Assembly (NCBI GenBank): GCA_964652195.1
Contig: CAZZBB010000012.1
Span: forward strand, 36,537 to 100,536
Length of the DNA stretch: 64,000 bases
Direction of reading: 5' to 3'
Origin: an uncultured bacterium
GTDB lineage: Bacteria; Poribacteria; WGA-4E; WGA-3G
In this document: piece after piece, positions 1-64,000 of the stretch
Position numbering within the stretch: position 1 is the stretch's first letter
How the letters are laid out: every line of letters starts with the position of its first letter
Made by a program: the position numbers and the translations under genes
The notes under the pieces: generated by a model
What the model was told of the DNA's origin: nothing
Seen by the model: the letters and a program-made list of their open reading frames with translations, nothing else
The model's database searches: none

Positions 1-228
1 ATCAAATATATCATTAACAGTAATGTAAATAAGTACAAGGTTATCGAAGTCTTCACTCTTATCTATTTCAAATAAATGTCCCTCAATTCCTTTTTTTGAT
101 TGTGGGTCTGCAATATATAGTTCGTCAACGAGTGGTGTGATTTTCCAATCGAAAACAGATCTATAAAATGCTATTAACTTATCTATATCTTTTCCACCTA
201 TCTCAAAATGAGGAACAGGATTTGACAT
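1..228 (-). CDS. VOC (glyoxalase/bleomycin-resistance/dioxygenase) family protein, partial (C-terminus cut by window edge)
   Basis: Not in the ORF track. The reverse complement of 1-228 translates from an ATG at 228 as MSNPVPHFEIGGKDIDKLIAFYRSVFDWKITPLVDELYIADPQSKKGIEGHLFEIDKSEDFDNLVLIYITVNDIFD. This is co-linear with the two downstream VOC paralogs, sharing the PV..FEI and GxxGH motifs. Confidence 0.6.
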   Translation of the reverse strand, partial: MSNPVPHFEIGGKDIDKLIAFYRSVFDWKITPLVDELYIADPQSKKGIEGHLFEIDKSEDFDNLVLIYITVNDIFD

Positions 229-264
229 ATAAATGACTCCTATGAAGAAAATAGTAATGACTTT

Positions 265-621
265 TTAGGATTGGAATAAACCGAGACAATTACCACATGG
301 GTCAAGAAACATTGCGAATGTACCTTCCCCTTGAGGAACTGACATAGGTCCCATAATCACTTGTCCACCATTGCTTTCTACCTTTTTGGCATATTCATGG
401 ATATCATCTACCTGAATGTAAAAAGTCACATGGTTTCTTATAGGCATTTCATCTGTAGTTTGAACTATATGTCCTTTAATTCCCTGTTCTGATCCTGTGT
501 CAATATCATTGCCACAGTCATCATCTTGGTTTATGTTCCAATCAAATAATGTACCATAAAAATCTGTCAGTGAATCTTCTTTTTTACCAGCTATTTCAAA
601 GATAGTTACTGGATTAGGCAT
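265..621 (-). CDS. VOC/glyoxalase family protein
   Basis: 118 aa. Shows PVTIFEI, GIKGHIV, HVTFYIQVDDI, AMFLDPCGN. This pattern is typical of small glyoxalase-I-like VOC proteins. Confidence 0.8.
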   Translation of the reverse strand: MPNPVTIFEIAGKKEDSLTDFYGTLFDWNINQDDDCGNDIDTGSEQGIKGHIVQTTDEMPIRNHVTFYIQVDDIHEYAKKVESNGGQVIMGPMSVPQGEGTFAMFLDPCGNCLGLFQS

Positions 622-653
622 AGTTACGTCTCCTTCTATAGTTTTGTTCTATT

Positions 654-1031
654 CTAATTATTCATTGTATCTGGTTGTTTATATAAACCGATATAATTTC
701 CACTTGGATCAAGAAAGACCGCAAAAGCACCATTATCTCCGGGGATTTCTTGTGGGGGAATCATAGTCTTTCCGCCTAAATTTTCTGCTTGATCAAGCGA
801 TGACTGCAAATTATCAACTTCTACATAAATCGTAACATGATTGTTAAAACCCATTTCCTCACTTACTGGAAAGATATGTCCATGAATTCCATCGTCAGCT
901 TGTACCATATAAGTTCCACCGTATGGATTTACATCGGTTTTCCATCCAAAGACGTTGGTATAAAATTCATTTAACTTCTCACCTTCTCTTCCAGCAATTT
1001 CAAAATAGGTGACAGGATTTCCCATTAGCAT
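654..1031 (-). CDS. VOC/glyoxalase family protein (paralog)
   Basis: 125 aa. Shows PVTYFEIAG, GIHGHIF, HVTIYVEVDNL, AVFLDPSGN. It is a paralog of 265-621. Confidence 0.8.
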   Translation of the reverse strand: MLMGNPVTYFEIAGREGEKLNEFYTNVFGWKTDVNPYGGTYMVQADDGIHGHIFPVSEEMGFNNHVTIYVEVDNLQSSLDQAENLGGKTMIPPQEIPGDNGAFAVFLDPSGNYIGLYKQPDTMNN

Positions 1032-1512
1032 GACTCCTTAATAACTTTAATAGTCCTAAAAAATGATGTTTCTTTCATCATTTATATAATCATCTTGATT
1101 AGAAAATGTAATATATATTGATTTTACAACACATATAAAACGATAGTGATTCTGATTTAGTTGCATTTTCAGTCCAAGAATTATAGATTAATTAATGATT
1201 CTGAACCTATTCAGTTCGATATAAATATAATTATGACTTATAAAGCTATGAAAACTCCGTATTACAAATTTTATGCGAATTATGATTTATTGAATAGTAT
1301 GGTTATGGTATAATCTCAATGTTTAAATGGTTGTATGTATTCATAAGCAAAATAACTATGTATGCAACGATTGAGAATTAATAGAATTAAACTTAATTAA
1401 CGAATACAGGTCAAAACTATTAACTTCATAATAGCATATTACCAATAGGGGTATATTTTATATGTTTAATTTATATATCAATCGAGGAGATAATAGGGGA
1501 ATTGGTATATGT

Positions 1513-2733
1513 ATGCAAATTATAATCTTTTGCTTTTTATTATTTGTAGTTATACCTATTAGTGCTGATACTGAATCTGAAAAAAGTCCTATAAAGATTG
1601 GTGGTGCAATGCGGGTTAATTACGTATACGGTACATACGGTGATGAAGATAATCCACATCGCAGAGGAGATAAAATCGGAGATGTGGATCTTGAACTATT
1701 TAGGTTAAATTCTGATCTTGACTATCACAATTTAATTAGTAGAATTGAATACCGATGGTATGATAACTATAGTTTTTTTCACACTGCATGGTTAGGGTAT
1801 AATTTGGACAAGTTAGGAACCCTGAAGGCTGGAATTGTGCGAGTACCGTTCGGACCGACTGCTTACGGAGTATCAACAAGTTGGTTTTTTGACCAACATT
1901 TTTATGTTGGACTTGCTGATGACCCGGATATAGGAATCAGATGGAGTAATACTTATGATAAGTTAAGCTTGGATTTAGGTTACTTTTATGGTAGTGAATT
2001 CCAGACGGATGGTGATAGCCTTAATAGTTCACGATATGGTTATGACATAGTTAAATGGAAAGAAAAAGTTGATAGTAATGGAAAGGTTGAATGGGGTGCC
2101 GGTGAAAATGGATATGATGAAAGGCATCAACTTAACCTACGCACAATCTATAGTATTGATAATATTGGAGATATAGGTTTATCTTTTCAATACGGAATGT
2201 TGATTGGGACGGATGTAGGAGAGGATGATAGTGGGAATCACTATGCTGTCTCCGGTCATATGAAAAATACTATCTCTGATATTACACTCTTTTCTCAATT
2301 CTCTTATTATACACATAATATCTCTGATGAAACTCCGTGGAGTACCGGTGATCTAATTCCTATGGGGGCATACGATTTTGCATGGCCCGTTGCATCTACA
2401 GGATTGATACCAGCATTATCTTTGAGATATGGTGGTATAGACACCTCAAGTATCTCATGGATGGACAGTGTTACACCTTATATTGAATGGAGTACCATCC
2501 TAAAAACTGTAGAGGATTATAATAGCAGTACTTTGGTAACTCTTGGTGCAAGTTGGACATTATTTACTGCTTTATATGTCTATAGTGATTTTGGTCTTAC
2601 AGACGGAAACTTCTTCGTTGGGAATACAGATGATGATTATAATAATATACTGACTGGATTAAATCATGTTGGTGCCAATGGAAATAACAGTTGGCATTGG
2701 CGTCTAAATTTCAATTTTGGATATTATTTCTAA
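1513..2733 (+). CDS. Putative outer-membrane beta-barrel porin
   Basis: A signal-like N-terminus (MQIIIFCFLLFVVIPISA|D) follows internal Met 1513; the ORF track starts at 1462. Amphipathic beta-strand character runs throughout, and the C-terminus is aromatic (NFNFGYYF). It lies directly upstream of the BCCT transporter. Confidence 0.5.
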   Translation: MQIIIFCFLLFVVIPISADTESEKSPIKIGGAMRVNYVYGTYGDEDNPHRRGDKIGDVDLELFRLNSDLDYHNLISRIEYRWYDNYSFFHTAWLGYNLDKLGTLKAGIVRVPFGPTAYGVSTSWFFDQHFYVGLADDPDIGIRWSNTYDKLSLDLGYFYGSEFQTDGDSLNSSRYGYDIVKWKEKVDSNGKVEWGAGENGYDERHQLNLRTIYSIDNIGDIGLSFQYGMLIGTDVGEDDSGNHYAVSGHMKNTISDITLFSQFSYYTHNISDETPWSTGDLIPMGAYDFAWPVASTGLIPALSLRYGGIDTSSISWMDSVTPYIEWSTILKTVEDYNSSTLVTLGASWTLFTALYVYSDFGLTDGNFFVGNTDDDYNNILTGLNHVGANGNNSWHWRLNFNFGYYF

Positions 2734-2801
2734 ATGTCTTATTCCTTCCAATTATATATGCTCTTTACGGATAAGTTCAATTCTAAAAGGAGAATTTTGT
2801 A

Positions 2802-4445
2802 ATGCACGAAGAAGAAAAACAGCCACAGCAGATGCCACACCAAATTGATGTAGGCAATTACAAGAAATTATTCGGATTAGAGATCTACCTTACACCTGTG
2901 TTTGTAATTTCCAGTATTTCCATTGTACTTTTTATCATTGGTTCACTTATCTTTCAAGAAAGTGCAACAAAATTATTTGGAAATCTCAGAGTCTGGCTTA
3001 CGACCAACCTTGATTGGTTGTTTATGGGAACAGCGAATATCGTCTTTCTACTTTGTTTGTTTGTTGCCATATCACCCCTTGGAAAGATTAGGTTAGGTGG
3101 TAAAGATGCTAAACCTGAGTATTCTAAGATTACTTGGCTGGCAATGCTCTTTGCAGCTGGAATTGGAATTGGTCTTCTATTTTTTGGTGTGTTAGAACCG
3201 GTCACCTACTATCAAAGTCCTCCACTTGGTGAAAGTACTGTCTATGATACAGATACTGTCTATACTACTGAAAATGCCCCTGATATCTCAGATCCGATCG
3301 TACAAAAAGCAAGTTCATTGGGTTTGGCTGCAACAGTCTTTCACTGGGGTCTACAAGGTTGGGCAATTTATGGTGTGGTAGGACTGGCATTAGGGTTTTA
3401 TGCCTATAATCGAGGATTACCGCTCCTAATTCGTTCTGCATTTTATCCTATATTTGGTGATCGTATATGGGGTTGGACAGGACATATCATTGATACTCTC
3501 GCCATATTTGCTGGTATTTTCGGTCTGGCAACCTCTCTCGGTTTGGGAGTTCAACAAGTAACCTCTGGACTTAACTACCTATTTGATATTCCTGCAAATA
3601 CACTCTCAATGGTGTTATTAATTGTAGTAATAACATCTATCGCACTTGTATCTGTGATGACAGGTATTAATGTAGGAATCAAGAGGTTGAGCCAGTTCAA
3701 TATAATACTTGCTTTTATCTTATTATCAGTAGTATTCATTCTGGGTCCAACAAGTTATATATTCAGAAGCGTATTCGCAAGTCTTGGAACTTATATAATG
3801 AAGATTGTTCCACTGAGTAACTGGATTGGTCGTGAGGACACTGGTTTTCTACATGGATGGACTACATTCTATTGGGCATGGTGGATTGCATGGGCACCTT
3901 TCATAGGGACATTCATCGCAAGAATCTCAAAAGGGCGTACAGTTCGTCAATTCGTTATCTTTGTTCTCCTTTTACCAACATTATTATGTTTAATCTGGTT
4001 TAGTACTTTTGGTGGAACTGCTTTTCATCAATTCTTCACAGAAGGATACACCGAAGTAACAGAGATTGTTGAGGCATATAAACCGGAACTTGCACTGTAT
4101 GCAATGTTTAAAGGACTGCCTTGGCCGACACTGCTATCCTGTATAGGTATGTTGTTAACCATTATCTTTTTTGTCACCTCATCCGACTCTGGATCACTGA
4201 TAATTGATATCATAGCTGCCGGTGGAAAGGTTGATGCTCCGATACCACAACGTGTATTTTGGTGTACAGTTGAAGGGTTAATTGCTATCTCACTATTACT
4301 GGGTGGTGGATTAACTGCACTACAAGCAGCGTCACTTGTAAGTGGCTTCCCATTTGCGATTGTCCTGTTAGGAATGGGAGCGTGTGTCTTGTATGGATTA
4401 ATTCAAGAATTGCAGAAATTAAAGAATGAGGAAAGAGAATTATAA
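2802..4445 (+). CDS. BCCT family transporter (betaine/carnitine/choline type)
   Basis: 547 aa polytopic. Contains the BCCT signature region WGLQGWAIYGVVGLALGFYAYNRGLPLLIRSAF and a Trp-rich TM8 region. An AGGAG RBS sits at 2783. Confidence 0.85.
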   Translation: MHEEEKQPQQMPHQIDVGNYKKLFGLEIYLTPVFVISSISIVLFIIGSLIFQESATKLFGNLRVWLTTNLDWLFMGTANIVFLLCLFVAISPLGKIRLGGKDAKPEYSKITWLAMLFAAGIGIGLLFFGVLEPVTYYQSPPLGESTVYDTDTVYTTENAPDISDPIVQKASSLGLAATVFHWGLQGWAIYGVVGLALGFYAYNRGLPLLIRSAFYPIFGDRIWGWTGHIIDTLAIFAGIFGLATSLGLGVQQVTSGLNYLFDIPANTLSMVLLIVVITSIALVSVMTGINVGIKRLSQFNIILAFILLSVVFILGPTSYIFRSVFASLGTYIMKIVPLSNWIGREDTGFLHGWTTFYWAWWIAWAPFIGTFIARISKGRTVRQFVIFVLLLPTLLCLIWFSTFGGTAFHQFFTEGYTEVTEIVEAYKPELALYAMFKGLPWPTLLSCIGMLLTIIFFVTSSDSGSLIIDIIAAGGKVDAPIPQRVFWCTVEGLIAISLLLGGGLTALQAASLVSGFPFAIVLLGMGACVLYGLIQELQKLKNEEREL

Positions 4446-4543
4446 TCTCAATACTCTGAACAGTAAGTTGGAAATGTTGCAACTTCAGTTCAATTACGGT
4501 TCTACTTCTATTGAATGTAGTTGACCAGTTATTATAAGAATAT

Positions 4544-4582
4544 ATATATAGGCATGGTTTCATACCGTGCCTATATATTTTA
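4544..4582 (+). terminator. Rho-independent terminator downstream of the BCCT gene
   Basis: ATATATAGGCATGG / CCGTGCCTATATAT forms a 14-bp stem with one G.U pair and a 7-nt loop, followed by TTTT. Confidence 0.6.
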
Positions 4583-4618
4583 ATTCTTAATTTCCAAACT
4601 TACTGAAAGAGAATAATA

Positions 4619-5629
4619 ATGAAAATACTTGGAATTGATACATCTTGTGATGAAACAGCAGCAGCAGTAGTTGAAAATGGTAGGGAAGTCTTATCAAATA
4701 TTATTGCTTCACAGATCAAAGACCATCAAGAATATGGTGGTGTTGTTCCAGAATTGGCATCGCGTAAACACATTGAAGCAATCAACTATATTGTAAACAG
4801 ATCATTAGATGATGCCAACCTTACTTTCGATGATATAGATGCAATAGCAGTTACAAATCGTCCAGGATTAATCGGGGCATTACTTGTTGGGGTTGCTGCT
4901 GCAAAAAGTCTCGCTTACTCACACAATCTTCCCTTACTCGGGATAAATCATATTGAAGGTCATATTTATGCGAATTATATGGTTCATGAGACCATATCAT
5001 TTCCACATATATGTTTGACTGTCTCTGGAGGACATACGTTGCTGGTCGAGGTGTATGAAGGATGGAAATATAAGGTTTTGGGAACAACACAGGATGATGC
5101 AGCTGGAGAGGTATATGATAAAGTCGCTAAATATCTTGGACTCGGTTTCCCCGGAGGAAGGATAATAGATGAACTTGCTCAGGAAGGGGATCCAAATGCG
5201 ATTGACTTTCCTCGACCTATGTTACATAGTGGAAATTACCAATTTAGTTTTAGTGGGATTAAGACCTCAGTAAAGTATTATATTGAAAAAACAAAAAAGA
5301 ACGGCATGAATACAAGGATTGAAGATATTGCAGCCAGTTTTCAAGCCGCTGTTGTTGATGTCCTTGTTGCAAAAACCATTGAAGCTGCAAAAACAAACAA
5401 CTCCCGTTCAATTACTTTAACAGGTGGTGTTGCCGCGAATAGTCATCTGCGTTCTTCACTCACTGTAGTTGCTGATGATATTGATGTTAAAGTCTACTAT
5501 CCCTCTATAAGATTATGTACAGATAACGGTGCTATGATCGCCGGTATTGCCTACGAAAAATATACACAAGGACTTCAAGATGACCTATCTTTAAACGCTG
5601 CTGCAAATGGGTCATTAGTTGACGTATAA
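4619..5629 (+). CDS. tsaD: tRNA N6-adenosine threonylcarbamoyltransferase
   Basis: Shows MKILGIDTSCDETAAAVV, the Kae1/TsaD family HIEGH motif, and GGVAAN. Confidence 0.9.
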   Translation: MKILGIDTSCDETAAAVVENGREVLSNIIASQIKDHQEYGGVVPELASRKHIEAINYIVNRSLDDANLTFDDIDAIAVTNRPGLIGALLVGVAAAKSLAYSHNLPLLGINHIEGHIYANYMVHETISFPHICLTVSGGHTLLVEVYEGWKYKVLGTTQDDAAGEVYDKVAKYLGLGFPGGRIIDELAQEGDPNAIDFPRPMLHSGNYQFSFSGIKTSVKYYIEKTKKNGMNTRIEDIAASFQAAVVDVLVAKTIEAAKTNNSRSITLTGGVAANSHLRSSLTVVADDIDVKVYYPSIRLCTDNGAMIAGIAYEKYTQGLQDDLSLNAAANGSLVDV

Positions 5630-5643
5630 AAGGCAGAACAATT

Positions 5644-6267
5644 ATGTCTAATTTACGTATTCAAAAGGCAGTATCTGCTTTAAGAACTGGCGGTATCATT
5701 GCAATTCCTACGGATACTGTTTATGGTTTGGGGGTAGATGCATTTAATGCTGATGCAATCCAAAAGTTATATACCATAAAAGGTAGACCAGAAGAAAAAC
5801 CGATACCTTTAGTTCTTGGGTCAGTTGATGATGTTACTAAAGTTGCACAGAATATCCCTGGTTTCTTTTATCATCTAATAAAAAAATATTGGCCAGGTGG
5901 TTTAACAATTATTGTTGAATCTAAAAATCTATTACCCCAACTAACTGCCGGTGGGAATACCGTTGGAATACGTATCCCAAATCATGGCCTCTTATTAGAA
6001 ATACTCCATGAATTTGGTGGACCGATGGCTATCACAAGTGCCAATTTATCAGGAGATGCTGCCTCTACCTCACCTCAGGAATTGGGTCTTGAATTGACCA
6101 ATAAACTTGATTATATTGTCGATGATGGTAAGACTCCAGGACCTATCCCGTCCACTGTCTACGATATCTCAATTTCTCCTCCATTAATACGTCGTGAAGG
6201 AATTATATCAGAAGAAACACTCAATATGGAATACGCGTGTTACAACAGACTTTTAAAGAAATCTTAA
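5644..6267 (+). CDS. tsaC: L-threonylcarbamoyladenylate synthase (YrdC/Sua5 family)
   Basis: Shows PTDTVYGLGVDAFNADAIQKLYTIKGRPEEKPIPLVL and a YrdC fold of about 200 aa. It lies adjacent to tsaD. Confidence 0.8.
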   Translation: MSNLRIQKAVSALRTGGIIAIPTDTVYGLGVDAFNADAIQKLYTIKGRPEEKPIPLVLGSVDDVTKVAQNIPGFFYHLIKKYWPGGLTIIVESKNLLPQLTAGGNTVGIRIPNHGLLLEILHEFGGPMAITSANLSGDAASTSPQELGLELTNKLDYIVDDGKTPGPIPSTVYDISISPPLIRREGIISEETLNMEYACYNRLLKKS

Positions 6268-6821
6268 AATTCCTTGCATCACCAAATGGAATTTGGTTTA
6301 TGCTTAGTTTAGGATGTGTTATAGCTTTATTATACCTATACTATAGATGGAAACAAATACCTGGTCTGACAGTGGAATTAATTAAGGATGATACATGGTT
6401 TATCAATCGAGATGACAATAACAAACTGGCAATCATTATATCACTACATTTGACAAATAAGTCAAGTTCACCAATTCAAATGCATAGATGTAAATTAAGT
6501 GGATATACCCCAAAAATGCCTCCTGAACAGATGTTTTTAGAAGGATATGATAAAACAGTCGAATTAGTTCTACCTAAATATGATTCATATTCTGAGATAG
6601 TCGGTAAATCTGAAAATATTACTTCATCCTATGTTCTTAATCCATATACCGAGCAAAGAATGTGGGTTTATTATGAATCTGGTATTGTAACCTTGACAAA
6701 CATATTACGTGCTCCAATTGTGATTAAAGATCTAAATGGAAAACGTAAATCTCTTCAAGTGGCTGTACCTCGAAATATGGAACAGATTCAACTTTATCGT
6801 GAAGCGGCAATGCGATGGTAA
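6237..6821 (+). CDS. Hypothetical protein with N-terminal TM helix
   Basis: 194-aa ORF overlapping the tsaC 3' end. One hydrophobic segment (IWFMLSLGCVIALLYLYY). No recognisable motif. Confidence 0.4.
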   Translation: MLQQTFKEILKFLASPNGIWFMLSLGCVIALLYLYYRWKQIPGLTVELIKDDTWFINRDDNNKLAIIISLHLTNKSSSPIQMHRCKLSGYTPKMPPEQMFLEGYDKTVELVLPKYDSYSEIVGKSENITSSYVLNPYTEQRMWVYYESGIVTLTNILRAPIVIKDLNGKRKSLQVAVPRNMEQIQLYREAAMRW

Positions 6822-6947
6822 CACGGAAATTTAAATCCTTCAAGAAAATCCTTATTCGTACATACTAAACTCCAATTATAACCCAAATTATTTGCCATTT
6901 TATCAGGTGTATGGTATCCTATATCTTCAAGGAGGAGTACCAAACCT

Positions 6948-7706
6948 GTGGAATCAATAAGTGGTATCTCGAATGAATTTATTCGAGAAGAAATTGAAGA
7001 ATATCTTGAGCGTCCTGAAGAAAAAGACAGATTTGTTGATATGTTTTCGGCTGCCTCTTCAAAGATGCAAGATATTGCAGCTGCATTAATAGATGGGGAT
7101 CATCATACAGTTGATGAGTTAACCGAGCAAGCACTTGATGATGGAATTGAAGCATTGGAGGTAATGGATGATGGTCTTATCTTAGGTATGGGTATAGTTG
7201 GTATAAAATTCAGAGAGAATGTTATATTTGTTCCTGAAGTTCTTGCCTGTGCACGCGCAATGAAGGCTGGAATGAACCACATTGAACCAATTCTATCAGA
7301 TTCTGGGATAGACCCTATAGGCACTGTTATAATGGGAACAGTGAAAGGGGATTTACATGATATTGGTAAAAACCTGTGTATTATGATGCTAAGAGGAGCA
7401 GGATTCGTGGTTCATGATTTGGGAGTGGATACATCTGTAGATGAATTTTTGGATGCAGTTGAGGAATTTGAAGCACCTATATTAGGAATGTCTGCATTGC
7501 TAACAACAACCATGCCAAACATGGGGAAGACTATTGATGCATTTATTGATGAGGATTTACGCGAAGAGGTAAAGATCATGGTTGGTGGGGCACCAGTAAC
7601 ACAGACATTCGCTGATGATATGGGTGCTGATGGTTATGGTAAAGATGCATTAGAATGTGTTGCCTTAGCAAAAGAATTTCTTCAAGAAACAGATGATGAC
7701 TGGTAG
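6948..7706 (+). CDS. Corrinoid (B12)-binding protein of the MtbC/MttC/MtgC type
   Basis: The N-terminal helical B12-binding_2-like region is followed by a Rossmann B12 domain. That domain carries DxHxxG (GDLHDIGKN) and MLRGAGF...LGVD...SALLTTT. Confidence 0.8.
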   Translation: MESISGISNEFIREEIEEYLERPEEKDRFVDMFSAASSKMQDIAAALIDGDHHTVDELTEQALDDGIEALEVMDDGLILGMGIVGIKFRENVIFVPEVLACARAMKAGMNHIEPILSDSGIDPIGTVIMGTVKGDLHDIGKNLCIMMLRGAGFVVHDLGVDTSVDEFLDAVEEFEAPILGMSALLTTTMPNMGKTIDAFIDEDLREEVKIMVGGAPVTQTFADDMGADGYGKDALECVALAKEFLQETDDDW

Positions 7707-7721
7707 TTTCTATCTTAGTAT

Positions 7722-9626
7722 ATGAAAAAAGTTGATAAAAAAGAGTATGAAAAAAGACTCAACAAAATCACTGAGATTTTTGAAGAGCTTGTAGTTCATG
7801 CCGATGAACAAGCGACCTATCGCTGTCCATACAAGGACAGAAATGACCATTGTACCGCTAAATTTGGATGTCGAAATCAACGAAAAATTGATAAAGGTAC
7901 AGGGTTAAAATGTGTTGGTGACGATAAATTAGACTACCGTACAGCATGGGAAACAGAAAAATCTGCAATCACGGAAACATTAATCGAGAAGACTAACGCT
8001 ACTATTTCCTGCGACGGTAAATTTTATCAACTAACACCAGGAAAAACTGTCTTCGATTATGCTGATGATTTAGCAGTTCAAGTTCCTACATCCTGTTTCC
8101 GTACAGGACAATGTCATGAGTGTATTGTGGAAATTAAAAGCGGTATGGATAGTTTGCGACCCCCTAACGAGGTGGAAGCTTTCCTCCGAGAAAACTATCG
8201 TTTAGCCTGCCAATCTGTTGTTCTTGATGTTGATCAAGATATAGAATTTGCTCCACTCCGTCGTTCCCCCCGCATACTTACCCAAACTACATCAGAACAA
8301 GATAAATTAGAACACATCAACCCATTTGTTACCCACCAAGATGGGACAGTATACTATAAAAATGAACCCGTAGATAAATTTCGAGGACATATCTATGGTT
8401 TAGCTATAGATATTGGTACAACAACTGTCGTGGCTAGTCTTGTTGATTTAGAAAATGGTAAGGACGTTTCTGTGAGTTCATTTGAAAATCCACAGCGTTT
8501 TGGTGGTAGTGACATAATGCACCGTATTTCATACGATGCAGAGTTTGAAGGGGAATTGAGAAAATCCTTATTGGCTGCATTAAATAGTGAAATTATGGAG
8601 ATGTGTGAGAGATTAGATATTGTTCGACAGGAGATTTATGAAATTGTGGTTGCTGGCAATACTACAATGAGAGACATCTTCTTTAGACAGGATGTTCAGA
8701 GTATAGGTCAAAAACCGTATAAATCCATTATTGAACATGAGCTTAATGATGGGTTGCGTATGAGTACTTCACTAACTGAAAAATCTCGTCGTCTTGGGAT
8801 AAGATCTAATCCGAAGGCAATGGTTTATAGTTTACCATTAATAGCGAGTCACGTTGGTGCTGATGTAGCAGCAGATCTGATTGCAATGGATATGCTAAAT
8901 CAAGATGATATTGTCATGTTAGTAGATGTAGGAACAAATACTGAAGTAATTGTTGGTAATAAAGACCGAATGGTGGCGGCCTCGTGTCCTGCTGGTCCTG
9001 CGTTTGAGGGTGGTGGCATAGAATATGGAATGCCAGCTTATCCTGGAGCAATCGAATCAATTAGATTGAATAATGAAGAAATTGATTATCGAACAGTAGA
9101 TGATGAAAAACCTGAAGGATTTTGTGGGTCAGGATTAATTTCATTACTTGCTGAGTTATTACGTACTAATCAGATGAATCCAAAAGGGGTCTTTGCAGAT
9201 AAAAAGCAAAAGATATTATCTATTTTACCTGAATATGGGATTACTTTCTCACGTGAGGATGCAAGTAATTTAGCCCAAGCTAAGGCCGCGAATTATTGTG
9301 GTCAGTATATCGTACTAAGACAGTTCGGTGTATCCCCAAAAGAAATCAGCAGACTGTATTTAGCTGGTGGATTCGCAAATTTTGTAGATTCTGGTGAGGC
9401 AATTGATATCGGGTTTCTGGCACCAGTTCCTGAAGAACGAATAGAAAAAATTGGTAATGCAGCCTTAGCAGGAGCAAAGTCAGTGTTACTATCTAAGGAA
9501 AAACGTCAAGAAATAGAGGCATTAGTCAAAAACATAGAGCATATTGAACTTGAAACAACATCTGACTTTTTTGATGTTTTTGTTGAGGGTTGTCAATTTA
9601 AACCTATGCCTAAGGATATAAGTTAG
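7722..9626 (+). CDS. RamA/RACo-like reductive activase of corrinoid proteins (2Fe-2S ferredoxin + ASKHA ATPase, DUF4445)
   Basis: The N-terminal Cys cluster is CRNQRK...C...CFRTGQCHEC...LACQ. An ASKHA/actin-fold region follows (GLAIDIGTTTV, VDVGTNTEV). It sits immediately after the corrinoid protein. Confidence 0.7.
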   Translation: MKKVDKKEYEKRLNKITEIFEELVVHADEQATYRCPYKDRNDHCTAKFGCRNQRKIDKGTGLKCVGDDKLDYRTAWETEKSAITETLIEKTNATISCDGKFYQLTPGKTVFDYADDLAVQVPTSCFRTGQCHECIVEIKSGMDSLRPPNEVEAFLRENYRLACQSVVLDVDQDIEFAPLRRSPRILTQTTSEQDKLEHINPFVTHQDGTVYYKNEPVDKFRGHIYGLAIDIGTTTVVASLVDLENGKDVSVSSFENPQRFGGSDIMHRISYDAEFEGELRKSLLAALNSEIMEMCERLDIVRQEIYEIVVAGNTTMRDIFFRQDVQSIGQKPYKSIIEHELNDGLRMSTSLTEKSRRLGIRSNPKAMVYSLPLIASHVGADVAADLIAMDMLNQDDIVMLVDVGTNTEVIVGNKDRMVAASCPAGPAFEGGGIEYGMPAYPGAIESIRLNNEEIDYRTVDDEKPEGFCGSGLISLLAELLRTNQMNPKGVFADKKQKILSILPEYGITFSREDASNLAQAKAANYCGQYIVLRQFGVSPKEISRLYLAGGFANFVDSGEAIDIGFLAPVPEERIEKIGNAALAGAKSVLLSKEKRQEIEALVKNIEHIELETTSDFFDVFVEGCQFKPMPKDIS

Positions 9627-9644
9627 AGGAAAGAGTTATAATAA

Positions 9645-10640
9645 GTGTTAGATTTTCGTGAACGTTTAAATCTTGATATTCCTATTTTATATGATGGTGG
9701 TTTCGGTTCACAGTTATTTGCCCGGAATATTCAACTTGCTAATAGTGCGATAGCAAATGAATCACATCCTAACGATGTAGTTGGTATTCATTCTGATTAT
9801 ATTATTGCTGGTGCGGAAGCGATTGGAACAAATACTTTTGTCGTTTCTCCGCTTCACCTTGAAATAACAGATCAAGATGAATCTGAGGCTGAACGTCTAA
9901 CTCGACTTGCAGTGCAGCATGCAAAGTCTGCAGTAGAAAAACACGAAAAACATGTATATATCTCAGGTTCGGTAGGTCCATCCCCTGGCGCAATAGAGGC
10001 AGATAGCGGAGATACGACATTTGGTATTGCAAATGATAAAGTTCGTGAAGCTCATAAACTTGTTATCAATACGCTTGTAGATGAAGGGGTTGATTTTCTA
10101 TGTTTAGAAACAATGTTTTCTGCTAAAGAAGCTGCAATTGCTGTTGATATAGCAAGAGAAACAGGTCTACCAATAGCTGTAAATTTAACATATAAATGGA
10201 CAAAAGAACGTCGAACTGGGCAGGAAATATATAAGACAGACTGGGGACATAGTGCTCTTAACCTACTCGAAATTCTATCAAGTGGGGAGTTTTCCAATGG
10301 CGACTCACTTGTGGATTATGTTGATATAATAGGCTTAAATTGTGGTGCTGAATCTAAACTTGACGAACATACTGGCATGCCTTATGCAATCAAGGGTACA
10401 GAACAACTTAGAGATGCCATGATAAGTATGGGTATTAAGGGTAAAAAGATGATGGCATATCCCAACGCTGGAATGCCTATTCTTGATAAGGACTATAAAA
10501 CTGTATATACGCAAACACCAGCGGACATGGCAAAATATGTACCTGAATTAGTAGATGTTGGTGCATACTTTATTGGTGGATGCTGTGGGACAACTTCCAG
10601 TCACATTGCTGCATTCAGAAAAAGTATGGATTCACTATAG
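9645..10640 (+). CDS. Homocysteine S-methyltransferase (Pfam S-methyl_trans) domain protein, putative methylcorrinoid:thiol methyltransferase
   Basis: GTG start. ILYDGGFGSQL parallels MetH/BHMT ILDGxMGTxL. HSDYIIAGAEAIGTNTF parallels MetH HxxYxxAGADIIETNTF. The Zn-ligand motifs GLNCG and GGCCGTT are present. Confidence 0.7.
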   Translation: MLDFRERLNLDIPILYDGGFGSQLFARNIQLANSAIANESHPNDVVGIHSDYIIAGAEAIGTNTFVVSPLHLEITDQDESEAERLTRLAVQHAKSAVEKHEKHVYISGSVGPSPGAIEADSGDTTFGIANDKVREAHKLVINTLVDEGVDFLCLETMFSAKEAAIAVDIARETGLPIAVNLTYKWTKERRTGQEIYKTDWGHSALNLLEILSSGEFSNGDSLVDYVDIIGLNCGAESKLDEHTGMPYAIKGTEQLRDAMISMGIKGKKMMAYPNAGMPILDKDYKTVYTQTPADMAKYVPELVDVGAYFIGGCCGTTSSHIAAFRKSMDSL

Positions 10641-10799
10641 TCTCTCAAATTTTTTCTATATACGATATAACTAAATACTGGTTGTACCTATCTTTACTAC
10701 TATTTGGGTAAATAAACACAGAGTTACAATTTCACATTTAATCTTGTTAATCCAACAACCATAGTTATATGTCCTGATTATTAATTTACGATACATAAC

Positions 10800-11414
10800 A
10801 TGTATACCCGTATAAAAATCTGTGGAATTACTAACCTAAAAGATGCCATCGGTGCAGTTGAAGCTGGAACAGATGCTCTCGGTTTTATTTTCGTTCCTGA
10901 AACTCCACGTTATATTGAACCTTTAGATGCTTTTGAGATTATCCAGTCCATTCCACCATTTATATCAACTGTAGGTATTTTTAAAGATGAAGAAAAACCA
11001 TTTATTCATAGAATTGTTAGTGAAACAGGTATTACTTATATTCAACTACACGGATCCGAAACACCAGAATTTTGTGAGGATTTCAGTCTACCAGTTATTA
11101 AGGTTTTTGAATTTAATGAGAAATCTAACCTTAAGATATTAGATACATATAATGTCAACGCACATCTTCTGGATAAACCAAAATCTACTAAAGGAATAGT
11201 AAACTGGAGTATAGCTTTGTCTGCTAAACGATATTCCAATAGGTTGATACTTGCAGGAGGACTAACACCAGAGAATGTATCTGAAGCAATCCAATATGTT
11301 AAACCCTATGCTGTTGATGTTGCAAGTGGGGTAGAACACGAAATAGGTATAAAAGATCATTGTAAAATGATTAGATTCATTCAGGAAATCAGAAAAGCTG
11401 AAATACATATTTGA
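10800..11414 (+). CDS. trpF: Phosphoribosylanthranilate isomerase
   Basis: Shows KICGIT, AGTDALGFIFVPETPRYI, VGIF, IQLHGSE, VDVASGVE..GIKD. Confidence 0.7.
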   Translation: MYTRIKICGITNLKDAIGAVEAGTDALGFIFVPETPRYIEPLDAFEIIQSIPPFISTVGIFKDEEKPFIHRIVSETGITYIQLHGSETPEFCEDFSLPVIKVFEFNEKSNLKILDTYNVNAHLLDKPKSTKGIVNWSIALSAKRYSNRLILAGGLTPENVSEAIQYVKPYAVDVASGVEHEIGIKDHCKMIRFIQEIRKAEIHI

Positions 11415-11435
11415 GTAGTAGATACGGAGAAAACA

Positions 11436-11942
11436 GTGTCTGAAAAAATTACACTAACTTATAAGAGATTACCTGATCGAATTAATTACTTTGAACAGAT
11501 ACTACTGTATGAAAATGATGATATTATAATAACAACACAGAAAATCTGTCCATCTTCTCCAATTATATTTAATGGTCAGGAGGTATTAGCAGATAATTTT
11601 ACTGCTATTTGGTTTGTATTCACAGGGTTATGGTATGATATTGGAAAAATCTACAATCTTGATAGTGAATGGACAGGATATTATTGTGATATAATATTGC
11701 CAGTCACCAGAAGTAAAACTAAATTTGAGATTGTAGATTTATTCTTAGATTTGTGGATATCTCCTGACGGTGGTTATGCCATTCAAGATGAAGACGAATT
11801 CGAGGAAGCGGTAAAGAATGGAGTCATATCTGATGAAGTTGCCGATAAAGCAAGAAGTACTTTGGATTTTCTGATTGAGGAAGTCACTGAGGAAAACTTT
11901 CCTCCAAAAGTTGTAAAAGACTATATAATTCAAATATCATAA
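11436..11942 (+). CDS. DUF402 (FomD-like nucleoside phosphatase fold) family protein
   Basis: Shows YCDIILP....DLFLDLWISPDGGYAIQDEDEFEEAV, which matches the DUF402 pattern. Confidence 0.55.
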   Translation: MSEKITLTYKRLPDRINYFEQILLYENDDIIITTQKICPSSPIIFNGQEVLADNFTAIWFVFTGLWYDIGKIYNLDSEWTGYYCDIILPVTRSKTKFEIVDLFLDLWISPDGGYAIQDEDEFEEAVKNGVISDEVADKARSTLDFLIEEVTEENFPPKVVKDYIIQIS

Positions 11943-12042
11943 TTTTGATTTTCTACCACATATTATACTGATGTTTTATATAATATTCATACAATTAAAC
12001 TATTTCTAACCATATAATTTAGAGTTAACACTGGAGTTAATT

Positions 12043-13251
12043 ATGTCCATTTTAGCAATAAATGGTGGTGAACCAGTAAGAGATAAATCTTTTCCATCTT
12101 GGCCTACTCTTAATCCTAAGGATTTAGAAGTATTCGAGAGTATTTATAATAGTAAAGTTTGGGGAGTTGGAGGTAAGCAAGTTCCTGAGTTTTCTAATAG
12201 TTTCGCCGAATTCCAGGGTGCAAAATATGGCGTTTGTGTTAATAGTGGCACAACAGCTCTCTATCTTGCTTTAAAGGCTGCAGATGTTGGACGGGGTGAT
12301 GAAGTAATTACAACTGCATACACCTTTCAGGCTACAATCGTAGCTATTTTAATGACGCATGCAATCCCTGTTTTTGTGGATACTTCACCAGATAGTTTTT
12401 TGATTGATGCGTCAAAAGTGGAAGACGCAGTTAATGATAGAACAAAGGCAATCCTCCCAGTACATATTGCTGGATATCCTGCAGATATGGATTCAATTAT
12501 TGAAATTGCAGCAAAACATAATGTACGAGTAATTGAAGATTGCGCACAGGCACATGGTGCTGAATGGCGTGGAAAAGGAGTAGGTAGCTGGGGAGATTTT
12601 GGGTGTTTTAGTTTTCAATCATCAAAAAACCTCTGTGCCGGTGAAGGAGGAATTGTCCTGATGAATGATCGGGAGTTGTATGAACGAGTGTATTCTCTAC
12701 ACAACTGTGGACGTACAACTCCTAATGCTGAATATGGTAATATCGAACCTTTTGGTGCGAATTTCAGAATGACAGAATGGCAAGCAGGAATTCTAATTTC
12801 CAGATTAACAAGACTTGAAAGTGAAACAAACCACAGACACATGAATATGCGTTGGTTAGATGGTTGGTTTGGTGAAATTCCTGGTATTAAAGTAACACCT
12901 CTTGATCCACGGGCGACTCGAGGTGGTTCACACGGATACAAAGCTATTTTTGATTCAGAGGAATTTGAGGATATATCTCGAGCTACATTCATTAATGCTA
13001 TGCGTGCTGAAGGTATTCCTATCGGGTATTGGTATAGTACTCCTATGTATCGTTCTACTTTTCTTGATACAAATACATTTGGTGACAAACTGGATTTTTC
13101 TAACACAAACTGTCCTGAGACAGAAAGAATATGTCAATCTGGTCTTGCTTTAGGTCAGAATGTATTAATGGGAACAGAAGAGGATATGGAAGATATTGTA
13201 AAAGCAGCAATAAAAATAAGGCGGAATGCTGGGGAATTAAAGGAAGGATAA
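12043..13251 (+). CDS. DegT/DnrJ/EryC1/StrS family PLP-dependent aminotransferase
   Basis: Shows GDEVITTAYTFQAT, PVHIAGYPADMD and the SxK Lys region FQSSKNL, with a fold of about 400 aa. Confidence 0.8.
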   Translation: MSILAINGGEPVRDKSFPSWPTLNPKDLEVFESIYNSKVWGVGGKQVPEFSNSFAEFQGAKYGVCVNSGTTALYLALKAADVGRGDEVITTAYTFQATIVAILMTHAIPVFVDTSPDSFLIDASKVEDAVNDRTKAILPVHIAGYPADMDSIIEIAAKHNVRVIEDCAQAHGAEWRGKGVGSWGDFGCFSFQSSKNLCAGEGGIVLMNDRELYERVYSLHNCGRTTPNAEYGNIEPFGANFRMTEWQAGILISRLTRLESETNHRHMNMRWLDGWFGEIPGIKVTPLDPRATRGGSHGYKAIFDSEEFEDISRATFINAMRAEGIPIGYWYSTPMYRSTFLDTNTFGDKLDFSNTNCPETERICQSGLALGQNVLMGTEEDMEDIVKAAIKIRRNAGELKEG

Positions 13252-13384
13252 GATTAATTCATCACATGGTGTTAATCGTGACAATATCAGGTCATTAAAA
13301 ATTATTTTAACTTTTTACTATCCTTTTATTTTATAGGTGACTCTATATTTTCAAAGTGCCTATAAAATATTGAGGAGATTAATC

Positions 13385-13945
13385 ATGAGTATTGACCGTG
13401 AAATTAGAACAGAAATACGTAAAATAGTAAGGATGTTAGAAGCAACTACACGATTTCTTGAAAAACCTTCTGTGACAGACAATTTTTCTGATGGTGAAAA
13501 TCGATGCATTCTACAGTTTAATAACGCCTTAAATCGTCTTTATGAATTAGAAGCATTACCGGAAGGATTTTTCCAACCTTTAGATAGCAATGCCTCTGTT
13601 GGTGACATTGGTTATGCATATCATCAAGTTGCAATCTATCTAAAAGAAGGAACGGGGATTGAATTCGACTTTGATATTCAAGAGGCAAAAAGAACAATTG
13701 GAGATGAGATGAAGAATTTAGGGGATATTTTCACTCGTTCCTTTTTTAGCGATAAAGAAAGGGGTTCATCCGAAACTGATGGTCCTGAAAATGTTGAAAT
13801 AGTGGACGATGATGATATAACTGTAGAATCAGTAGAACCACGACTGGACAAGCTGGAAGAACAGATGGAAACTGTCGTAGAGATCCTTCAAGAACTTCGA
13901 TCCAAAAAGGAAAAGAAGGAAGAGAAGAAGGATGATAAAAAGTAG
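13385..13945 (+). CDS. Hypothetical protein with acidic/Lys-rich C-terminus
   Basis: An internal ATG at 13385 is preceded by GAGGAG; the ORF track starts at 13337. The C-terminus is KKEKKEEKKDDKK. No recognisable domain. Confidence 0.45.
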   Translation: MSIDREIRTEIRKIVRMLEATTRFLEKPSVTDNFSDGENRCILQFNNALNRLYELEALPEGFFQPLDSNASVGDIGYAYHQVAIYLKEGTGIEFDFDIQEAKRTIGDEMKNLGDIFTRSFFSDKERGSSETDGPENVEIVDDDDITVESVEPRLDKLEEQMETVVEILQELRSKKEKKEEKKDDKK

Positions 13946-13959
13946 TAGTTTGTTACGGA

Positions 13960-14010
13960 TTGATGAAGATTTATACGGGTAACCACACTGCCAATCTTCA
14001 TCAATTTTAA
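13960..14010 (+). terminator. Hairpin terminator candidate
   Basis: TTGATGAAGATT ...21 nt... AATCTTCATCAA forms a 12-bp stem followed by TTTTAA. It lies just downstream of the 13385-13945 CDS. Confidence 0.45.
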
Positions 14011-14147
14011 CCTCTTATCATATTGACCAGTTTTCATCAAGATTGACATCATTGTTCTTGTTTTTGTTGAAAGTAATATTTACACCTATTTTTTTGATAC
14101 ATCCCCATTTAGATGTATAAGAAATGACAGAATTCTAATTTGTAGAT

Positions 14148-16055
14148 CTACCAATGTTTAAATGAATACATTCGCTCACCTAAAGATAAACCTAAGATCG
14201 CCCATATAGTTCCCATTACAAATTCACCCAACATTGCTCCTAAGAAGAGAGGTAGTGTTTTTCTATATGCACCGATTCCTCCGTGACGAACAATTATTGT
14301 CTTGATAGTCCAAGCAAGGAAGACTGGAAACCACAGTCTTCCAAAGTTCCAATTTCCGGCAAGTGGATAAGCGAGTGGGTGTAGTTGCCACCAAAGAAAC
14401 TTAATTCTCATCAATAATGTGCATATTGTTAATATGACACCAAATCCAAAGAAACCGAGATGTCTCCATTCCGTTTCACTTGGAATAGTTAACCAACGTT
14501 GTAGATCATTAAATGCTTCTTGTCCCCGCCAGGTTCCTATACTGCCATGAAGATAACCCGCATGAAGAAATGCAACGAATCCAATTAACAAACCGATCAC
14601 TGACGATCCCCACATCACCCACAGAAGTTGTTTATTATTTATGGAACCTTTTTCGGCTAATTTGAAGCCTTCAAGTTGATTTGGCATAGGTTGTGAACGG
14701 TAATTTCGAGTGAATCCGTATAAGAATGAAAATCCTGTTAGTGTTTGTGCTCCAATTTTTCGGGACCCGAAAATGGATGTTAGGAAGAAACTTGGTCCAG
14801 CACGATAAAAGTCTTGGGTAGGTGTACCAAGTTCAGCTCTCATTCGTGTAAATGCCAAAACTAATATAAAGTGAATACTAAAGAAACCAAGAATCCCCCA
14901 CCATGACATTCCCGCTTTGAGACAAAAACCAAACACTATAGCAATACTCATAAGAAACCCTATGAATGCACCTCTGTATCCTATTGGTTCGTGGGACATG
15001 TCAAGATCGTTTCTTAATCCGATAATTTTCTTGAATACTTTCCATAAATGTTTGTGAGTAACCCATAATGCAAAAAAGCATAAGGCAAAATAAGCACCGA
15101 GTGATTGCATATCAATGTGAGGATATCCTGGGGTTTGATTTAATCCCGTAATTGAACCAAATATGAGCTGTACTTTCCAAAACAGATAAAAAACCCAACA
15201 TGATAATGATAAACCAAGCGGCATCAAGAAACCTATTCCTATCGCATAAGGATTAAGGTGTATAGGGGTTGAGCCGATAGCATTAAACGGTTTTTCAGTA
15301 AACATTCTTCCAATATCATGTCTAATTGGTATTCCCGGTATCACTGGAAATAGAAAATTGAGTCCATTCAATAGGTCAAGTCCCAGTCCAATGCCAATAC
15401 CTATCCATAATAATCGGCTTCGATAGAAACCGCTCCCTGTTGTCATCTCATAAGGAAGTAGGATAATAGGATAACTGAGTTTTTCATGTTCAATCCACTG
15501 CTTCCGGAGAATTACACTCAGCATTATCATAGAAAATGCTAATGCTGAAAAGAATACTAACCAGTGTATTATAGGTGTAATCCATGCTTGAATATGATCT
15601 ATCTCAAAGAAATTGGATGTTCCTTCATAATAACCAGTAAGAGCATTTCGATCCATAACGGCAATCCAGTCCGGTATGTATCGAAAAAACAGTGATTGCC
15701 ATTCATTTTCGGGGGTTGCAAACCAACTTGCGTGACCCAGAATGCACATAGTTGCTTGCAATAAATCGTGTCCACTGACAACACATGCTAAGGTTACCAT
15801 TAGGTAAACAGTGAGCATTTCTGCCTGTGAGAACTTCCATTTTGGCAGGTATTTAATTAGAAACAGATTTAGGATTGTTAGGATGAAGAGCGTGAAGACG
15901 GCGTTGAAGAAGATCGCCATCGTAGTAGGGTATTGTGTTGTCCAGACAGTCTCTGTTTGAACAACCAGATAGATATTAAGTGGAAGTGAAAGTAGTCCAA
16001 TTAGAATAGAACGTAATGTGATATTTTCTGTTGATAAGACAGATGATTTTAACAT
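14148..16055 (-). CDS. Large polytopic integral membrane protein, unknown function
   Basis: 635 aa with more than 14 hydrophobic segments and many Trp/Gly-rich loops. It is the last gene of a minus-strand envelope cluster. Confidence 0.6.
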   Translation of the reverse strand: MLKSSVLSTENITLRSILIGLLSLPLNIYLVVQTETVWTTQYPTTMAIFFNAVFTLFILTILNLFLIKYLPKWKFSQAEMLTVYLMVTLACVVSGHDLLQATMCILGHASWFATPENEWQSLFFRYIPDWIAVMDRNALTGYYEGTSNFFEIDHIQAWITPIIHWLVFFSALAFSMIMLSVILRKQWIEHEKLSYPIILLPYEMTTGSGFYRSRLLWIGIGIGLGLDLLNGLNFLFPVIPGIPIRHDIGRMFTEKPFNAIGSTPIHLNPYAIGIGFLMPLGLSLSCWVFYLFWKVQLIFGSITGLNQTPGYPHIDMQSLGAYFALCFFALWVTHKHLWKVFKKIIGLRNDLDMSHEPIGYRGAFIGFLMSIAIVFGFCLKAGMSWWGILGFFSIHFILVLAFTRMRAELGTPTQDFYRAGPSFFLTSIFGSRKIGAQTLTGFSFLYGFTRNYRSQPMPNQLEGFKLAEKGSINNKQLLWVMWGSSVIGLLIGFVAFLHAGYLHGSIGTWRGQEAFNDLQRWLTIPSETEWRHLGFFGFGVILTICTLLMRIKFLWWQLHPLAYPLAGNWNFGRLWFPVFLAWTIKTIIVRHGGIGAYRKTLPLFLGAMLGEFVMGTIWAILGLSLGERMYSFKHW

Positions 16056-16079
16056 ACATCATTATCTATATAATTACAT

Positions 16080-18002
16080 TTAAAATGCACGTTCAATTCC
16101 ATAAAATAGGTGAGGTCTAATTGAGTTAGGGGGTGTTGGATCAAGTGGAAATGCCACTTCAATTCTGAATATACCTGCATCACTAACCTTAGCAAAACTT
16201 CCACGTAAGCCAAATCCTATGCCACGTTTTACATCCTGAATATCAAATGCATTCTCACTATCCCATATATAACCAAAATCTACAAAGGAGGTTAAACTCA
16301 TAATTAAGCCAAGATCTATGATGCGGTTCTTAACAAATGGTTTAGCAATATATGTAGCAGCCTTGGTTAGACCGTTATTTATACTATTAAAAATTGATCC
16401 TCCACATAACGTTCGACTTTCTAAACTAAAAACCATCATTTTCTCACCGCTAAACTCCCTGAAAGCATATCCTCGTAAACCATTATCTGCACCCAATAGA
16501 ACTTGACTTTCACCTCCCCAGCCATACTGCATTTCAGATTTAAACTGGAATACAATTGTCTGATGAAAATCGATTAATCCGTTCTTTCGAAATCCCTTAT
16601 CAACTCTATAAATATCACCAGTATTGAAGATATCTCGAAAATAAAATGTACAATGGGATTGTATATCAGAATGTTCAATCCGGTCTGTAAAACCGGTAGA
16701 AAATCCTATCAATCCAATGGCAAATAATCTATCTATACTTTCCCATCCTGAGTTAAACACGAGGGATGTGAATGTCTTGTTTCTCTCAGATCCATATATA
16801 GGTGATGAATAACCAACTGATAAATTATATAATGACCCTGTAACAAAATCTTCATCTCCACCCATCGCCCTTAGAAACCGTGTCTGATGGAATCCAATGT
16901 TTCTTCTACCAAGAGTAATACCTACCCGTTTTATATCATGATCTGATGGAGATGCTCTGGATTGGCCTACAGATTCTAAAGACTGAAAATTCGTTTGTAT
17001 GGAATCGAACCAAACCCCTATATAATTCTGATGATGTCGATCTCCAAAATATCGTATTATGTTCCCCGATGCCTTATTACGTGTTTCTTCAAAGGTATCA
17101 GTTCTTATCCCTTGTTCATACCATCGAACTTGATTGATTAGTTCAGAAATCCCAAATCTGGCACTCCAGCGACTCATTAGTGAGTATTGAGGACGTTCTA
17201 ACAACACACTCCAGGAATCCCCTTCTCGACTCTGAATATATTGTCCATCAAAGTCTAAATAAGAATCGAAAAGTCGAGGTATTCTATATTTCATTGTTAC
17301 AAAACCTCGTGTTTTTTCTCCAACTTCACTGATTCTTTCATATCTAATTTGACTACCTTGTCCCGATCCGAATAAATTGGTTTCTTTCATCTGTAAAAGA
17401 AAATACCCAGTTTGATTGTTAATTCCTGGGTCAAATGCACCTGTCAATGAAAAAAACTCAATAACTGTGACATCAATTACAACACCTTGTAAATCTTCAT
17501 TCCATTCAGACTCAATCTTTGCTGCCCCAATATAAGGTTTTTGTCTTAATATTCTTTCGCTTTCTTTCCTATCTGCTTCTACATAGACTTTATCTTTCTT
17601 GAGAAGTAGTTCTCTCAAAATTACATTTTCTTTAGTCTTTGTGTTTCCCGTTACAGTAAATGAACGAATTTTCCCTTCATCTATTATTAATCTTATGAAT
17701 ACTTCATCATTAATGATATTGGGTGACTCTACTACTCTAACATATAGGTAACCCTTATTACGGTAAAATTTCGTTATTCTATCAGTATCATTTTTTATTG
17801 AATCCTCATCATAGATTTCGCCAATTTCCACATCCATTAATTGCAGAATCTGTTCTTGATTGAAGGATTGATTTCCAGATAAAACAATACTTTTTATCCT
17901 AATGTGGTGATTTGCTAAAACAGGTTGTTTTAGTAAGTAGAATACTCCAAGGATCATAATACTCGAAAAAGTAAGTTTAGAGATATATTTAAATGTATTC
18001 AC
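16080..18002 (-). CDS. Omp85/BamA-TamA family outer-membrane protein (POTRA + beta-barrel)
   Basis: Signal peptide, POTRA-like repeats (IKSIVLSGNQSF...; FTVTGNTKTKENVILREL) and a C-terminal barrel ending in the aromatic residue ...FYGIERAF. Confidence 0.75.
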   Translation of the reverse strand: MNTFKYISKLTFSSIMILGVFYLLKQPVLANHHIRIKSIVLSGNQSFNQEQILQLMDVEIGEIYDEDSIKNDTDRITKFYRNKGYLYVRVVESPNIINDEVFIRLIIDEGKIRSFTVTGNTKTKENVILRELLLKKDKVYVEADRKESERILRQKPYIGAAKIESEWNEDLQGVVIDVTVIEFFSLTGAFDPGINNQTGYFLLQMKETNLFGSGQGSQIRYERISEVGEKTRGFVTMKYRIPRLFDSYLDFDGQYIQSREGDSWSVLLERPQYSLMSRWSARFGISELINQVRWYEQGIRTDTFEETRNKASGNIIRYFGDRHHQNYIGVWFDSIQTNFQSLESVGQSRASPSDHDIKRVGITLGRRNIGFHQTRFLRAMGGDEDFVTGSLYNLSVGYSSPIYGSERNKTFTSLVFNSGWESIDRLFAIGLIGFSTGFTDRIEHSDIQSHCTFYFRDIFNTGDIYRVDKGFRKNGLIDFHQTIVFQFKSEMQYGWGGESQVLLGADNGLRGYAFREFSGEKMMVFSLESRTLCGGSIFNSINNGLTKAATYIAKPFVKNRIIDLGLIMSLTSFVDFGYIWDSENAFDIQDVKRGIGFGLRGSFAKVSDAGIFRIEVAFPLDPTPPNSIRPHLFYGIERAF

Positions 18003-18050
18003 GATTTCTACCTACAAAACATTAGTGGTGATAAATTATGATACAGTCTT

Positions 18051-20114
18051 CTATGAGATAACATTTACACGATTAGAGAGAAACCCTTCAACTAACAAAA
18101 GACATACTGTCAAAAGTAACAACTCACCCCAGATTTCTCGACCATGTCTATACAAATCTAAGGATTTAGAATCAAATTCCTCATCTTCTAAGGAATGTGT
18201 TTGGGCATTAATCTTTTGTGAGGCTTCTTTTAAACTAATATGTTCTAAATTTGATTCAGATGGATGTGTATTTACTGCGAAGAATTCTCTATAAAGATTT
18301 CCATGTGATGATAAGTCTACTTGATATATCCCTGGCTGTTCAGTTGAATTATAATTCAATGAGCCATCTTCTTGGATAATAACAGCAGTTCCTTCATTCT
18401 CATCTATTGAATCCACACGTTTAATCCAAACAGGAGTTCCTATTAGGTTATTATTTTTTTTAGTATAAGGTTCACCTACTAAAATATTCCTTTGTGTTTC
18501 ATCGTAGCTGGCATATAAGACTGTATTTTGTAACAAAGGCAGAAAATATGGATTAAGTAAAAGCTCATTTCTTCTTGAATCACTATCAAGAGAAACATTA
18601 AAGAAGATAATCCTACTGTTCTTCTCTTGCTTCTCAATTAGGAAAGGTGTATCGTCATCAAAACTTGCAATTATATTTGAGTCATTAGATAAATCTGTTG
18701 TCATTCCACGATAGAATTGTGGGGCATATTGTCCAGACAAGACACCTTCGTCGAAAATCTCAAAAATGGGATGTGTTTTATCATATTGGATAATTTTCCT
18801 GGGTCTATCCCATTCTTCAACTTGATTAAATTCTGCTGGTGCCCATGTTAAGTTACTTTTTTTAGATACAAATGCAATTATATCTTTACCTTGTCGGATA
18901 AATTCCTTAATCTTTAAATCAGATTTCTCTGATATAGATGAGACATCAGTCAAGAGTAGAATATCAATATTATCAAGAGGATATTCATCGAATTCAGATA
19001 TGTAACATGCTATAGGTTGGATCATAGAATTTTTATTTTGTCCTACACTTTCAGATGAATTGAATAAAGGGTTCAAAGACAAGATTAGAAACTCATTATT
19101 ATCGCTTACACAAAGCACACGAATATCACCCAATACCTTAAAAACGAAATATCGTTTATTATCAATATTTAGCCGGTCTGAGGTTAACTCAAATGATCCT
19201 ATATGGAATCCTGGAGTTGGAAAGTTATGACTAATCGACTTAGTAATCAATTCATTTGGATGTGCTGAAAAGGATTGTTCTATTTGTTTTTTATTTTCTG
19301 TATACATTGAAAGTGTTGTTTGGGTTAATGGTGTATCTGAATGATTATTGGTTTTGATATTTAAGTATAATGGTAAATCTACACCTATTAGTTGATGGGA
19401 TGGAGATATTTCTTCAATATCTGTATTATGAGAATTGTTACTACTTACTGTAATAAGTAAAATCCGTGAACCTGAGATATTGGGTATTTGTCCCCAATTC
19501 TCCCATCCTTTTTTTGTAAAATCAGAGATTATATAAAGTTCCTTGTTTGTTTGATTTGACTTCAATAGAATCTTGTGAGCCATTTCAATACTGGATTGAA
19601 CATTAGTTCCTCGATTTGAAACTTGTGTGTCATTTAAGGTTGAAATTACACCATTAATATCAGGAGTGAGTTCTCTATAGATTGGCTTCGGAATGTCTGA
19701 CATTAATATTACGGAAGCAGAATCTCCATTTCTTAATGAACTTAGGATTTCATTCGCTTTTTTCTTTGCTTTATCATACCAAACCCCGTCTACATCTTGA
19801 TAAGCCATACTGAATGAATTATCTAAAACAATTACGACATCGGTCTTTGCTCGGACTGCCGCAAGAGGTAAACCAAGGGTGAGGAAAGGACGGGCAAGAG
19901 CGAGTGCAATAAATGCAATAATTAACATTCGCAAAAGGAGTATTAGAAATTGTTTTAATTGGAGACGTTTTACGTTTTGTCGATGAGCAGTAACAAGGAA
20001 CATTAGGCTGCTAAAATCAATGGTAACTGCTTGACGTCGATTCCAAAGATGAATTATAAGAGGTATTCCAGCAGCTAATAGGCCAAACAAAAATAGAGGA
20101 TTTAAAAATGCCAA
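18051..20114 (-). CDS. BatA-like protein: N-terminal double-TM domain + von Willebrand factor A domain
   Basis: MAFLNPLFLFGLLAAGIPLIIHLWNRR matches the TIGR02226-type N-terminal domain. The vWA MIDAS motif is VVIVLDNSFSM. Confidence 0.75.
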   Translation of the reverse strand: MAFLNPLFLFGLLAAGIPLIIHLWNRRQAVTIDFSSLMFLVTAHRQNVKRLQLKQFLILLLRMLIIAFIALALARPFLTLGLPLAAVRAKTDVVIVLDNSFSMAYQDVDGVWYDKAKKKANEILSSLRNGDSASVILMSDIPKPIYRELTPDINGVISTLNDTQVSNRGTNVQSSIEMAHKILLKSNQTNKELYIISDFTKKGWENWGQIPNISGSRILLITVSSNNSHNTDIEEISPSHQLIGVDLPLYLNIKTNNHSDTPLTQTTLSMYTENKKQIEQSFSAHPNELITKSISHNFPTPGFHIGSFELTSDRLNIDNKRYFVFKVLGDIRVLCVSDNNEFLILSLNPLFNSSESVGQNKNSMIQPIACYISEFDEYPLDNIDILLLTDVSSISEKSDLKIKEFIRQGKDIIAFVSKKSNLTWAPAEFNQVEEWDRPRKIIQYDKTHPIFEIFDEGVLSGQYAPQFYRGMTTDLSNDSNIIASFDDDTPFLIEKQEKNSRIIFFNVSLDSDSRRNELLLNPYFLPLLQNTVLYASYDETQRNILVGEPYTKKNNNLIGTPVWIKRVDSIDENEGTAVIIQEDGSLNYNSTEQPGIYQVDLSSHGNLYREFFAVNTHPSESNLEHISLKEASQKINAQTHSLEDEEFDSKSLDLYRHGREIWGELLLLTVCLLLVEGFLSNRVNVIS

Positions 20115-20201
20115 TAGAGATTTACTCCGTAATGTCCTTGATAATTTAGATGTCTAAGATTATTATCATGAAGATTTAAATTATCTATCCTGATAAACAG
20201 T

Positions 20202-21695
20202 TTACTCTCGGATATTAATTTCAAGTTGATTCATTGTTCGAAAACTACCTTCAGTAAATTCTATCATTGTATTTGATTCAAGGACACTACCCCCAAGCTG
20301 GATATGGTTAGCATCTGCAATATCCTGACCAATAGAAGGATCCATCTGTACCCATCTTCCAACATATACCTCTGGCCAGAAATGGTAATAGAATCCACCC
20401 CCAGTAAGGATTAATCCGGTACATATTCTTGATGGAATCCCGACAGAACGAGCTAATGCAATGAATAAGACCGTATGTTCTGTACAATCGCCGGATTGTG
20501 TTTTAAGTGTTGCCAGTGAAGTACTATATCCACCACTTAGATTCTTATCAATAATAGTCTTGTAAACCCAATCAGATAATTTTTTTGCTGCCTTCCAGGA
20601 GTTTACATCGCCATTAATTACTAATTCAGCTTTTTTCTTGATTTCTTCACTATCTGATTCTATATATGTACTTGGAGAAAGAAATACATCGAATTCTGTA
20701 TTCTGTATTGGTAAATCTAAACAATTTGTTTCATCTATATCTGACACATGTATACTTAATACACCGGAACGCTCATCATTCAATTCGAGACTTTGTCTAT
20801 GATTATCTACAACAGTCTCAATTAAATTGCCTCTTGTAAGCTTTAGTTCAGCCACAAGACGAGATGTACCGGGTTTAGATTTTTTACCTGTAGGTATAAT
20901 CCTACTTTTCAACATGATATCTATTTCATCGGTTTTACCAATAGCAGTAGTTCTGTCAGTTTTTGTTGTCACCATTGCAAAACCCATCATATCAGTTGAA
21001 TTCTTGAATGTAATTCCATCTTCAGTGATCCAGATACGGCTATTAATTCCTCCAAGAATATCCAGTTTTGTTTCAATAAGAAATACTTCCAAGTCTTCAG
21101 ATTGGTAAGTCAGATTATCTTTGCCTATCACATTCAGTTTAGCTTCAACTGGCTTAAGTAAATCAAAGCTGAATGTATGAATGTTTAGTTTTTCACCGGC
21201 TCTTAGTTTATTATTTGTTATTAGATGTTCTACAGCGGCTGATTCTGAAATTGTATCATTAGGGATTTCCACTTCGACTTTTGTAGTTTTGCCATTCAGT
21301 GTTGTTGAAATGTAGGCAATGTTATCTATAATTTTTCCTTCAGTATGTTTCTCACCTGATTCATTTGAAGTAGAGAAAAAATAGCGGGGTTTTAATTCTG
21401 AATCTAAGTATTCAATTCGGTTCGTCTCAATAGTGAATTTCTTTCCTAAACCAGATAGTTCCATATTAATATCTGTTTTAATTCGCAACATTTCTTCATT
21501 ATTGTATATAGTTTTTTCCAAAAAAGTATGGACAAATCCGATCTTCTTGTTCATCATCTGTAAATTGTACCAATGTTCTTGAGACTTTTCGAACATCATA
21601 TCAAAATCCACTTTATCCTTATCCACAGAACTGACATTTTGTATTAGCATCATGAAGCAAAATATAGATAACCCTATGATTGTATACAATTTCAT
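20202..21695 (-). CDS. Transglutaminase-like cysteine-protease-fold protein, secreted
   Basis: Signal peptide. Cys-His-Asp core: GDCTEHTVLFIALARSVGIPSR, YHFWPEVY, WVQMDPS. Confidence 0.75.
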   Translation of the reverse strand: MKLYTIIGLSIFCFMMLIQNVSSVDKDKVDFDMMFEKSQEHWYNLQMMNKKIGFVHTFLEKTIYNNEEMLRIKTDINMELSGLGKKFTIETNRIEYLDSELKPRYFFSTSNESGEKHTEGKIIDNIAYISTTLNGKTTKVEVEIPNDTISESAAVEHLITNNKLRAGEKLNIHTFSFDLLKPVEAKLNVIGKDNLTYQSEDLEVFLIETKLDILGGINSRIWITEDGITFKNSTDMMGFAMVTTKTDRTTAIGKTDEIDIMLKSRIIPTGKKSKPGTSRLVAELKLTRGNLIETVVDNHRQSLELNDERSGVLSIHVSDIDETNCLDLPIQNTEFDVFLSPSTYIESDSEEIKKKAELVINGDVNSWKAAKKLSDWVYKTIIDKNLSGGYSTSLATLKTQSGDCTEHTVLFIALARSVGIPSRICTGLILTGGGFYYHFWPEVYVGRWVQMDPSIGQDIADANHIQLGGSVLESNTMIEFTEGSFRTMNQLEINIRE

Positions 21696-22027
21696 ATTTA
21701 CACCTCTAAAGTGTGCAATTTTATTTTTTTGGATTTGTTATTATCTTGTTATACCATTTCTGATAATTAAAGTCACTTTAATGTAGCATAAACTTTCAGT
21801 TTATACCGTATTTCAATATCTGCATTACTACTATTCAAAGGTTGTTTGATACTGCCTAACCTAAAAGTTATGGATAAAAAAGAGACAGTTTCATTCAGAA
21901 ATAAGATTAGAACTCATAGTCGTAAATTGAACATTTAATCCTAAATTCTTAGATGATAAATCGTGAAAATGTTGTGTTTTTCCCGGTGGCGAAAAAGTGA
22001 CGAAAAAGGGGAAAAGTTACACTTTTT

Positions 22028-22044
22028 GACACATTGTGTGTCAT
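22028..22044. promoter_or_regulatory. Perfect palindrome TGACACA-N3-TGTGTCA (operator-like)
   Basis: Seen directly. It lies in the 860-bp non-coding region upstream of the minus-strand envelope cluster. It is flanked by repeated AAAAAGTG/CACTTTTT and TTGACA motifs. Confidence 0.3.
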
Positions 22045-22318
22045 TGAAATTGGTGTAAATTACCCCTCTAACCTCTGTCATAGACTGACTTTATCCCACT
22101 TTGAATTGACTATATAAGAATTTCCAAAAAGTGTGATTTTGTGTTTTTGTTGTCCTTACGGATTTTGTATTTTTCAAACTGCATATTAAAGCTGATTTTT
22201 TGACATAAAGTATATTTTGTATTTAGGACGTTTTTATAGATAGTCATCATTAATTCTCTTATTATTTACTTCCCATTAAGGTGGCGAATTCCATACTCGG
22301 ATTCGGCGTTGATTTGGT

Positions 22319-22336
22319 GAATGCTAAACAGCATTC
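22319..22336. repeat. GAATGC-loop-GCATTC hairpin repeat (family member)
   Basis: GAATGCTAAACAGCATTC. Related copies lie at 34358-34375 (GAATGCCTTAGGGCATTC) and 37922-37939 (degenerate). Confidence 0.45.
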
Positions 22337-22557
22337 ATACCGCTGATTCATTGATTTCACTCTTAGTTTGCGTGAAAAAGATGTACAAACTGGATGTTTG
22401 TGCTAAAAAGTAGCTTTTGGTAATGTTAGTTGTTAGCTATAGATATATTCTTCATTTTATTTTCAATTTTTTAGAAAAATGTGTAAAATCATCATTTGGT
22501 AGGGTTAACACTAATAGCAATTATTTTACTGTCTTTACAAGATGATACCATGAGAAA

Positions 22558-23259
22558 TTATGATAGAAGGGAATCAGGGATAATATTGCAGAGTTCTGAG
22601 ATTTCATTGATAGTGGTACCGTTCCAATTTTCAACATCTGATCGATGTGGGTCATAGGCATCTGATAAGTTTGTGCGTATGAGAATTGGTTGCATACCAA
22701 CAGTTGATGCACCGGTAAGTTCTTCGCTACTCCCATCCCCGACATAGATACATTCTTCTGGTTTGACATTTAGTCTTTCACAAGCTATTTCGTATATGCG
22801 AGGGGATGGTTTCTTGATGTGTTCTTCACAAGAAAATATGGGGGTATCAATGTATTGTGCTAAGGGAGAATTCGGATAGAGCATTGGAACGGTATTGTTG
22901 CAATTAGTGATTAACCCGAGAAGATACCCTTTACATTTTAGTCGATTTAACCCTTGTAGCACTTCAGTTTTGGGGATTAGGGAATTCCTTGTAAATTCAT
23001 TATTGATTGCAGATATTTTTTCCATTTGGGTTTTATTGACTGAAACATTTAGACGACGTCCTATTTCTTTGATGTGTTCTTCCGCAGAAAGTTTTCCTAA
23101 AGATCTATCATTGATGGTTTCTGCCTTTATCTTCCAAAATTTCTGATACGAAACATTAAGTATTTTTGCCATTTTAACCAATACGGGGTCATATACTTTT
23201 CTGCTGAAGATTGGGACTAAAGTGCCGTATAGGTCGAATATGATGGCTTTATATTGCAT
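22558..23259 (-). CDS. HAD superfamily hydrolase
   Basis: Motif I is IIFDLYGTL. A C-terminal VGDGSSEE...G motif is present. Confidence 0.7.
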   Translation of the reverse strand: MQYKAIIFDLYGTLVPIFSRKVYDPVLVKMAKILNVSYQKFWKIKAETINDRSLGKLSAEEHIKEIGRRLNVSVNKTQMEKISAINNEFTRNSLIPKTEVLQGLNRLKCKGYLLGLITNCNNTVPMLYPNSPLAQYIDTPIFSCEEHIKKPSPRIYEIACERLNVKPEECIYVGDGSSEELTGASTVGMQPILIRTNLSDAYDPHRSDVENWNGTTINEISELCNIIPDSLLS

Positions 23260-23325
23260 TCTTCTTTTTGATTATATTTCATAAGTCGAATATATTACGT
23301 ATCTTTGTTTTTGCATTGCCCTATA

Positions 23326-24081
23326 TTATTTTGAAACAATTGAAGTCGGGAAAGCATCGTAAGTTTTTCCGTTTATTTTTCTACCCCGTTTTGATTTTTG
23401 GACCCCACCCCATTGTTTAAAGAAGAAATGTACCTTTTCCTTTTCGCATAGATCTCGGATATCAATAACCCATTTCTCTTCCATTTTACGTGCCCCTGGA
23501 CCTGATTCTCCTCCAACAATAACCCAATTAATCTTAGTTAGATCTAAATCTGGTAAAGGACCGATAAGCGGTTCAAGTGATAAGAATTTTACTTTTGCAT
23601 TGGTTTCTCGTAGAGCCTCAATTCTATGTATGACACGACTATCTTCAACACTTACACCCATCCAGACGTTTGGGGGCCATGACAATTCCGAATTATATCT
23701 TAATAATTGTTCTGCACGTTTAGTCAAAATCTGGAATTGGTGCCAATATGCTTTTTCCATAACATAGAACACTTCTTTGATATATGATAATTCAATCTTT
23801 TCATGAAAGAGATCGCTCATAGAATTTACAAAGATCCGTCGAGGTTTTTTCCATTTTAGCGGTTGATTAAGGAGTGAACGAACTGGTTGTACTTTCTGTG
23901 TCCATTGAGGCCCGGCTTTTGTGTTTTTTGCAAAACCTTCATACGCTAATCCTTTACCAGAAAACCGTGCTGCTATGCGTTCGGCATAACAGAACCGACA
24001 TCCTTCAGAGACACGTGTGCAACCCCGTACTGGATTCCAAGTAGATTCTGTCCATTCGATGCTTGATGATATGGTAGCCAT
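23326..24081 (-). CDS. Phage Gp37/Gp68 family (DUF5131) three-Cys-motif protein
   Basis: The N-terminus WNPVRGCTRVSEGCRFCYAE carries a C-x6-C-x2-C motif. Size is 251 aa. Gene pairing matches this family. Confidence 0.65.
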   Translation of the reverse strand: MATISSSIEWTESTWNPVRGCTRVSEGCRFCYAERIAARFSGKGLAYEGFAKNTKAGPQWTQKVQPVRSLLNQPLKWKKPRRIFVNSMSDLFHEKIELSYIKEVFYVMEKAYWHQFQILTKRAEQLLRYNSELSWPPNVWMGVSVEDSRVIHRIEALRETNAKVKFLSLEPLIGPLPDLDLTKINWVIVGGESGPGARKMEEKWVIDIRDLCEKEKVHFFFKQWGGVQKSKRGRKINGKTYDAFPTSIVSK

Positions 24082-24112
24082 TTTTTATCTCCAACGAAAT
24101 TTCTAATGATTA

Positions 24113-25030
24113 TTAATTAGAATGTTGAGCTAATTCTTTTAGAAGAATGTCTTGTGCAATGTTCACTGCTGTAGGAGCCCCTTTTGGGTTACCTGCAGCA
24201 AAACATAATAGGTATAAGGGGACATTTTTTGAATTACGAAGTGGTAAGGGTTTTTCGGCAACACCACTAAATATTTCTTTTAACCTTTTCACGAAATACC
24301 GTTCAATTTCTATAAATATATCACCAGTCTTTACCCACTGATTTTGAACTTCAAACATTGGAATCTGTTGAGCAATTTTGTAGAAAACGTCATACCAAGT
24401 CTCATTACCAAAAAACAGATTCAATTTTTCTTGAATCGAAGGACGAATATCACCATTCCTTTTTAGTAATCGATTTACGGTGCCAATTGGAAATAATAAC
24501 CAAAGATCAATAGCCTTAGTTTTAGCAATAGATTGAATAGTCTTCCATTCAACCTGCATTCCAAAAGGATCAAGAAACACTAATGCTCGATGCATTCCCC
24601 ATTCTTTATTGCAAAAATCATCCAAGAATGTATTCGCATCAGATTGAAGACATTCTATATCATCTGGTAAGAAGTCTTGTTTTTGTACAAATTCATCTTT
24701 AAGTTTCTTTAATTCTGAGAAATTGTGTTCGTCTTGTTCTATAAAGAAGTATTTTTGGAATCTTGGTTTTACTTCTAACGCATTTCGAACAGATCCTTGT
24801 CGAAAATTCAGTATTTCCTGAGAAATGAGTTCAGGAAATAAAATCTCTTTTTGATCTTCATCAAGTTTTAGTTCTCTATAACCAGTTCCGGCAAAAGCAT
24901 CTACATAAGCGAATTTGAAATTTTGCTTGTTCATTATTGTTGTATAGGCACTTAAATATTTGCTTACACAATTCAACTTTTGCTCTGTCCAGCTTCCACC
25001 GAAAACCTGACCAAAGCTTTTCATCTGCAC
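24113..25030 (-). CDS. Partner protein of the Gp37/Gp68 family (TcmP-like); methyltransferase-fold-like
   Basis: Encoded 32 bp upstream on the same strand. Contains VDAFAGTG, which is like MTase motif I, and FLDPFG, which is like the DPPY motif. Identity as TIGR04474 TcmP is recalled, not computed. Confidence 0.5.
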   Translation of the reverse strand: MQMKSFGQVFGGSWTEQKLNCVSKYLSAYTTIMNKQNFKFAYVDAFAGTGYRELKLDEDQKEILFPELISQEILNFRQGSVRNALEVKPRFQKYFFIEQDEHNFSELKKLKDEFVQKQDFLPDDIECLQSDANTFLDDFCNKEWGMHRALVFLDPFGMQVEWKTIQSIAKTKAIDLWLLFPIGTVNRLLKRNGDIRPSIQEKLNLFFGNETWYDVFYKIAQQIPMFEVQNQWVKTGDIFIEIERYFVKRLKEIFSGVAEKPLPLRNSKNVPLYLLCFAAGNPKGAPTAVNIAQDILLKELAQHSN

Positions 25031-25283
25031 CTCTAAAAAATAGACTTATTGAACTAAGAGTATATAATATATTATTACGAACTGTCAATTAAAATTATCA
25101 TGTTGTTTATTATTTGAGGGTGTTTTTGTGGAATTATGGAATCGAACCGATGGTATTAGGTATAGACATAGCACCAGTGGCATGGAATGTGTATAGTTAG
25201 TTCGTGGATTCCTGAGTCTAAGACAGAAGGGCAGCATGCGCGTTTGGCATGCTGCATGAGGTTTTGTAAGTATGCTTAGTGAT

Positions 25284-25306
25284 ACACCTTTCGCACCTCT
25301 GGTGCT
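25284..25306. repeat. 23-bp repeat ACACCTTTCGCACC(T)CTGGTGCT, copy 1
   Basis: Contains the GCACC-N3-GGTGC hairpin. Copies 2 and 3 lie at 30076 and 30127, and an inverted degenerate copy at 59207. Copy 1 sits at the left edge of the GC-rich island. Confidence 0.7.
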
Positions 25307-25606
25307 GAAGATACATGAAGTAGTATTATTTTTCTAAATTGATGCCATTAGATATAACATTACTGATAGTGGTGGCAAAAAGCACACGCTTGTAATTGGT
25401 CGCAGTATATATGCAAGGGTTAATGGTAAATGGAAGTATCAGACAGGTTAGTGGTTAGAAGCTAAAAAAATTAAAAAATGGTTTGACAAGCATAGCAGCA
25501 ATTAACTACACTATATTAGGTTTTGATACAATTACGGAGCAAAATAAGCGTAGGTTCAGCAAGAACCTACGCTTATTATAGTGCTTTGCAAAACCAGAGG
25601 TTTCAC

Positions 25607-26107
25607 ATGAAATATCAATTGGTAATCCAAGACCTTAGTATACCGGTGCCAGGTGTACCTTCGTGGAGTATACCCTTATGTTCTAACCATAACGTTTACT
25701 TTGGTTGCTTAGGGCATATAGCCGAGGAGGATATAAAAACAAACCGTATAGATAGCCAATTTTATAATGGAGAAGATACAGCTATCGTCTTAGATATTGA
25801 TATAGATGCCAAAGTCGTGAGACACACCTGTTTGGCCCGTAAAAAAGAGACGACTGTGCAGTCAACAGTGGCGTTGGGTATAGGTGATGATATAGTGGAT
25901 GCGGGGGCTAAATTCACAGTAGGTCAGACGACGTATATAGCGATAACCGAGAGTGTAAAAGAGACGGTTAATACCCCTGTGGTTTCGCTAAGAGATAGTG
26001 TATATGCCGGCGTAGATTTTGATCGTCGTGCGCTATGCTCTGCCCACGCGGATTTTGATTTTGAGGGCAATGATTTTGACGAAGGTTCGGTCTGGTATCA
26101 GCCTTGA
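25607..26107 (+). CDS. Hypothetical protein
   Basis: An internal ATG at 25607 follows an AGAGG RBS; the ORF track starts at 25523, but a strong hairpin at 25544-25575 falls inside that longer ORF. No recognisable domain. It is the first gene of the GC-richer island. Confidence 0.4.
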   Translation: MKYQLVIQDLSIPVPGVPSWSIPLCSNHNVYFGCLGHIAEEDIKTNRIDSQFYNGEDTAIVLDIDIDAKVVRHTCLARKKETTVQSTVALGIGDDIVDAGAKFTVGQTTYIAITESVKETVNTPVVSLRDSVYAGVDFDRRALCSAHADFDFEGNDFDEGSVWYQP

Positions 26108-26172
26108 ATAACTTTTAGATGCGACTTGGCACCCCGGTTTATACTGTCGGGGTACCCTAAAGTAGAATTCCC

Positions 26173-27792
26173 ATGAGAATAAAACATGCTTTTACAATAC
26201 TTTTTGTTATCCTCTTTGGCATTAGTGTTTTTATCTTTTTACGAAGTTCTAATGTCCTTCCCAATGGTGATAAACTTGTCTTTCTCAATGGTGATAAACT
26301 GAAACCGAGAACTCCGGATGGTCCTGTCTCCACGTTAGAAAAAGCGGCGCGTGTGGCGTTGCATCCACTCGCAGCAGATTGGAAAACAGTTGAAGCAGCA
26401 ATGAAGCAGCGTGTTTTATCTTGGGAGGATTGGGCTCGGAAAACAGTTGAAATCGGGTGTGCGATGGACGTGCTGTATGGACATATAAACACCCCTGAAG
26501 AGGTTGCAGCGGCACGCGAAAAACAGTTAGCGATACAACTGAAATGGGCTGCCGACTGTGAATCTAGAGGGTCTATTCTTCCTAACTATCCTTTTGAGAT
26601 TCCGAAGGTTTCCCCTAAGAAGCGGTTTGACTACGAAGGACCTCAGACGAGCGAAGCACTGCTGGCAGCGTTTGATCGGAAGTGGATGGAACGTTATCCG
26701 CAATCGGTGGATTGGGACGCACATTATCCCAAAGCCGCCTGGATTGACCGAATTGTGAGTCTGGGCGGTGAAGTCCAAAGTTACGGCGATTATAGTTTTT
26801 ACCTTAAATTGCGCAGAGACCTTATCAAACACAAAGAGTCCCCGCACAAATGGCATAGTGGGGCGTTCGGTATCCCTCCAACAACGAACTTTGAGGAATA
26901 CGAAACAGGCTATATCAATAGAAAGATTTGGGAAAATGATATACGCAAAGAGGTTCGCTCTAACTACCCTGACGAGCCCAAGATTACAACCTATTTCCCC
27001 AGTGATCAACCTGATAAATACCTTCCTGTAGTAGGTAACATGACGTATGTCTACAGAAAGCCGAATAGCAGTGCAGTGAGAACCTATGGTAAATTGCTGA
27101 CTGATGAAGAGGTAAAGGACCTGAGAAATAAAGGCATAGAACCGAAGGATGTTGAAATTGTCTACATTGATGACGAATACAATGTCCTTACCGAAAAACC
27201 GAAACCCTATAACCATCAAGAGTGGTTAGAAAAAAACTCTTATGACATTGTCCCCGAAGGACTCCGTGCGCCGGATGGCACCATCGTGTCCCCTGAGCGT
27301 TATCAGGAAATAAGAGGTCAAGAGATGCCTTATGAGACGCGGCAAAGGTATGATGAATATATCGGTGATTCCCCTGCTGCTGTGGATCCTGCTGCTGCTG
27401 AGGCGGAACGCCGAGCCGTATTAACCCGCGAAGCTGCCCGTGCGGAATTTGAACGATTTAAAGAGGATATGCGCCAAATAGAAAAGTTTCAGTCTATGGC
27501 AGCAAACGAGGTATCCCGTAAGTTTGCGTTGGAGTTTCTGTCTCAATACACGCCGAAGTCCGCCACGGATAAACGGCTCCAAACGGCACTGCAAACGATG
27601 TTTCAACGTGGGTTTGATGACGGGCTGCACAGCCTGCGAAAAGACGACCCTGCCCTGGCAGCAGAGTTAGAACGGCAGCTTGCCGAAACATACAGACCAC
27701 CACAACCGCAGTTGCGACGACTAAAGACCGTGCCCCAAAAGACCGTGCCCCCTAATCCAGCGGAGACACCTCCCGCAGGGGATACGGACTAA
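26173..27792 (+). CDS. Hypothetical 539-aa protein with N-terminal membrane anchor
   Basis: Long ORF with about 50% GC and a hydrophobic N-terminus (AFTILFVILFGISVFIFL). The antisense strand also carries long ORFs, as expected for GC-rich DNA. No motif recognised. Confidence 0.5.
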   Translation: MRIKHAFTILFVILFGISVFIFLRSSNVLPNGDKLVFLNGDKLKPRTPDGPVSTLEKAARVALHPLAADWKTVEAAMKQRVLSWEDWARKTVEIGCAMDVLYGHINTPEEVAAAREKQLAIQLKWAADCESRGSILPNYPFEIPKVSPKKRFDYEGPQTSEALLAAFDRKWMERYPQSVDWDAHYPKAAWIDRIVSLGGEVQSYGDYSFYLKLRRDLIKHKESPHKWHSGAFGIPPTTNFEEYETGYINRKIWENDIRKEVRSNYPDEPKITTYFPSDQPDKYLPVVGNMTYVYRKPNSSAVRTYGKLLTDEEVKDLRNKGIEPKDVEIVYIDDEYNVLTEKPKPYNHQEWLEKNSYDIVPEGLRAPDGTIVSPERYQEIRGQEMPYETRQRYDEYIGDSPAAVDPAAAEAERRAVLTREAARAEFERFKEDMRQIEKFQSMAANEVSRKFALEFLSQYTPKSATDKRLQTALQTMFQRGFDDGLHSLRKDDPALAAELERQLAETYRPPQPQLRRLKTVPQKTVPPNPAETPPAGDTD

Positions 27793-27982
27793 ATGAAGCA
27801 TCTGATACATTGGAGCAGCCTCGTGCTGCTCCTTATCGGGGTGCGGACTACTTCTATAGCCGGACCACTACAGACGTAGCTTCTCTGTGAGTACGTCACT
27901 GGGATGAGATAGACGTGGCGGCTATCCAAAGAGACTATCAACCTTAGAGACAGAAGAACAGATATCAGAGTATCTGCTGTGG

Positions 27983-28845
27983 GTGCTTCTCTTTGTACCG
28001 ACACTTTACCTCTTTTCACCGCCCTATCGTAGTGGCGGGGGATGGACAACCCATGCCACCGCTTTTTTACTCGCCTCCCCTATCGTCATGCTACTGCTAC
28101 GCACCGGACGGTATTTTCTGACACGCACACAGCACCCCTTTGCAAAGGTTGTCACAGAAAAGATGTCCGCACGCGGTATCTCACTGGTTCTCTGTGCCAT
28201 ATGCATCCTCAGCGGAATTGCTTATATCGTGCTTGTGCGGGATACATTTTGCACAGGATACACCAATATCAAGAACACGTATCTAACGCGACGACAGAAC
28301 AAAAACCATTAGATTTTCTAAAAACATACAACGTGACACACATACTTCTCAGTGAAGAAGATGTGCTGAACATCGCTTCTCTGCACACGGATGAACAAGA
28401 CGAATACCTAACTTCTATGGTGAGACTACTGCCACGCTCTTATACCGGCAGTACACATGCCAGATTGATACCGGCACACAAAAAAACGTTGCTCAGTTTT
28501 GTGGAGATCGATTTCTATCACAAACCAACTACCGCCACAGCAAAACTAAAAAACGGTAAAACAGTAAATATCGGATACGTCAAGTCCGATAGCACAGCAG
28601 AGAAAAAAAATGAAAAATACGGGGGAATGCTACATCTATTCGATCCAAAAACACACCAAGAAGCCATATACTACCTATCCCCGCAGATTTGGAATAGTTT
28701 CGCTATCAAACTATTTTTCCGAAACCAATATAGCAAAGCGTTTGTGCCCGTATATCCACAACAAACAGGAAACGCAAAAGTCAAAATATGGGAGATACAG
28801 TATCCGACAGATATAAATGAAAATCTGAAATATCTCGAAAGGTAA
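27983..28845 (+). pseudogene. Probable frameshifted gene (hypothetical membrane protein)
   Basis: ORF 27983-28312 reads as a membrane N-terminus. ORF 28042-28845 is protein-like only after about 28300 (KPLDFLKTYNVTHILLSEEDV...). Its first 80 codons are His/Arg/Cys-rich out-of-frame noise. A +1/-1 shift near 28290-28315 would join the two halves. Confidence 0.35.
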
Positions 28846-29358
28846 ATGAAAATGATACGCATCTTGAAACAATGCTGCATATATGGCGGGATCCTTTTCT
28901 TTGGACTTGTCATTACAAATGCGACACTACAACGATTGGTAAAACCAACACCGATAAAAGTGTACGTGATACCGAAAACAGAAAAGAAAGAATATATAAA
29001 AAGAAATACAAAACTCTATGAACACCTAAAACCGAAACCGATTGACCGGCAGAAAGTATTTGATAACACAATCATTGAGAATAACATCTTCGCACCCCTC
29101 GGATACAAACCGCCCAAAAAAACACACACTTATAGACTCGTCGGAACACAGATACCAATCGGGAGAGAAACAGAGGCAATAGCGATATTACAAGAGACCA
29201 CCGGCGAGAAAAATATGCTGAGCGTTTCCATCGGAACAAAAATAGCACAGGACACAGTGGTCATGGACATAAAACCCAAGCAGATAATCATCAAAAAAGG
29301 GAATAGACGGACCCTCCTGAGGTTAGAGACATGGCTACTCCTAAATAACAGAAGGTAG
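28846..29358 (+). CDS. Hypothetical single-TM protein (weak GspC/PilP-like pattern)
   Basis: N-terminal TM (CCIYGGILFFGLVI). The C-terminal region RLVGTQIPIGRETEAIAIL...IIIKKGNRRTLL is reminiscent of GspC/PilP beta-domains. Low confidence. Confidence 0.4.
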   Translation: MKMIRILKQCCIYGGILFFGLVITNATLQRLVKPTPIKVYVIPKTEKKEYIKRNTKLYEHLKPKPIDRQKVFDNTIIENNIFAPLGYKPPKKTHTYRLVGTQIPIGRETEAIAILQETTGEKNMLSVSIGTKIAQDTVVMDIKPKQIIIKKGNRRTLLRLETWLLLNNRR

Positions 29359-29367
29359 GCACACAGC

Positions 29368-29989
29368 ATGAAAGCAAACGCAATTACGAGCACACGCATC
29401 GTTCTCACATTTATGCTCATCGCAATGTTCGGGGAAAATATATATAGATATGGCAGCCACAGCAACAATTCCACTGATCTTCATACTCGATGCCATTGAC
29501 GGATATGTCGCACGAAAGTATAAACAGGAAAACGCCTCCGGCGCCGTCTTAGACATTGCAGCAGATAGAATTATTGAAAATGTATTTTGGATTTACTTCA
29601 CCGCAAATCAGGTGATCCATTTCTGGATGCCGGTCGCAGTACTCACACGCGGATTCGTTACGGACGCAATACGCAGCTTCGCACTCAAAGACGGAAAGAT
29701 CCCTTTTGAAATGAACACAAAATATTGGACACACGCAATGACAAGCTCACGCATCTCACGCGCATGCTCAGGAACATCAAAAATGAGCGCATTCTTCGCA
29801 ATGGCAGCATTACTCGCTATCAAAAATCAGCAGATACACACCCAGCAGCTCGAGAAACTTCAGACAACAACTCTTATACTCGCAATCACCGCTGTCGCAA
29901 TCTGTATACTACGAGGGATACCTGTCATAATTGAGGGGCGACATCAAAAAAGCATTCAAACAATAATCTGGGTTATACTATTCATGTAA
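29368..29989 (+). pseudogene. CDP-alcohol phosphatidyltransferase family gene, apparently frameshifted
   Basis: From 29368 frame 1 gives MKANAITSTRIVLTFMLIAMF, a typical N-terminus, then a stop. From 29450 frame 2 carries D(x)2DG(x)2AR(x)8G(x)3D(x)3D (LDAIDGYVARK...GAVLDIAADRI). The shift falls in AAAATATATATAGATATGG. Confidence 0.5.
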
Positions 29990-30075
29990 TACCATTTCTA
30001 ATTAATTTTTGTTCCATTACCTAATGTTACTATAGTTTGGACAATTTTCGTAATTTCTTGAACAACTGTATACAT

Positions 30076-30098
30076 ACACCTTTCGCACCGCTGGTGCT
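30076..30098. repeat. 23-bp repeat ACACCTTTCGCACCGCTGGTGCT, copy 2
   Basis: Identical to copy 3 and 22 of 23 identical to copy 1. Confidence 0.7.
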
Positions 30099-30126
30099 CG
30101 GTTACTTGTGGCATTTACGTTTCTAC

Positions 30127-30149
30127 ACACCTTTCGCACCGCTGGTGCT
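30127..30149. repeat. 23-bp repeat ACACCTTTCGCACCGCTGGTGCT, copy 3
   Basis: Tandem with copy 2 at a 51-bp period. Confidence 0.7.
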
Positions 30150-30426
30150 ACGGATTTAGTCAATAGTATTCTTTTTCGGAAAGTTTCATGTTGTGGTTTA
30201 ACTCATCAATTAATAAGTTCTTATCAAACAACAGTCTGGGGAATGGTATCAAACATTAACACCCAAGCACCCGTAGTTAGGGATGTGTCTAAACATAAAG
30301 AATAGACTTACAAGTCTTTGTTTAATTCTTAAAACTGTCCAAACTATAGTATAAATTAGAACATGTCTTATAAATCATACATTTGGGATTTTTTGATCTT
30401 GTCCATGTACTCCAGATTGAAACAAC

Positions 30427-30445
30427 GGACGGGGAGACCCCGTCC
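30427..30445. repeat. GC-rich hairpin repeat GGACGGGG-AGA-CCCCGTCC followed by CTACGA
   Basis: Perfect 8-bp stem. A second copy lies at 37836-37854 (GGACGGGGAAACCCCGTCCCTACGA). Confidence 0.6.
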
Positions 30446-30601
30446 CTACGAAGAGGAATTGAATTTGTATGGTCATTTCGTATTAGTGAGATACACTGTA
30501 GTTATATCTTATTGCTGAAGTTGGATATACGTATGATGGGTTCAACGCATCCAACTGTAAGCGGAGAAACATTCGAATATCTGATTAAAACTATAGACGA
30601 T

Positions 30602-31183
30602 TTATCGATTTTCAAAGGCAGTAATGTCTGCTTCGTATTGAAGTGTCCAACCAATTTCATCGAGTCCGTTTAGTAGACAGTACTTTTCAAAGTCGCCTAT
30701 CTCAAATGTGTGGGTAGTTCCATCAGGACAAATTACCGATTGTACTTCGAGGTCAATCATCAATTGATAGCCTTCTGTGTCTTGTGCTGCTTTGCTAAGT
30801 TCTGTGATGATATCTGCTGGTAATGAGACCGGTAGGATTCCATTCTTATAGCAATTGTTGCGGAAGATGTCTGCAAAGGAGGGTGCGAGAACGGCTTTAA
30901 ATCCGTATTGCTGAAGTGCCCAGGGGGCATGTTCACGAGAACTACCGCAACCGAAGTTTATTCCAGCGATGAGAATACTGGCGTCAGCATACTTGGGTTG
31001 GTTCAATATAAAATCTGGATTTGGATCACCGTTTTCAAGATACCGCCAATCGTTAAAGAGAAATTCACCGAATCCAGTACGTTCAATTCGTTTTAGGAAT
31101 TGTTTCGGGATAATCTGATCGGTATCAACATTAATTCGGTCAAGAGGTACGACGAATCCAACATGTTCTTTAAATGCTTCCAT
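30602..31183 (-). CDS. leuD: 3-isopropylmalate dehydratase small subunit
   Basis: Shows [17 protein letters not shown] and [12 protein letters not shown]. Confidence 0.9.
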
Positions 31184-31575
31184 TATAACACCTCAATGGG
31201 TTCTTTTCGTTTCCTTTCAGTTTGATCGAAGTCTGTATCGAAACTAATGAGTTGCATCTCATATTTCGCAGCGACAGCGTATTGGTATGCATCGTCAAAG
31301 TCAAGATTGAATTTATCTGCTATGCGTTCCAACGTTTTAAGATCTTCTGGGGATAATGATAGGATGCCAACTCCGTCAACAATTATGTCCTCAAGAAACG
31401 AATTAAAAAGCGTAAAATATTTCAATCGAAACAGAATAATCCCTATAGAATGTAGGGACAGATCCGTTATGTAGATTGTGCTCAAGTCGTTAATTTGTAA
31501 GAATGATTGGACATCATCCTTTTTGTCTTGTCCCAACAAAGCTTCAAGGAAGATGTTAGTATCTGCGAGGTACAC
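31183..31575 (-). CDS. PIN-domain toxin (VapC-like)
   Basis: [12 protein letters not shown] fits the PIN N-terminal Asp motif. A GTG start at 31575 follows GGAGG and overlaps the antitoxin stop as TAGTG; the ORF track extends to 31656. Its stop overlaps the leuD start. Confidence 0.6.
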
Positions 31576-31778
31576 TATTCCCTCCAATCTGACGCTTTTT
31601 TCTGAAGTTCGAGGGCTGTAAACTGGTCTCGAAACGCTTTTAATCCACCAATCCATTCTAAGTTTGGTTTTTTCTTCCGTTTTGAACTTTTTTTTGTATG
31701 TAAGAAATCAATGAAGTGAATGACTTCTTCTTGGAGTTCCGGAGGAAGTTCCCTAATTTTTTCAATGATAGATTCCAT
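31575..31778 (-). CDS. DUF2281-like antitoxin
   Basis: 67 aa. MESIIEKIRELPPELQEEVIHFIDFLHTKK matches the DUF2281 pattern. It is translationally coupled to the downstream PIN gene. Confidence 0.55.
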   Translation of the reverse strand: MESIIEKIRELPPELQEEVIHFIDFLHTKKSSKRKKKPNLEWIGGLKAFRDQFTALELQKKASDWRE

Positions 31779-31817
31779 TGTTGTCTCCGTATTTTTCAGG
31801 GTAGAGTGGACACAGGT

Positions 31818-31845
31818 ATTTTAAGCAAGCCTTTGACTTATCCAA
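31818..31845 (-). promoter_or_regulatory. Candidate sigma70-type promoter for the toxin-antitoxin pair
   Basis: Minus strand reads TTGGAT, 16 bp, TAAAAT, with GGAG 8 nt before the antitoxin ATG. The -35 box overlaps the leuC stop. Confidence 0.3.
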
Positions 31846-33238
31846 ACGTTCGTATGTCCACAAAATGTCCTGTTACAGCAGTTGCTGCAGCCATTTGTGG
31901 ACTAACAAGGTGTGTCCTTCCACCTTTACCTTGTCTACCCTCAAAGTTTCTGTTAGATGTGCTTGCACACCTTTGTCCTGGTGTCAGCGTGTCTGGATTC
32001 ATTCCAAGGCACATACTGCATCCTGCTTCTCTCCATTCGAAACCTGCTGATTGGAAGATCTCATCAAGTCCTTCTGCTTCAGCTTGCCGTTTGACGGCTT
32101 GTGAACCAGGCACAACCATTGCACTGACGGTGTCTGCGACCTTTCTACCTTTTGCCACCTCTGCGGCTGCCCGTAAATCACTAATACGAGAGTTGGTACA
32201 ACTACCAATAAAAACTCGATCAACTGGGATGTTGGTTATCGGTGTACCCGGTTTTAAATCCATATATTCTAATGCGTGTTCAGCTGCCCGTTTTTCATCT
32301 TGTGATTCCATTTTATCAGGATCTGGTACCTGTCCAGTAACATCGGTGACCATACCAGGATTTGTACCCCAAGTAATTTGGGGTGCTATATCGGCAGCAT
32401 CAAGAATAAGGGTTTTATCATAGGTTGCCCCGTCATCTGTTGGGAGTTGTTTCCAACGTTCAACTGCAGCATCAAATGCTTCGTCTTTAGGAGCGAAACG
32501 TTTTCCGGCAAGGTATTCATAGGTCGTGTCATCTGGTGCAATCATCCCTGCGCGAGCACCTGCTTCAATTGACATATTACATACAGTCATCCGTTCTTCA
32601 ATGCTAAGGGATCGTATAGTGGAACCTGTGTATTCAACTACAGCGCCATTTCCTCCATCAATACCGATATGTCCGATAATAGAGAGGATGATGTCTTTTG
32701 CTGTTACCCCATAAGGGAGTGTGCCGTCAACCCGGATTTCAAAGGTTTCTGATTTTTGTTGTAGTAAGCATTGTGTCGCAAGGACATGTTCAATTTCACT
32801 TGTTCCGATACCGAAAGCGAGTGCTCCTAAGGCACCATGTGTTGAGGTGTGGCTATCACCGCATACAATTGTCATGCCGGGTTGAGTGATGCCGAGTTCT
32901 GGACCAATGACGTGGACGATTCCTTGATCGGGACTGTTGATGTCGTAGAGAGGAATGTCAAACTCTTTACAGTTTTGTGATAGAGTCTCCATCTGCTTGG
33001 CAGCGATCAGGTCAGTAATAGGCAGCGACCTATCCGTCGTCGGTACGTTGTGATCCATAGTTGCGAAGGTTAACTCTGGTCTGCGTACTTTTCTGTTGTT
33101 GATTCGTAACCCTTCAAATGCTTGTGGGGATGTGACCTCGTGTACAAGGTGTGTGTCAATATATAGTATGGGAACTTCGTCTTCGGATGCTCGGACGAGA
33201 TGTGTGTCCCATATTTTTTCGTACATTGTTTTTTTCAT
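31838..33238 (-). CDS. leuC: 3-isopropylmalate dehydratase large subunit
   Basis: 466 aa with an aconitase-family Fe-S ligand region ([18 protein letters not shown]). Confidence 0.9.
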
Positions 33239-33957
33239 AATTTTTCTTTACCTTTAAATAACGAGCAGATCTCCCCTGACAACGGATAATTTCAAACCCT
33301 CTTGCTTCTAAATAGGGATAAACATGGCGATTTCGATAGTCGTAGGAGGCTTTTGTGATTTGATCGTAACTGGAATCAATAGCAAGGATTTTCAAGTCAA
33401 TGCGTCGTTTTATAGCGGGTTAGCGTTTTCATTTCTGGTGTTATAACTCTCTTTCATTAGCACGTTCAATCAAACGTTCAATCATTCGCTGCTCGACCTC
33501 AATTAGTGTGCATCCTATAGGTGTTCGGGCTTGCACTTCGTTAATTGCGCGTTTTTTGTCCAGTATCCCTAAGCCAAGAATACCCATATCATACTCGGGA
33601 CGTTGTCGAATACGCTCCGCAACCAACTCTGACTGTTGTTCAGGTGTCAATTGAATGAACGAAAACCGTGCGGGTTGGTTTTCCACCACTTCCCGTAAAG
33701 AGAGCCATTGCCCGTTGGGTGCCATTGCCACTGGACGGCTCCAATGGTCTTCGCGAGGTATCGGTGTGTCATTCGTCATAAATATTTCCTCAATACTGTG
33801 TGTTCAGAATCAAGATTATGCTGTCCACTACTTCATCGAGAGCAAATAATAGTAGTATCATACTATAAAAACACCCGAAAATCAACAAAAACGCATTCTT
33901 CAGAATTATTTAGTGTTGAGAATTTTCAGTGCTTTAGCATGGGTGTAAAGTCAATAT

Positions 33958-34266
33958 CTATAAATCCATTTTTAGTTGCTTTAGCATCTCAATTACTTCA
34001 TCTGCTACAAGGATATACAAACTCTTAGGATCAAACAGATAGTTTTTGAACAACAACCAACATATCTTTGACCAAGGGAGATCTGTGCTAAAGAAGCGTT
34101 GTATCGTGCGATAGCTACCTCCTTTTGATGTCCCCCGTGAGATATTTAACATGGTGACTTGACCAGTCATCGCAAGCAGTGCAAATACAACTTGGCATAA
34201 CTGGTGGATCATAGTAGTGGATAGACATGGATTAAGTACAGTAATTAATGCTATAATTCCTGGCAT
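33958..34266 (-). pseudogene. Possible DDE transposase N-terminal fragment (IS4/IS701-like)
   Basis: 102 aa. RGTSKGGSYRTIQRFFS...YILVADEVIE resembles the N-terminal region and first catalytic D stretch of IS4/IS701-type transposases. It is truncated. Recall-based. Confidence 0.3.
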
Positions 34267-34357
34267 GGGTGTGTGTCCTTTCTAAGTTACGATAAAGTTT
34301 TATGAAGATTAATTTTTTAATTCGGTAATTTTAGAGAAATATCCAAATCAACGGTAT

Positions 34358-34375
34358 GAATGCCTTAGGGCATTC
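34358..34375. repeat. GAATGCC-TTAG-GGCATTC hairpin repeat
   Basis: Perfect 7-bp stem. Part of a larger repeated intergenic module shared with 37790-37990. Confidence 0.5.
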
Positions 34376-34532
34376 CCCGCCTACCGGGTTTGGTAAATTA
34401 GAATTGCCGAAATATTTTCTTTATCTTCATAAAACTTTAGGACAGACACCCTTTTATTCAAGTATTTTTGGCGAAGGTATTGAAACAAAACTAATATTAA
34501 ATATGATTTAGAATTTACTAACAAGGAGTCAG

Positions 34533-36365
34533 ATGAAACGTTATTTTACCAGTATCGGCATTGCGATAATGTTCTTTACCTATTTCGGTTGTTCTTCAGA
34601 CGAAGAACCGGGAGATATGGATTCTATGATAGTGCCAGATCCAACCGAAGAAACAGTTGAAGTCGTAGAGGTAGAGGATGTTGTCCTACTTTCGGATGAT
34701 GTTGTGTTAGAAAATATGTCTGTGTCTGAGATCGCAGCCCTTGAAGATAAAACGCCTGTTCAGATTGTGACAGTGCTTGAAGGCACGCAGCGTGTTAGCA
34801 TTGCGGCCCGATTTCGGGGTGTACGCGATTTCGGGTATGAATTTCCGGTGTATGAGTGCGAGTTGATGTCCGAAGACATTGAGGATATGGGTGGTATTGC
34901 TGCCGGTATGTCAGGGAGTCCTGTTGGTGTACCTGGCAAAATTATGGGTGCGCTTGCTTACGGTAACAACTTCTCTGCGGCACCGACCCGTTTTTGGGTG
35001 ACACCGATTGACGCGATGGAGTCTGCGCGTGATCATCAAACATTTGGTGATGAGTTAGCGGAGCATCTTGCTGCGGCACCGTCTGGTGGGATAAACGCTG
35101 TGTACGCCCCCGTCAAAACCCCGCTTATGATTACGGGTTTAAAACCGAGTAGGCTTCGGCATCTTGAATCGCGTCTGAAAGGAACACGATTTGAGTATGT
35201 AGAAATTTTTGCTGATGTTGGTGGGGCGCCTGCGGCCCCTTCTGTTGATAGAGATCTATTGGCAGGTGATATGATCGGTGTTGCGATTGTGATAGGCGAT
35301 GTTGTCAATGCGATCGGTTTTGGCACAGTGACGCAAGTTTATGACGATGACACGTTCGTTGCGTTTGGGCATCCGTTTTCTGCGTTTGGCGATGGTAAAA
35401 CGTCAATGCCGGTCTATAGAGCGACTGTCAATGGGCTTGTGCCGAACTTACAAAACACCTATAAATCTGTGTCGGCTTATGGCGAACCGATTGGCACTGT
35501 TACCAAAGACCTTATCCCTGGGATTGTGGGTGAATTTGGTGATCCGCCCGAGATGATACCTGTCAATATCGAGTATAAGAGAAATAAGGACATCATCAAA
35601 AAATCGCATGAAGTTTCCTATGGCAACGAACTCTTTATACCGATCATCGCTGCTGTTACACAAGACGCCATCCGGTTAGAAACAAGTCCAACCACTATAG
35701 AGGCAACGATAGAACTGAGTTTCAAAGAGTCGCAGCAGCGTTATACAGAAACCTTTTTAAGTGCATCCCAAGACACTTGGTTTGACACACTGCAAAATAC
35801 CGAGAGGATTATTGGGGCTTTTACCGATCCGTTTTTAAACAAATCTGAAAAAGCTACGTTGACGTTGGTTGACATAACGATTGTTGAGAAACCGCAGATT
35901 ATGACAGCGACGATTCAGGAAGTGATTGCGCCTGACCAAATTGTGCGTGGCACGACGGCTACGATAACTGTTGTCCTGTTACCACACTGGAGTGCTGTAA
36001 TAGATGGTGATCGGAAGATAGAGAAGCAGGTAACGCTTTCGGTGCCTTCGGATTATCCGTTAGGTGATGCGTGGATCAGTGTTTTCTCTGAAGATACGGA
36101 TAACTTCTTTTTTGATTTTGATTTTGATTTTGACCTTGACCTTGATGTTGACTCCGATTTTGGACCTTTCCCAGAGGACCTTGACGAACTGATTGAACAG
36201 ATGGAAGAGAACCAGAAAGGATCTGCTGGACTCATCACCGTTGTTTTGTCAGAAGATATTGTTTTCCCTGACGATTTTATTTTTGATGAACCGCAAAACG
36301 AAGTGACACTTGATGATTTTATTGTCACGGGTTCTGAACATGATTTGGTTGAGATTACAGAGTAA
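34533..36365 (+). CDS. Lipoprotein with peptidase S55 (SpoIVB-like) serine-protease motif and C-terminal acidic (FD)n repeat
   Basis: Lipobox: signal then FGCSS. GIAAGMSGSPVGVPGKIMGALAYG matches the SpoIVB active-site Ser region (recall-based). The C-terminus is FDFDFDFDLDLDVDSDF. Confidence 0.5.
   Translation: MKRYFTSIGIAIMFFTYFGCSSDEEPGDMDSMIVPDPTEETVEVVEVEDVVLLSDDVVLENMSVSEIAALEDKTPVQIVTVLEGTQRVSIAARFRGVRDFGYEFPVYECELMSEDIEDMGGIAAGMSGSPVGVPGKIMGALAYGNNFSAAPTRFWVTPIDAMESARDHQTFGDELAEHLAAAPSGGINAVYAPVKTPLMITGLKPSRLRHLESRLKGTRFEYVEIFADVGGAPAAPSVDRDLLAGDMIGVAIVIGDVVNAIGFGTVTQVYDDDTFVAFGHPFSAFGDGKTSMPVYRATVNGLVPNLQNTYKSVSAYGEPIGTVTKDLIPGIVGEFGDPPEMIPVNIEYKRNKDIIKKSHEVSYGNELFIPIIAAVTQDAIRLETSPTTIEATIELSFKESQQRYTETFLSASQDTWFDTLQNTERIIGAFTDPFLNKSEKATLTLVDITIVEKPQIMTATIQEVIAPDQIVRGTTATITVVLLPHWSAVIDGDRKIEKQVTLSVPSDYPLGDAWISVFSEDTDNFFFDFDFDFDLDLDVDSDFGPFPEDLDELIEQMEENQKGSAGLITVVLSEDIVFPDDFIFDEPQNEVTLDDFIVTGSEHDLVEITE
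36109..36160 (+). repeat. Hexanucleotide tandem repeat (TTTGAT/CCTTGA)n inside the CDS
   Basis: tttgattttgattttgattttgaccttgaccttgatgttgac, encoding FDFDFDFDLDLDVD. Confidence 0.8.
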
Positions 36366-36420
36366 TCTGTATCTGGGACGAAACCACATCAAAGAGCGGA
36401 GAATTGAATATCTGACCAAG

Positions 36421-37599
36421 TCACTCAAAAGGTTGCAACATACCATCTTTTACAATCAGTGCTTTCTGTTCATACACAGCATCTCCATCAGCATTAAATG
36501 AGAATTTTCCAAAAATCGTGTCTAAGTTGCTGGTATTTGCTAAAGCGTCTCTGATTGAGATTGAGTCTATTACTTCGGCATTCTTAATTGCTTCTGTCAA
36601 AATGTGGACGGACGTATAAGATGCTGCTGCAAAGACATCTGGAATCATGCCAAAGGTTGTGTGATACTTATCAACAAATGCCTGATTCCCCGGTGTGTCA
36701 TCTGTGGGAAGCCAACCAATAAAGGTTATTACACCTTCAGCAGCAGGACCTGCAGCTGTTACATCAGTATTGGTTAATGAACTCATGATCATGGGAACGG
36801 ATATGCCGAGTGTTTGTGCTTGGATTAGGATTGGTGCTTTTTCTGGTGGCAGAGCAGAGATGAAGATAGCATCGGGTTCCAACTCATTTATCCGATTTAA
36901 TTGTGCTGTGAAATCTGTATCACCACCCTTGAAAATTTCCGTGGTTATTACCTCAATATTGATGTCACTTAATGCTTCGCGTAATGCATCGTTTCGGTCC
37001 GTAGAGAATACATCAGTTTCATCATACATTGTAGCTACGCGTTCATAAGCGAGTTTCGCGTGTGTGGTTTTAACACCATTAAGTGCTAAGACATTCGAGG
37101 CGAGAGGAATTCGAAAGAGGAAATCTCCTAATGCACTTAAACCCCTTGACCCCGACGTTGGGCTAATCGCGACAGTTTGATTCTCTTGTGCGACTGGGAA
37201 TGCCAACTTAGTAGCACTTGAGGTTGCGGGACCGAGAATAACAAATACACCGTCTTCGTGAATTAGTTTATTGAAAGCATCAACTGCAGCAGGTGGCGAA
37301 CTCATACTGTCTTCAAGGATTGGTTTGAGTATGGTGTTATTGAGTTGAGTACTGTTAATTTCATCAAATGCTAGTTCAAATCCCTGCCTCATGCGTTCAC
37401 CGGAAGCAGTTAAGTGTCCTGTTAGCGGTAAAACAACTCCGATAGTAATTTCGGTACTCTTATCATCTGCTTGTTGGGTTGGAGGTTGAGTAATTTGTGT
37501 TATTCGTTCGCATGCTGAAAAACATATCAACAAGGCTGCAATTGTCGTTAAAATAAAAATAGATTTCAAATTATTGATCCTTTTAATGTGTTTTTTCAT
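36421..37599 (-). CDS. ABC transporter substrate-binding lipoprotein, branched-chain amino acid (LivJ/K, Peripla_BP_6) family
   Basis: Lipobox ICFSAC. ITIGVVLPLTGHLTASGERMRQGFELA and GVFVILGPATSSAT match the family. No permease or ATPase genes are adjacent. Confidence 0.75.
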   Translation of the reverse strand: MKKHIKRINNLKSIFILTTIAALLICFSACERITQITQPPTQQADDKSTEITIGVVLPLTGHLTASGERMRQGFELAFDEINSTQLNNTILKPILEDSMSSPPAAVDAFNKLIHEDGVFVILGPATSSATKLAFPVAQENQTVAISPTSGSRGLSALGDFLFRIPLASNVLALNGVKTTHAKLAYERVATMYDETDVFSTDRNDALREALSDINIEVITTEIFKGGDTDFTAQLNRINELEPDAIFISALPPEKAPILIQAQTLGISVPMIMSSLTNTDVTAAGPAAEGVITFIGWLPTDDTPGNQAFVDKYHTTFGMIPDVFAAASYTSVHILTEAIKNAEVIDSISIRDALANTSNLDTIFGKFSFNADGDAVYEQKALIVKDGMLQPFE

Positions 37600-37635
37600 T
37601 TATTATGTCTTGTGGGATGGTGATATAATCCGATG

Positions 37636-37742
37636 TAATGCAGATTAAATATACCAAAATAATTCAGGTATGTCAAATTCAAAGTATGGATTATTCAAAT
37701 GCTTTTGCTACAGTTGAATGGGATGAACTATAATCTGCATTA
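37636..37742. promoter_or_regulatory. 12-bp perfect inverted repeat TAATGCAGATTA ... TAATCTGCATTA enclosing about 83 nt, in the 5' region of the SBP gene
   Basis: Seen directly, at 37636-37647 and 37731-37742. Confidence 0.25.
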
Positions 37743-37835
37743 ATGACTTAATACAAATGGGTTTTTTGATGGTGTTATTATACGGTATGAATGACATATA
37801 TAGATTATAGATTAATTTTTAACTCGGTCATATAC

Positions 37836-37854
37836 GGACGGGGAAACCCCGTCC
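37836..37854. repeat. GC-rich hairpin repeat GGACGGGG-AAA-CCCCGTCC followed by CTACGA (second copy)
   Basis: Matches 30427-30445. It is embedded in a composite intergenic repeat that also has a degenerate GAACGC..GCATTC module at 37922-37939. Confidence 0.6.
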
Positions 37855-38082
37855 CTACGATAATTTTATAGGCTGGATTACCGAAATATTTTCTTAAACT
37901 CTATAAGTCATTCCCGGGTATGAACGCTATTTAGCATTCACCGTGTTAGAAACCGCACTTACCGGGGCTATAAGAGTATTAATTTTGAAAGATAGAAGTT
38001 CATATAACTATTATCATACTCCGGTTAATGTACTGATATCAAAGTTGTCAGGTCTATAGGTTATTTACCTTAGATCATAAAT

Positions 38083-39225
38083 TTATTTCACACAACGAAA
38101 TCCATCATTTGGATTTGTAGCATTAGGTAGTCTTGAGGTGCGTTCAGAAACCCGCAATTTTTCTGGTATATTCAACCATGAACCCCCTCGTAACACACGA
38201 TTTTTCTTTACATTCAAAAAATCTGATATAGCTATTTCAATGTTTTCAAAACCCGCAATTGGATTCTCTTTGGGAGAATTAACATAGAAAGTGGCTTCAT
38301 ATACATCAAGACACCATTCTCTTACATTTCCTGACATATCGTACAGACCAAATTCGTTTGCAGGAAAACTACCTACTTGTAATGTTCCACTGCCTTCTGT
38401 ATCCTTATAATAATTCGCTTTTGTACCATCAATTGTATTCCCCCAAGGGTATATCATATCTTCTAACTTTCCCCGTGCAGCTATTTCCCATTCTGCTTCT
38501 GTAGGTAACCGTTTACCTGCCCATTTTGCATAAGCCATTGCTGCGTACCAACTCACATAAACAACAGGATGGTTCTCTTTTCCCGCTGGATAGTCGTTCC
38601 CAATCCAATGAATTAGATAATATCCATCATGATATGCAGGTGGAATTCGATCTTTGCCCCACTCAGGATTAGCATCAACAAATGCTTTATATTGTGCATT
38701 GGTGACTTCATACTTGTCGATATAGAATGCATCAACGTAAACGGTATGGATAGGTTTTTCATCTGTATCTCCGGTGTTGCTACCCATCTGGAACTCTCCT
38801 GCGGGGATTAACACCATATCGGTATCATCATATGTAAGCTTAAACTCATACGGAATTCTGACTTTAAAACTAACCGGTTTGCCATTTGAAGTGGCGGGAT
38901 AGAAAACACTATTTTTTAAAGATTCAATAGCTGCTTCCTCTAACCCAAAACCGAGTTCTGTTAGAGCTTTAATATCTTTAGCTATACCATCTACATTAAT
39001 GGTTGCTTGTAGAAGAACTTTACCCTCTTTACCTGCTCTCTTCGCTTCAACTGGATATTCAGGTTTCATTAAGTTCTTCACCTTAGGGGGTACAATCTTA
39101 GAATTCTCTGGAGGAATGTGATTATCAACATCAAAAGAATCCGAACTGCTTTTTTCAGCAATTAGGAGTCCAGAAATGATGATACAGACAGAAATAAAGA
39201 GAGTTATACCTTTCACAGATTTCAT
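38083..39225 (-). CDS. Fusion protein: TonB C-terminal domain + formylglycine-generating-enzyme (FGE-sulfatase/SUMF1) family domain
   Basis: Signal peptide. KPEYPVEAKRAGKEGKVLLQATINVDG...GKPVSF is TonB_C-like. The FGE domain follows: MVLIPAGEFQMGS, HPVVYVSWYAAMAYAKWAGKRLPTEAEWE, RVLRGGSW. Confidence 0.65.
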   Translation of the reverse strand: MKSVKGITLFISVCIIISGLLIAEKSSSDSFDVDNHIPPENSKIVPPKVKNLMKPEYPVEAKRAGKEGKVLLQATINVDGIAKDIKALTELGFGLEEAAIESLKNSVFYPATSNGKPVSFKVRIPYEFKLTYDDTDMVLIPAGEFQMGSNTGDTDEKPIHTVYVDAFYIDKYEVTNAQYKAFVDANPEWGKDRIPPAYHDGYYLIHWIGNDYPAGKENHPVVYVSWYAAMAYAKWAGKRLPTEAEWEIAARGKLEDMIYPWGNTIDGTKANYYKDTEGSGTLQVGSFPANEFGLYDMSGNVREWCLDVYEATFYVNSPKENPIAGFENIEIAISDFLNVKKNRVLRGGSWLNIPEKLRVSERTSRLPNATNPNDGFRCVK

Positions 39226-39340
39226 ATTCCCTTACTATATATGTATAGAGGATTAAGGACAATAGGCGTACTCTATACATTGAGCACGCCTATTAAGTAC
39301 AAGAATTGATTTGTATCCAGAGATTGAGTTATAAAGAAGA

Positions 39341-41455
39341 CTATGCTTCCTCTTCTTCTTCCTCACCTTCTTTTGATATCGCTATAACCTTCTGTGCAAC
39401 ATCATCTGGGACAATCTCATAATTTGAGAATTCCATAGTAAACTGCCCGCGTGCACTTGTCATAGATTTCAAATCAATGGAATAACGAAACATTTCTGAA
39501 AGTGGCACTAAGGCATTTATTTCTTGTCGTTTACCAACTTGTTCAACCCCCATTACCTGTCCACGTCGTCCATTAAGATCACCTATGATACTTCCCATAT
39601 ATTGGTCGGGAACTGAGATTGAGACGTTCATGATAGGTTCAAGTAAGCACGGATCAGCTTGTTGTACCGCAGTAGCAAATGCCATGGAACCAGCAATTTG
39701 GAAAGCCATATCAGATGAATCAACATCATGATATTTCCCATCGTATAGGTCTATCTGAATGTCAACTAATGGATAACCGGCAATTAGTCCACGATCCATT
39801 CTGTCGCGTATACCTTTTTCTACGGCTGGAATGTAATTGCTTGGTATCACACCACCTTTAATGTTGTTAATAAATTCAAATCCTTCACCGCGTTGAAGCG
39901 GTCCTAAATTTATTGTAACATCCCCAAATTGTCCTTTTCCACCCGATTGTTTTTTGTGTCTTTCTTGTACACCTTTAACACTTCGTCGCACAGTTTCCCG
40001 ATAGGGAACTTTGGGAGGGAATAATTCTGTTTCAACACTGAATTTCTCTACAATTCTCTGACGATTCACATTGATGTGAAGTTCCCCTAAACCTGAAACT
40101 AACAACTGTTTGGTCACATCATTCCTTTCAATTTTGAATGATGGATCTTCTTCTGAAATCCGATTAAGGGCGGTGATAAGTTTTTCGTCGTCTCCCTCAC
40201 GTGTAGGTGAAATAGCAAAAGAGATTACAGCCTGAGGAAATTCAATTCCGGGAAGTATAATTGAATTATCTCTATCGCAAAGAGTATCCCCAGTCTGGGT
40301 GAGAGATAGTTTTGTCAATGCGCCAATATCACCAGCAGGTATACTGGTGGTGTTTATTGATTGGTTACCATTCATGTATGCTGGTTTTCCAATTCTTTCC
40401 AACTCACCACGATTAGGATTATTTGCTTGTATATCACCCGTTAAAGATCCGGAATACACGCGGAATAAACTGAGTTGTCCTGAAAATGGGTCTGCGATTG
40501 TTTTGAATACAAGGGCAGACATCGGTGCTTCTGTTGATGGTTCTCGAGTATTGGATTCGTCATCTGCATCATGGACAGCACCTACCTGTTCAGGTGAAGG
40601 ACAACAATTTACAAGCGTATCCATTAACTGTTGTACACCAATGTTTTTTAAGGCGGATCCGCATAGAACTGGTACAAACTGACTTTCAAGGATTCCCGTC
40701 TGAATTCCTTGCTGAATTTCTTCATCAGATAGTTCACCTTCAAAAAACTTCTCAATTAATGCGTCATCACTTTCAGCGGCGACTTCAACGAGTGCTTCTC
40801 TTGTTTCTTCAGCTGCAGTTGTTAGGTCGTCAGGAATATCAGATTTTGCGATAGGAGCGTTACTACCTGGTTCAAGAAATGCTCCATTCTGTACAACATC
40901 AACCACCCCTGTGAACTGGTCTTCTTTTCCTATCGGTAGTTGAATCGGTACAGCACGTGTTTCTAATATTTCGGATATACTTGCAAGCGCATTTTCAAAG
41001 CTTGCATTTTCTTTATCCATTTTATTTATAAATAGTAGTCTTGGCAGATTATATTTATCCGCAATTTCCCATACTTTTTCGGTTCCACCCTCTACACCTG
41101 TAGTAGCATCTACAACCACGATAACCGCATCTACAACTCGAAGCACACCGTATAGGTCTCCGTAAAAATCCTCTGCTCCGGGTGTATCAATTAGATTTAG
41201 TTTATGTTCGTCCCATTCCGCGATACACACTGAACAATTTAGTGACGTTTTCCGTTCAATCTCATCAGAGGCATAATCAGCTACCGTGTTTCCATCATCC
41301 ACAGATCCCATCCGCTCTATGGCACCACCGTTGTATAGCATAGCTTCAATTAGGGATGTTTTGCCAGCCCCTGAATGAGAAATAATACCGATATTCCGAA
41401 TTTCTTCTGTTCTGTATTGTCTCATCTTCTTAGAAAGTTCTCCTTTTGTAACCAC
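39341..41455 (-). CDS. Elongation factor G family translational GTPase paralogue (non-canonical G1 and switch-II)
   Basis: Five-domain EF-G architecture of 704 aa. G1 is ISHSGAGKTS and G4 is NKMD. Switch II is DTPGAEDF, so the catalytic His of DTPGH is replaced by Ala. The C-terminus is an acidic tail, EGEEEEEEA. Confidence 0.8.
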   Translation of the reverse strand: MVTKGELSKKMRQYRTEEIRNIGIISHSGAGKTSLIEAMLYNGGAIERMGSVDDGNTVADYASDEIERKTSLNCSVCIAEWDEHKLNLIDTPGAEDFYGDLYGVLRVVDAVIVVVDATTGVEGGTEKVWEIADKYNLPRLLFINKMDKENASFENALASISEILETRAVPIQLPIGKEDQFTGVVDVVQNGAFLEPGSNAPIAKSDIPDDLTTAAEETREALVEVAAESDDALIEKFFEGELSDEEIQQGIQTGILESQFVPVLCGSALKNIGVQQLMDTLVNCCPSPEQVGAVHDADDESNTREPSTEAPMSALVFKTIADPFSGQLSLFRVYSGSLTGDIQANNPNRGELERIGKPAYMNGNQSINTTSIPAGDIGALTKLSLTQTGDTLCDRDNSIILPGIEFPQAVISFAISPTREGDDEKLITALNRISEEDPSFKIERNDVTKQLLVSGLGELHINVNRQRIVEKFSVETELFPPKVPYRETVRRSVKGVQERHKKQSGGKGQFGDVTINLGPLQRGEGFEFINNIKGGVIPSNYIPAVEKGIRDRMDRGLIAGYPLVDIQIDLYDGKYHDVDSSDMAFQIAGSMAFATAVQQADPCLLEPIMNVSISVPDQYMGSIIGDLNGRRGQVMGVEQVGKRQEINALVPLSEMFRYSIDLKSMTSARGQFTMEFSNYEIVPDDVAQKVIAISKEGEEEEEEA

Positions 41456-41624
41456 ACGGAATAGGTCAAACTATGCCGTTATTAAGATATATAATTTTAG
41501 CACATGTGATAGAAAATAGCAACTTAAACGATTTGAAATAGTGTGAATCTGTAAGACATCATAGGAAATATTAGTATTTTTCACCAAATAGGATATAATT
41601 GTAGATACAAATTGAATTGAATAG

Positions 41625-42002
41625 GTGATTAGAATGAAAGGATTTTTCTTTATAATAGGTTCAGCATTTTGCTTACTGAGTGTGTTCATGGGTGCGTTCG
41701 GTGCCCATACTCTTAAAACTAAAATATCAAAAGAGATGTTAGACATCTTTGAAGTGGCTGTACGATATCAAGTATATCACGGTATAGGTCTAATAATTGT
41801 GTCCTGGGCAATATCACAATGGCAGAATTCCTTTACAACCGCAGCTGGATGGTGTTTCATCGGTGGAATAGCTATCTTTTCTGGCAGTTTATACATTCTC
41901 AGTATGACTGGTATCCGTTGGCTTGGTGCCTTGACTCCGATTGGTGGGTTAGCTTTCATTGCAGGATGGGCATGCTTGATATTGGCTGTTTTCCGGAAGT
42001 GA
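41625..42002 (+). CDS. DUF423 (YgdD/TMEM256) small membrane protein
   Basis: Four TM helices in 125 aa. GAFGAH and HGIGLII are characteristic. Confidence 0.7.
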   Translation: MIRMKGFFFIIGSAFCLLSVFMGAFGAHTLKTKISKEMLDIFEVAVRYQVYHGIGLIIVSWAISQWQNSFTTAAGWCFIGGIAIFSGSLYILSMTGIRWLGALTPIGGLAFIAGWACLILAVFRK

Positions 42003-42163
42003 TAGCGTTAAGGTTTAATTTTGCTCAGATCATGAATGGTTGTTATCCGTGGCTTGAAATACTGCACAAACTAAACAGTTTATGCTACATTTAAGAGACC
42101 TAAATCATCAGAAATGGTATAATAAAGATTCTGGCATGAATGCCTATTCGGTAAGGTTTGTTT

Positions 42164-44569
42164 CTACTGAACAATTGTAAGAGATAGACTTGTAGATCTA
42201 CCTGCCCCATCAATACAGGTCAATTGATGGTTGCCAACAACGGGTATAAGAAATGCTGGTTCTACTGCTTCGCCTTTTGATATAAGCTCACCATTTAAAA
42301 ACCAGTAGAGATTCTGTGTGTCGCCTGAAACTGATGCTGATAGTCGTATTTTTTGATATTCAGGTGGAACTCCCGAACGGATGTGATATACAGTTTTGCG
42401 GGTTGGGGATAGGATAATTGGTGGTGTGCCTGTAAGTAGGCGTGTGCAGTCAGCATTATGTGTAGGTAGTACTGGAACAGCATACCCGGAAGCATTTAGC
42501 CATGTAGCAACTTCTGATGGCCACACAACAATTGTTTTATCTATATATTTCCTTCCAGTCCTGCATGACGAACATAGCCTCTCACCTGTCAATATATCAA
42601 TTTGTATATTCTTATGAATGTGGCATTTCTCCACAGGTGAGATATTTGGGATATACATATCAGTTGTAGATGTAGGACAATGTGGTGTGAGGAGTCTTCC
42701 ACTTAATGAGCAAACACGATATTCTTTTACTTTCTCTGGTTTGCTAAACCATTGGCTTGTCTTTTCTCCGGAAAGGACAGTAAAAAGTGAAAAAAGTATT
42801 GGAGCTGCGGTGTCAGAACCACTTAAAATGGGTGAACCGGTCCCATTAAAATTTCCAATCCATACACCTATTGTAAAATCAGGTGAATAGCCTATGCTCC
42901 ACGCATCTCTATGACCATAGGATGTGCCTGTTTTCCATGCAACTTTAGGCATGGTTCCAGTTAATTCAAAGGCTTCTGGGAAATCGGGACGTTTGAGAGT
43001 TGTTAACATCTCTGTCACTATCCAACTGGTCTCAGGTGTTAATAATTTATAATCTGATGTAGTAGGTGAAACCGCTTGCTCAAGTTCAGTTTTATGTCTC
43101 TTTTGTTTACCTATTTCATTTTCATCTTTCTTTAGGATTTTATAGGGAGAAAATATCCCCATATTTGCTAATCCTGCATATAGGTTTGTTAACTCCAATA
43201 GATTAACACCACATCCCCCGAGTACAAGTGATAGACCGTATTTATTTTCGTTAGCGAATGTGGAAATACCGGCACGACGTAGAAATGTATATAGTTGATC
43301 CTTTCCGATTTTGGCATAGAGATTTACCGCTGGAACATTGAGTGAATTTGCTAAGGCATCTCGTGCCGTAACATATCCAGTGAATTTCCCATCAAAATTT
43401 ACGGGACTATATCCGAGATAGTCAACTGGAACATCATATAGTAATGTCTGTGGTGTAATTAAACCTTTGTCAATAGCAAGAGCATAAATAAAAGGTTTCA
43501 GCGTTGAACCCGGTGATCGTATGGCAAGTGTTCCGTTTACTTGACCTGAATAATCTGCATCGAAAAAATCGTGTGACCCCACCATAGCCAAAACATCCTT
43601 GCTTTTTGTATCCATTACGATTACTGCTCCAGTAGAAACACCTTGTGCTTGTAAAGGTCGTAGCCGTTCGCGGAGGATTCGTTCGGCAATATCTTGATAT
43701 CGATGGTCAATAGTTGTGTGTATCCACGGTTTATTAGAATTACCAGACAAATATGAAGTGCGTTTTTTAGCCAGTAAACGAGAAAGGTGTGGAGCTTTAA
43801 ATGGAAGTGCGTAACGTTTTGTAGGTATATGCTCCTGTAAAGCTTCTGCCATCTGCTGTTCGGTTATTTTCCCAGCATTCCTCAAGCGTTGTAGTACTTT
43901 TTTCCTTGCCTTCAACGCCCGTTTTGGGTATCGGTCTGGTCGTAATCTTTCTGGTGAGTTCGGTATTGCAGCTAATAATGCGGCTTCCCCAAGACTAAGA
44001 GCATTTTGTGGTTTATTGAAATAAATGCGTGAGGCAGCAGCAGAACCAACAATGTTTCCACCATAGGGTAGCATATTGAAATAGTATGTCAATATCTCCG
44101 ATTTCTTATACGTCAATTCCAACTGTACTGCGCGGAACATCTCTATCATTTTATTGGGTATAGTTCGTTCCTTTGGCTCCATTAGTCTTGCTAATTGCAT
44201 AGTAATTGTGGAACCGCCGCGTACCACCTTACCTGTTTTTAAGTTATCATACATTGCACCAAAAAGCGCCACTGGATTAATACCCCAATGATGATAAAAC
44301 CATCTATCTTCGTATGTTAACATGGCAGTTTGGAATTGAGGGGATACGTTCTCAAGTGTGGTCTCTGTAATTCGCCACATATCATCTGCTGAAGTAAACG
44401 CACGAAGCCATTCACCATTCCTATCAAGTACAACTGTAGATGGAGGTTGGTGTAGTTTTTCTTTAGGCAGTGGGAAACACAAATGTAAGATTAAGAAAAG
44501 CAAGAGGGGAAATGCAGGGATTGCCAGAAAATATAGAGATTTTCTATGTGTATTTATATATCTAAACAT
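42164..44569 (-). CDS. pbpC: Penicillin-binding protein 1C (bifunctional transglycosylase/transpeptidase)
   Basis: GT51 motifs (EDRWFYHHWGINP, RGGSTITMQLARL), the transpeptidase motif SPGSTLKPF, and a PBP1C C-terminal domain. It lies downstream of the alpha-2-macroglobulin gene. Confidence 0.8.
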   Translation of the reverse strand: MFRYINTHRKSLYFLAIPAFPLLLFLILHLCFPLPKEKLHQPPSTVVLDRNGEWLRAFTSADDMWRITETTLENVSPQFQTAMLTYEDRWFYHHWGINPVALFGAMYDNLKTGKVVRGGSTITMQLARLMEPKERTIPNKMIEMFRAVQLELTYKKSEILTYYFNMLPYGGNIVGSAAASRIYFNKPQNALSLGEAALLAAIPNSPERLRPDRYPKRALKARKKVLQRLRNAGKITEQQMAEALQEHIPTKRYALPFKAPHLSRLLAKKRTSYLSGNSNKPWIHTTIDHRYQDIAERILRERLRPLQAQGVSTGAVIVMDTKSKDVLAMVGSHDFFDADYSGQVNGTLAIRSPGSTLKPFIYALAIDKGLITPQTLLYDVPVDYLGYSPVNFDGKFTGYVTARDALANSLNVPAVNLYAKIGKDQLYTFLRRAGISTFANENKYGLSLVLGGCGVNLLELTNLYAGLANMGIFSPYKILKKDENEIGKQKRHKTELEQAVSPTTSDYKLLTPETSWIVTEMLTTLKRPDFPEAFELTGTMPKVAWKTGTSYGHRDAWSIGYSPDFTIGVWIGNFNGTGSPILSGSDTAAPILFSLFTVLSGEKTSQWFSKPEKVKEYRVCSLSGRLLTPHCPTSTTDMYIPNISPVEKCHIHKNIQIDILTGERLCSSCRTGRKYIDKTIVVWPSEVATWLNASGYAVPVLPTHNADCTRLLTGTPPIILSPTRKTVYHIRSGVPPEYQKIRLSASVSGDTQNLYWFLNGELISKGEAVEPAFLIPVVGNHQLTCIDGAGRSTSLSLTIVQ

Positions 44570-44712
44570 GGGAGATGACCTTCGATTAAGGAACTGTGGA
44601 ATAAGAAACTTAAATTGATTATTAATGAAAGAGATGGGGAAGAGGATAAACCCTTATCTCTTTCGTGGGTTGCCCTATAAATTTGGGCATCGAAAAAACT
44701 TAAAGTAGTCGG

Positions 44713-47700
44713 TTAATCAATAATTGTGATCTTACCACTACTTGCGATAGAGGAATTGGCTGGGTCATACATTGCCTCTGCAGATACAGGTGGCAGATTA
44801 AATTCCCCTCGTGTTACGGCTCTTAAAGCGTAGTGGAACTTGCGTTCTCTCTGACGTGGGAATGTACCGAAAAATATCATACGATCATCCCGTATGTCAA
44901 CATAATCAGGTTTAAAGTCATCAGTTTTCAGCCAGGGAATACTTGCCCGAGATGCTAATCTGGCATTCTCTATTTCAAAACCGGCTGGTAACATGTCTAC
45001 AACGACGACGTTTTCAAGGTTAAAGTTAAGTGCTTTTACAGTGATTTCTGCTATCACCATATCCCCATGTTTGAATTCGTTTTCGTATGGAGTTCCATCT
45101 TGGTTAAGGTACCGACGTCGCACCTGTAAATCTCGATCATATTCCTCAATAGAGGAATCACGTCGTATGCCAAATGCAGACCAATGATAATAACAATTAC
45201 CTTCTCCTTCAATAGAGATTTGAATCTGTGCACCATCCCATTCTTTATTTGCGAATCGAACTGATGGGTTTTCTGAATCAAAATCAGCCAAATGTGTACC
45301 ATTGACAGTAATTGTTCCAGTATAATTACCATCCATTTGTTTCCTCAATATCTTACCCAATGCAAGAAAAGCAAATGCATTTTCTTGTGTTGTTCCCCAA
45401 CGATTCTTTTTCGATGCAGATTGACTGAGATTATTAACCAACATTGGAATTGATGGATGATTTTCATTCACTTCAGCAAGTACGTCGAGCATTATAGCTT
45501 GGGATCGAATAGGTGAATTGAAGTTGTTGCCAGACTGTCTTTTACCACCGTTTGATGTTGGAATCGAAATAGGTAGCATTGAAAGAGCAGTTTCCAGGTC
45601 ACCACTAAGTCCAAATGCACCTGCTAATTGAAAACGACTAAATCCAGTAAGACCACTGAGCAGATTATTCTTAAAGTAGTGCATCACACCTTTCTCAGGA
45701 TGTCCAGCTGCAGCCAAAACATAACAAGAATAGACTGCCCGTTCAGCATTATATCTATTGTTATTATCAATTGTTCTTTGGTTACTTGAAATTTGTTTTG
45801 CTTGGTTTCTTAATCCCTCAAGCATGGCAGTGTAAACACGGTCAGATACCTCATATCCCGATTTTCGAGCTTCAACCAAAAAGTGTGTTGCATATATACT
45901 ACTCCAATGATTAATATAACCTCCACCGGGCCAATACGAGAAATGATTTTGGGATGAAAGCATACTTTCAAGTTTATTTATTCCTTGGGTAATGTAATAA
46001 TCTATACGTTCATCTGTGGCAAGGTCAGGATCAATTGTACGAGCAACATCACTAAAATAGAGTAAAGGGAATACCTTGCTTGTTGTTTGCTCAAGACACC
46101 CGTAGGGATATCTTAACAGATAACGAATGCCATCGGCAAATTTGACTGCGGGAAAGGGAGAAACAGTTAGACCAAATTCGGATGACTCCGGTATAAAGTT
46201 TGATGGGAATATGAAATCTTCGGGTTCATCAGCATTCACAATTCCATTTCCAGTATCAGTTACAGGTGGTGCAGCTGATCGCAGGGGGAGTTGGACGGTC
46301 ATTTCTGATCGTTCGTTGTTCCCAAAAGCAGATACTGTGAAGGTCGCTTTGCCTATTGAATCGTGTGTGAGTAGCTCAAATAAGAGTTGCTCTTCAACAT
46401 CAGACCCGATATATATCTGTTTTTGAATTTTACGATTGTCAGTTGTAGCTTCATCCGCTTCGGCATCTGATAGGAATTGAACATCTCCTTGTGCTTGGAT
46501 CTCAACATTGAACTCTCCATCTACACCTGTTCCGTTATGCACGTTTATTGGAAATTGAATACGATCTCCACCAGAGAGGAAACGTGGGAAAGTCGGTGTG
46601 ATTACCACAGGTTCCCGTACTATTATTGGTTTTTCAGCGGCCCCAAAGTTTGTATTAGCATACGCAACAGCCATTATTCTTAATGTTCCGTTAAACTGGG
46701 GTACATGAAAGTCTACTGTTCCTTTTCCATTCCGATCTGTTTTCAATATACCTGACCAGAGGGAGACCGGTTTGACACGCATAATGCTTGCTGTATTTAG
46801 CCGTTTTGCCCGACCAGCTGCTAAACTTCCATCACCACCTGTACTTGATTCTGTTTGTGCCGATTCGATTTCCGGTAAAACAGCAGAATATAGATCATGG
46901 ACAACTGTCTTTAACCCTCTTTGCCTATAGAAGTATTTATGTGCATCAGGGGTTTTGAAATCGGTTAACTGGAGAATCCCTTCATCAATTGCAGCAATTG
47001 TGATATGGGAGAAACCGCTATTTTTACCCTTCACAGTATACTTGACTGTTACATCAGTATTAGGTCTTATCTCTTCAGGAGCATCAAGATCAATTGTAAA
47101 CCGGTTTGATGTGTCATCAATCTTCAATGGGATAATACCGAAAGCTCGGGCGGAACCGTGTTCTTTGAGTGATTCCGTTGACCGGATTATTGTTCCAGAT
47201 AGATATATGTTCGGTTTATAGGCATATTGAACAGGTATATTCAAACTTGCAGTATTACCTCTAAGGTTTACAATCTTATAACTTAGGATTTTTTCCCGTT
47301 CAATTGTCAATAATAATTTACCTGGAAACGGAGCTTTAACATGTAGTTTTGCTATCTCTCCTGGATTGTAGGCTGTTTTATCTAAGTTCATCTCAAGTAA
47401 ACTTGGATTTTCCATAGATACAGGTACGTATCCCCATCCAGAAGTTTCCATCTTGATTTCTGATTTAGCACCTGAGGCTGTATCCTCTATGTGTACGCGA
47501 TACTCACCATATTCAGTAGGTGTGAATGTAAAGGTTCCTATATCTGAGGTCGAGATTAAAGGGTGAGATTCTAATGTCGTTTTTTGAGGATTAGAGACGT
47601 ATTGAGACTGCCCTCGTGAATTTCTTCTAAGAATAGTATTCCAGCGAACTTTGTAAACAGTAAGTAAAAGATCTCTTCCAGCCACGGAATTACCATTTTT

Positions 47701-50151
47701 GTCCACTGCGATATAGTCTATTGTCACCTCTTGGTTGCGGTTTATTGCTCCATCATTAGGACGTTTAATACCAACATAATGTGAATAAGGATGAATAATA
47801 GCCCTTTGGGAAGCCGTAACAGCTCTACCACCGGGTTCATTAACACTCGCTGTAAATATACCATTTAATAGAGAAGGGGCTTTGACTTTTTCAGGTAGCA
47901 TTACCTGATATATGACTTTACCTTCATTATTAGTCTTAGTTTCTTTCAAATTCATCCTTTGTTTTTCAAATCGAGCAGTACTTGAGAAATGAAATGAACG
48001 CCATTTCTCAGCTGGTACATAAGGAACTGCTTCAAGCATATAGTATGCAGTGACTTTTCGGTTTGTAGCAGGAGGCCCGAACAAGTTGACAGCAGTTACC
48101 TCCATACCTACCTCAGCTCCTATGTCATATTCAGGTTTATCTGTAGAGACAATCACCTTCATACGGTCAGGCATAAACTCTTCAACTTGGAATCGACCAC
48201 GACCAATTTCTTTATTAGCCACTTTTATCTTGGCGATATAACCACCAGTTTGTGCATAGGGAGGTAAAGTCAATTCAACTTCACATCCGCCGTGTTTGTC
48301 TGTATTTTTCTGGAATTCTCTTATGGTTCTTCCATCTGGAGCGGTAACTTCAATATGGGTCGGAAGAATAGGGGGTGTTAAATTATCTTTTCCCCGTACT
48401 ATTCCTGCGATATTTACCCTTTCTCCAGGACGATACACACCCCTACTTGTATATAGAAATGCGTCATATCCAGTTTCTAAGTATGCTGTACCACCAACAT
48501 TAAAATCGCCTGTAGAAAGTTGGTGTCGGTTAAGTTGGATGAAAGATATATCTTCACCTTTTTCTGCAGTCAGCATAAAAGGGGTAAACCCTTCGGTTTT
48601 TTGATCCACTGATGAGAATTTTACAAAACCTTGCCAATTTGTTTTTCCTGTCAGTAATGTTTGGTTGTTATCACTGATAAGTTTAATTGTTGCTTGAGAT
48701 ACAGGTTTTAGATTGGAAAGGGAATTGACCCATACCCATAACTCATCTCCTGCCCTTTTTGATATAATCCCAAGGTCAGTTAGCATTACCCATTGTGTTG
48801 CACGAGGTCTATAGTTATGAGGGTGTCTGGCAGTGACTTTAAAGATACCTATATACTTATCATCAAGATATTGCCCCAAATCAATAGGAGTTTTTACCTC
48901 TTCATTCAGTTTTGATTTAATTGATAGACTACCCGAATGGATTGGTTTACCTAAACCGCTTGTATATGTACTCCAATTTCTTAGTTTAGAAGCATATATA
49001 AGGTTATTAGCAAAAACCTTTTCAATTTGAATGTTGACATTCTCTATATTTGTTGTTGCTAATCCGAGATTCATGTTTTGATTTCGAGTTAAGAAAAACC
49101 CACTTCCGGCAAAACGAATCTGCGGAGGTACATCCGGTATGGTAAGTGTTACTGAATAAGATTTCTTTAATATGGATCCATCAGGGGCAGTTAATCCTTC
49201 CTGAATGCTGACTTTATATTTACTACGCCGTTGAAAATCACCATATATATCAACCCCATCATAACGTTGGATTATCTGCGTATCTAATTCGGGTTCAATT
49301 TGAATGTACGGTTGTATGGTATCAACAGGTACATTAGAACTGAATCGAAGCCGTATATGAGGACTACCAGAATATTCATCTACATTGGCATATGTAACTC
49401 TAAGTCTATCTCTGCCAGCCAAGGTTAATGTTCTAATACTTGCCTGCTTCAATCCAATTTTTCCACCGATACAATTAAATCCTTTATCAATTTGTACCTT
49501 TAGAGATTGATTTCCAAGAAGTCGTGGAATTTCTTCTGTCTCAATTGATATCTCTTTTGCAATTCCACTTTCTGGTTGAAGTGTATAGGGTAATATAACA
49601 TTATCTTGAAGCTTCAGAGATAGATTTGAACGTAAATCGGCAATATTCACAGGATAGTTAAAAGCTAACTTCCCTTTGACTTTGGCATGGGTCTTGGTAT
49701 ATTTAAATTCCAGATTCTTCCTTTCAATACGAAATGGTTCTGTTAAAAAAGTGAATTTTCTGTTACCAGTAATGACAAAACCCAGTGAACTTTGATGCAA
49801 TTTCGGTGAGAGTACGACGGTGTAACTTGCGGAGGGAGATAAAGGACTATCTAAAAAGTAACGAATTGTATCACGTTTGACCCAACGGCTGACTCCTTCA
49901 ACTGTAGGAGTAAATTGAACTGCCTGACTTGGCAATTCGGTGTTAACCAGTGAATTATCTATGACAGGTTCTGAAAATGTAAATGTAAAGTCTACCCATT
50001 GAAGGACTTTCTCACCCTTTGGTGTGAATGATTTTACATGGACACGAGTTTTTGAACCTGTGGATAGATTGTGAATATATAGAGAACCTATTATCAATAA
50101 AAGCAAAGAGAGTATTCCTACAACGCCTATATACAATTGTTTATTTTTCAT
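44713..50151 (-). CDS. Bacterial alpha-2-macroglobulin family protein (YfhM-like) with thioester motif
   Basis: 1812 aa with an N-terminal anchor, MG domains and the thioester CLEQ (RYPYGCLEQTT). Confidence 0.85.
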   Translation of the reverse strand: MKNKQLYIGVVGILSLLLLIIGSLYIHNLSTGSKTRVHVKSFTPKGEKVLQWVDFTFTFSEPVIDNSLVNTELPSQAVQFTPTVEGVSRWVKRDTIRYFLDSPLSPSASYTVVLSPKLHQSSLGFVITGNRKFTFLTEPFRIERKNLEFKYTKTHAKVKGKLAFNYPVNIADLRSNLSLKLQDNVILPYTLQPESGIAKEISIETEEIPRLLGNQSLKVQIDKGFNCIGGKIGLKQASIRTLTLAGRDRLRVTYANVDEYSGSPHIRLRFSSNVPVDTIQPYIQIEPELDTQIIQRYDGVDIYGDFQRRSKYKVSIQEGLTAPDGSILKKSYSVTLTIPDVPPQIRFAGSGFFLTRNQNMNLGLATTNIENVNIQIEKVFANNLIYASKLRNWSTYTSGLGKPIHSGSLSIKSKLNEEVKTPIDLGQYLDDKYIGIFKVTARHPHNYRPRATQWVMLTDLGIISKRAGDELWVWVNSLSNLKPVSQATIKLISDNNQTLLTGKTNWQGFVKFSSVDQKTEGFTPFMLTAEKGEDISFIQLNRHQLSTGDFNVGGTAYLETGYDAFLYTSRGVYRPGERVNIAGIVRGKDNLTPPILPTHIEVTAPDGRTIREFQKNTDKHGGCEVELTLPPYAQTGGYIAKIKVANKEIGRGRFQVEEFMPDRMKVIVSTDKPEYDIGAEVGMEVTAVNLFGPPATNRKVTAYYMLEAVPYVPAEKWRSFHFSSTARFEKQRMNLKETKTNNEGKVIYQVMLPEKVKAPSLLNGIFTASVNEPGGRAVTASQRAIIHPYSHYVGIKRPNDGAINRNQEVTIDYIAVDKNGNSVAGRDLLLTVYKVRWNTILRRNSRGQSQYVSNPQKTTLESHPLISTSDIGTFTFTPTEYGEYRVHIEDTASGAKSEIKMETSGWGYVPVSMENPSLLEMNLDKTAYNPGEIAKLHVKAPFPGKLLLTIEREKILSYKIVNLRGNTASLNIPVQYAYKPNIYLSGTIIRSTESLKEHGSARAFGIIPLKIDDTSNRFTIDLDAPEEIRPNTDVTVKYTVKGKNSGFSHITIAAIDEGILQLTDFKTPDAHKYFYRQRGLKTVVHDLYSAVLPEIESAQTESSTGGDGSLAAGRAKRLNTASIMRVKPVSLWSGILKTDRNGKGTVDFHVPQFNGTLRIMAVAYANTNFGAAEKPIIVREPVVITPTFPRFLSGGDRIQFPINVHNGTGVDGEFNVEIQAQGDVQFLSDAEADEATTDNRKIQKQIYIGSDVEEQLLFELLTHDSIGKATFTVSAFGNNERSEMTVQLPLRSAAPPVTDTGNGIVNADEPEDFIFPSNFIPESSEFGLTVSPFPAVKFADGIRYLLRYPYGCLEQTTSKVFPLLYFSDVARTIDPDLATDERIDYYITQGINKLESMLSSQNHFSYWPGGGYINHWSSIYATHFLVEARKSGYEVSDRVYTAMLEGLRNQAKQISSNQRTIDNNNRYNAERAVYSCYVLAAAGHPEKGVMHYFKNNLLSGLTGFSRFQLAGAFGLSGDLETALSMLPISIPTSNGGKRQSGNNFNSPIRSQAIMLDVLAEVNENHPSIPMLVNNLSQSASKKNRWGTTQENAFAFLALGKILRKQMDGNYTGTITVNGTHLADFDSENPSVRFANKEWDGAQIQISIEGEGNCYYHWSAFGIRRDSSIEEYDRDLQVRRRYLNQDGTPYENEFKHGDMVIAEITVKALNFNLENVVVVDMLPAGFEIENARLASRASIPWLKTDDFKPDYVDIRDDRMIFFGTFPRQRERKFHYALRAVTRGEFNLPPVSAEAMYDPANSSIASSGKITIID

Positions 50152-50529
50152 CGTAAAGTCTCCTAAGCGTCCAATTAAACTGAAACTTGAAGTCTATTAA
50201 TTTTTAGTGCAATAAATTTGTCCACATTGTCCTATGATTCTGTCAATATGAACATAATATTTATTGATATGAAAATCCGTTCTTCTATTATCTATGATAC
50301 TTAAAATTAAGATGATATCCATTTGAGATCTTGTTATCAATCAAGTTAATTCTTTATTTATTATGTACAGAGCAAATTCTGTGCCAATATTTAGTACTTC
50401 CAATATGATTTCCATAATATTGCTACTAAATTCTGTATATTTTAGAAACATCATTATTTATTACACTCAGTTTAAATCAAACAAACAATTAGAGTGTGTA
50501 TGGCAACGGGGGTAATTATAACAGAAGGA

Positions 50530-50563
50530 CAATCTCGCTTAAAGCAACCTTTAAGCGAGATTG
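50530..50563. promoter_or_regulatory. Perfect 15-bp-stem palindrome CAATCTCGCTTAAAG-CAAC-CTTTAAGCGAGATTG
   Basis: Seen directly. It lies between the alpha-2-macroglobulin operon start and the Cyc2-like gene end. No T-tract follows on either strand. Confidence 0.3.
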
Positions 50564-50791
50564 TTTGGTGGAATGTCAGGTAGTTAGTATATTACTAAAA
50601 TCGGGTAGATTTGTAAGAAAATGCTATCATGTGTAAAAAATAACACACTCAACTATTTTCTTACTTACATGAATGTGTAAGGTGTATTCTACAATTGTGC
50701 TTAAGGGAGCACCTACAGAGGTTATATAAGAAAAAACATAGATTTCAAACATCATTTCTTATATTCAACTTCCGATACATTTATTTATGAA

Positions 50792-52009
50792 TTAAAACCA
50801 GAAATGAGACATTAGAATGAGTTGATTTGTCCCTTTGAGTTGTCGTAATTCACTTTTACTTGAGATCTTCTCATCTGGCAAGCGATCATTGTTTGGTAGG
50901 TTTGCCCAGTAAAATAGTGAAATAGCCCCGTTTTCCATAAAATTGTATTTGGCAGTAAATGTAATTCGCTTACCTGCATCCCCTAATACCATTCTATCAG
51001 GATCAAATAAACCGTAACGACCAGATAGTGATAACTGGGGAAAGAGTCGATATTTGGCACCAAAATAATACCCTTTAGAATCGACAGTATCGTCTGCAAA
51101 AGACAGTACTTCACCACTATTACCAAAATTGAATTCACCTTCCAAACTGAGATCACCGAATGAGGCAGTCAAGAAAGCACCAAGTACTCGTTCCCACTCT
51201 TCATTAGGTTTTTCTAACATACATGAAATACCTGCACGGATTGGACCGAGTTGTCCACCGAATGTTCCAAGAGATCCATTGGCGGTGTTATTCCTCGCAT
51301 TGAAAAAAGCTGCATTGTAGAAAATTTTTCCATAACTACCCCCTGCTTCGAGGCCGACATCACGTTTATTTGAACCTAAATCGTAACCTTCTCTCACGAG
51401 TATATTATGATCTTTTTGTTTAATGCCGAATGGTAGTCGAAATTGTCCAACTCTAACGTAAAGATGTTTAGGAATCGCATCAACAGTTGCAAAGGCATTT
51501 AATGTAGTACCAACATTATTCGATACGGTTAACCGGATGTTTTCTGAGGCTTGCGCGTTAAATGTAACTTCTGCTTGCATGAGAAAAAATCTATCAACAG
51601 AAGAATGGCATGAGGTACAGCCTGCTCTTGTTCCTTCTTCTTCATCAACATGGGTGGTTTTGATAAATGCTGTCTGGAGATCGAGTGAAGTGGTTATTTG
51701 TTTGATTAACTCCTTTGTTTCTTCTGTCACAGCCTCTATATCAAAGTCTTCAGGGAATTCAAAATAGTTTTCTTCGAAAATCTCACCAATGCGATTTCGA
51801 GGTCCACCACCCGCAGGATCTATATGACAGAAAGTGCAATCCTTATTTAATTCGGCTGCAAATTCTGGTCTGGCTTCGGCAGAGTTAATCATGAATATGC
51901 TAATCAATACAATTGATAGAAATGTCAATATTAACAATTTTGGAATATTGAATTGCTTCATATTTTTTCGAGGAAAAAGCATATTCAATTTGGTAGAATA
52001 AAATTCCAT
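50792..52009 (-). CDS. Cyc2-like fused c-type cytochrome / outer-membrane beta-barrel protein with two CXXCH motifs
   Basis: AAGGAG lies 6 nt before ATG 52009. A signal peptide is followed immediately by CTFCH, with a second CTSCH about 90 aa later. The rest is beta-strand-patterned (RITFTAKYNF, YYFGAKYRLF) and ends in the aromatic residue ...HFWF. Confidence 0.55.
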   Translation of the reverse strand: MEFYSTKLNMLFPRKNMKQFNIPKLLILTFLSIVLISIFMINSAEARPEFAAELNKDCTFCHIDPAGGGPRNRIGEIFEENYFEFPEDFDIEAVTEETKELIKQITTSLDLQTAFIKTTHVDEEEGTRAGCTSCHSSVDRFFLMQAEVTFNAQASENIRLTVSNNVGTTLNAFATVDAIPKHLYVRVGQFRLPFGIKQKDHNILVREGYDLGSNKRDVGLEAGGSYGKIFYNAAFFNARNNTANGSLGTFGGQLGPIRAGISCMLEKPNEEWERVLGAFLTASFGDLSLEGEFNFGNSGEVLSFADDTVDSKGYYFGAKYRLFPQLSLSGRYGLFDPDRMVLGDAGKRITFTAKYNFMENGAISLFYWANLPNNDRLPDEKISSKSELRQLKGTNQLILMSHFWF

Positions 52010-52066
52010 AGGCTTACTCCTTATACTGTCAATTAGGCAAGGTTTTATTGCAATCTATAGTTGACA

Positions 52067-52654
52067 TCAATCAAGTGCAGTAAAAACATAGTCCATATCT
52101 TTAACTCTGGCATGGCAACCCCAACATACACGGTCTCGGGCTAAGATTGTAAAATCATCATCAGGAGCACCTCTTGTGTATTCAATAAACTCCCAATCAT
52201 TATGATCAGGATCGCTACCAGCAACTTTACGCATAATTGCAATCAAACCGATGTAGTCTTTATTAGGTCTGGAAGCTTCTTTTACAACAATACTTCCATC
52301 TGGGTATGGAAATGTCTGTTCTCCATCTGGTGCAATTACTTCTCGGTCTTGATTAACATATACGTTTTTTGTACCATTATGCGGGTCACCACCAGGAACA
52401 GGGGGTATAGGTTCTGCATTCAATTTAAGCCATTTCTCATAGCCTGCAGTATAATCAGGTAGTCCCGGTAGTGCAACAATTGTTTCTTCAGGTTGTTGAA
52501 CTTCTTGGTTATTCACTCCATTGTCAGTTTCCTGGACAAGTTCCTCTATCTGGTGTTCTTCCACACAGGAAGTGAACAGTAGACCAGCAATTAGAACTGA
52601 TACAATACATTGTATTGTATTTAGGAAATGGGGAGTATGTTTTCGGTTATTCAT
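52067..52654 (-). CDS. Monoheme c-type cytochrome lipoprotein with C-terminal CXXCH (cytochrome P460 / c'-beta-like arrangement)
   Basis: Signal then lipobox LFTSC. A single CWGCH lies 15 aa from the C-terminus, as in the P460/c'-beta family (recall-based). Size is 195 aa. Confidence 0.45.
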   Translation of the reverse strand: MNNRKHTPHFLNTIQCIVSVLIAGLLFTSCVEEHQIEELVQETDNGVNNQEVQQPEETIVALPGLPDYTAGYEKWLKLNAEPIPPVPGGDPHNGTKNVYVNQDREVIAPDGEQTFPYPDGSIVVKEASRPNKDYIGLIAIMRKVAGSDPDHNDWEFIEYTRGAPDDDFTILARDRVCWGCHARVKDMDYVFTALD

Positions 52655-53004
52655 AACTTTCTCCTTAGATGAATATGATTTTAGTATATATTAAACTTGT
52701 AAGCTATACAATACATTAATTCGTTTGTCGATAGTAAAATATAGAAAAACTTAATACCTACGGGGAATAATCTCCGGTTTTATAGATAGAATTGGAACCT
52801 ATAAAACCGCAATACTTATGTGACACCTAACGACAAAAAGGACTTATCATATTACATTTATTTTTTTATACCAAAATGATTTAAATTGTTGTAATATTAT
52901 CATCTGTTATTTAGTAAAGTCAGTATACGAATTGAATCAAAGACTAAACGAAACATTAATTATCATATATGAAACGAACTAACATGTGAATAAAGGAGAA
53001 TTGG

Positions 53005-54021
53005 ATGCTTAGAAAATTGTTTAAAGGTGGTGATAAAAAAGCTGATGAACTAAAGAACACAGTACAGGATGAACCACTGGAGACAAATGGGAAAGATAAT
53101 TGGTTTAATCGTCTGAAATCCAGTTTGGCTAAAACTCGAAATAATTTAATGTCTCAACTTTCTGGATTACTTCGAGTCGGTAGGAAGATTGACGAAGATC
53201 TAATGGATGAAATTGAAGAGATTCTAATCCAAGCTGACGTAGGTGTTGATACAACTCTGAAATTGATGGATAATGTTCGGGAGACAGTAAAATCCCAAGG
53301 ATTGGGCGACTCCTCTGAGTTAGAAATAGTTATTAAAGATGAAATTCGAAATCTGCTCGGGGAAGATACTCCATTAAAACTTGAAGGAGAAGGACCTTAT
53401 ACGATTTTGGTTCTTGGCGTGAACGGTGCAGGAAAAACGACAACTATTGGGAAACTTGCCAGCAGGTTTAACACTGATGGATACCGTGTTCTCGTTGCAG
53501 CAGGAGACACTTTTCGGGCAGCTGCTGAAGATCAATTAGAAGTCTGGTGTGAACGAGCAGGGGTCGACTTGATTCGGGGTGGAGAAAATGCTGAACCTGC
53601 CTCTGTGGTTTTTGATGCTATACACGCAGCAAATCATCGTGAAGCAGATGTTTTAATAGTAGACACAGCAGGAAGATTACATACGAAAAAACCTTTGATG
53701 GATGAGTTGTCAAAAATCGGACGGGTTATGGCACAAGCCCATGCTGGAGCTCCCCATGAAGTACTACTTGTTATTGATGGTACCGTGGGACAAAATGCCT
53801 TAATGCAGGCGAAGATTTTCAATGAAGCTGTTCCTATTACGGGTGTGGCAGTCACTAAACTTGACGGTACCGCAAAGGGCGGAATAATACTTGGAGTGAA
53901 ATCCGAATTGGGAGCACCCGTAAAACTAATTGGAATTGGAGAGAAACTTGACGACCTAAGAGATTTTGTAGGTACCGAATTTGTTGAAGCTCTTTTTGTT
54001 TCTGAAGAGACATCAGAGTAA
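53005..54021 (+). CDS. ftsY: Signal recognition particle receptor
   Basis: NG domain with GVNGAGKTTTIGKLA, DTAGR and TKLDGTAKGG. Confidence 0.9.
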   Translation: MLRKLFKGGDKKADELKNTVQDEPLETNGKDNWFNRLKSSLAKTRNNLMSQLSGLLRVGRKIDEDLMDEIEEILIQADVGVDTTLKLMDNVRETVKSQGLGDSSELEIVIKDEIRNLLGEDTPLKLEGEGPYTILVLGVNGAGKTTTIGKLASRFNTDGYRVLVAAGDTFRAAAEDQLEVWCERAGVDLIRGGENAEPASVVFDAIHAANHREADVLIVDTAGRLHTKKPLMDELSKIGRVMAQAHAGAPHEVLLVIDGTVGQNALMQAKIFNEAVPITGVAVTKLDGTAKGGIILGVKSELGAPVKLIGIGEKLDDLRDFVGTEFVEALFVSEETSE

Positions 54022-54122
54022 CATACTACAGCCTAACCCTACAACATATTATATAGGGTTAGGCTGTAGTATGTAAGCAGGTAATGTAGAGGACAATCTT
54101 AATCTACCTTGTAGAACTTGTC

Positions 54123-54740
54123 TTATAGGGCATCTCCATCTTTAAGGTAGGACTGTAAGTGTTTGCGTAGATTGCGATGGGCATGGAATAGGTGAGCCTT
54201 GACAGTTCCATCCGATCTACCAACCGCAGTAGCGATATCTTTTAGTGATAGACCATCCCAGTGGCGTAAGATGAAAATCTTACGTTGTTTCGGTGGCAGC
54301 TGACGAATCGCCTTTCGGATCTGAAGTCTAAGCTCCTTATTCTCCACTGCTTTGGCAGGTGAATCTAACCGTAGGTCTGGGAAATTCGCCATCGGTAATT
54401 CCTCGGATTCATCGGAATCATATACCATTACTTCCGAACGCGATTTTTTTCGTAAAAAATCTATACACAGGTTGACAGTGATTTTATAAAGCCAACTATA
54501 GAACTGGCATTGACTCTTGAAGTTACCCAATCCTTGGTAAGCACGGATAAATGCATCTTGTGTAATATCAAGGGCATCTTCATGATTAGGAACAAAACGC
54601 AGCACTAACCGATAAGTTCGTTTTTGATAGCGAGTAAATAGCGTATCAAATACTGCGGTATCACCACTTTGAAATTGTTCTATCAGTTGAGCATCATCAT
54701 TACAACTTGGAGGAATACTTTCGGGGCTTGGGGACTGCAT
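54123..54740 (-). CDS. ECF-type RNA polymerase sigma-70 factor
   Basis: Region 2 is DITQDAFIRAYQ...FYSWLYKITVN. Region 4 has an HTH (LSLKDIATAVGRSDGTVK). Confidence 0.8.
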   Translation of the reverse strand: MQSPSPESIPPSCNDDAQLIEQFQSGDTAVFDTLFTRYQKRTYRLVLRFVPNHEDALDITQDAFIRAYQGLGNFKSQCQFYSWLYKITVNLCIDFLRKKSRSEVMVYDSDESEELPMANFPDLRLDSPAKAVENKELRLQIRKAIRQLPPKQRKIFILRHWDGLSLKDIATAVGRSDGTVKAHLFHAHRNLRKHLQSYLKDGDAL

Positions 54741-54800
54741 GTTCTCCTCTTATATGTCATTGGCTGAATAGTAATTCAGTCGTTAGTTATAGAATAGAAG

Positions 54801-55679
54801 TCACCGATCTGTCTGTTTTTGTACACAATGAAACCATTCTCTGTATCTGCGGCTATCTTTAACCATCTGTTGAAGCAGGGATAATTCCTCATCTTCTTCG
54901 GCACAAGGTGCATCAGCCAGCAATGCTAACAACTCCTCATACACGATCTTATCTTCATCTACCAATGCTGAAAGAAGACTATCAAAGTTCTCTCCCATTC
55001 CGAGTAGTGAAAATAATTGATTCGTGTGCCGTAATTCTTCTGAGGCAGCCTGGTTTAGGTACGCAGCAAGTTCATGTTCATTTCGTTTCTCTGCGATTCG
55101 AGCGAGAATTAACCGCATTCCGACGAGTTTGAGTTTGGCTTGCGCAAGTTCGTCAAGTCCCGTCTCAAATTTCTCACGTAAATGATCAGCATCACGCGGG
55201 TGCAACTGGGAATAACTCGGCCAAACGGGTTTCGCCATCACCTGTTTCAATCTCTTTAGACTTTCTATAAGGTTATCTTGTTCTTCTGGGGACAATTGAC
55301 CAAAAGTGTGTTCCCAAAAGTCTTCTGCCTGTTTTACACCTTCACTAAAAAGTTCTTGAGATTGTGGTGTTAGTTGAATGCGAGCTCTTCTTCTATCTTC
55401 ATCACACTTACGACGGACAACCCAACCTTGACGTTCTAATCTGTTGACTAAACCAGAAACTGTATTGTGAGCAAGACCGAGATGTTCACCCAATTCACTT
55501 ACATACATGCCGGATTCACGACCATACCAATGTAAGTGTTGTAAGGCGTTAAATTGGACAATTGTTAGGCGATTCGGAACTAAATCCTGAATAAACCGGG
55601 ATTTGGTTGATGCTTGGGCATGTCGCATCACACGCATAACAACATCAATTTCTTGGTTGAATTCACGGTTTTTAGACAT
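54801..55679 (-). CDS. MarR-family HTH regulator fused to a C-terminal helical, possibly ferritin-like domain
   Basis: MarR wHTH (LTIVQFNALQHL...VSELGEHLGLAHNTVSGLVNRLERQGWV). The approximately 150-aa C-terminus carries E..H pairs (NEHE, EELRH). It lies immediately upstream of the ECF sigma factor. Confidence 0.55.
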   Translation of the reverse strand: MSKNREFNQEIDVVMRVMRHAQASTKSRFIQDLVPNRLTIVQFNALQHLHWYGRESGMYVSELGEHLGLAHNTVSGLVNRLERQGWVVRRKCDEDRRRARIQLTPQSQELFSEGVKQAEDFWEHTFGQLSPEEQDNLIESLKRLKQVMAKPVWPSYSQLHPRDADHLREKFETGLDELAQAKLKLVGMRLILARIAEKRNEHELAAYLNQAASEELRHTNQLFSLLGMGENFDSLLSALVDEDKIVYEELLALLADAPCAEEDEELSLLQQMVKDSRRYREWFHCVQKQTDR

Positions 55680-55803
55680 ATTTCTAAATTGCGTCCTATA
55701 TAAGAGGTAAATCCGTCGTATACGACATAATTATAGAGGTAAATTCAGGCTATGTCAAATTAAAATGGGTTTAAATACAGAATTAGTAAGAATTTAGAAG
55801 GGT

Positions 55804-57579
55804 TTAATTGCTACCAACCAAACGTTGTGCCTTCATTTTTCGCTTAGACTTGGTCTTTGTGCGTTTATTATTTATAGGTTTTTCTACTATTTTCTCTGGT
55901 TCAATCTCTTCGGATTGAGCAATCATTTCTTGTTGTTCTGCTTCATATTCAGCATAAGTTCCATCAAAAAATCGGGTGGTGATTCCCTCTTTAGTACTCT
56001 CAAAAATCAACATTTTAGTGGCTAAACTATTTAACAAATACCGGTCATGTGAAATGATGAAAAGCGTGGCAGGATAATTCGAAAGTGCATTTTCAAGTGC
56101 TTCACGTGCGGGGATATCCAAATGGTTTGTTGGCTCATCAAGGAGAAGTACATTTGCCTTTTCCAATAGTAGCTTTGCCAGTTGAACACGACTTTGTTCC
56201 CCTCCGCTCAAGTTTCGGATCTGTTTAAACACATCATCACCAGAAAATAGAAATCTTGCTAAAAAGCCACGAACTTGTGTCTGTGTGTAGTCAGGACAAA
56301 GTTCCCAAATTTCTTCAAGGATCTCTTTGTCAAGATTGAGTCCTTCTAATTCTTGTGTATAATACCCAAATTTAAGTGTAGGTCCAACCCAGAGTTCCCC
56401 CTGTGTTGGCTGTTCTTCTCCTAACATCATACGGAAGAATGTAGTCTTTCCAACACCATTTGGACCGAGAATACCAACCACATCTCCACGAGATACCTCA
56501 AAGGTTAGATCTGTGAACAAGACTTTTTCATCAAACTGTTTGCTAACTTTATGGCAACGAAGGATATCATCACCGCCACGTGTCTCTGCAGAGAAGTTAA
56601 GGTTCAACGAAGGAGAATCAGTACTCGGTTTTTCGACTTTTTCCATTCTGTCTAATTTTTTTAGACGTCCTTGTGCTTCACGAGTTCGTTGACCGGCTAT
56701 GTTCCGTTCGATAAAATCCGATTCCTTGGTAATAAAGTCCTGTTGAATTTTGAATGTTCTTTCATCGACCAATCTCTCTACACCCTTTATTTCACAATAC
56801 TTGGAGTAATTGCCTCTGTAAATCTTGATTTGATGGTGATTCAAATCCCATACTTTACTGACAACATTATCTAAGAAATACCTATCGTGGGAAACAACAA
56901 GAACTGCCCCTTTATACTCGGTATTAATATAATTTTCCAACCATTCGATTCCATTAATATCGAGATGATTTGTCGGTTCATCCAGAAGTAGTAGGTCAGG
57001 ATCTTCAAGTAACAGTTTGCCAAGTGTGGCACGGCTTTTCTGTCCACCACTAAGAACGCTAACCGGTAGGTTGAAATCCTGTACACTAAAACCTAATCCA
57101 CCTAAAACGCGATTAATCAGATGTTCATAGTCATAACCCCCTAATCGGTCATGTTGATCTTGTAGACGAGAATACCGTTGTAAAAGTTGCGGGGTTTCCT
57201 GAGATTCCATCTGTTCTGCAAGTAGTAGCATCTGATCCTCAAGGGCAAGTCTATCTGCAAAAACCTTAAGCATTTCTTGTCGGAGTGTACAATCATGTTC
57301 TAATTCCGGTTCTTGGCTCAGGTAACCTACACGCATTCCTTTCGCTGGTATAACTTTTCCTTTGAAATCCGTGAGTATACCACACATAATCTTCAGTAAC
57401 GTTGTCTTTCCACACCCATTTCGTCCAATCAAACCTAAGCGATCCCCAGGTGCAATCGAGATTGAAATATCATCCAGTATTATATCCGGATCATACATTT
57501 TCGTTACATTTTGTAATTCTACTAATGACATTATCTTTTGTCCTATAATCCATTTATCAGTGTGGTAATGTAGCCACAA
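55804..57579 (-). CDS. ABC-F family ATPase (tandem ABC domains, Lys-rich C-terminal tail)
   Basis: Two Walker A motifs (GRNGCGKTT, GPNGVGKTT) and two LSGG signatures. A more likely start is the internal Met at 57531 (MSLVELQNV). Confidence 0.8.
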   Translation of the reverse strand: MWLHYHTDKWIIGQKIMSLVELQNVTKMYDPDIILDDISISIAPGDRLGLIGRNGCGKTTLLKIMCGILTDFKGKVIPAKGMRVGYLSQEPELEHDCTLRQEMLKVFADRLALEDQMLLLAEQMESQETPQLLQRYSRLQDQHDRLGGYDYEHLINRVLGGLGFSVQDFNLPVSVLSGGQKSRATLGKLLLEDPDLLLLDEPTNHLDINGIEWLENYINTEYKGAVLVVSHDRYFLDNVVSKVWDLNHHQIKIYRGNYSKYCEIKGVERLVDERTFKIQQDFITKESDFIERNIAGQRTREAQGRLKKLDRMEKVEKPSTDSPSLNLNFSAETRGGDDILRCHKVSKQFDEKVLFTDLTFEVSRGDVVGILGPNGVGKTTFFRMMLGEEQPTQGELWVGPTLKFGYYTQELEGLNLDKEILEEIWELCPDYTQTQVRGFLARFLFSGDDVFKQIRNLSGGEQSRVQLAKLLLEKANVLLLDEPTNHLDIPAREALENALSNYPATLFIISHDRYLLNSLATKMLIFESTKEGITTRFFDGTYAEYEAEQQEMIAQSEEIEPEKIVEKPINNKRTKTKSKRKMKAQRLVGSN

Positions 57580-57608
57580 GTATTGTTCTCAGAATTAATT
57601 ATATGTAT

Positions 57609-58526
57609 TCAAGTCTGCCAATTAGAACTGCGAAGAATCATTTCTTGATACTTATCAGCACTATTCTTATCAGGCCTGCGTATGTTAAATTGTCTAAATC
57701 GCCAGAAAGCTATTGTGAGCGCAGCATAGTGAACATAGGGATCTAAACCTCTAAATTCATCATCAGAAATCGGACGAGTAGCATTATATGCATCCAAGAA
57801 ACTATGCACAAGTTCTTCTTCCAATATATGGTCTTCAGTGTAGCAACACCCGATAATTGTCATAGCGATATCAATTAACAATGTATCCTGACACCCCTCT
57901 TCAAAATCAATAATTGTGACCAACTTTTCACCATCAAAAAGTGTATTATCTAAGAACAGATCTCCGTGTAATAGACCTGAAGGTAGAGGTTTTTCCAATT
58001 CAGGTGTCATCCATTCGAGTTCTGATTTTAACCATAATAAAAATGGGTGTGTCTTAAATTCTGTCTTTTCTATCTCCTTAATAAATGGAACTATTTGCGA
58101 TATTCCCATTGGGAAACGTGGAAGTTCCATAAGCGGTGATATACGATGTAGTTTTGCTAATGCTTCTCCGATTTGCTTCAACACACACTGAGATGGGTGA
58201 GGGGTTGTTCCATTCATAAAAGGGTAAATTATCACACGGAAATCTTGCGATAAATGGAGAAATTCACCATTTCTCTGTGGAATAGGATATGGAGTAGGGT
58301 AATCATGTTGTTGAAGGTGTGTTAACAGAGAGATTTGCAACTGAAGTTCATCTGTAGTCTTCTCATCACATATTTTCAGTAGATAAACCCCATCTGAAGT
58401 AGTGAGTTTAAAGTTGCTATTTCCATACCCACCGGACATCACTTCAAGGTCTGTTGGTGTACCTATTGAGTAATGTGAAACTATGTCGGCAACTTCAGTT
58501 GATGAAAGGGTGGTATACTGTGCCAT
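57609..58526 (-). CDS. Protein-kinase-like phosphotransferase (APH / homoserine kinase type II family)
   Basis: Shows LLHGDLFLDNTLF and IIDFEEG. The start is placed at the internal Met 58526 (MAQYTTLSSTEVADIV...), which matches ThrB2/APH N-termini and removes the overlap with the TPR gene. Confidence 0.6.
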   Translation of the reverse strand: MAQYTTLSSTEVADIVSHYSIGTPTDLEVMSGGYGNSNFKLTTSDGVYLLKICDEKTTDELQLQISLLTHLQQHDYPTPYPIPQRNGEFLHLSQDFRVIIYPFMNGTTPHPSQCVLKQIGEALAKLHRISPLMELPRFPMGISQIVPFIKEIEKTEFKTHPFLLWLKSELEWMTPELEKPLPSGLLHGDLFLDNTLFDGEKLVTIIDFEEGCQDTLLIDIAMTIIGCCYTEDHILEEELVHSFLDAYNATRPISDDEFRGLDPYVHYAALTIAFWRFRQFNIRRPDKNSADKYQEMILRSSNWQT

Positions 58527-58539
58527 GTAATAATGGATA

Positions 58540-59061
58540 CTACTGTTTCGGTTCGGTAGCGTGTATGAATTCTTTGTATTCAGGTAGGTTGCGAAGTCTA
58601 TCAAATGCAGATTCCATTTTAGCAGATTCGAGCATTGCCTTATCTAATCGAACCGCTTCACGGAGAGAAATAATTGCCTTTTCTATAGTTTTTCCACTTG
58701 TTTTCTCTGCTTGAATGGAATAACCGATGGCAAGGTTATAATATGCCTTTGCGAAATTAGGATCTAACTGTGTTGCACGTTCCCAGGCAATGATTGCGTC
58801 ATATAGTTCACCCATATTTCCATATACAGCACCCAGATTGTAGTATGGCAGTGCCCACCCCGGCTCATTTTGAATTGCCAATTTGAACTCAGAAATAGCT
58901 TGTACATGGTCACCGTTCTTCGCGGAAGCAAGTCCCCATTTATAGTGTGATTGCGCAACCTCGTTGGGTTCTTGATCATTCGTCTCGTCGGAATATGGAA
59001 TAGTATTCAGTCCACATCCAATTAATATACAAAATGCACTGAATAATGTAAGTGTTTTCAT
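58540..59061 (-). CDS. TPR-repeat lipoprotein
   Basis: Signal then lipobox LIGCG. Three TPR-like units (AISEFKLAIQNEPGWALPYYNLGAVY...). Confidence 0.65.
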   Translation of the reverse strand: MKTLTLFSAFCILIGCGLNTIPYSDETNDQEPNEVAQSHYKWGLASAKNGDHVQAISEFKLAIQNEPGWALPYYNLGAVYGNMGELYDAIIAWERATQLDPNFAKAYYNLAIGYSIQAEKTSGKTIEKAIISLREAVRLDKAMLESAKMESAFDRLRNLPEYKEFIHATEPKQ

Positions 59062-59206
59062 AGATTAATCCCCAATTTCTCTTACAATACTATACCTGAT
59101 TCTGTGTATTGAGTCAAATAAATAGGAAAATTACAGCTGTAAACATCTTATCAATTCAGGGCTTACGCAATACCTCTTAAAGTCCCCTGATATTGTCCAA
59201 ATCGGC

Positions 59207-59229
59207 AGCACCAGCAGTGCGGAATGTGG
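59207..59229. repeat. Inverted, degenerate copy (19 of 23) of the 23-bp ACACCTTTCGCACCGCTGGTGCT repeat
   Basis: AGCACCAGCAGTGCGGAATGTGG is the reverse-complement orientation. It lies in the 1.1-kb AT-rich non-coding region. Confidence 0.4.
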
Positions 59230-60044
59230 ATAGAAAACTTAAATACAAAAATGAATAAAAATGAAGAATATCTTAATCAATAACAACTAATATATCACAA
59301 TAACACAAAATAAATTAAAAACACTTGTCAAAATAGAAATAAAATTGTAGAATACTGTATTGTTCACCTTTTATATACGAATACTAATTTATTACAATAG
59401 AGTTACGAGAATTTATATATTTAGAAATTAGTGTTCTTTAAGAATAACCCAATACAACACAACTATATAATATCATTTCTATTTGAATAGTTCACATTAT
59501 AGAAAATAAAGAAAATATCTATAGCTAACAACTAAAAACATAGAATGGATTCAAGAAATTTAGATGATGCATTTCACATATTCATATCAAAAATTAGGAG
59601 AAAAAATGATGACTACCTATAAAAACGATCCTAAATACAAAAGTTTAATTACGTCAAAAAAACGACATTATTTGATGGTTGGAAATGTCAAAATCAGCAA
59701 CAACAATAAAAACACAAAATCACACATTTTAGAAATTCTTATAAATGCAATTCAAAGTGGAGTAAAGTCAGTCTATGACAGGGTTTGCAGGGGTAATTTA
59801 CACCAATTTCAATGTCACACGATGTGACAAAAAGTGTAACTTTTTCCTTGTTTCGACACATAGAGGAAAACACCATGAACACGATATTACCATCAGAGAA
59901 TTTAGGATTAAAAGCCTGTTTTTGCACCCTATTATTTGTCTCTATATTAGGATTAAATCGCTGTTTTTTGCCTTTTTAACTGACAGAAATATCATCTTGT
60001 GTAAGGATGTAATACCATTTCTATATGATAATATAACATTATTT

Positions 60045-60117
60045 CGTAGGTCGGGTAGAAGCGATAGCAAAACCCGACTTTTTATTCTATCATCTCGGGT
60101 TTCGTGCCTCAACCCGA
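60045..60117 (+). terminator. Nested inverted repeats with a terminator-like hairpin (GTCGGGT...ACCCGAC + TTTTTATT) and an alternative outer 11-bp pairing
   Basis: GTAGGTCGGGT at 60045-55 pairs either with ACCCGAC at 60073-79 (followed by the T-run) or with ACCCGACCTAC at 60107-17. A CGGGTT...AACCCG hairpin lies in between. Confidence 0.35.
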
Positions 60118-60161
60118 CCTACAATATGTTATGACAATTTGTCAATTAGAAATGGTATAAT

Positions 60162-61406
60162 CTATTCTTTTCGCACAATTGAATTCAGAATTGGTAAAAG
60201 TGCACCTATAGTCGGAACATCACGGAATGTAAACCCATAGTGTGAGAAATAGCTTGATGTCTCTAATGCCTCTGCAATCGTAGCGTTTTTCTCTAATTCC
60301 TTGGATACTCCAATGATGAGCGGTATATCCGTCTTATTCGGTAGTGAATTCACCCGAGTAAGCAGATGTCCTTGATGCCATGGGTGGAATAATTCAATTG
60401 CAACTTCTACACCACTACTGTGGGTTAGTTGATAATCTGGGAAACAGTAGCTATCCCCAGGTAGAGGGAAGAATTGACTACCAGGTTGGATCTGCCACTT
60501 ATCAGTCTTGTTTTGAAGCATTTGCTGAAAGTGCTGAATATCTTCAGGGATATATGCAAGGAACTGTTGTGAAATTGGTTTAATTCCGCAGGAGTCATCA
60601 ATAGACAACTGAGAGGTACGTTTGTTTCTAAACTGAATTTCGGCAGTAAGTTCCCACTTCTGTTGATGTAGAACAGCGACAAAGAAGTTTGCCAAATTCA
60701 TACCGTACCGTTTTGTCTTATAGAATAAGTTCAGAGGACCATCCACAGTAATCTGGAAGATATCTCCTGTATCGGTTTTTTCTTTTCGAATGCTGGATAA
60801 AAGTTGGTGAAATCGAAGATACTTAAACAATTGTCGAAGTTCAGCAGTCATCGAATCTGTAAGTCTTAGTGTAAGTGAATTACAATGCAACAATAAACCT
60901 TGTACTTGGGCAGTATTATAGCGATGCAGTAGGTGTTCCGGAGAAATACTCCTAAATGACAGAATTTGTTGGCAACTCGGTAAATCTGCGTATAGATAAT
61001 CATGTAATTCTGTTTCTGGTAATTCCGAGTCGGCACCCATTAACGCAAGAACTTTTTGGTGGTATTCTGTATAGTCCTGAAATTGTTCTTGTGAGAGAAT
61101 ACGGCTTGTTTCTGTGAAAAGCCTGTTCCGAAAGGCAATCAGTTCTTCATTTGGTGCTGTATCGAATTCTGTACGATCTAACAGCAACTTTTCGAGTCCT
61201 CGTAAAATTATAGGGGACTCAGATGTACCATCAATTATCGTTTTACTATTATCTAATAGTGTTGATCTTTTATCGTCAGTAGCAGCTTCGAATATCGTGA
61301 TTAATTGTTCTGCGACCTTCAGCAATTTGGAATTCGTGGGATCAACAAATTGAGGGTATATTTGTCCCTTTTGTATCTTGTATCGGAGTAAGTCTTTAGT
61401 AAGCAT
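60162..61406 (-). CDS. DUF790 family protein (Bax1-like nuclease partner of XPB)
   Basis: 414 aa, encoded immediately downstream of the XPB-like helicase on the same strand. The DUF790/Bax1 assignment rests on this pairing and on size; it is recall-based. Confidence 0.5.
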   Translation of the reverse strand: MLTKDLLRYKIQKGQIYPQFVDPTNSKLLKVAEQLITIFEAATDDKRSTLLDNSKTIIDGTSESPIILRGLEKLLLDRTEFDTAPNEELIAFRNRLFTETSRILSQEQFQDYTEYHQKVLALMGADSELPETELHDYLYADLPSCQQILSFRSISPEHLLHRYNTAQVQGLLLHCNSLTLRLTDSMTAELRQLFKYLRFHQLLSSIRKEKTDTGDIFQITVDGPLNLFYKTKRYGMNLANFFVAVLHQQKWELTAEIQFRNKRTSQLSIDDSCGIKPISQQFLAYIPEDIQHFQQMLQNKTDKWQIQPGSQFFPLPGDSYCFPDYQLTHSSGVEVAIELFHPWHQGHLLTRVNSLPNKTDIPLIIGVSKELEKNATIAEALETSSYFSHYGFTFRDVPTIGALLPILNSIVRKE

Positions 61407-61421
61407 ACTTAGTTGATAAAG

Positions 61422-62837
61422 CTATTTTCTTTGATACGCGTTATGTTGTCGACGACGTTTATTGACAGAATGTTCACCGGTTTGTTTTGATATGAGTTCG
61501 TAAAGAACAGCTTGTTTACCTTCTTTTTTCCGTAGGATACGTCCTAAACGCTGCACATGTTCTCTGACACTCCCACTTCCAGAAACGATAATTGCAACAT
61601 TCGCTTCTGGGACATCAACCCCTTCATTCAACGCTTTTGAAGTGACTAAGATAGAATAGCTTCCATCACGGAATCCATTTAAAAAGGATGCTCGTTCTTT
61701 CTGTTTTGTCTGATGTGTTAGGACAGGTAAAAAGAATCGAGTCCCAATGTCGTAAGCAGTATCGTTATCTTGTGTAAAGATGATAATCCTATCTCCACGA
61801 TGTCTCTGAATTAGTTTCCACACCCATTCCTGTTTTGCTTTTGATGCAAAACTAAGTTGTTTTTGTGTTAGATACGCTTTGAATGCAGCACGTCCTTCAT
61901 CAGATTGAGAGGATTTCCACAGAAAATTCTTCCATCCACTTGATGTTCCCATATTGATATTTGATTTCCTAAGAAAGTCTAAATATGTTTTTCGTGCATC
62001 AAGATATTGTATCCGTTCTGTGTCTTCCATATCTATAGCCATAGTCACAACACGATAAGGGGCAAGTGTGTCTCCAGATAGATCCTGTACCTTTGCTTCA
62101 TAACAACATTCACCGACAAGTTCATAGAGCCTATTCTCCTTGCCATCCACACGATCAGGTGTTGCCGATAAACCTAAACGAAAAGGCGCAATACTGCTAA
62201 TAGCTGCATACTGATACTGATCGCCTGGAAGATGATGGCATTCATCGTAGATAGCAAAACCGAACCGATTGCCGTAGTGTGGGGCATGCATTACCGCAGA
62301 TTGATATGTTGTAACAGTTAGATCACTCAATTCGTGATGTCCACCCCCATATAAGCCAACTTCTTGGCCAAAATGTTCTTTTAGTACATCATACCACTGA
62401 TGCATTAGATCTATAGTTGGGACATGGACAAGTGCAGGTCGTTGCGTATCTTCAATCAGAAGAATAGCAATGAAGGTTTTACCCGCACCTGTAGGAAGAC
62501 TAATAACTCCACGTTTGTTGTTAGCATGCCAAGCATCAATGGCTTCAGACTGGTACGGATACGGAGTTAAGGATTTCTGACTTTGGAATGTCTGGACAGT
62601 GAATTGACGGGCAGAATCATTATATGGGAAGTTATGAGCACGAAGATGGGTAACTATATGACGATAACGGTATGCAGGGGCACGGTATGTTAGAGTGCGT
62701 TCGTCCCAACGGATATCTGGTAACTGTGCATGGATTTCCTCTGGGACGTTTTGTAGGATAAGGGTGCCTTTATCAAAGTCAATTGTTATCTGTTCCATAA
62801 GGCTGTATGCAAGAATGTCGTTTATAAACTGGTTCAC
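61422..62837 (-). CDS. XPB/ERCC3/Rad25-like SF2 DNA helicase
   Basis: Walker A LPTGAGKTFIA, DECHH box, motif III GLSATPDRVDG (a variant of the RED region), and motif VI QRLGRILR. Confidence 0.75.
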   Translation of the reverse strand: MNQFINDILAYSLMEQITIDFDKGTLILQNVPEEIHAQLPDIRWDERTLTYRAPAYRYRHIVTHLRAHNFPYNDSARQFTVQTFQSQKSLTPYPYQSEAIDAWHANNKRGVISLPTGAGKTFIAILLIEDTQRPALVHVPTIDLMHQWYDVLKEHFGQEVGLYGGGHHELSDLTVTTYQSAVMHAPHYGNRFGFAIYDECHHLPGDQYQYAAISSIAPFRLGLSATPDRVDGKENRLYELVGECCYEAKVQDLSGDTLAPYRVVTMAIDMEDTERIQYLDARKTYLDFLRKSNINMGTSSGWKNFLWKSSQSDEGRAAFKAYLTQKQLSFASKAKQEWVWKLIQRHRGDRIIIFTQDNDTAYDIGTRFFLPVLTHQTKQKERASFLNGFRDGSYSILVTSKALNEGVDVPEANVAIIVSGSGSVREHVQRLGRILRKKEGKQAVLYELISKQTGEHSVNKRRRQHNAYQRK

Positions 62838-63028
62838 ATTTTATAGTATAACGTGAAATCGAAGTAAGAGAATTCAACTATTTTATCACTAAAATTAAAT
62901 TCTCAACCCTTGGTAGGTTCGTTTTGTAACCATGGGAATGCAATCCATTTTCATATCACTTGCTTTCGATGGATTAGCGTGATAAGATTATGCTATCTTG
63001 TAGAATAAATAGAATGAGGTAATAACCA

Positions 63029-63994
63029 GTGCTGAAACTCATGATAATGCCACCACAGAATTCCCAATTACAAACTTGGGCAGAGACTATAAAAAAGGAA
63101 ATACCCGAATATGTTATTCTCTACCCGAAAACAGATGATGAGGTTGATCTACATCTTCCTGATTCAGATGCAGTTTACGGTTGGGTATCTCCAGAAAAGT
63201 TGCCATTAGCGAAAAATATGCGATGGCTACAAAGCCCCGCTGCTGGACCAGATGCCGGTTTCTATTATCCTGAATTGATTGAGCATCCTGTGGTTGTATG
63301 CAATCCACGCGGTATTTACAATGATCATATTGCACAACATATCCTCATGTTTGTACTTGCACTTGCACGGGGTTTACCTTCTTATCTGGACGCGCAGCGT
63401 GCTGGTATTTGGGATAGTAATGCCCGAAAAAGTGAATATATAGATCTTGCTGAAGCAACTGCTTTGATTGTCGGTGTGGGTGGCATCGGTCATGAAACTG
63501 CAAAATTATGTACCACATTTGGTATGAGAGTTATAGGAGTAGATCAGAGATGGGAATATACCATACCTGATATAGAAAAACATGAACCAGAAGAATTGGA
63601 CACACTTTTACCTTTGGCTGACTTTGTAATAGTGACGACTCCTCACACACCAGAAACAGAGGGAATGTGGAATAGAGATCGGTTTGAACTTATGAAAGAA
63701 ACCGCGTATTTCATCAATATTGGACGTGGTAAAACGACGAAACTTGATGATCTTGTTGATGCCCTTGAAAATCGAATTATTGCTGGATGTGGATTAGATG
63801 TATTTGAAGTTGAACCTTTACCTGTCGACAGTCCATTATGGAGAATGTCTAATGTCTTGATAACCCCTCATATTGCTGTTAAGGATGCGAAGCATATATC
63901 TGAACGCCATTTTGAAGTGTTTTTAGAAAATTCGCGTCTATTTGCTGAAGGGAAACCGTTAAAGAATGTAGTGGATAAAGCAATGTGGTATTAA
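63029..63994 (+). CDS. D-isomer-specific 2-hydroxyacid dehydrogenase family (NAD-binding)
   Basis: GVGGIGHETA..G..V.GVD Rossmann motif and a catalytic region ...GRG...D...L. Confidence 0.75.
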   Translation: MLKLMIMPPQNSQLQTWAETIKKEIPEYVILYPKTDDEVDLHLPDSDAVYGWVSPEKLPLAKNMRWLQSPAAGPDAGFYYPELIEHPVVVCNPRGIYNDHIAQHILMFVLALARGLPSYLDAQRAGIWDSNARKSEYIDLAEATALIVGVGGIGHETAKLCTTFGMRVIGVDQRWEYTIPDIEKHEPEELDTLLPLADFVIVTTPHTPETEGMWNRDRFELMKETAYFINIGRGKTTKLDDLVDALENRIIAGCGLDVFEVEPLPVDSPLWRMSNVLITPHIAVKDAKHISERHFEVFLENSRLFAEGKPLKNVVDKAMWY

Positions 63995-64000
63995 GTAATT

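What the first reader, a model, noticed from the sequence alone, without database searches (positions are those of the whole stretch)
6948..10640. Corrinoid protein + RamA-type activase + Zn/Hcy-domain methyltransferase, with no substrate methyltransferase in cis
Three consecutive genes encode the following.
- An MtgC/MttC-like cobalamin-binding protein with DxHxxG.
- A ferredoxin-ASKHA RamA-like ATP-dependent reductive activase.
- A protein whose whole length is a homocysteine-S-methyltransferase (MetH N-terminal/BHMT) domain, with intact GLNCG and GGCCGTT Zn ligands.
Known bacterial MttB-superfamily systems (MtgB, MtcB, MtpB and related) hand the methyl group to a pterin-binding MtgA/MtqA. 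Here the acceptor half is a thiol (Hcy-type) methyltransferase. This suggests a split, RamA-reactivated methionine-synthase-like route from a methylated substrate to methionine. The methyl-donor methyltransferase (MttB-like or pterin-binding) is not present in the window.
Basis: partly seen in the sequence, partly recalled or inferred. Interest (0 to 1): 0.7.

Follow-up and report, generated by a model that had tools for sequence, protein, structure and literature searches.

The report
Split methionine synthase, folate module missing
Three adjacent genes in a Poribacteria genome encode the vitamin-B12 carrier, its ATP-driven repair enzyme and the homocysteine-methylating part of a methionine synthase built from separate proteins; this kind of system is already known from marine Alphaproteobacteria, and here the part that fetches the methyl group is not encoded nearby.

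Summary
Window 6948-10640 (+) holds a tight three-gene unit. It encodes a B12-binding corrinoid protein (DxHxxG), a 2Fe-2S/RACo-type (RamA-like) activase, and a 331-aa protein that is entirely a PF02574 homocysteine-methyltransferase barrel with the Zn cysteines and homocysteine-binding residues intact. No pterin-binding, MttB or MtaA-type methyltransferase lies in the 64 kb.

The trio is conserved in 52 loci of one Poribacteria clade. Deeper-branching relatives carry a longer operon: unknown 211-aa protein, MtaA/CmuA-type methyltransferase, corrinoid protein, activase, methylene-THF reductase, pterin-binding methyltransferase, PF02574 protein. So a pterin-binding gene is a recurrent partner in relatives. 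The window trio is a reduced form of a split cobalamin-dependent methionine synthase.

That kind of system, including RamA-like reactivation and a link to methylated osmolytes, is already published (Price 2018; Mausz 2025). Its "no folate partner" twist is undermined by the sister operons.

One question is unresolved: is the MTHFR/pterin pair elsewhere in this genome, or lost? Verdict: a new member of a known kind, in a new phylum, with a distinct and narrow PF02574 subfamily.

The parts
6822..6947 (+). Intergenic leader upstream of the corrinoid-protein gene. It has an AGGAGG ribosome-binding site about 10 nt before the GTG start. No riboswitch was found.
   Evidence: Sequence read. Rfam gathering scan of the whole window found nothing. 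The promoter-like site at 6892-6920 is no better than chance.
6948..7706 (+). Corrinoid (B12-binding) protein, 252 aa: a B12-binding cap domain plus a Rossmann B12-binding domain. This is the methyl-carrier hub.
   Evidence: PF02607 1.1e-20 and PF02310 6e-27. Best NCBIfam models are MtgC-type corrinoid proteins, below cut-off. 45.5% identical to the MtgC homologue in the Sinorhizobium MtgBCDE-type cluster. 85-100% identical across the 52 trio loci.
7350..7367 (+). DxHxxG motif (DLHDIG, aa 135-140) of the corrinoid protein. This is the His-on lower-ligand motif of MetH-type B12 domains.
   Evidence: Motif search. SxL (aa 182-184) and VGG (aa 212-214) follow it.
7722..9626 (+). RACo/RamA-type reductive activase, 634 aa. 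Domain order: N-terminal Cys4 extension, 2Fe-2S ferredoxin domain, RACo middle domain, ASKHA ATPase domain.
   Evidence: Fer2 5.3e-7, Raco_middle 2.8e-42, RACo_C_ter 2.7e-69. AcsV model 309 bits and RamA model 133 bits, both below cut-off. Cys motif CFRTGQCHEC (8094-8123) and ASKHA phosphate motifs DIGTTT (8409-8426) and DVGTNT (8925-8942).
7722..7990 (+). Conserved N-terminal extension of the activase, about 85-90 aa, with invariant His26, Cys35, Cys44, Cys50 and Cys64 (RCPYK...CTAKFGC...C.GDD..DYR.AWE). It matches no Pfam family.
   Evidence: Alignment A4 of six lineages. No Pfam match even at E=1. It is called as a separate small ORF in L103 and L105.
9645..10640 (+). Stand-alone homocysteine S-methyltransferase-domain protein, 331 aa. 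This is the Hcy-binding/methyl-acceptor module of the split methionine synthase.
   Evidence: PF02574 8.9e-50 over residues 15-327. Best solved relatives by sequence are MetH Hcy domains (1q7m, 5.1e-20). AlphaFold model pLDDT 95.6. Best Foldseek matches are MetH Hcy domains at TM 0.77, against 0.74 for BHMT and 0.69-0.71 for MmuM.
9693..9701 (+). DGG motif (aa 17-19). It corresponds to the homocysteine-binding fingerprint of BHMT/MetH.
   Evidence: D17 and G18 are invariant in alignment A1 with E. coli MetH, human BHMT and Sinorhizobium MtgE. Coordinates. The functional assignment comes from published BHMT/MetH structures (own knowledge).
10104..10115 (+). LETM (aa 154-157). Glu155 aligns with BHMT Glu159, the homocysteine amino-group ligand. 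It is followed by Thr, as in MetH and MtgE, not by the betaine-site Tyr160 of BHMT.
   Evidence: Alignment A1. Coordinates.
10332..10346 (+). GLNCG (aa 230-234). Cys233 is the first Zn ligand and aligns with E. coli MetH Cys247 and BHMT Cys217.
   Evidence: Invariant column in A1, and in A3 and A5.
10575..10595 (+). GGCCGTT (aa 311-317). Cys313 and Cys314 are the second and third Zn ligands and align with MetH Cys310/311 and BHMT Cys299/300.
   Evidence: Invariant columns in A1, A3 and A5.

Best explanation
The three genes encode the cobalamin half and the homocysteine half of a methionine synthase built from separate proteins.

**Proposed mechanism.**
1. The corrinoid protein carries cobalamin. 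Its Co(I) form accepts a methyl group from a methyl-donor methyltransferase encoded elsewhere.
2. The PF02574 protein binds homocysteine as a Zn-thiolate and takes the methyl group from methyl-Co(III). This gives methionine and regenerates Co(I).
3. When Co(I) is accidentally oxidised to Co(II), the 2Fe-2S/ASKHA activase uses ATP and a low-potential electron to reduce it back. This replaces the SAM-dependent reactivation domain of classical MetH.

**Likely methyl donor.** In related lineages the donor module is a pterin-binding methyl-THF:corrinoid methyltransferase. It is encoded, together with methylene-THF reductase, inside the same operon. The window's trio is a reduced version of that operon. 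The most likely donor here is still 5-methyl-THF, through a pterin-binding protein in trans.

**Shown versus inferred.** Shown: domain content, catalytic residues, operon conservation, and the operon's extended form in relatives. Inferred: every chemical step, the direction of methyl flow, and the identity of the donor in this genome.
For: - **Domains, motifs and tight spacing:**
- **Catalytic residues:** the Zn triad and the Hcy-binding Asp/Glu are invariant with E. coli MetH, human BHMT and the Sinorhizobium MtgE homologue (A1). They are also invariant across 35 family members (A5).
- **Fold:** closest to MetH Hcy domains.
- **Conservation of the trio:** corrinoid protein, activase, Hcy protein in this order in 52 loci. 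Protein identities to the window are 85-100%, 74-100% and 70-100% respectively.
- **Extended operon in relatives:** deeper-branching relatives carry x, MtaA-like, corrinoid protein, activase, MTHFR, pterin-binding protein, Hcy protein.
  - L096: a tight operon whose proteins have the same lengths as here (252, 634 and 331 aa) and are 77%, 66% and 61.5% identical.
  - L071.
  - L103.
  - Twenty-two loci in all have the pterin gene in the cluster.
  - The same operon recurs in soil, peat, freshwater and marine contigs.
- **Modules can be unlinked.** On one 6.49-Mb Poribacteria chromosome, corrinoid protein, activase, MTHFR and pterin protein lie about 165 kb from the Hcy gene (L082 and L104). 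MTHFR-pterin pairs stand alone in many metagenome loci.
- **No classical reactivation domain.** No PF02965 in the window; the E. coli MetH activation-domain seed hit none of the ~170 related loci by tblastn, apart from a full-length metH in L133.
- **Published genetics.** This architecture gives methionine synthase activity in Phaeobacter (PMC5764234) and Ruegeria (PMC12478193). The window corrinoid protein is 45.5% identical to the MtgC homologue of the equivalent Sinorhizobium cluster.
Against: - No pterin-binding gene lies in the 64-kb window or within 10 kb of the trio in any of the 52 trio loci. I could not search the rest of these genomes, so the donor is not identified.
- The Hcy protein is only about 28% identical to the alphaproteobacterial MtgE/Bmt homologue. 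It belongs to a narrow separate subfamily with two insertions. Orthology to the characterised proteins is therefore not established.
- DUF1638, needed in Phaeobacter, was found in none of the loci.
- There is no methionine-related riboswitch or other regulatory signal.
- The Phaeobacter Hcy module can make methionine directly from DMSP or betaine in vitro, without B12 (PMC12366255). The corrinoid route therefore need not be the only activity.
- There is no experimental evidence for any Poribacteria protein.
Confidence: 0.7

Rival explanations
1. Folate-independent route. In this Poribacteria clade the MTHFR and pterin modules have been lost, not just moved. The corrinoid protein is then methylated by a substrate-specific methyltransferase in trans (MttB-type, MtaA-type or other), using a host- or algal-derived methylated compound such as glycine betaine, choline, carnitine or DMSP. 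The trio would convert such methyl groups directly into methionine.
For: - The trio clade lacks U, F and P in cis in all 52 loci. It forms one contiguous block of leaves in the NJ ordering of the Hcy proteins, while deeper lineages have the full operon.
- Osmolyte-type transporters lie upstream. A BCCT transporter sits here and in L015 and L018-L020. A TRAP binding protein plus a GcvT-family protein sits upstream in about 25 other loci.
- There is precedent: MtgB methylates MtgC in Ruegeria, and MtgE draws on the same hub (PMC12478193).
- Three loci have MtaA-like, corrinoid protein, activase, Hcy protein with no pterin gene.
Against: - No MttB gene in the window (Pfam); a tblastn seed found none in any of the ~170 loci.
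- BCCT is separated from the trio by a strong terminator-like hairpin, by tsaD, tsaC and one more gene.
- Synteny inside one phylum is weak evidence of function.
- Unlinked MTHFR-pterin pairs are common, so relocation is at least as likely as loss.
- My attempt to infer loss from contig-length matching proved unreliable.
Confidence: 0.2
2. Cofactor-independent enzyme. The PF02574 protein works alone as a betaine-, DMSP- or S-methylmethionine:homocysteine methyltransferase (BHMT/Bmt/MmuM-like). Its position next to the corrinoid protein and activase would be a historical remnant.
For: - P. inhibens Bmt, the Hcy module of a split MetH, makes methionine from DMSP and betaine in vitro without THF or B12 (PMC12366255).
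- The fold search separates MetH, BHMT and MmuM only marginally (TM 0.77, 0.74 and 0.69-0.71).
- In 17 loci the gene has no corrinoid-protein or activase gene in the fetched sequence (a few are short or cut contigs).
Against: - BHMT betaine-site residues are not conserved. Tyr160 is Thr here, as in MetH. Tyr77 is Val. Trp44 has no counterpart (A1).
- The corrinoid protein and a 634-aa ATP-dependent activase are kept intact and highly conserved next to the gene in 52 loci. That is hard to explain if they were useless.
- Where the operon is complete, the gene sits directly after the pterin-binding gene.
Confidence: 0.08
3. Reverse flow. The PF02574 protein acts as the methyl-donor enzyme. It demethylates methionine or another thioether onto the corrinoid protein, for transfer to another acceptor.
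For: - Zn-dependent methyltransferases of corrinoid systems can be bidirectional. MtgD is proposed to be bidirectional (PMC12478193).
- No acceptor or donor partner is defined in cis.
Against: - Demethylating methionine onto Co(I) is thermodynamically unfavourable (established MetH chemistry, own knowledge).
- The homocysteine-binding residues are those of methionine-forming enzymes.
- Sister operons pair the gene with MTHFR and a methyl-THF methyltransferase, the anabolic set.
Confidence: 0.02

Closest known systems
Three-part (split) cobalamin-dependent methionine synthase of Phaeobacter inhibens with RamA-like reactivation (Price et al. 2018, PMC5764234)
   Same: - Separate PF02574 protein and separate PF02607+PF02310 B12 protein.
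- Reactivation by a ferredoxin+DUF4445 (RACo/RamA-like) protein instead of the PF02965 domain.
- Genes need not be linked to the pterin-binding module.
   Different: - Here the B12 protein, activase and Hcy protein form one tight operon. In Phaeobacter the activase and the pterin protein are encoded apart.
- No DUF1638 partner was found in any locus.
- The Hcy protein is only about 28% identical to the alphaproteobacterial type (measured against the Sinorhizobium homologue) and carries two insertions.
- The pterin module is not located in this genome.
- There are no genetic data for Poribacteria.
MtgBCDE glycine betaine demethylase / methionine synthase of Ruegeria pomeroyi and relatives (Mausz et al. 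2025, PMC12478193)
   Same: - A corrinoid-protein hub (MtgC) is served by several methyltransferases, with a PF02574 protein (MtgE) as the exit to methionine.
- RamA-type activase.
- mtgE is often not co-located with the donor genes.
- The window corrinoid protein is 45.5% identical to the MtgC homologue of the Sinorhizobium cluster.
   Different: - No MttB-family MtgB anywhere in the window (Pfam) or, by tblastn seed, in related loci.
- In relatives the extra methyltransferase is MtaA/CmuA-type (URO-D fold), not MttB-type.
- Here the Hcy gene, not the donor genes, is the one linked to the hub.
Classical single-chain MetH (E. coli, Thermotoga, Thermus)
   Same: - The Hcy barrel has the same Zn cysteines and Hcy ligands and is the best structural match (TM 0.77).
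- The B12 domain has DxHxxG.
   Different: - Not one polypeptide.
- No folate domain in cis.
- No SAM-dependent activation domain. ATP-dependent RACo-type reactivation takes its place.
BHMT / bacterial Bmt / MmuM (cofactor-independent homocysteine methyltransferases)
   Same: Same PF02574 fold and Zn site. Stand-alone protein of similar size.
   Different: - BHMT betaine-site residues are not conserved.
- The gene is kept beside a corrinoid protein and its activase.
- Sequence and fold scores slightly favour MetH.
Corrinoid methyl-transfer pathways that pair an MtaA/CmuA-type methyltransferase with a pterin-binding methyltransferase and MTHFR (chloromethane CmuA/CmuB/MetF2; methanogen MtaABC). 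Relevant to the sister operons only; the comparison is from my own knowledge.
   Same: Sister operons combine an MtaA-like protein (best PDB hit M. mazei MtaA, 2.5e-51), a corrinoid protein, an activase, MTHFR and a pterin-binding methyltransferase.
   Different: - The window has none of the MtaA-like, MTHFR or pterin genes.
- Those pathways have no PF02574 protein.
- The substrate of the MtaA-like protein is unknown.

Membership tests
Split cobalamin-dependent methionine synthase (three-part MetH / MtgCDE type) | Stand-alone PF02574 protein with the Zn-binding Cys triad and homocysteine-binding residues | tested here: met
   PF02574 8.9e-50 over the whole length. C233, C313, C314, D17 and E155 are invariant with MetH, BHMT and MtgE. 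The fold matches MetH Hcy domains.
Split cobalamin-dependent methionine synthase (three-part MetH / MtgCDE type) | Stand-alone B12-binding protein (cap plus Rossmann domain) with DxHxxG | tested here: met
   PF02607 and PF02310. DLHDIG at aa 135-140. 45.5% identity to the MtgC homologue of the Sinorhizobium cluster.
Split cobalamin-dependent methionine synthase (three-part MetH / MtgCDE type) | Stand-alone pterin-binding (PF00809) methyl-THF:corrinoid methyltransferase in the same genome | tested here: inconclusive
   - Absent from the 64-kb window and from all 52 trio loci within about 10 kb.
- Present inside the cluster in 22 related loci.
- The rest of this genome could not be searched.
Split cobalamin-dependent methionine synthase (three-part MetH / MtgCDE type) | Reactivation by a ferredoxin + DUF4445/RACo (RamA-like) ATP-dependent activase instead of the PF02965 domain | tested here: met
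   Fer2, Raco_middle and RACo_C_ter. ASKHA and 2Fe-2S motifs. No PF02965 in the window (Pfam); no tblastn hit of the MetH activation-domain seed in the related loci, except the full-length metH in L133.
Split cobalamin-dependent methionine synthase (three-part MetH / MtgCDE type) | DUF1638 (PF07796) accessory protein co-occurring with the RamA-like protein | tested here: not met
   No DUF1638 in the window (Pfam). No tblastn hit with the Sinorhizobium DUF1638 seed in any of about 170 loci. It could still be encoded elsewhere in the genome.
Split cobalamin-dependent methionine synthase (three-part MetH / MtgCDE type) | Loss of any component causes methionine auxotrophy | not testable with these tools
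   This needs genetics or heterologous complementation. Poribacteria are uncultured.
MttB-superfamily quaternary-amine systems (MtgBCA, MtcB, MtpB and related) | An MttB-family (PF06253) substrate:corrinoid methyltransferase associated with the corrinoid protein | tested here: not met
   No PF06253 in the window. No tblastn hit with an MttB seed (775-bit Pfam match) in any related locus.
Betaine-homocysteine methyltransferase (BHMT) | Betaine-site residues (human BHMT Trp44, Tyr77, Tyr160; assignment from the literature, own knowledge) | tested here: not met
   Alignment A1 with human BHMT, whose sequence was validated against PDB 8d45. Tyr160 aligns to Thr, Tyr77 to Val, and Trp44 has no counterpart.
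Classical MetH | Single polypeptide with Hcy, folate, cap, B12 and activation modules | tested here: not met
   Three separate ORFs, with no folate or activation module.

The most novel reading that the evidence does not exclude
The main Poribacteria clade, which includes many sponge- and coral-derived MAGs and this window, may have discarded the methylene-THF reductase and the pterin-binding module altogether. It would keep only corrinoid protein, activase and Hcy methyltransferase. Methionine would then be made from a non-folate methyl donor (host- or algal-derived betaine, choline, carnitine, DMSP or similar), through a still unidentified substrate:corrinoid methyltransferase. That would be a dedicated 'methylated metabolite to methionine' corrinoid pathway without a folate link.
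Probability: 0.2. Interest if true: 0.6.

Novelty: new member of a known kind. Interest (0 to 1): 0.35.

Why it matters
- **Wider distribution.** It extends the split, RamA-reactivated methionine synthase from Alphaproteobacteria and a few marine clades to Poribacteria and neighbouring uncultured lineages.
- **A distinct subfamily.** The homocysteine module here belongs to a narrow PF02574 subfamily. Genome annotators label it only as "homocysteine S-methyltransferase family protein", so automated metabolic reconstructions of these symbionts will probably miss a B12-dependent methionine synthase.
- **An uncharacterised operon.** The comparison exposed a widespread seven-gene operon (x, MtaA-like, corrinoid protein, activase, MTHFR, pterin methyltransferase, Hcy methyltransferase). 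Its extra MtaA-like methyltransferase suggests a second entry or exit for methyl groups on the same corrinoid hub.
- **B12 dependence.** The cluster bears on the vitamin-B12 dependence of these bacteria.
- **If the folate module is truly absent.** Methionine supply in this clade would then depend on an external methyl donor, which would be a concrete host-symbiont link.

Tried and rejected
- **Riboswitch or T-box upstream of the trio.** None found; the Rfam gathering scan was empty.
- **Promoter and terminator scan.** Counts were no higher than in shuffled sequence. Only the hairpin after the BCCT gene stands out.
- **Annotated relatives in plasmids and chromids.** The best hit was only 31.6% identical, so there was no direct annotated orthologue. 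This search did give the Sinorhizobium reference cluster.
- **Hidden methyl-donor gene in gaps.** Some trio loci have 3-6 kb gaps between the corrinoid-protein gene or its upstream neighbour and the activase gene (L031-L060). The inserted ORFs look by eye like restriction-modification and DNA-methylase-type genes (DNA-methylase-like motifs; not scanned against Pfam), not corrinoid methyltransferases.
- **Testing for MTHFR-pterin elsewhere in trio-clade genomes.** I tried matching 'longest contig' lengths between the Hcy and pterin hit lists. I rejected this as unreliable, because chromosomes of the clade that does have both genes adjacent also fail to match.
- **Type I mlp clusters (PMC10418091) as the identity of the sister operon.** These are a different gene set and contain no PF02574 or pterin gene.
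- **Poribacteria literature.** Searches on methionine synthase, MttB and betaine gave nothing specific.
- **Function for neighbouring unknown proteins.** The 194-aa upstream protein, the 423-aa porin-like protein, the activase N-terminal extension and the 211-aa 'x' protein have no Pfam match even at E=1.

Full report
**1. What is in the window**

Three ORFs lie head to tail on the + strand, 15 and 18 nt apart:
- 6948-7706, 252 aa
- 7722-9626, 634 aa
- 9645-10640, 331 aa

*Protein 1* has the B12-binding cap and Rossmann domains (PF02607 1.1e-20, PF02310 6e-27). Its DxHxxG motif is DLHDIG at residues 135-140.

*Protein 2* has a 2Fe-2S ferredoxin domain, the RACo middle domain and the RACo ASKHA ATPase domain (5.3e-7, 2.8e-42, 2.7e-69). 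The cysteine motif and both ASKHA phosphate motifs are present.

*Protein 3* is a PF02574 domain from end to end (8.9e-50, residues 15-327).

NCBIfam gives only sub-threshold matches: MtgC-type corrinoid proteins, AcsV/RamA activases, and the homocysteine-methyltransferase part of YitJ, BHMT and MetH.

I scanned the other ORFs of the 64 kb against Pfam. None is a pterin-binding, MttB, URO-D/MtaA, MetH-activation or MetE protein. tblastn with seed proteins for those families also found nothing in the window. No Rfam family, and so no riboswitch, is present.

**2. The homocysteine module**

I aligned the protein with E. coli MetH (fetched), human BHMT (my recalled sequence, confirmed identical to PDB 8d45) and the PF02574 protein of a Sinorhizobium MtgBCDE-type cluster.
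- Asp17-Gly18, Glu155, Cys233 and Cys313-Cys314 are invariant (A1). By the published BHMT and MetH structures (own knowledge), these are the homocysteine-binding residues and the three Zn ligands.
- The residue after Glu155 is Thr, as in MetH and MtgE. It is not the betaine-site Tyr of BHMT. BHMT Tyr77 and Trp44 have no equivalent.
- By sequence, the closest solved structures are MetH Hcy domains (1q7m, 5.1e-20).
- An AlphaFold model built on 35 family members is confident (pLDDT 95.6). It matches MetH Hcy domains slightly better (TM 0.77) than BHMT (0.74) or MmuM (0.69-0.71). That margin is too small to decide the methyl donor.

**3. How widespread and how distinct**

- The protein has hundreds of close relatives at 70-89% identity, named by sources as Candidatus Poribacteria.
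- Among 1.84 billion 50%-identity representatives, only 22 score E<=1e-30, and most are fragments. Scores then fall to ordinary PF02574 proteins at about 35-40% identity.
- The best hit in annotated plasmids and chromids is 31.6% identical.
- It is therefore a narrow, distinct PF02574 subfamily with two insertions relative to MetH, MtgE and BHMT. Its members are found in MAGs labelled Poribacteria, and a few labelled Latescibacterota or Acidobacteriota.

**4. Gene neighbourhoods**

*Loci examined.* I fetched 80 loci from species-representative genomes. I fetched a further 26 loci through exact-protein look-ups. I classified them by tblastn with seed proteins.

*Arrangements found (C = corrinoid protein, R = activase, H = PF02574 protein, U = MtaA-like protein, F = MTHFR, P = pterin-binding protein, x = unknown 211-aa protein):*

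| Arrangement | Loci |
|---|---|
| C-R-H as here | 52, plus 3 cut contigs with R-H |
| P gene in the cluster (with F in all but one, a contig cut just upstream of P) | 22 |
| U-C-R-H | 3 |
| U-C-R-F-P or C-R-F-P, with no H in the locus | 2 |
| H alone | 17 |

In an NJ ordering of the Hcy proteins, the C-R-H loci form one contiguous crown block. No support values were computed.

*The extended operon.* Deeper branches carry a longer cluster.
- The clearest case is marine contig L096: an unknown 212-aa protein, a URO-D-fold protein, a corrinoid protein of 252 aa, an activase of 634 aa, MTHFR with its C-terminal domain, a pterin-binding protein of 348 aa, and a PF02574 protein of 331 aa. The corrinoid protein, activase and Hcy protein are 77%, 66% and 61.5% identical to the window's.
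- L071 has the same set with two inserted genes.
- L103 has the last two genes swapped.
- The URO-D-fold protein passes the NCBIfam cut-offs for the MtaA/CmuA family. Its best solved relative is Methanosarcina MtaA (2.5e-51).
- The pterin-binding protein is closest to methyl-THF:corrinoid methyltransferases.

*Modules can be unlinked.*
- A scan of JGI metagenomes with the pterin-binding protein found the same x-U-C-R-(F)-P-(H) operon in soil, peat, freshwater and marine contigs. It also found many free-standing F-P pairs.
- On one 6.49-Mb Poribacteria chromosome, C-R-F-P lies about 165 kb from H.

The modules are thus shuffled and unlinked freely. The window's trio reads as a reduced operon from which U and F-P have gone.

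**5. Comparison with published systems**

- *Price et al. 2018.* They showed by fitness profiling that Phaeobacter inhibens makes methionine with three separate proteins (PF02574, PF00809, B12-binding). A ferredoxin+DUF4445 RamA-like protein and a DUF1638 protein are needed, in place of the MetH activation domain (PMC5764234).
- *Mausz et al. 2025.* In Ruegeria pomeroyi the B12 protein (MtgC) and the pterin protein (MtgD) are required both for methionine synthesis and for growth on glycine betaine. MttB-family MtgB is the proposed donor and the PF02574 protein MtgE the exit to methionine. mtgE is often unlinked from mtgBCD (PMC12478193).
- *My check of this architecture.* In a Sinorhizobium chromosome I found the PF02574 gene, MttB, the B12 protein, DUF1638, MTHFR, the pterin-binding protein and the start of a RamA-like gene within 16 kb. 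Against that cluster:

| Window protein | Identity to Sinorhizobium counterpart |
|---|---|
| Corrinoid protein | 45.5% |
| Hcy protein | 27.8% |
| Activase | 34% over the part available |

- *Narvaez-Barragan et al. 2025.* The Phaeobacter PF02574 protein alone can form methionine from DMSP or betaine in vitro (PMC12366255). That keeps a cofactor-independent side activity on the table.

**6. Most likely mechanism**

The corrinoid protein cycles between Co(I) and methyl-Co(III). The PF02574 protein transfers the methyl group to Zn-activated homocysteine, giving methionine. The activase repairs Co(II) with ATP and an electron.

By analogy with the sister operons, the donor is probably 5-methyl-THF through a pterin-binding protein encoded elsewhere. 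These steps are inferred from homology and gene context. None is shown for Poribacteria.

Points that weaken the case:
- The donor gene is not located.
- DUF1638 is absent from all loci.
- The Hcy module is not demonstrably orthologous to the characterised ones.

**7. The open question**

I could not search the remainder of any trio-clade genome. An indirect attempt, matching contig lengths between hit lists, proved unreliable.

In it, the trio draws on a methylated substrate rather than folate. Its support is circumstantial:
- A BCCT transporter lies 2.5 kb upstream here. However, it is followed by a strong terminator-like hairpin and three unrelated genes.
- In about 25 other loci, a GcvT-family protein (below the GcvT cut-offs) and a TRAP binding protein precede the trio.

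No MttB gene appears in any locus.

**8. Verdict**

What is new:
- the phylum;
- the distinct Hcy-module subfamily;
- the tight C-R-H operon;
- its derivation from an uncharacterised x-U-C-R-F-P-H operon.

I rate it a new member of a known kind, of moderate interest.

Noticed in passing
window 7722-7990: The activase has a conserved N-terminal extension of about 85-90 aa with invariant His26, Cys35, Cys44, Cys50 and Cys64, ahead of the 2Fe-2S domain. It matches no Pfam family. In L103 (5449-5757) and L105 (6472-6750) it is called as a separate small ORF in front of a shorter activase. It may be an extra metal site.
   Followed up: partly
L096 1839-10062; also L071, L103, L105, L106, L109, L129 and others: A widespread operon: an unknown 211-aa protein, an MtaA/CmuA-family methyltransferase, a corrinoid protein, an activase, MTHFR, a pterin-binding methyltransferase and a PF02574 protein. 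It occurs in Poribacteria relatives and in soil, peat, freshwater and marine metagenomes. The substrate of the MtaA-like protein and the role of the 211-aa protein are unknown. The layout recalls chloromethane (Cmu) and O-demethylase pathways, with a methionine exit added.
   Followed up: partly
L133 (about 10 kb region around 10004-13127): One peat-metagenome contig has x-U-C-R-P next to a full-length classical metH on the opposite strand. This hints that the U-C-R-P part has a role other than methionine synthesis.
   Followed up: no
window 4544-4578: A 15-bp-stem hairpin followed by a T-run lies directly after the BCCT transporter gene (2802-4445). The transporter is therefore probably a separate transcription unit from tsaD, tsaC and the trio.
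   Followed up: no
window 1462-2733: A 423-aa protein with a signal-like N-terminus and a C-terminal aromatic residue, porin-like by eye, has no Pfam or NCBIfam match. It is conserved directly upstream of the BCCT gene in L015 and L018-L020.
   Followed up: no
L003 1089-5389 and about 25 other trio loci: A GcvT-family aminomethyltransferase (below the GcvT equivalog cut-offs) plus TAtT and a DctP-type TRAP binding protein lie immediately upstream of the trio in one Poribacteria subclade. This may be a folate-linked demethylase with its uptake system.
   Followed up: partly
L013 10999-11259; L103 11208-11483; L104 11042-11317; L105 11038-11304: A small ORF of 86-91 aa with PF13769 ('Virulence_fact') follows the last methyltransferase gene of the operon in several lineages. 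It is absent from the window.
   Followed up: no
window 25523-29358: GC content rises from about 0.35 to 0.43-0.48. Four consecutive ORFs (194, 539, 267 and 170 aa) have no Pfam match. The 28-30 kb stretch also has a strong AT skew (0.23).
   Followed up: no
L031, L032, L034, L050, L058, L060 (next to the corrinoid-protein gene: between it and the activase gene, or, in L058 and L060, upstream of it): Insertions of 3-6 kb carrying restriction-modification, DNA-methylase or DUF262-like genes (as judged by eye from the translations, not Pfam-scanned) interrupt the trio in several genomes. The three genes therefore need not be co-transcribed.
   Followed up: partly
window 6237-6821: A 194-aa ORF overlaps the end of tsaC by 31 nt. 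It is conserved (71-86% identity) after tsaD-tsaC in related loci, has an N-terminal hydrophobic segment, and matches no family.
   Followed up: no

What the first reader, a model, noticed from the sequence alone, without database searches (positions are those of the whole stretch)
14148..21695. Four-gene envelope cluster: transglutaminase-like, BatA-type vWA, Omp85 and a 635-aa polytopic membrane protein
The genes are co-directional and tightly spaced, with gaps of 24-87 bp. A secreted transglutaminase-fold protein, a double-TM vWA (BatA-like) protein, a POTRA/beta-barrel Omp85 and a large membrane protein of unknown function form an apparent operon. A long regulatory region lies upstream. 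Bat operons normally pair BatA with MoxR, DUF58 and TPR proteins, not with Omp85 and a transglutaminase. This combination could be a distinct surface-assembly or protein-crosslinking system.
Basis: partly seen in the sequence, partly recalled or inferred. Interest (0 to 1): 0.55.

Follow-up and report, generated by a model that had tools for sequence, protein, structure and literature searches.

The report
VWA membrane protein paired with Omp85
The four envelope genes are real and sit together in nearly all Poribacteria, but only two of them stay linked in more distant relatives (a periplasm-facing inner-membrane VWA protein and a short BamA-like outer-membrane barrel), and the "unknown" 635-aa protein has the fold of an OPT/Yellow-Stripe transporter.

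Summary
Four co-directional minus-strand genes lie at 14148-21695, with gaps of 87, 48 and 24 nt. They encode a secreted transglutaminase-like protein, a BatA-N/VWA membrane protein, a 2-POTRA Omp85 and a DUF6785/DUF6784 polytopic protein. The organism is a Candidatus Poribacteria bacterium.

The interpretation as one four-gene system is only partly supported. All four genes occur in the same order in 71 of 75 informative Poribacteria species genomes. However, the unrelated flanking genes are conserved almost as well. The TGase or DUF6785 gene has been lost separately in four genomes.

In more distant relatives (Omp85 27-46% identical) only the BatA/VWA-Omp85 pair survives. It is adjacent in 10 of 10 loci with upstream DNA, next to unrelated neighbours, and never near MoxR or DUF58.

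More remote BatA/VWA homologues sit in classical MoxR-DUF58-BatA operons without an Omp85.

The best reading is a previously undescribed two-gene, probably envelope-spanning module. In Poribacteria it has a TGase-like enzyme and a transporter as lineage-specific neighbours.

The "long regulatory region" is a synteny breakpoint that carries a dispersed repeat.

The parts
18051..20114 (-). Core gene 1: a 687-aa inner-membrane protein. It has an N-terminal double-TM BatA/TIGR02226 hairpin, a periplasmic VWA domain with an intact MIDAS site, a CARDB-like beta-sandwich, a ThuA/class-I-glutamine-amidotransferase-like domain, a second beta-sandwich and a C-terminal TM helix.
   Evidence: Pfam and NCBIfam hits. 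Hydrophobic segments at 3-21, 56-74 and 661-679. AF2 model with pLDDT 83. Foldseek matches to BatB 3ibs, BatA 4jdu, ThuA-like 2gk3/4jqs and CARDB 2kl6. MIDAS residues D98, S100, S102, T170 and D198 are at least 97% conserved in 79 orthologues. The loop 22-55 is rich in Arg/Lys, so by the positive-inside rule the large domain faces the periplasm. This is the topology shown experimentally for Borrelia BB0173 (PMC5700661).
16080..18002 (-). Core gene 2: a 640-aa BamA-like Omp85 outer-membrane protein with a signal peptide, two POTRA domains and a large beta-barrel.
   Evidence: POTRA hit of 67.9 bits in two stretches. A profile of 42 orthologues matches BamA POTRA4-POTRA5 and the start of the barrel in PDB (E 4e-23), against TpsB at E 2e-4. 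GLRGY 508-512, F573-x-D575-x-G577 and the terminal F640 are at least 97% conserved. Distant orthologues reach Pfam Omp85 PF01103 over the whole barrel (L101: 45 bits against a cut-off of 24). The gene is adjacent to the BatA/VWA gene in all 80 Poribacteria loci (partly cut by a contig end in L043 and L071) and in 10 of 10 distant loci.
20202..21695 (-). Lineage-specific neighbour: a 497-aa secreted transglutaminase-like (papain-fold Cys-His-Asp) protein with a beta-rich N-terminal domain that weakly resembles DUF3108.
   Evidence: Transglut_core at residues 361-453 (72 bits) and DUF3108 at E 1e-3, below cut-off. PDB 3isr, a putative cysteine protease, matches at E 1.5e-7. C404, H438 and D452 are at least 97% conserved in 76 orthologues. 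The gene is absent or decayed in L026 and L082, and is not found next to the pair in distant loci.
14148..16055 (-). Lineage-specific neighbour: a 635-aa DUF6785+DUF6784 polytopic membrane protein with the OPT/Yellow-Stripe-like secondary-transporter fold.
21696..22557 (.). Upstream non-coding region, which is a synteny breakpoint. All other Poribacteria examined, including the nearest relatives, have methyltransferase, ADH and TolB-like genes here.
   Evidence: The TolB-like, ADH and methyltransferase genes are absent from the whole window.
21934..22267 (.). Dispersed non-coding repeat inside the upstream region. A second copy lies at 59589-59912 in the opposite orientation.
   Evidence: blastn gives 79% identity over 336 bp, E 2e-76. 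Two independent assemblies of this locus (L001, L002) break 231-238 bp upstream of the TGase start, exactly at the edge of the repeat.

Best explanation
The functional unit is a two-gene module, not a four-gene system.

Gene 1 (18051-20114) encodes a protein anchored in the inner membrane at both ends. It exposes a VWA(MIDAS)-CARDB-ThuA-like-beta-sandwich array to the periplasm. Gene 2 (16080-18002) encodes a BamA-like Omp85 outer-membrane barrel whose two POTRA domains also face the periplasm. The two genes are usually tightly spaced or overlapping and have stayed adjacent across deep divergence.

I infer that the two proteins meet in the periplasm, with the POTRA domains docking on the VWA/MIDAS array. 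This would form an envelope-spanning complex comparable in logic to TamA-TamB. In such a complex the Omp85 barrel would insert or anchor a client at the outer membrane, and the VWA protein would couple that to the inner membrane.

The module is a MoxR/DUF58-less offshoot of the widespread MoxR-DUF58-BatA/VWA (Bat-type) systems.

In sponge-type Poribacteria two further envelope genes have settled next to it. Upstream is a secreted transglutaminase-like Cys-His-Asp enzyme, which may process or cross-link a periplasmic or surface partner. Downstream is a highly conserved OPT-fold secondary transporter, which most likely works independently as an importer.

Shown: gene content, domain architecture, conserved catalytic and binding motifs, linkage patterns and predicted folds. 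Inferred: membrane topology, physical interaction, and any role in assembly or tethering.
For: 1. Linkage beyond the clade. Relatives of the Omp85 at 27-46% identity (L091-L104) always have a full-length BatA/VWA gene (29-48% identical, query residues 1-682) immediately upstream, in 10 of 10 loci with upstream DNA. The surrounding genes are unrelated and differ between lineages: STAND NTPase, a restriction-modification methylase, GFO_IDH, an aminotransferase, a sigma-54 activator, or opposite-strand genes on both sides.
2. Tight spacing. Across 79 Poribacteria loci the BatA-to-Omp85 gap has a median of -1 nt (interquartile range -4 to -1). It is at most 100 nt in 74 of 79 loci. The medians are 139 nt for TGase-to-BatA and 28 nt for Omp85-to-DUF6785.
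3. Natural losses. L026, L034, L047 and L082 lack TGase and/or DUF6785 but keep BatA-Omp85.
4. Subfamily split. BatA/VWA proteins scoring at least 648 bits against a profile of the four distant Omp85-linked BatA proteins form one group. It includes the proteins of the Omp85-linked loci L101 and L097 and several proteins that NCBI names Candidatus Poribacteria. The contexts of its other members were not checked. Five contexts were examined among those scoring 465 bits or less. Three are MoxR-DUF58-BatA-(~800-aa 3-TM protein) operons. None has an Omp85.
5. No MoxR or DUF58 lies within 10 kb of any Omp85-linked locus or in the window.
6. Complementary localisation. The TM pattern 3-21/56-74/661-679 with a basic loop places the large domain in the periplasm. 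This matches the experimentally mapped BatA-type protein BB0173 (PMC5700661). POTRA domains are periplasmic by definition.
7. Intact functional motifs under selection: MIDAS, the Omp85 loop-6 RGY motif, the FxDxG motif and the terminal Phe.
8. The DUF6785 protein has a transporter fold, and its paralogues are unlinked to the module.
Against: - No direct evidence of interaction or co-transcription exists. In the window itself the BatA-Omp85 gap is 48 nt, not an overlap.
- The gap statistics use the longest possible ORF for the downstream gene, which can exaggerate overlaps.
- Only about 17 distant loci were recovered, and their taxonomy is unknown. Several relatives are labelled Poribacteria by NCBI. 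'Beyond the phylum' is therefore not established, only beyond the sponge-type clade.
- TGase and DUF6785 are retained next to the pair in 71 of 75 genomes, and the closest outgroup locus (L096) also has DUF6785 downstream. A functional tie in Poribacteria cannot be excluded.
- No substrate for the Omp85 has been identified.
Confidence: 0.55

Rival explanations
1. All four genes form one dedicated envelope system. In this view a periplasmic TGase modifies or cross-links a client, the VWA protein and the Omp85 place it in or on the outer membrane, and the DUF6785 protein supplies or removes a small molecule.
For: The four genes are in the same order and strand in 71 of 75 informative Poribacteria species genomes. 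The block stayed intact when its upstream flank was rearranged in the window genome and when the downstream flank differs in L008. The Omp85-to-DUF6785 gap has a median of 28 nt. TGase-like genes are known partners of MoxR/DUF58 VWA systems (papers found, plus own knowledge of Pseudomonas TgpA).
Against: Unrelated flanking genes are conserved at similar rates. TGase or DUF6785 were lost separately in four genomes. Neither gene accompanies the pair in the distant loci, apart from DUF6785 in L096. DUF6785 paralogues work in unrelated contexts. The TGase-to-BatA spacing has a median of 139 nt.
Confidence: 0.15
2. There is no functional coupling at all. These are four independent envelope genes kept side by side by the generally high synteny of Poribacteria genomes.
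For: A region of about 20 kb around the block is syntenic in most of the 80 genomes. No operon signals exceed chance.
Against: The BatA-Omp85 adjacency persists at 27-35% Omp85 identity, where all other neighbours have changed. The pair shows near-zero or negative spacing in 74 of 79 loci.
Confidence: 0.12
3. The Omp85 is the housekeeping BamA of Poribacteria with a reduced POTRA count, and its position next to BatA is incidental.
For: Its POTRA domains are most similar to BamA POTRA4-5. One copy per locus was found in about 110 Poribacteria genomes. One source (JGI) names an orthologue BamA. No other Omp85 was seen in the sequence available, but that covers only about 20 kb per genome.
Against: It scores 95.5 bits against the 297-bit cut-off of the BamA equivalog model TIGR03303 and matches only profile positions 242-494. 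It has two POTRA domains rather than five. It does not lie in a BamA-typical skp/lpxD neighbourhood. In the exhaustive search, BamA-sized proteins match only the POTRA region of the profile. Published 'BamA-like' 1-3-POTRA proteins always co-exist with a true BamA (PMC4104836).
Confidence: 0.1
4. The Omp85 is a two-partner-secretion-like exporter. In this view the 2-POTRA Omp85 (TpsB-like) exports the adjacent signal-peptide-bearing TGase to the cell surface.
For: It has two POTRA domains, as TpsB proteins do, and a POTRA_2 (ShlB-type) hit at E 1.6e-8. The TGase has a signal sequence and lies in the same gene array.
Against: The profile matches BamA POTRA domains far better than TpsB (E 4e-23 against 2e-4). 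No TPS or haemagglutination-activity domain was found in the TGase. The TGase is absent from distant Omp85-bearing loci and from L026 and L082, which keep the Omp85. The gene directly coupled to the Omp85 is the membrane-anchored BatA/VWA protein, not the TGase.
Confidence: 0.08

Closest known systems
Bat (Bacteroides aerotolerance)-type MoxR-DUF58-BatA/BatB VWA operons, including Leptospira Bat and Borrelia BB0170-BB0176
   Same: The 687-aa protein has the BatA N-terminal double-TM domain (PF07584/TIGR02226) followed by a MIDAS-bearing VWA domain. Its VWA fold matches the BatB and BatA crystal structures 3ibs and 4jdu. Its three-TM pattern matches BB0173, which is an inner-membrane protein with a periplasmic VWA domain. 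Remote homologues of the whole 687-aa architecture sit in MoxR-DUF58 operons.
   Different: No MoxR ATPase, DUF58 or TPR Bat partner lies within 10 kb in about 100 Omp85-linked loci or in the 64-kb window. The partner is an Omp85 barrel instead. The protein is about twice the length of BatA or BatB and carries CARDB-like and ThuA-like domains plus a C-terminal anchor. The function of Bat systems is itself unresolved (PMC3557215).
TamA-TamB translocation and assembly module
   Same: Both have a short-POTRA Omp85 in the outer membrane encoded next to an inner-membrane-anchored protein with a large periplasmic part. In both, the gene pair is conserved as a unit. This is the closest analogy for how the module might work (own knowledge of TAM).
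   Different: TamA has three POTRA domains, and here there are two. The partner is not TamB: there is no DUF490 or AsmA-like beta-taco, and a VWA/CARDB/ThuA-like array takes its place. No TamA chain appears among the PDB profile hits. The gene order is reversed, with the inner-membrane partner first.
'BamA-like' subfamily of the Omp85/TpsB superfamily (Heinz and Lithgow 2014, PMC4104836)
   Same: It has 1-3 POTRA domains and an Omp85-type barrel, is distinct in sequence from BamA, and has unknown function. The window protein fits this description.
   Different: The paper does not describe a conserved VWA/BatA partner gene. Whether Poribacteria also encode a true BamA, which is a property of that subfamily, could not be tested here.
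OPT/YSL transporters (TC 2.A.67), for example barley Yellow Stripe 1 (7wsr/7wst)
   Different: Sequence identity is only 10-14%. There is no Pfam OPT hit at E up to 0.1 and no PDB sequence hit even with a profile. The protein is filed in Pfam as DUF6785/DUF6784 and its substrate is unknown. The contexts of Poribacteria paralogues (sulfatase, sugar dehydrogenases) hint at glycan-derived substrates rather than peptides or metal chelates.
MoxR-DUF58-transglutaminase clusters (Pseudomonas TgpA; the bifidobacterial PFNA cluster)
   Same: A transglutaminase-like Cys-His-Asp domain is encoded next to a VWA-type envelope protein (papers listed; TgpA from own knowledge).
   Different: Here the TGase is a soluble secreted protein with a beta-rich N-terminal domain, not a polytopic TgpA-type protein. 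MoxR and DUF58 are absent. The linkage is confined to sponge-type Poribacteria.
TpsB/TpsA two-partner secretion
   Same: There are two POTRA domains, and a weak ShlB-type POTRA hit.
   Different: No TPS-domain cargo is present. The POTRA domains and barrel are closer to BamA.

Membership tests
Omp85 superfamily | At least one N-terminal POTRA domain | tested here: met
   PF07244 at 67.9 bits (cut-off 21.3) in two stretches, residues 35-110 and about 111-190.
Omp85 superfamily | C-terminal Omp85-type beta-barrel (PF01103) | tested here: met
   The window protein itself gives only weak hits (NF047779 at E 6e-6; TIGR03303 extends to profile position 494). Its orthologues in L101 and L093 match PF01103 end to end (45.2 and 24.2 bits against a cut-off of 24).
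Omp85 superfamily | Conserved loop-6 (V/I)RG(Y/F) motif, the (F/G)xDxG motif in the barrel, and a C-terminal aromatic residue (motif definitions from own knowledge) | tested here: met
   G508-L-R-G-Y512, F573-x-D575-x-G577 and F640 are at least 97% conserved in 81 sequences.
BamA (housekeeping, TIGR03303 equivalog) | Score above the curated equivalog cut-off, and five POTRA domains | tested here: not met
   95.5 bits against a cut-off of 297.15. Only profile positions 242-494 of 741 are matched, and there are two POTRA domains.
'BamA-like' Omp85 subfamily (PMC4104836) | 1-3 POTRA domains and a sequence cluster separate from BamA | tested here: met
   Two POTRA domains. In the exhaustive profile search, full-length matches are limited to about 12 representatives. 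BamA-sized proteins match only the POTRA region.
'BamA-like' Omp85 subfamily (PMC4104836) | Always present in addition to a true BamA in the same genome | not testable with these tools
   Whole Poribacteria genomes could not be searched. No second Omp85 was found in the roughly 2 Mb of loci held, which is uninformative.
TpsB (two-partner secretion transporter) | An adjacent TpsA cargo with a TPS domain | tested here: not met
   No such domain was found in the TGase or other neighbours. TpsB is a far weaker PDB match than BamA.
TamA/TamB | Three POTRA domains and an adjacent TamB (DUF490/AsmA-like) partner | tested here: not met
   Two POTRA domains. The partner has VWA, CARDB and ThuA-like folds.
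Bat-type (MoxR-DUF58-BatA/B) system | BatA N-terminal double-TM domain followed by a MIDAS VWA domain | tested here: met
   PF07584 at 72 bits, TIGR02226 at 77 bits and VWA_2 at 52.5 bits. D98-x-S100-x-S102, T170 and D198 are conserved.
Bat-type (MoxR-DUF58-BatA/B) system | A MoxR AAA+ ATPase and a DUF58 protein encoded in the same operon | tested here: not met
   tblastn with three MoxR and three DUF58 proteins finds none in the window or in any Omp85-linked locus. The Pfam tables of L007-L009 show none either.
Transglutaminase-like cysteine protease superfamily (PF01841) | Transglut_core domain with a Cys-His-Asp triad | tested here: met
   72 bits against a cut-off of 23. C404, H438 and D452 are at least 97% conserved. 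PDB 3isr matches at E 1.5e-7. Enzyme activity was not tested.
OPT/YSL transporter family | OPT fold (whole-chain structural match) | tested here: met
OPT/YSL transporter family | Sequence membership (Pfam OPT) and demonstrated transport | tested here: not met
   No OPT family hit at E up to 0.1, and no PDB sequence hit with a 45-sequence profile. Transport cannot be tested here. The protein works like an OPT by fold but is not a sequence-defined member.

The most novel reading that the evidence does not exclude
The BatA/VWA protein and the 2-POTRA Omp85 form a previously unrecognised envelope-spanning machine. It would be a TAM-like module in which a MIDAS-bearing VWA/ThuA-like protein replaces TamB and no MoxR ATPase is needed. 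It would insert, display or tether a specific client at the outer membrane of Poribacteria and their relatives. In sponge symbionts the adjacent transglutaminase-like enzyme would covalently process that client.
Probability: 0.3. Interest if true: 0.7.

Novelty: new variant of a known kind. Interest (0 to 1): 0.45.

Why it matters
Omp85 proteins other than BamA, TamA and TpsB have almost no assigned partners or functions. Bat-type VWA systems are widespread, but their function remains unexplained.

A conserved, tightly coupled pairing of the two gives each a concrete candidate partner. It also gives a testable hypothesis: contact between POTRA domains and a periplasmic VWA array that bridges the two membranes.

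The work also assigns a transporter fold to DUF6785/DUF6784. This Pfam family of unknown function is expanded in Poribacteria next to sulfatase and sugar-metabolism genes, which bears on how these sponge symbionts take up host-derived glycans.

The limits are real. The organisms are uncultured, the module appears confined to a narrow set of lineages, and no substrate is known.

Tried and rejected
- Rfam scan of the window: no RNA family at gathering thresholds.
- Promoter and terminator scan: counts at chance level, uninformative for operon structure.
- Literature searches for DUF6785, for BatA+transglutaminase+Omp85, and for Omp85+POTRA+von Willebrand+operon: nothing relevant. Poribacteria+BamA: only incidental mentions.
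- PDB sequence search with the DUF6785 profile: no hit. Fold comparison was needed.
- The hypothesis that MoxR and DUF58 lie elsewhere in the window (331-aa and 292-aa ORFs at 54.8-58.6 kb): rejected. They are an APH-type kinase and a MarR-type regulator.
- The hypothesis that the 801-aa ORF at 42164-44569 is the canonical BamA: rejected. It is a PBP1C-type penicillin-binding protein.
- A 13-sequence alignment of distant Omp85 relatives was too divergent for the metagenome scan. A 6-sequence subset worked.
- L105 and L106, which carry weak 1-POTRA Omp85 relatives, have no BatA neighbour and belong to a different family.
- The ~800-aa proteins downstream of the classical MoxR-DUF58-BatA operons were tested as possible Omp85 analogues. 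They show no similarity and are 3-TM inner-membrane proteins.
- Cluster look-up for taxonomy of the distant BatA relatives gave almost no names.
- Search for a second Omp85 in all held loci: none, but coverage is too small to mean anything.
- PADLOC defence-system models: no hit for any of the four proteins.

Full report
**1. Observation**

The window carries four minus-strand ORFs at 20202-21695 (497 aa), 18051-20114 (687 aa), 16080-18002 (640 aa) and 14148-16055 (635 aa). The gaps are 87, 48 and 24 nt.
- 497 aa: Transglut_core, 72 bits.
- 687 aa: BatA N-terminal domain/TIGR02226 plus VWA_2.
- 640 aa: two POTRA domains with weak BamA/Omp85 barrel matches.
- 635 aa: DUF6785 (522 bits) plus DUF6784 (102 bits).

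Simple hydropathy gives an N-terminal signal-like segment in the TGase and three TM segments in the VWA protein (3-21, 56-74, 661-679). It gives at least ten TM segments in the 635-aa protein. The flanking genes are unrelated: HAD hydrolase and DUF5131 upstream, and a convergent 202-aa protein and DegT downstream. No MoxR or DUF58 gene exists anywhere in the 64 kb. Best hits are named Candidatus Poribacteria. Identical copies occur on two metagenome contigs.

**2. The 635-aa protein is a transporter-fold protein**

Sequence methods do not see this relationship. There is no Pfam OPT hit and no PDB profile hit.

The family is large: 1732 hits among the 8000 candidates scored. In Poribacteria, paralogues at 45-47% identity lie directly beside sulfatase, GFO_IDH_MocA, SDR and PhyH genes, with no BatA, Omp85 or TGase nearby. 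The protein is therefore best read as a secondary transporter that can work on its own.

**3. Conservation inside Poribacteria**

A genome scan seeded with an alignment of Omp85 orthologues found 110 relatives. The best 80 were kept, one per species-level genome. Seventy-eight are labelled Poribacteria and two (L071, L088) 'uncultured bacterium'.

All four genes occur in the same order in 71 of the 80 loci. Five of the other nine are cut by contig ends. Four are real exceptions:

| Locus | TGase | DUF6785 |
|---|---|---|
| L026 | 60-aa remnant | absent |
| L034 | present | fragments only |
| L047 | present | absent |
| L082 | absent | present |

The BatA/VWA-Omp85 pair is present in all 80 loci.

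Identity to the window proteins:

| Protein | Identity to window |
|---|---|
| TGase | 45-86% |
| BatA/VWA | 46-87% |
| Omp85 | 46-88% |
| DUF6785 | about 80-97% |

The transporter is under much stronger constraint than the other three.

This conservation is not specific to the block. Unrelated flanking genes are retained in 55-74 of the 80 loci: the 202-aa protein in 74, TolB-like in 72, methyltransferase in 71, DUF5683 in 67. DegT and ADH are each in 63, DUF402 in 57 and the S-methyltransferase in 55. Within-phylum synteny therefore cannot by itself prove a four-gene system.

Spacing is more informative. I took the longest possible ORF for each downstream gene. On that basis the BatA-to-Omp85 gap has a median of -1 nt (interquartile range -4 to -1) and is at most 100 nt in 74 of 79 loci. 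The medians are 139 nt for TGase-to-BatA, 28 nt for Omp85-to-DUF6785 and 134 nt for methyltransferase-to-TGase.

**4. Beyond the sponge-type clade**

I ran an exhaustive profile search of 1.84 billion representatives with the Omp85 alignment. It collapses the Poribacteria orthologues into one representative (1053 bits). It then lists about a dozen full-length 2-POTRA relatives (190-650 bits, 27-41% identity). Below these come single-POTRA proteins of 510-590 aa, and BamA-sized proteins that match only the POTRA region.

A metagenome scan with six of the full-length relatives returned 17 loci. In every one that has upstream DNA, a full-length BatA/VWA gene lies immediately upstream of the Omp85. 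These loci are L091, L092, L093, L095, L097, L100, L101, L102, L103 and L104. The BatA/VWA genes are 29-48% identical to the window protein. The full-length ones span query residues 1 to 667-682. L100 and L103 hold only the C-terminal part because the contig ends.

No TGase is detected in these loci. DUF6785 follows the Omp85 only in L096, the closest lineage.

The neighbours are otherwise unrelated and vary between lineages:
- L091, L092, L102: opposite-strand genes on both sides.
- L093: a STAND NTPase upstream and a restriction-modification methylase downstream.
- L101: GFO_IDH and an aminotransferase upstream, and a sigma-54 activator downstream.

The Omp85 orthologues in L101 and L093 match Pfam Omp85 over the entire barrel. 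This settles superfamily membership.

**5. Relation to classical Bat systems**

A profile of four distant BatA/VWA partners retrieved 133 proteins. One group scores 648-1227 bits. It includes the L101 partner itself, proteins close to the L097 partner and several that NCBI names Poribacteria. The contexts of the rest of this group were not examined. There is then a drop to 465 bits or less.

Five contexts were examined among the lower scorers:
- P0484, P0506 and P0482 sit in MoxR-DUF58-BatA/VWA-(~800-825 aa) operons. Their downstream proteins are 3-TM inner-membrane proteins with no similarity to Omp85.
- P0479 (Zixibacteria) and P0477 have other neighbours.

None of the five has an Omp85. Conversely, no MoxR or DUF58 lies within 10 kb of any Omp85-linked locus. 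The Omp85-paired proteins are thus a derived branch of the Bat-type family in which the ATPase/DUF58 partners have been exchanged for an outer-membrane barrel.

**6. Anatomy of the two core proteins**

*BatA/VWA protein.* The AF2 model (pLDDT 83) shows the following parts in order:
- two N-terminal TM helices;
- a VWA domain (about residues 91-222);
- a beta-sandwich (about 231-328);
- an alpha/beta domain (about 331-540);
- a second beta-sandwich (about 543-615);
- a C-terminal TM helix (662-685).

Foldseek matches the BatB and BatA crystal structures, ThuA-like/class-I glutamine-amidotransferase-like proteins (2gk3, 4jqs) and a CARDB domain. This agrees with the precomputed ThuA, CARDB and ABC_transp_aux Pfam hits on some homologues. 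The MIDAS residues D98, S100, S102, T170 and D198 are at least 97% conserved.

The loop between TM1 and TM2 is rich in Arg and Lys. By the positive-inside rule this puts the large array in the periplasm. That topology was shown experimentally for the BatA-type protein BB0173 of Borrelia (PMC5700661).

*Omp85.* A profile of the Omp85 matches BamA POTRA4-POTRA5 and the first barrel strands (E 4e-23), against E 2e-4 for a TpsB. It scores only 95.5 bits against the 297-bit BamA equivalog cut-off. The loop-6 GLRGY motif, the FxDxG motif and the terminal Phe are conserved.

It fits the 'BamA-like' subfamily of Heinz and Lithgow. That subfamily has 1-3 POTRA domains and unknown function, and was reported always to occur alongside a true BamA (PMC4104836). 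I could not test that last property.

**7. The TGase**

The Cys-His-Asp triad (C404, H438, D452) is at least 97% conserved in 76 orthologues. The core resembles a putative cysteine protease structure (3isr, E 1.5e-7). The N-terminal 330 residues give only a sub-threshold DUF3108 hit.

Its association with the pair is confined to sponge-type Poribacteria and is looser in spacing than the core pairing. TGase-like genes are known companions of MoxR/DUF58 VWA systems (papers; Pseudomonas TgpA from my own knowledge). A functional tie is therefore plausible but not shown.

**8. The upstream region**

In the nearest relatives (L010-L012, 82-88% identical) and in 71 of the 80 species genomes, a methyltransferase gene lies upstream of the TGase gene. 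It is usually preceded by ADH and TolB-like genes on the same strand.

These genes are absent from the whole window. The 862-bp gap therefore marks a rearrangement.

Positions 21934-22267 are 79% identical over 336 bp to 59589-59912 on the opposite strand. Shorter pieces recur at 42054-42125, 59244-59535 and 37917-37942. Two independent assemblies break exactly at the edge of the repeat. Nothing here demonstrates regulation.

The block of four stayed intact through this rearrangement. This is mild support for selection on the block, or simply reflects where the break fell.

**9. Mechanism**

*Shown:*
- a deeply conserved, tightly spaced gene pair;
- an inner-membrane protein with a MIDAS protein-binding domain and an outer-membrane barrel with POTRA domains;
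- the absence of MoxR and DUF58.

*Inferred:*
- the two proteins meet in the periplasm and form an envelope-spanning complex analogous in logic to TamA-TamB;
- the Omp85 barrel inserts or anchors a client, and the VWA array couples it to the inner membrane.

I give about 0.75 to 'functional pair' and about 0.45 to 'physical trans-envelope complex'. The four-gene single system, pure synteny, housekeeping BamA and TPS-like export of the TGase are the rivals, in decreasing order of my belief.

**10. Novelty and verdict**

No paper in the searched library links BatA/VWA proteins with an Omp85 or mentions DUF6785. The components belong to known superfamilies, so this is a new variant of a known kind rather than a new category.

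Interest is moderate. The result offers a concrete partner for an orphan Omp85 class and for a branch of the enigmatic Bat family. It also assigns a fold to a DUF family. But it is confined to uncultured lineages, and the mechanism is inferred only from linkage and architecture.

Noticed in passing
window 21934-22267 and 59589-59912 (also 42054-42125, 59244-59293, 59503-59535, 37917-37942): A dispersed non-coding repeat: 79% identity over 336 bp between two intergenic regions in opposite orientation, with shorter related pieces elsewhere. Short matches also occur in intergenic DNA of other Poribacteria loci (L020, L030, L010). Two public assemblies of this locus break at the repeat edge. It could be a MITE-like element or a repeated regulatory or RNA element. 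No Rfam family matches.
   Followed up: partly
window 42164-44569 (-) and 44713-50151 (-): A PBP1C-type penicillin-binding protein (Transgly + Transpeptidase + BiPBP_C) lies next to an 1812-aa bacterial alpha-2-macroglobulin. This is the known A2M/PBP1c periplasmic defence pairing.
   Followed up: no
window 38083-39225 (-): A 380-aa protein fuses a TonB C-terminal domain to an FGE-sulfatase (formylglycine-generating-enzyme-like) domain. This is an unusual architecture in a sulfatase-rich phylum.
   Followed up: no
window 60162-61406 (-) and 61422-62837 (-): A DUF790 protein lies next to an XPB/ERCC3-like helicase with an XPB damage-recognition domain, a Bax1-XPB-type pair in a bacterium.
   Followed up: no
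window 2802-10640 (+): A co-directional run of a BCCT transporter, TsaD, Sua5, a B12-binding corrinoid protein, a RACo reductive activase and a homocysteine-S-methyltransferase-type enzyme. It looks like a corrinoid-dependent methyl-transfer (possibly quaternary-amine demethylation) cluster, and it is conserved downstream of the block in most Poribacteria loci.
   Followed up: no
window 26000-30000: GC content is 0.43-0.48 against 0.33-0.40 in the surroundings, and AT skew reaches +0.23 at 28-30 kb. ORFs 26173-27792 (539 aa) and 28042-28845 (267 aa) have no Pfam hit. The region may be foreign or otherwise unusual.
   Followed up: no
window 13337-13945 (+): A 202-aa protein with no Pfam hit lies convergent with the DUF6785 gene. 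It is conserved at this position in 74 of 80 Poribacteria loci (median 48% identity).
   Followed up: partly
L003, L004, L005/L006 (other Poribacteria): DUF6785/DUF6784 paralogues (45-47% identical) lie directly beside sulfatase, GFO_IDH_MocA, SDR, PhyH and Laminin_G_3 genes. In L005 the gene ends one base before a sulfatase gene starts. This suggests the family imports glycan-derived substrates in these sponge symbionts.
   Followed up: partly
L108, L109, L111: In classical MoxR-DUF58-BatA/VWA operons, the gene after the long BatA/VWA protein encodes an ~800-825-aa protein with no confident Pfam family. It has the same 2+1 TM-helix pattern as the BatA/VWA protein. It occupies the position that the Omp85 occupies in the Poribacteria-type module.
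   Followed up: partly

What the first reader, a model, noticed from the sequence alone, without database searches (positions are those of the whole stretch)
23326..25030. Gp37/Gp68 (DUF5131) three-Cys protein paired with a methyltransferase-fold partner (TcmP-like)
This is a conserved two-gene module of unknown function. It sits here at the edge of an accessory and foreign-DNA region. The partner protein carries a motif-I-like VDAFAGTG and a DPPY-like FLDPFG. The three-Cys protein has C-x6-C-x2-C. A nucleic-acid modification or defence role is plausible but has not been shown.
Basis: partly seen in the sequence, partly recalled or inferred. Interest (0 to 1): 0.65.

Follow-up and report, generated by a model that had tools for sequence, protein, structure and literature searches.

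The report
TcmP–DUF5131 methyltransferase/radical-SAM gene pair
This is a real, widely spread two-gene cassette, an RlmJ-like methyltransferase next to an unusual radical-SAM-type enzyme, that is already catalogued as an untested anti-phage candidate (PADLOC PDC-M41); this copy is an ordinary member and its biochemical function is still unknown.

Summary
Window 23326-24081(-) encodes a DUF5131/Gp37-Gp68 protein (PF07505, E 2.5e-94) with an invariant C-x6-C-x2-C. Window 24113-25030(-) encodes TcmP (TIGR04474, 203 bits against a cut-off of 53) with VDAFAGTG and FLDPFG. PADLOC recognises the pair as PDC-M41, one of 145 untested "phage defence candidates".

New here:
- All 80 genomic TcmP loci examined have a radical-SAM-type neighbour. 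It is DUF5131 in 71 and a canonical CxxxCxxC enzyme in 9.
- No third gene is conserved.
- Some copies lie inside Type III-like restriction-modification operons, beside Hna, or in a temperate phage's immunity region. Many others, including this one, lie among housekeeping genes.
- A close relative places the pair directly after leuD and before a Type IIG enzyme. The window has a 4.9 kb higher-GC insertion there.

Best reading: a mobile SAM-dependent nucleic-acid modification module, probably acting on DNA and probably linked to defence. The chemistry is unknown. It is a new member of a known kind, of moderate interest.

The parts
25059..25088 (-). Promoter-like site TTGACA-18 nt-TATACT, about 30 nt upstream of the TcmP start
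   Evidence: Best-scoring site in 22300-25600 (11 of 12 matches). The total number of such sites in the region is no higher than in shuffles (14 against 13.3), so this is positional plausibility only.
24113..25030 (-). tcmP: three-Cys-motif partner protein, an RlmJ-like class I methyltransferase fold. The likely true start is the ATG at 25024 (303 aa).
24881..24904 (-). TcmP motif I, VDAFAGTG (the SAM-binding glycine loop)
   Evidence: D44, A47 and G48 are invariant in 62 diverse TcmP sequences. The motif aligns to DTHAGAG of RlmJ.
24560..24577 (-). TcmP motif IV, FLDPFG (counterpart of the D/NPPY catalytic motif)
   Evidence: F152 and D154 are invariant; P155 and G157 are conserved in at least 90%. 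The motif aligns to IDPPYE of RlmJ, whose D164 is essential.
23326..24081 (-). DUF5131 / Gp37-Gp68 three-Cys protein, a non-canonical member of the radical SAM superfamily
23989..24021 (-). C21-x6-C28-x2-C31, the presumed [4Fe-4S] ligands
   Evidence: Invariant in 12 sequences down to 37% identity, although the spacing varies (C-x3-C-x11-C in an Anaerolineae variant). The triad aligns with CLHGCTFC of a canonical radical SAM partner (probability 50%).

Best explanation
This is a self-contained, horizontally mobile two-enzyme module that uses S-adenosylmethionine to modify a base in nucleic acid, most probably DNA.

Proposed mechanism:
- TcmP is a distant relative of the m6A methyltransferase RlmJ. 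It binds SAM, captures a flipped-out target base, and probably methylates an exocyclic amine.
- Its variable segments (residues 51-80, 101-140 and 221-240) would set target specificity.
- DUF5131 is a radical-SAM-type enzyme. Its three invariant cysteines would hold a [4Fe-4S] cluster that cleaves a second SAM to a 5'-deoxyadenosyl radical.
- DUF5131 would then act on the same nucleotide, either elaborating the TcmP product or preparing its substrate.
- The resulting mark would serve self/non-self discrimination or protection of DNA. That would explain why the cassette recurs inside restriction-modification operons, beside other defence genes, and in lysogeny regions of temperate phages.

In this window the pair is a stand-alone operon with its own promoter-like site. 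It appears to be inherited vertically with the adjacent leuCD genes, in a locus whose flanks are variable.

Shown here: family membership, the folds of the predicted models, conservation of cofactor and catalytic positions, obligate pairing with a radical-SAM-type gene, and the genomic contexts.

Inferred: cluster binding, SAM cleavage, methyl transfer, DNA as the substrate, the order of the two reactions, and any anti-phage effect.
For: Families.

TcmP is a methyltransferase-fold protein related to RlmJ:
- hhalign of 62 diverse TcmP sequences against E. coli RlmJ gives probability 82%, E 1e-5 over 145 columns. A control against RsmJ gives 2.8%.
- The only recurrent weak Pfam hits among 62 TcmP sequences are RsmD, RlmJ and Trm1. 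All three are amino-methyltransferases that act on nucleic acid.
- Positions matching RlmJ S100, E118, D143, D164/P165 and W195 are conserved in TcmP as S80, E98, D131, D154/P155 and W177, plus an invariant K18 in the N-terminal helix. The roles of the RlmJ residues come from PMC3814359.

DUF5131 is radical-SAM-like:
- It scores 4.9e-21 against TIGR04471, 'radical SAM mobile pair protein A'.
- It is listed in the radical SAM superfamily next to spore photoproduct lyase.
- The Cys triad is invariant.

The pairing is obligate:
- Of 80 loci, 68 have DUF5131 immediately downstream and 3 have a divergent DUF5131 placed convergently.
- The other 9 have a canonical CxxxCxxC radical SAM gene of the PA0069/Rv2578c (photoproduct-lyase-like) group next to TcmP.
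- No third gene is conserved.
- Identities of the two proteins to the window copies co-vary, r = 0.72.

Defence and DNA context:
- Res(BPTD_3080)-TcmP-DUF5131-Mod(Type III) operons occur in L046 and L057, with related arrangements in L050, L076 and L017.
- A Type IIG enzyme follows the pair in the closest relative.
- Neighbour families include Hma, Dnd/Pbe, Druantia, DRT, MADS and PD-T4-6.
- In S. meliloti, TcmP lies 79 nt downstream of hna and is co-induced with it.
- In Gordonia phage Fairfaxidum the pair sits between the integrase and the immunity repressor.
- PADLOC lists the pair as PDC-M41.
Against: No experiment exists for any member, and PDC systems are explicitly untested.

RlmJ, the nearest characterised relative, acts on rRNA and did not methylate single-stranded DNA. 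RNA therefore remains a live possibility as the substrate.

The window TcmP has no Pfam hit at E 0.01 or better. With the shallow alignment A1, hhalign gave only 1% probability.

The aromatic residue of motif IV is not conserved.

DUF5131 lacks the canonical CX3CX2C spacing and does not hit PF04055. Both structural models are of only moderate confidence (pLDDT 72 and 74), and the Cys loop itself is modelled poorly.

Many copies, including this one and most Poribacteria copies, sit among housekeeping genes with no defence gene nearby.

Most DUF5131 genes in phages have no TcmP: 176 records against 5.
Confidence: 0.5

Rival explanations
1. The pair is a housekeeping RNA-modification system. TcmP, like RlmJ, methylates a specific rRNA or tRNA nucleotide, and DUF5131 further modifies it, much as MiaA and MiaB act in sequence. 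The pair would have nothing to do with foreign DNA.
For: RlmJ, Trm1 and RsmD, the closest folds and weak family hits, are all RNA methyltransferases. RlmJ rejects single-stranded DNA. In the window and in most Poribacteria the neighbours are housekeeping genes. The pair has native GC content and diverges from its relative about as much as leuCD does.
Against: The distribution is patchy and crosses phyla, with 50-70% identity between Poribacteria, Anaerolineae, Acidobacteriota, Cyanobacteria and Bdellovibrionales. Copies occur in phages and on conjugative plasmids. Some copies are embedded between the res and mod genes of restriction-modification operons. TcmP has fast-evolving segments, which is unexpected for an enzyme with an invariant rRNA target. 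The RlmJ active site itself resembles those of DNA m6A methyltransferases.
Confidence: 0.17
2. The pair is a DNA-repair system. DUF5131, like spore photoproduct lyase, reverses a specific DNA lesion by radical chemistry. TcmP would act as a non-catalytic or auxiliary subunit that flips the base and recognises the lesion.
Against: TcmP keeps every SAM-binding and catalytic position of an active methyltransferase. That would not be needed for a pure recognition subunit. Repair genes are not normally embedded in restriction-modification operons or phage immunity regions. No other repair genes recur nearby.
Confidence: 0.1
3. The pair makes a small-molecule antiviral. DUF5131 acts like viperin on a free nucleotide, TcmP methylates the product, and the result is a chain-terminating or toxic nucleotide analogue.
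Against: Sequence-level affinities of DUF5131 are to the photoproduct-lyase-like group, not to viperin. The relatives of TcmP are base-flipping polynucleotide methyltransferases with an N-terminal motif X, not small-molecule methyltransferases. TcmP has variable segments that look like target-recognition elements.
Confidence: 0.08

Closest known systems
PADLOC PDC-M41 (and its sibling PDC-M30): untested 'phage defence candidate' systems from guilt-by-embedding
   Same: Both proteins match the PDC-M41 A and B models almost end to end (E 2.2e-110 and 2.4e-107), and the genes are adjacent and co-oriented. I independently saw the embedding in restriction-modification operons that defines such candidates.
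   Different: This copy is not embedded in or next to any recognisable defence system. No anti-phage activity has been shown for any PDC-M41. PDC-M30 shares the B component but has a longer, more distant TcmP-like A component, as in Gordonia phage gp43.
RlmJ (23S rRNA m6A2030 methyltransferase; PF04378; PDB 6qe5, 2oo3)
   Same: Same fold, with an insertion after motif I and an N-terminal helix carrying a conserved Lys. Motifs I, II, III, IV and VI align (DAFAGTG/DTHAGAG, GS/GSP, FIE/E118, DAN/D143, LDPFG/IDPPYE, DLW/ALW195).
   Different: The homology is only remote: no Pfam hit for the window protein, and hhalign gives 82%. Motif IV is DPxG, not DPPY. The insertion is shorter. TcmP has an extra C-terminal region of about 100 residues. 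TcmP always has a radical SAM partner, which RlmJ does not. The substrate is unknown.
Spore photoproduct lyase and the 'DNA repair photolyase' radical SAM group (PA0069/Rv2578c families; TIGR04470/TIGR04471 'radical SAM mobile pair')
   Different: The Cys spacing is C-x6-C-x2-C rather than CX3CX2C. There is no PF04055 match. The protein is shorter (251 aa). No lesion-repair role is indicated.
Type III restriction-modification systems
   Same: In L046 and L057 the pair sits between a BPTD_3080-family Res gene and a Type III Mod gene on one strand with minimal gaps. It therefore looks like an accessory modification module of such systems.
   Different: The window has no Res or Mod gene nearby. 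The pair encodes no nuclease or helicase.

Membership tests
PF07505 / DUF5131 (phage Gp37/Gp68) | Full-length match to the Pfam model above its gathering score | tested here: met
   315.8 bits against 28.9; residues 6-245 match profile positions 2-243 of 243.
PF07505 / DUF5131 (phage Gp37/Gp68) | Three conserved N-terminal cysteines | tested here: met
   C21, C28 and C31 are invariant in alignments A2 and A4.
TIGR04474 TcmP | Match above NCBIfam's curated cut-off | tested here: met
   202.9 bits against 53; residues 14-293 match profile positions 2-260 of 263.
TIGR04474 TcmP | Encoded next to a three-Cys (DUF5131) protein | tested here: met
   There is a 31-nt gap on the same strand in the window. 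The arrangement is the same in 68 of 80 loci.
PADLOC PDC-M41 | Both component HMMs matched by adjacent genes | tested here: met
   A at 2.2e-110 and B at 2.4e-107.
PADLOC PDC-M41 | Protection against phage | not testable with these tools
   PDC systems are described by their authors as untested candidates. I found no later test.
Radical SAM superfamily (DUF5131 protein) | Canonical CX3CX2C motif and a match to PF04055 | tested here: not met
   The motif is C-x6-C-x2-C, and there is no PF04055 hit at E 0.01 or better.
Radical SAM superfamily (DUF5131 protein) | Partial TIM-barrel radical SAM core fold | tested here: met
Radical SAM superfamily (DUF5131 protein) | [4Fe-4S] cluster and reductive cleavage of SAM | not testable with these tools
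   This needs anaerobic biochemistry.
RlmJ family (PF04378) (TcmP protein) | Match to the Pfam model | tested here: not met
   The window protein has no hit. Only 2 of 62 relatives reach E 0.02.
RlmJ family (PF04378) (TcmP protein) | Homology detectable by profile comparison, and the same fold | tested here: met
RlmJ family (PF04378) (TcmP protein) | Catalytic D of motif IV, K of motif X and the stacking W of motif VI | tested here: inconclusive
   D154 and K18 are invariant and W177 is at least 90% conserved. D154 and W177 align to D164 and W195. The hhalign alignment does not cover K18, and motif IV reads DPFG, not DPPY.

The most novel reading that the evidence does not exclude
The pair is a new kind of DNA self-marking or restriction chemistry. 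An RlmJ-like methyltransferase and a non-canonical radical SAM enzyme together install a so far undescribed hypermodified base in DNA, or the radical enzyme damages DNA that lacks the TcmP mark. Bacteria and temperate phages would exchange this cassette as a compact two-gene immunity or anti-restriction unit.
Probability: 0.3. Interest if true: 0.8.

Novelty: new member of a known kind. Interest (0 to 1): 0.4.

Why it matters
TcmP-DUF5131 is abundant. TcmP alone spans 4237 clusters at 50% identity. It is strongly conserved and crosses many phyla, phages and plasmids, yet it has no known function. If it installs a radical-SAM-dependent DNA modification, it would add a new chemistry to epigenetic marking and phage defence.

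This study gives concrete handles for experiments. It supplies candidate catalytic residues by analogy with RlmJ. It shows that DUF5131 can be replaced by a canonical radical SAM enzyme, which argues that DUF5131 really does radical SAM chemistry. It also identifies natural four-gene Res-TcmP-DUF5131-Mod operons as test constructs.

The copy in this window adds nothing unusual to the family.

Tried and rejected
- Sequence searches of both proteins and their profiles against the PDB found nothing meaningful.
- hhalign with the shallow TcmP alignment A1 against RlmJ gave 1% probability. Only the more diverse alignment A3 gave a usable signal.
- I looked for domain fusions that might reveal function. 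There are none. Lengths are uniformly about 290-305 aa, and the one 552-aa hit is a tandem self-duplicate.
- I looked for a conserved third gene. There is none. The recurrent neighbours (MacB/FtsX, HlyD, a glycosidase, a ZIP transporter) are lineage synteny within Poribacteria.
- The HAD hydrolase 66 nt downstream (22558-23259) may be co-transcribed, since no terminator was seen. It is absent from the closest relative and from the other loci, so I rejected it as part of the module.
- The idea of a prophage structural-module context is rejected. Phage copies lie in early, replication or lysogeny regions, and the window has no phage genes near the pair.
- There are no tRNA genes and no Rfam families in the window.
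- Literature searches for DUF5131, PF07505, Gp37Gp68, TcmP, TIGR04474, PDC-M41 and PDC-M30 returned only listings, with no functional work.
Full report
**The observation.** The downstream protein matches PF07505/DUF5131 end to end (E 2.5e-94, 315.8 bits against 28.9) and phrog_2045. The upstream protein has no Pfam family. [quoted passage not shown] The quoted motifs are present: VDAFAGTG at residues 43-50, FLDPFG at 152-157, and C21-x6-C28-x2-C31. PADLOC recognises the two as components A and B of PDC-M41 (E 2.2e-110 and 2.4e-107). The GTG at 25030 lies within a Shine-Dalgarno-like AGAGGTG, and the ATG at 25024 matches the homologues' start, so TcmP is probably 303 aa. The best promoter-like site in the region (TTGACA-18-TATACT, 25088-25059) lies just upstream. 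DUF5131 has its own GGAGA ribosome-binding site. No terminator separates it from the HAD hydrolase gene that follows.

**What is already known.** Full-text searches for DUF5131, PF07505, Gp37Gp68, TcmP, TIGR04474, PDC-M41 and PDC-M30 found only annotations and lists. Two points are useful. RadicalSAM.org lists DUF5131 as a subgroup of the radical SAM superfamily (Megacluster-5-2), next to spore photoproduct lyase (5-3) (PMC9477430). The PDC systems in PADLOC are 145 explicitly untested candidates, derived from genes found embedded inside BREX, DISARM and Type I restriction-modification (R-M) systems (bioRxiv 10.1101/2024.01.29.577857). The module is therefore catalogued, but its function is open.

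**DUF5131.**
- An AlphaFold model built on 44 homologues (pLDDT 74, pTM 0.78) is a beta/alpha barrel.
- At sequence level it scores 4.9e-21 on TIGR04471, 'radical SAM mobile pair protein A'. That is below the equivalog cut-off but clearly homologous.
- It does not hit PF04055.
- In an alignment reaching 37% identity the three Cys are invariant, although their spacing changes. An Anaerolineae variant has C-x3-C-x11-C.
- Other invariant blocks are SMSD (87-90), Q-x-LTK (117-121), W-x-G (140-142), S-x-EPL (168-172) and FFK-x-W (220-224).
- hhalign places the triad on the CLHGCTFC motif of a canonical radical SAM enzyme (probability 50%, E 1.6e-4).
- The protein is very strongly conserved: 74-80% identity among the best 120 database clusters.

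**TcmP.**
- The model (pLDDT 72, pTM 0.77) is weakest at residues 48-78. It has a class I methyltransferase fold.
- With a shallow alignment, hhalign against E. coli RlmJ was not significant.
- With 62 diverse family members it gave probability 82%, E 1e-5 over 145 columns. A control against RsmJ gave 2.8%.
- The alignment pairs DAFAGTG with DTHAGAG, GS80 with GS100P, FIE98 with E118, D131-A-N with D143-G-F, LD154PFG with ID164PPY, and DLW177 with ALW195.
- In RlmJ those residues bind SAM (S100, E118, D143) or are catalytic or stack on the base (D164, W195). K18 in the N-terminal motif X helix is essential (PMC3814359).
- TcmP has an invariant K18 in the equivalent N-terminal helix, though that region lies outside the hhalign alignment.
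- Across 62 sequences the invariant residues are K18, Y25, D44, A47, G48, L107, F152, D154, R187 and F277.
- The aromatic residue of the 'DPPY-like' motif is not conserved. DPC and DPT occur in distant members. In RlmJ too, the motif IV tyrosine does not stack on the base.
- Among 62 TcmP sequences, the three Pfam families matched most often at weak E-values, and the only methyltransferase families matched by more than one member, are RsmD, RlmJ and Trm1.
- TcmP therefore looks like a catalytically competent amino-methyltransferase that acts on nucleic acid. It is related to, but not a member of, the RlmJ family.
- The family is large (4237 clusters at 50% identity with E up to 1e-3), uniform in length, and has no informative fusions.

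**The pairing.**
- In 80 genomic loci from Poribacteria, Chloroflexota, Acidobacteriota, Cyanobacteria, Bdellovibrionota, Nitrospirota and others, 68 have DUF5131 immediately downstream on the same strand.
- Three have a divergent DUF5131 placed convergently.
- The nine without DUF5131 all carry a canonical radical SAM gene next to TcmP. This gene matches PF04055, has a CxxxCxxC motif, and resembles the PA0069/Rv2578c 'DNA repair photolyase' families.
- In eight cyanobacteria this gene is divergently transcribed. In a Verrucomicrobiota genome it is downstream.
- The other neighbours of those cyanobacterial loci differ (a glycosyltransferase, an FAD oxidase, an alpha/beta hydrolase, a phosphorylase). 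Only the pairing itself is conserved.
- Every one of the 80 loci therefore pairs TcmP with a radical-SAM-type enzyme. This is the strongest indirect evidence that DUF5131 does radical SAM chemistry and that the two proteins work together.
- No third gene is conserved.
- Identities of the two proteins to the window copies co-vary (r = 0.72, 48 pairs), and DUF5131 is the more conserved in 38 of 48.
- Five Poribacteria loci combine a 74-78% DUF5131 with a 51-58% TcmP.
- TcmP divergence is concentrated in residues 51-80, 101-140 and 221-240. The first of these is where RlmJ carries its substrate-binding helical subdomain. This pattern would suit a specificity subunit.

**Genomic context elsewhere.**
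- In L046 (Blastocatellia) and L057 (Thermodesulfobacteriota) the order is Res-TcmP-DUF5131-Mod on one strand with gaps of a few bases. Res is a BPTD_3080-family endonuclease (1177 bits). Mod is a Type III methyltransferase (PADLOC, 1019 bits).
- L050, L076 and L017 have related arrangements. L050 includes an AAA_15/OLD-like ATPase.
- Among 135 representative neighbour families, PADLOC gives strong hits to HmaB/HmaC, a Type IIG enzyme, DndD/PbeC, DruE, a UG5 reverse transcriptase, PD-T4-6, mad2/mad3 and several R-M methyltransferases.
- Many neighbours are plainly housekeeping, such as glutamate and glutamine synthases, histidine biosynthesis and AcrB.
- The Poribacteria copies sit among MacB/FtsX/HlyD transporter genes or beside a glycosidase.
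- On S. meliloti pSymA, TcmP lies 79 nt downstream of the validated defence gene hna and is co-induced with it. DUF5131 lies convergently one gene further on.
- TcmP is rare on plasmids (11 of 72,556 records). In Acetobacter the gene order is reversed.

**Phage copies.** DUF5131 occurs in 176 of 50,697 phage records and TcmP-like genes in 5. In Gordonia phage Fairfaxidum, DUF5131 (gp42) is paired with a 398-aa 'methyltransferase' (gp43) that is a TcmP homologue (hhalign 93%). The pair sits between the integrase and the immunity repressor. Elsewhere in phages, solo DUF5131 lies in early, replication or lysogeny regions, never in structural modules.

**Context in the window.**
- The neighbours are a transglutaminase-like protein, a BatA/VWA protein, a POTRA protein and DUF6785 on one side. 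On the other are leuD, a PIN gene and leuC.
- None of the nearby window proteins tested (the HAD hydrolase, ORF 25523-26107, and the 539-aa ORF at 26173-27792) hits a PADLOC model.
- The closest relative found is an ENA metagenome contig (L084), about 87% identical in DNA. Its order is leuC-DUF2281-leuD-TcmP-DUF5131, followed by a 1249-aa Type IIG R-M enzyme.
- The alignment shows that the window has 4.9 kb inserted between leuD and TcmP (25136-30055), with GC up to 0.50 against 0.30-0.39 locally. The window has a HAD hydrolase where the relative has the R-M enzyme.
- The pair itself has local GC content. Its nucleotide identity to L084 (87%) is about the same as that of leuCD (86-91%). It therefore looks inherited, within a locus whose flanks turn over.

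**Interpretation.** I commit to this reading: a mobile two-enzyme, SAM-dependent module that modifies a nucleic-acid base. TcmP is the base-flipping amino-methyltransferase and specificity subunit. DUF5131 is a radical SAM enzyme acting on the same nucleotide. The substrate is most probably DNA. The biological role is self-marking, or protection linked to restriction and phage defence. The following are inference and untested anywhere: cluster binding, SAM cleavage, methyl transfer, the substrate, the order of the reactions, and any phage phenotype.

**Rivals.** The main rival is a housekeeping RNA modification, which RlmJ's own substrate and the many housekeeping contexts favour. Weaker rivals are SPL-like lesion repair and viperin-like synthesis of a nucleotide analogue.

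**Verdict.** It is an ordinary member of an already catalogued but uncharacterised family. The interest lies in the family's unknown chemistry, not in this copy.

Noticed in passing
window 25136-30055: A 4.9 kb segment is absent from the ~87%-identical related contig L084, where leuD and TcmP are only about 350 nt apart. GC is 0.42-0.50 against 0.30-0.39 around it. It carries plus-strand ORFs with no Pfam, NCBIfam or PADLOC family (539 aa at 26173-27792 with a signal-peptide-like N-terminus; 267 aa; 170 aa) and no integrase or transposase.
   Followed up: partly
window 29450-29989: A CDP-alcohol phosphatidyltransferase ORF of 179 aa matches the Pfam profile only from position 30 onwards, starting at its residue 2. 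It may be a 5'-truncated gene at the edge of the insertion.
   Followed up: no
window 31183-31778: A toxin-antitoxin-like pair sits between leuC and leuD. It consists of a 67-aa DUF2281-like ORF (31575-31778, minus strand) and a PIN-domain gene (31183-31656, minus strand) whose stop abuts the leuD start. The relative L084 has only the DUF2281 gene at this position.
   Followed up: partly
window 21696-22557: An 860-nt AT-rich stretch (GC about 0.31) lies between the transglutaminase-like gene and the HAD hydrolase. It has no ORF of 50 aa or more, no tRNA and no Rfam match.
   Followed up: partly
L041:7227-9191, L047 and L059 (cyanobacterial loci): The canonical radical SAM partner of TcmP is interrupted by a LAGLIDADG intein of about 330 aa, inserted directly after the CxxxCxxC motif. 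Five other cyanobacteria have the intein-free 322-aa form, 69-74% identical to the L053 copy.
   Followed up: partly
L084:4816-8565: In the closest relative, a 1249-aa Type IIG restriction-modification enzyme (N6_Mtase, Eco57I and Methylase_S domains) follows DUF5131 on the same strand. In the window a HAD hydrolase (22558-23259) occupies that position.
   Followed up: partly
L001, L002, L004-L008, L014, L086, L087 (Poribacteria): The pair is inserted in the middle of an array of four or five paralogous 433-438-aa MacB/FtsX permease genes next to a HlyD-type adaptor. The same insertion point recurs in many genomes.
   Followed up: no
P0242 (552 aa, representative library): The only apparently double-length TcmP is a head-to-tail repeat of its own sequence. 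It is probably an assembly or gene-calling artefact rather than a fusion.
   Followed up: yes
L090:7903-9150 (S. meliloti pSymA): A 415-aa minus-strand ORF separates TcmP from DUF5131 in this locus, unlike the usual direct adjacency. I did not identify it.
   Followed up: no
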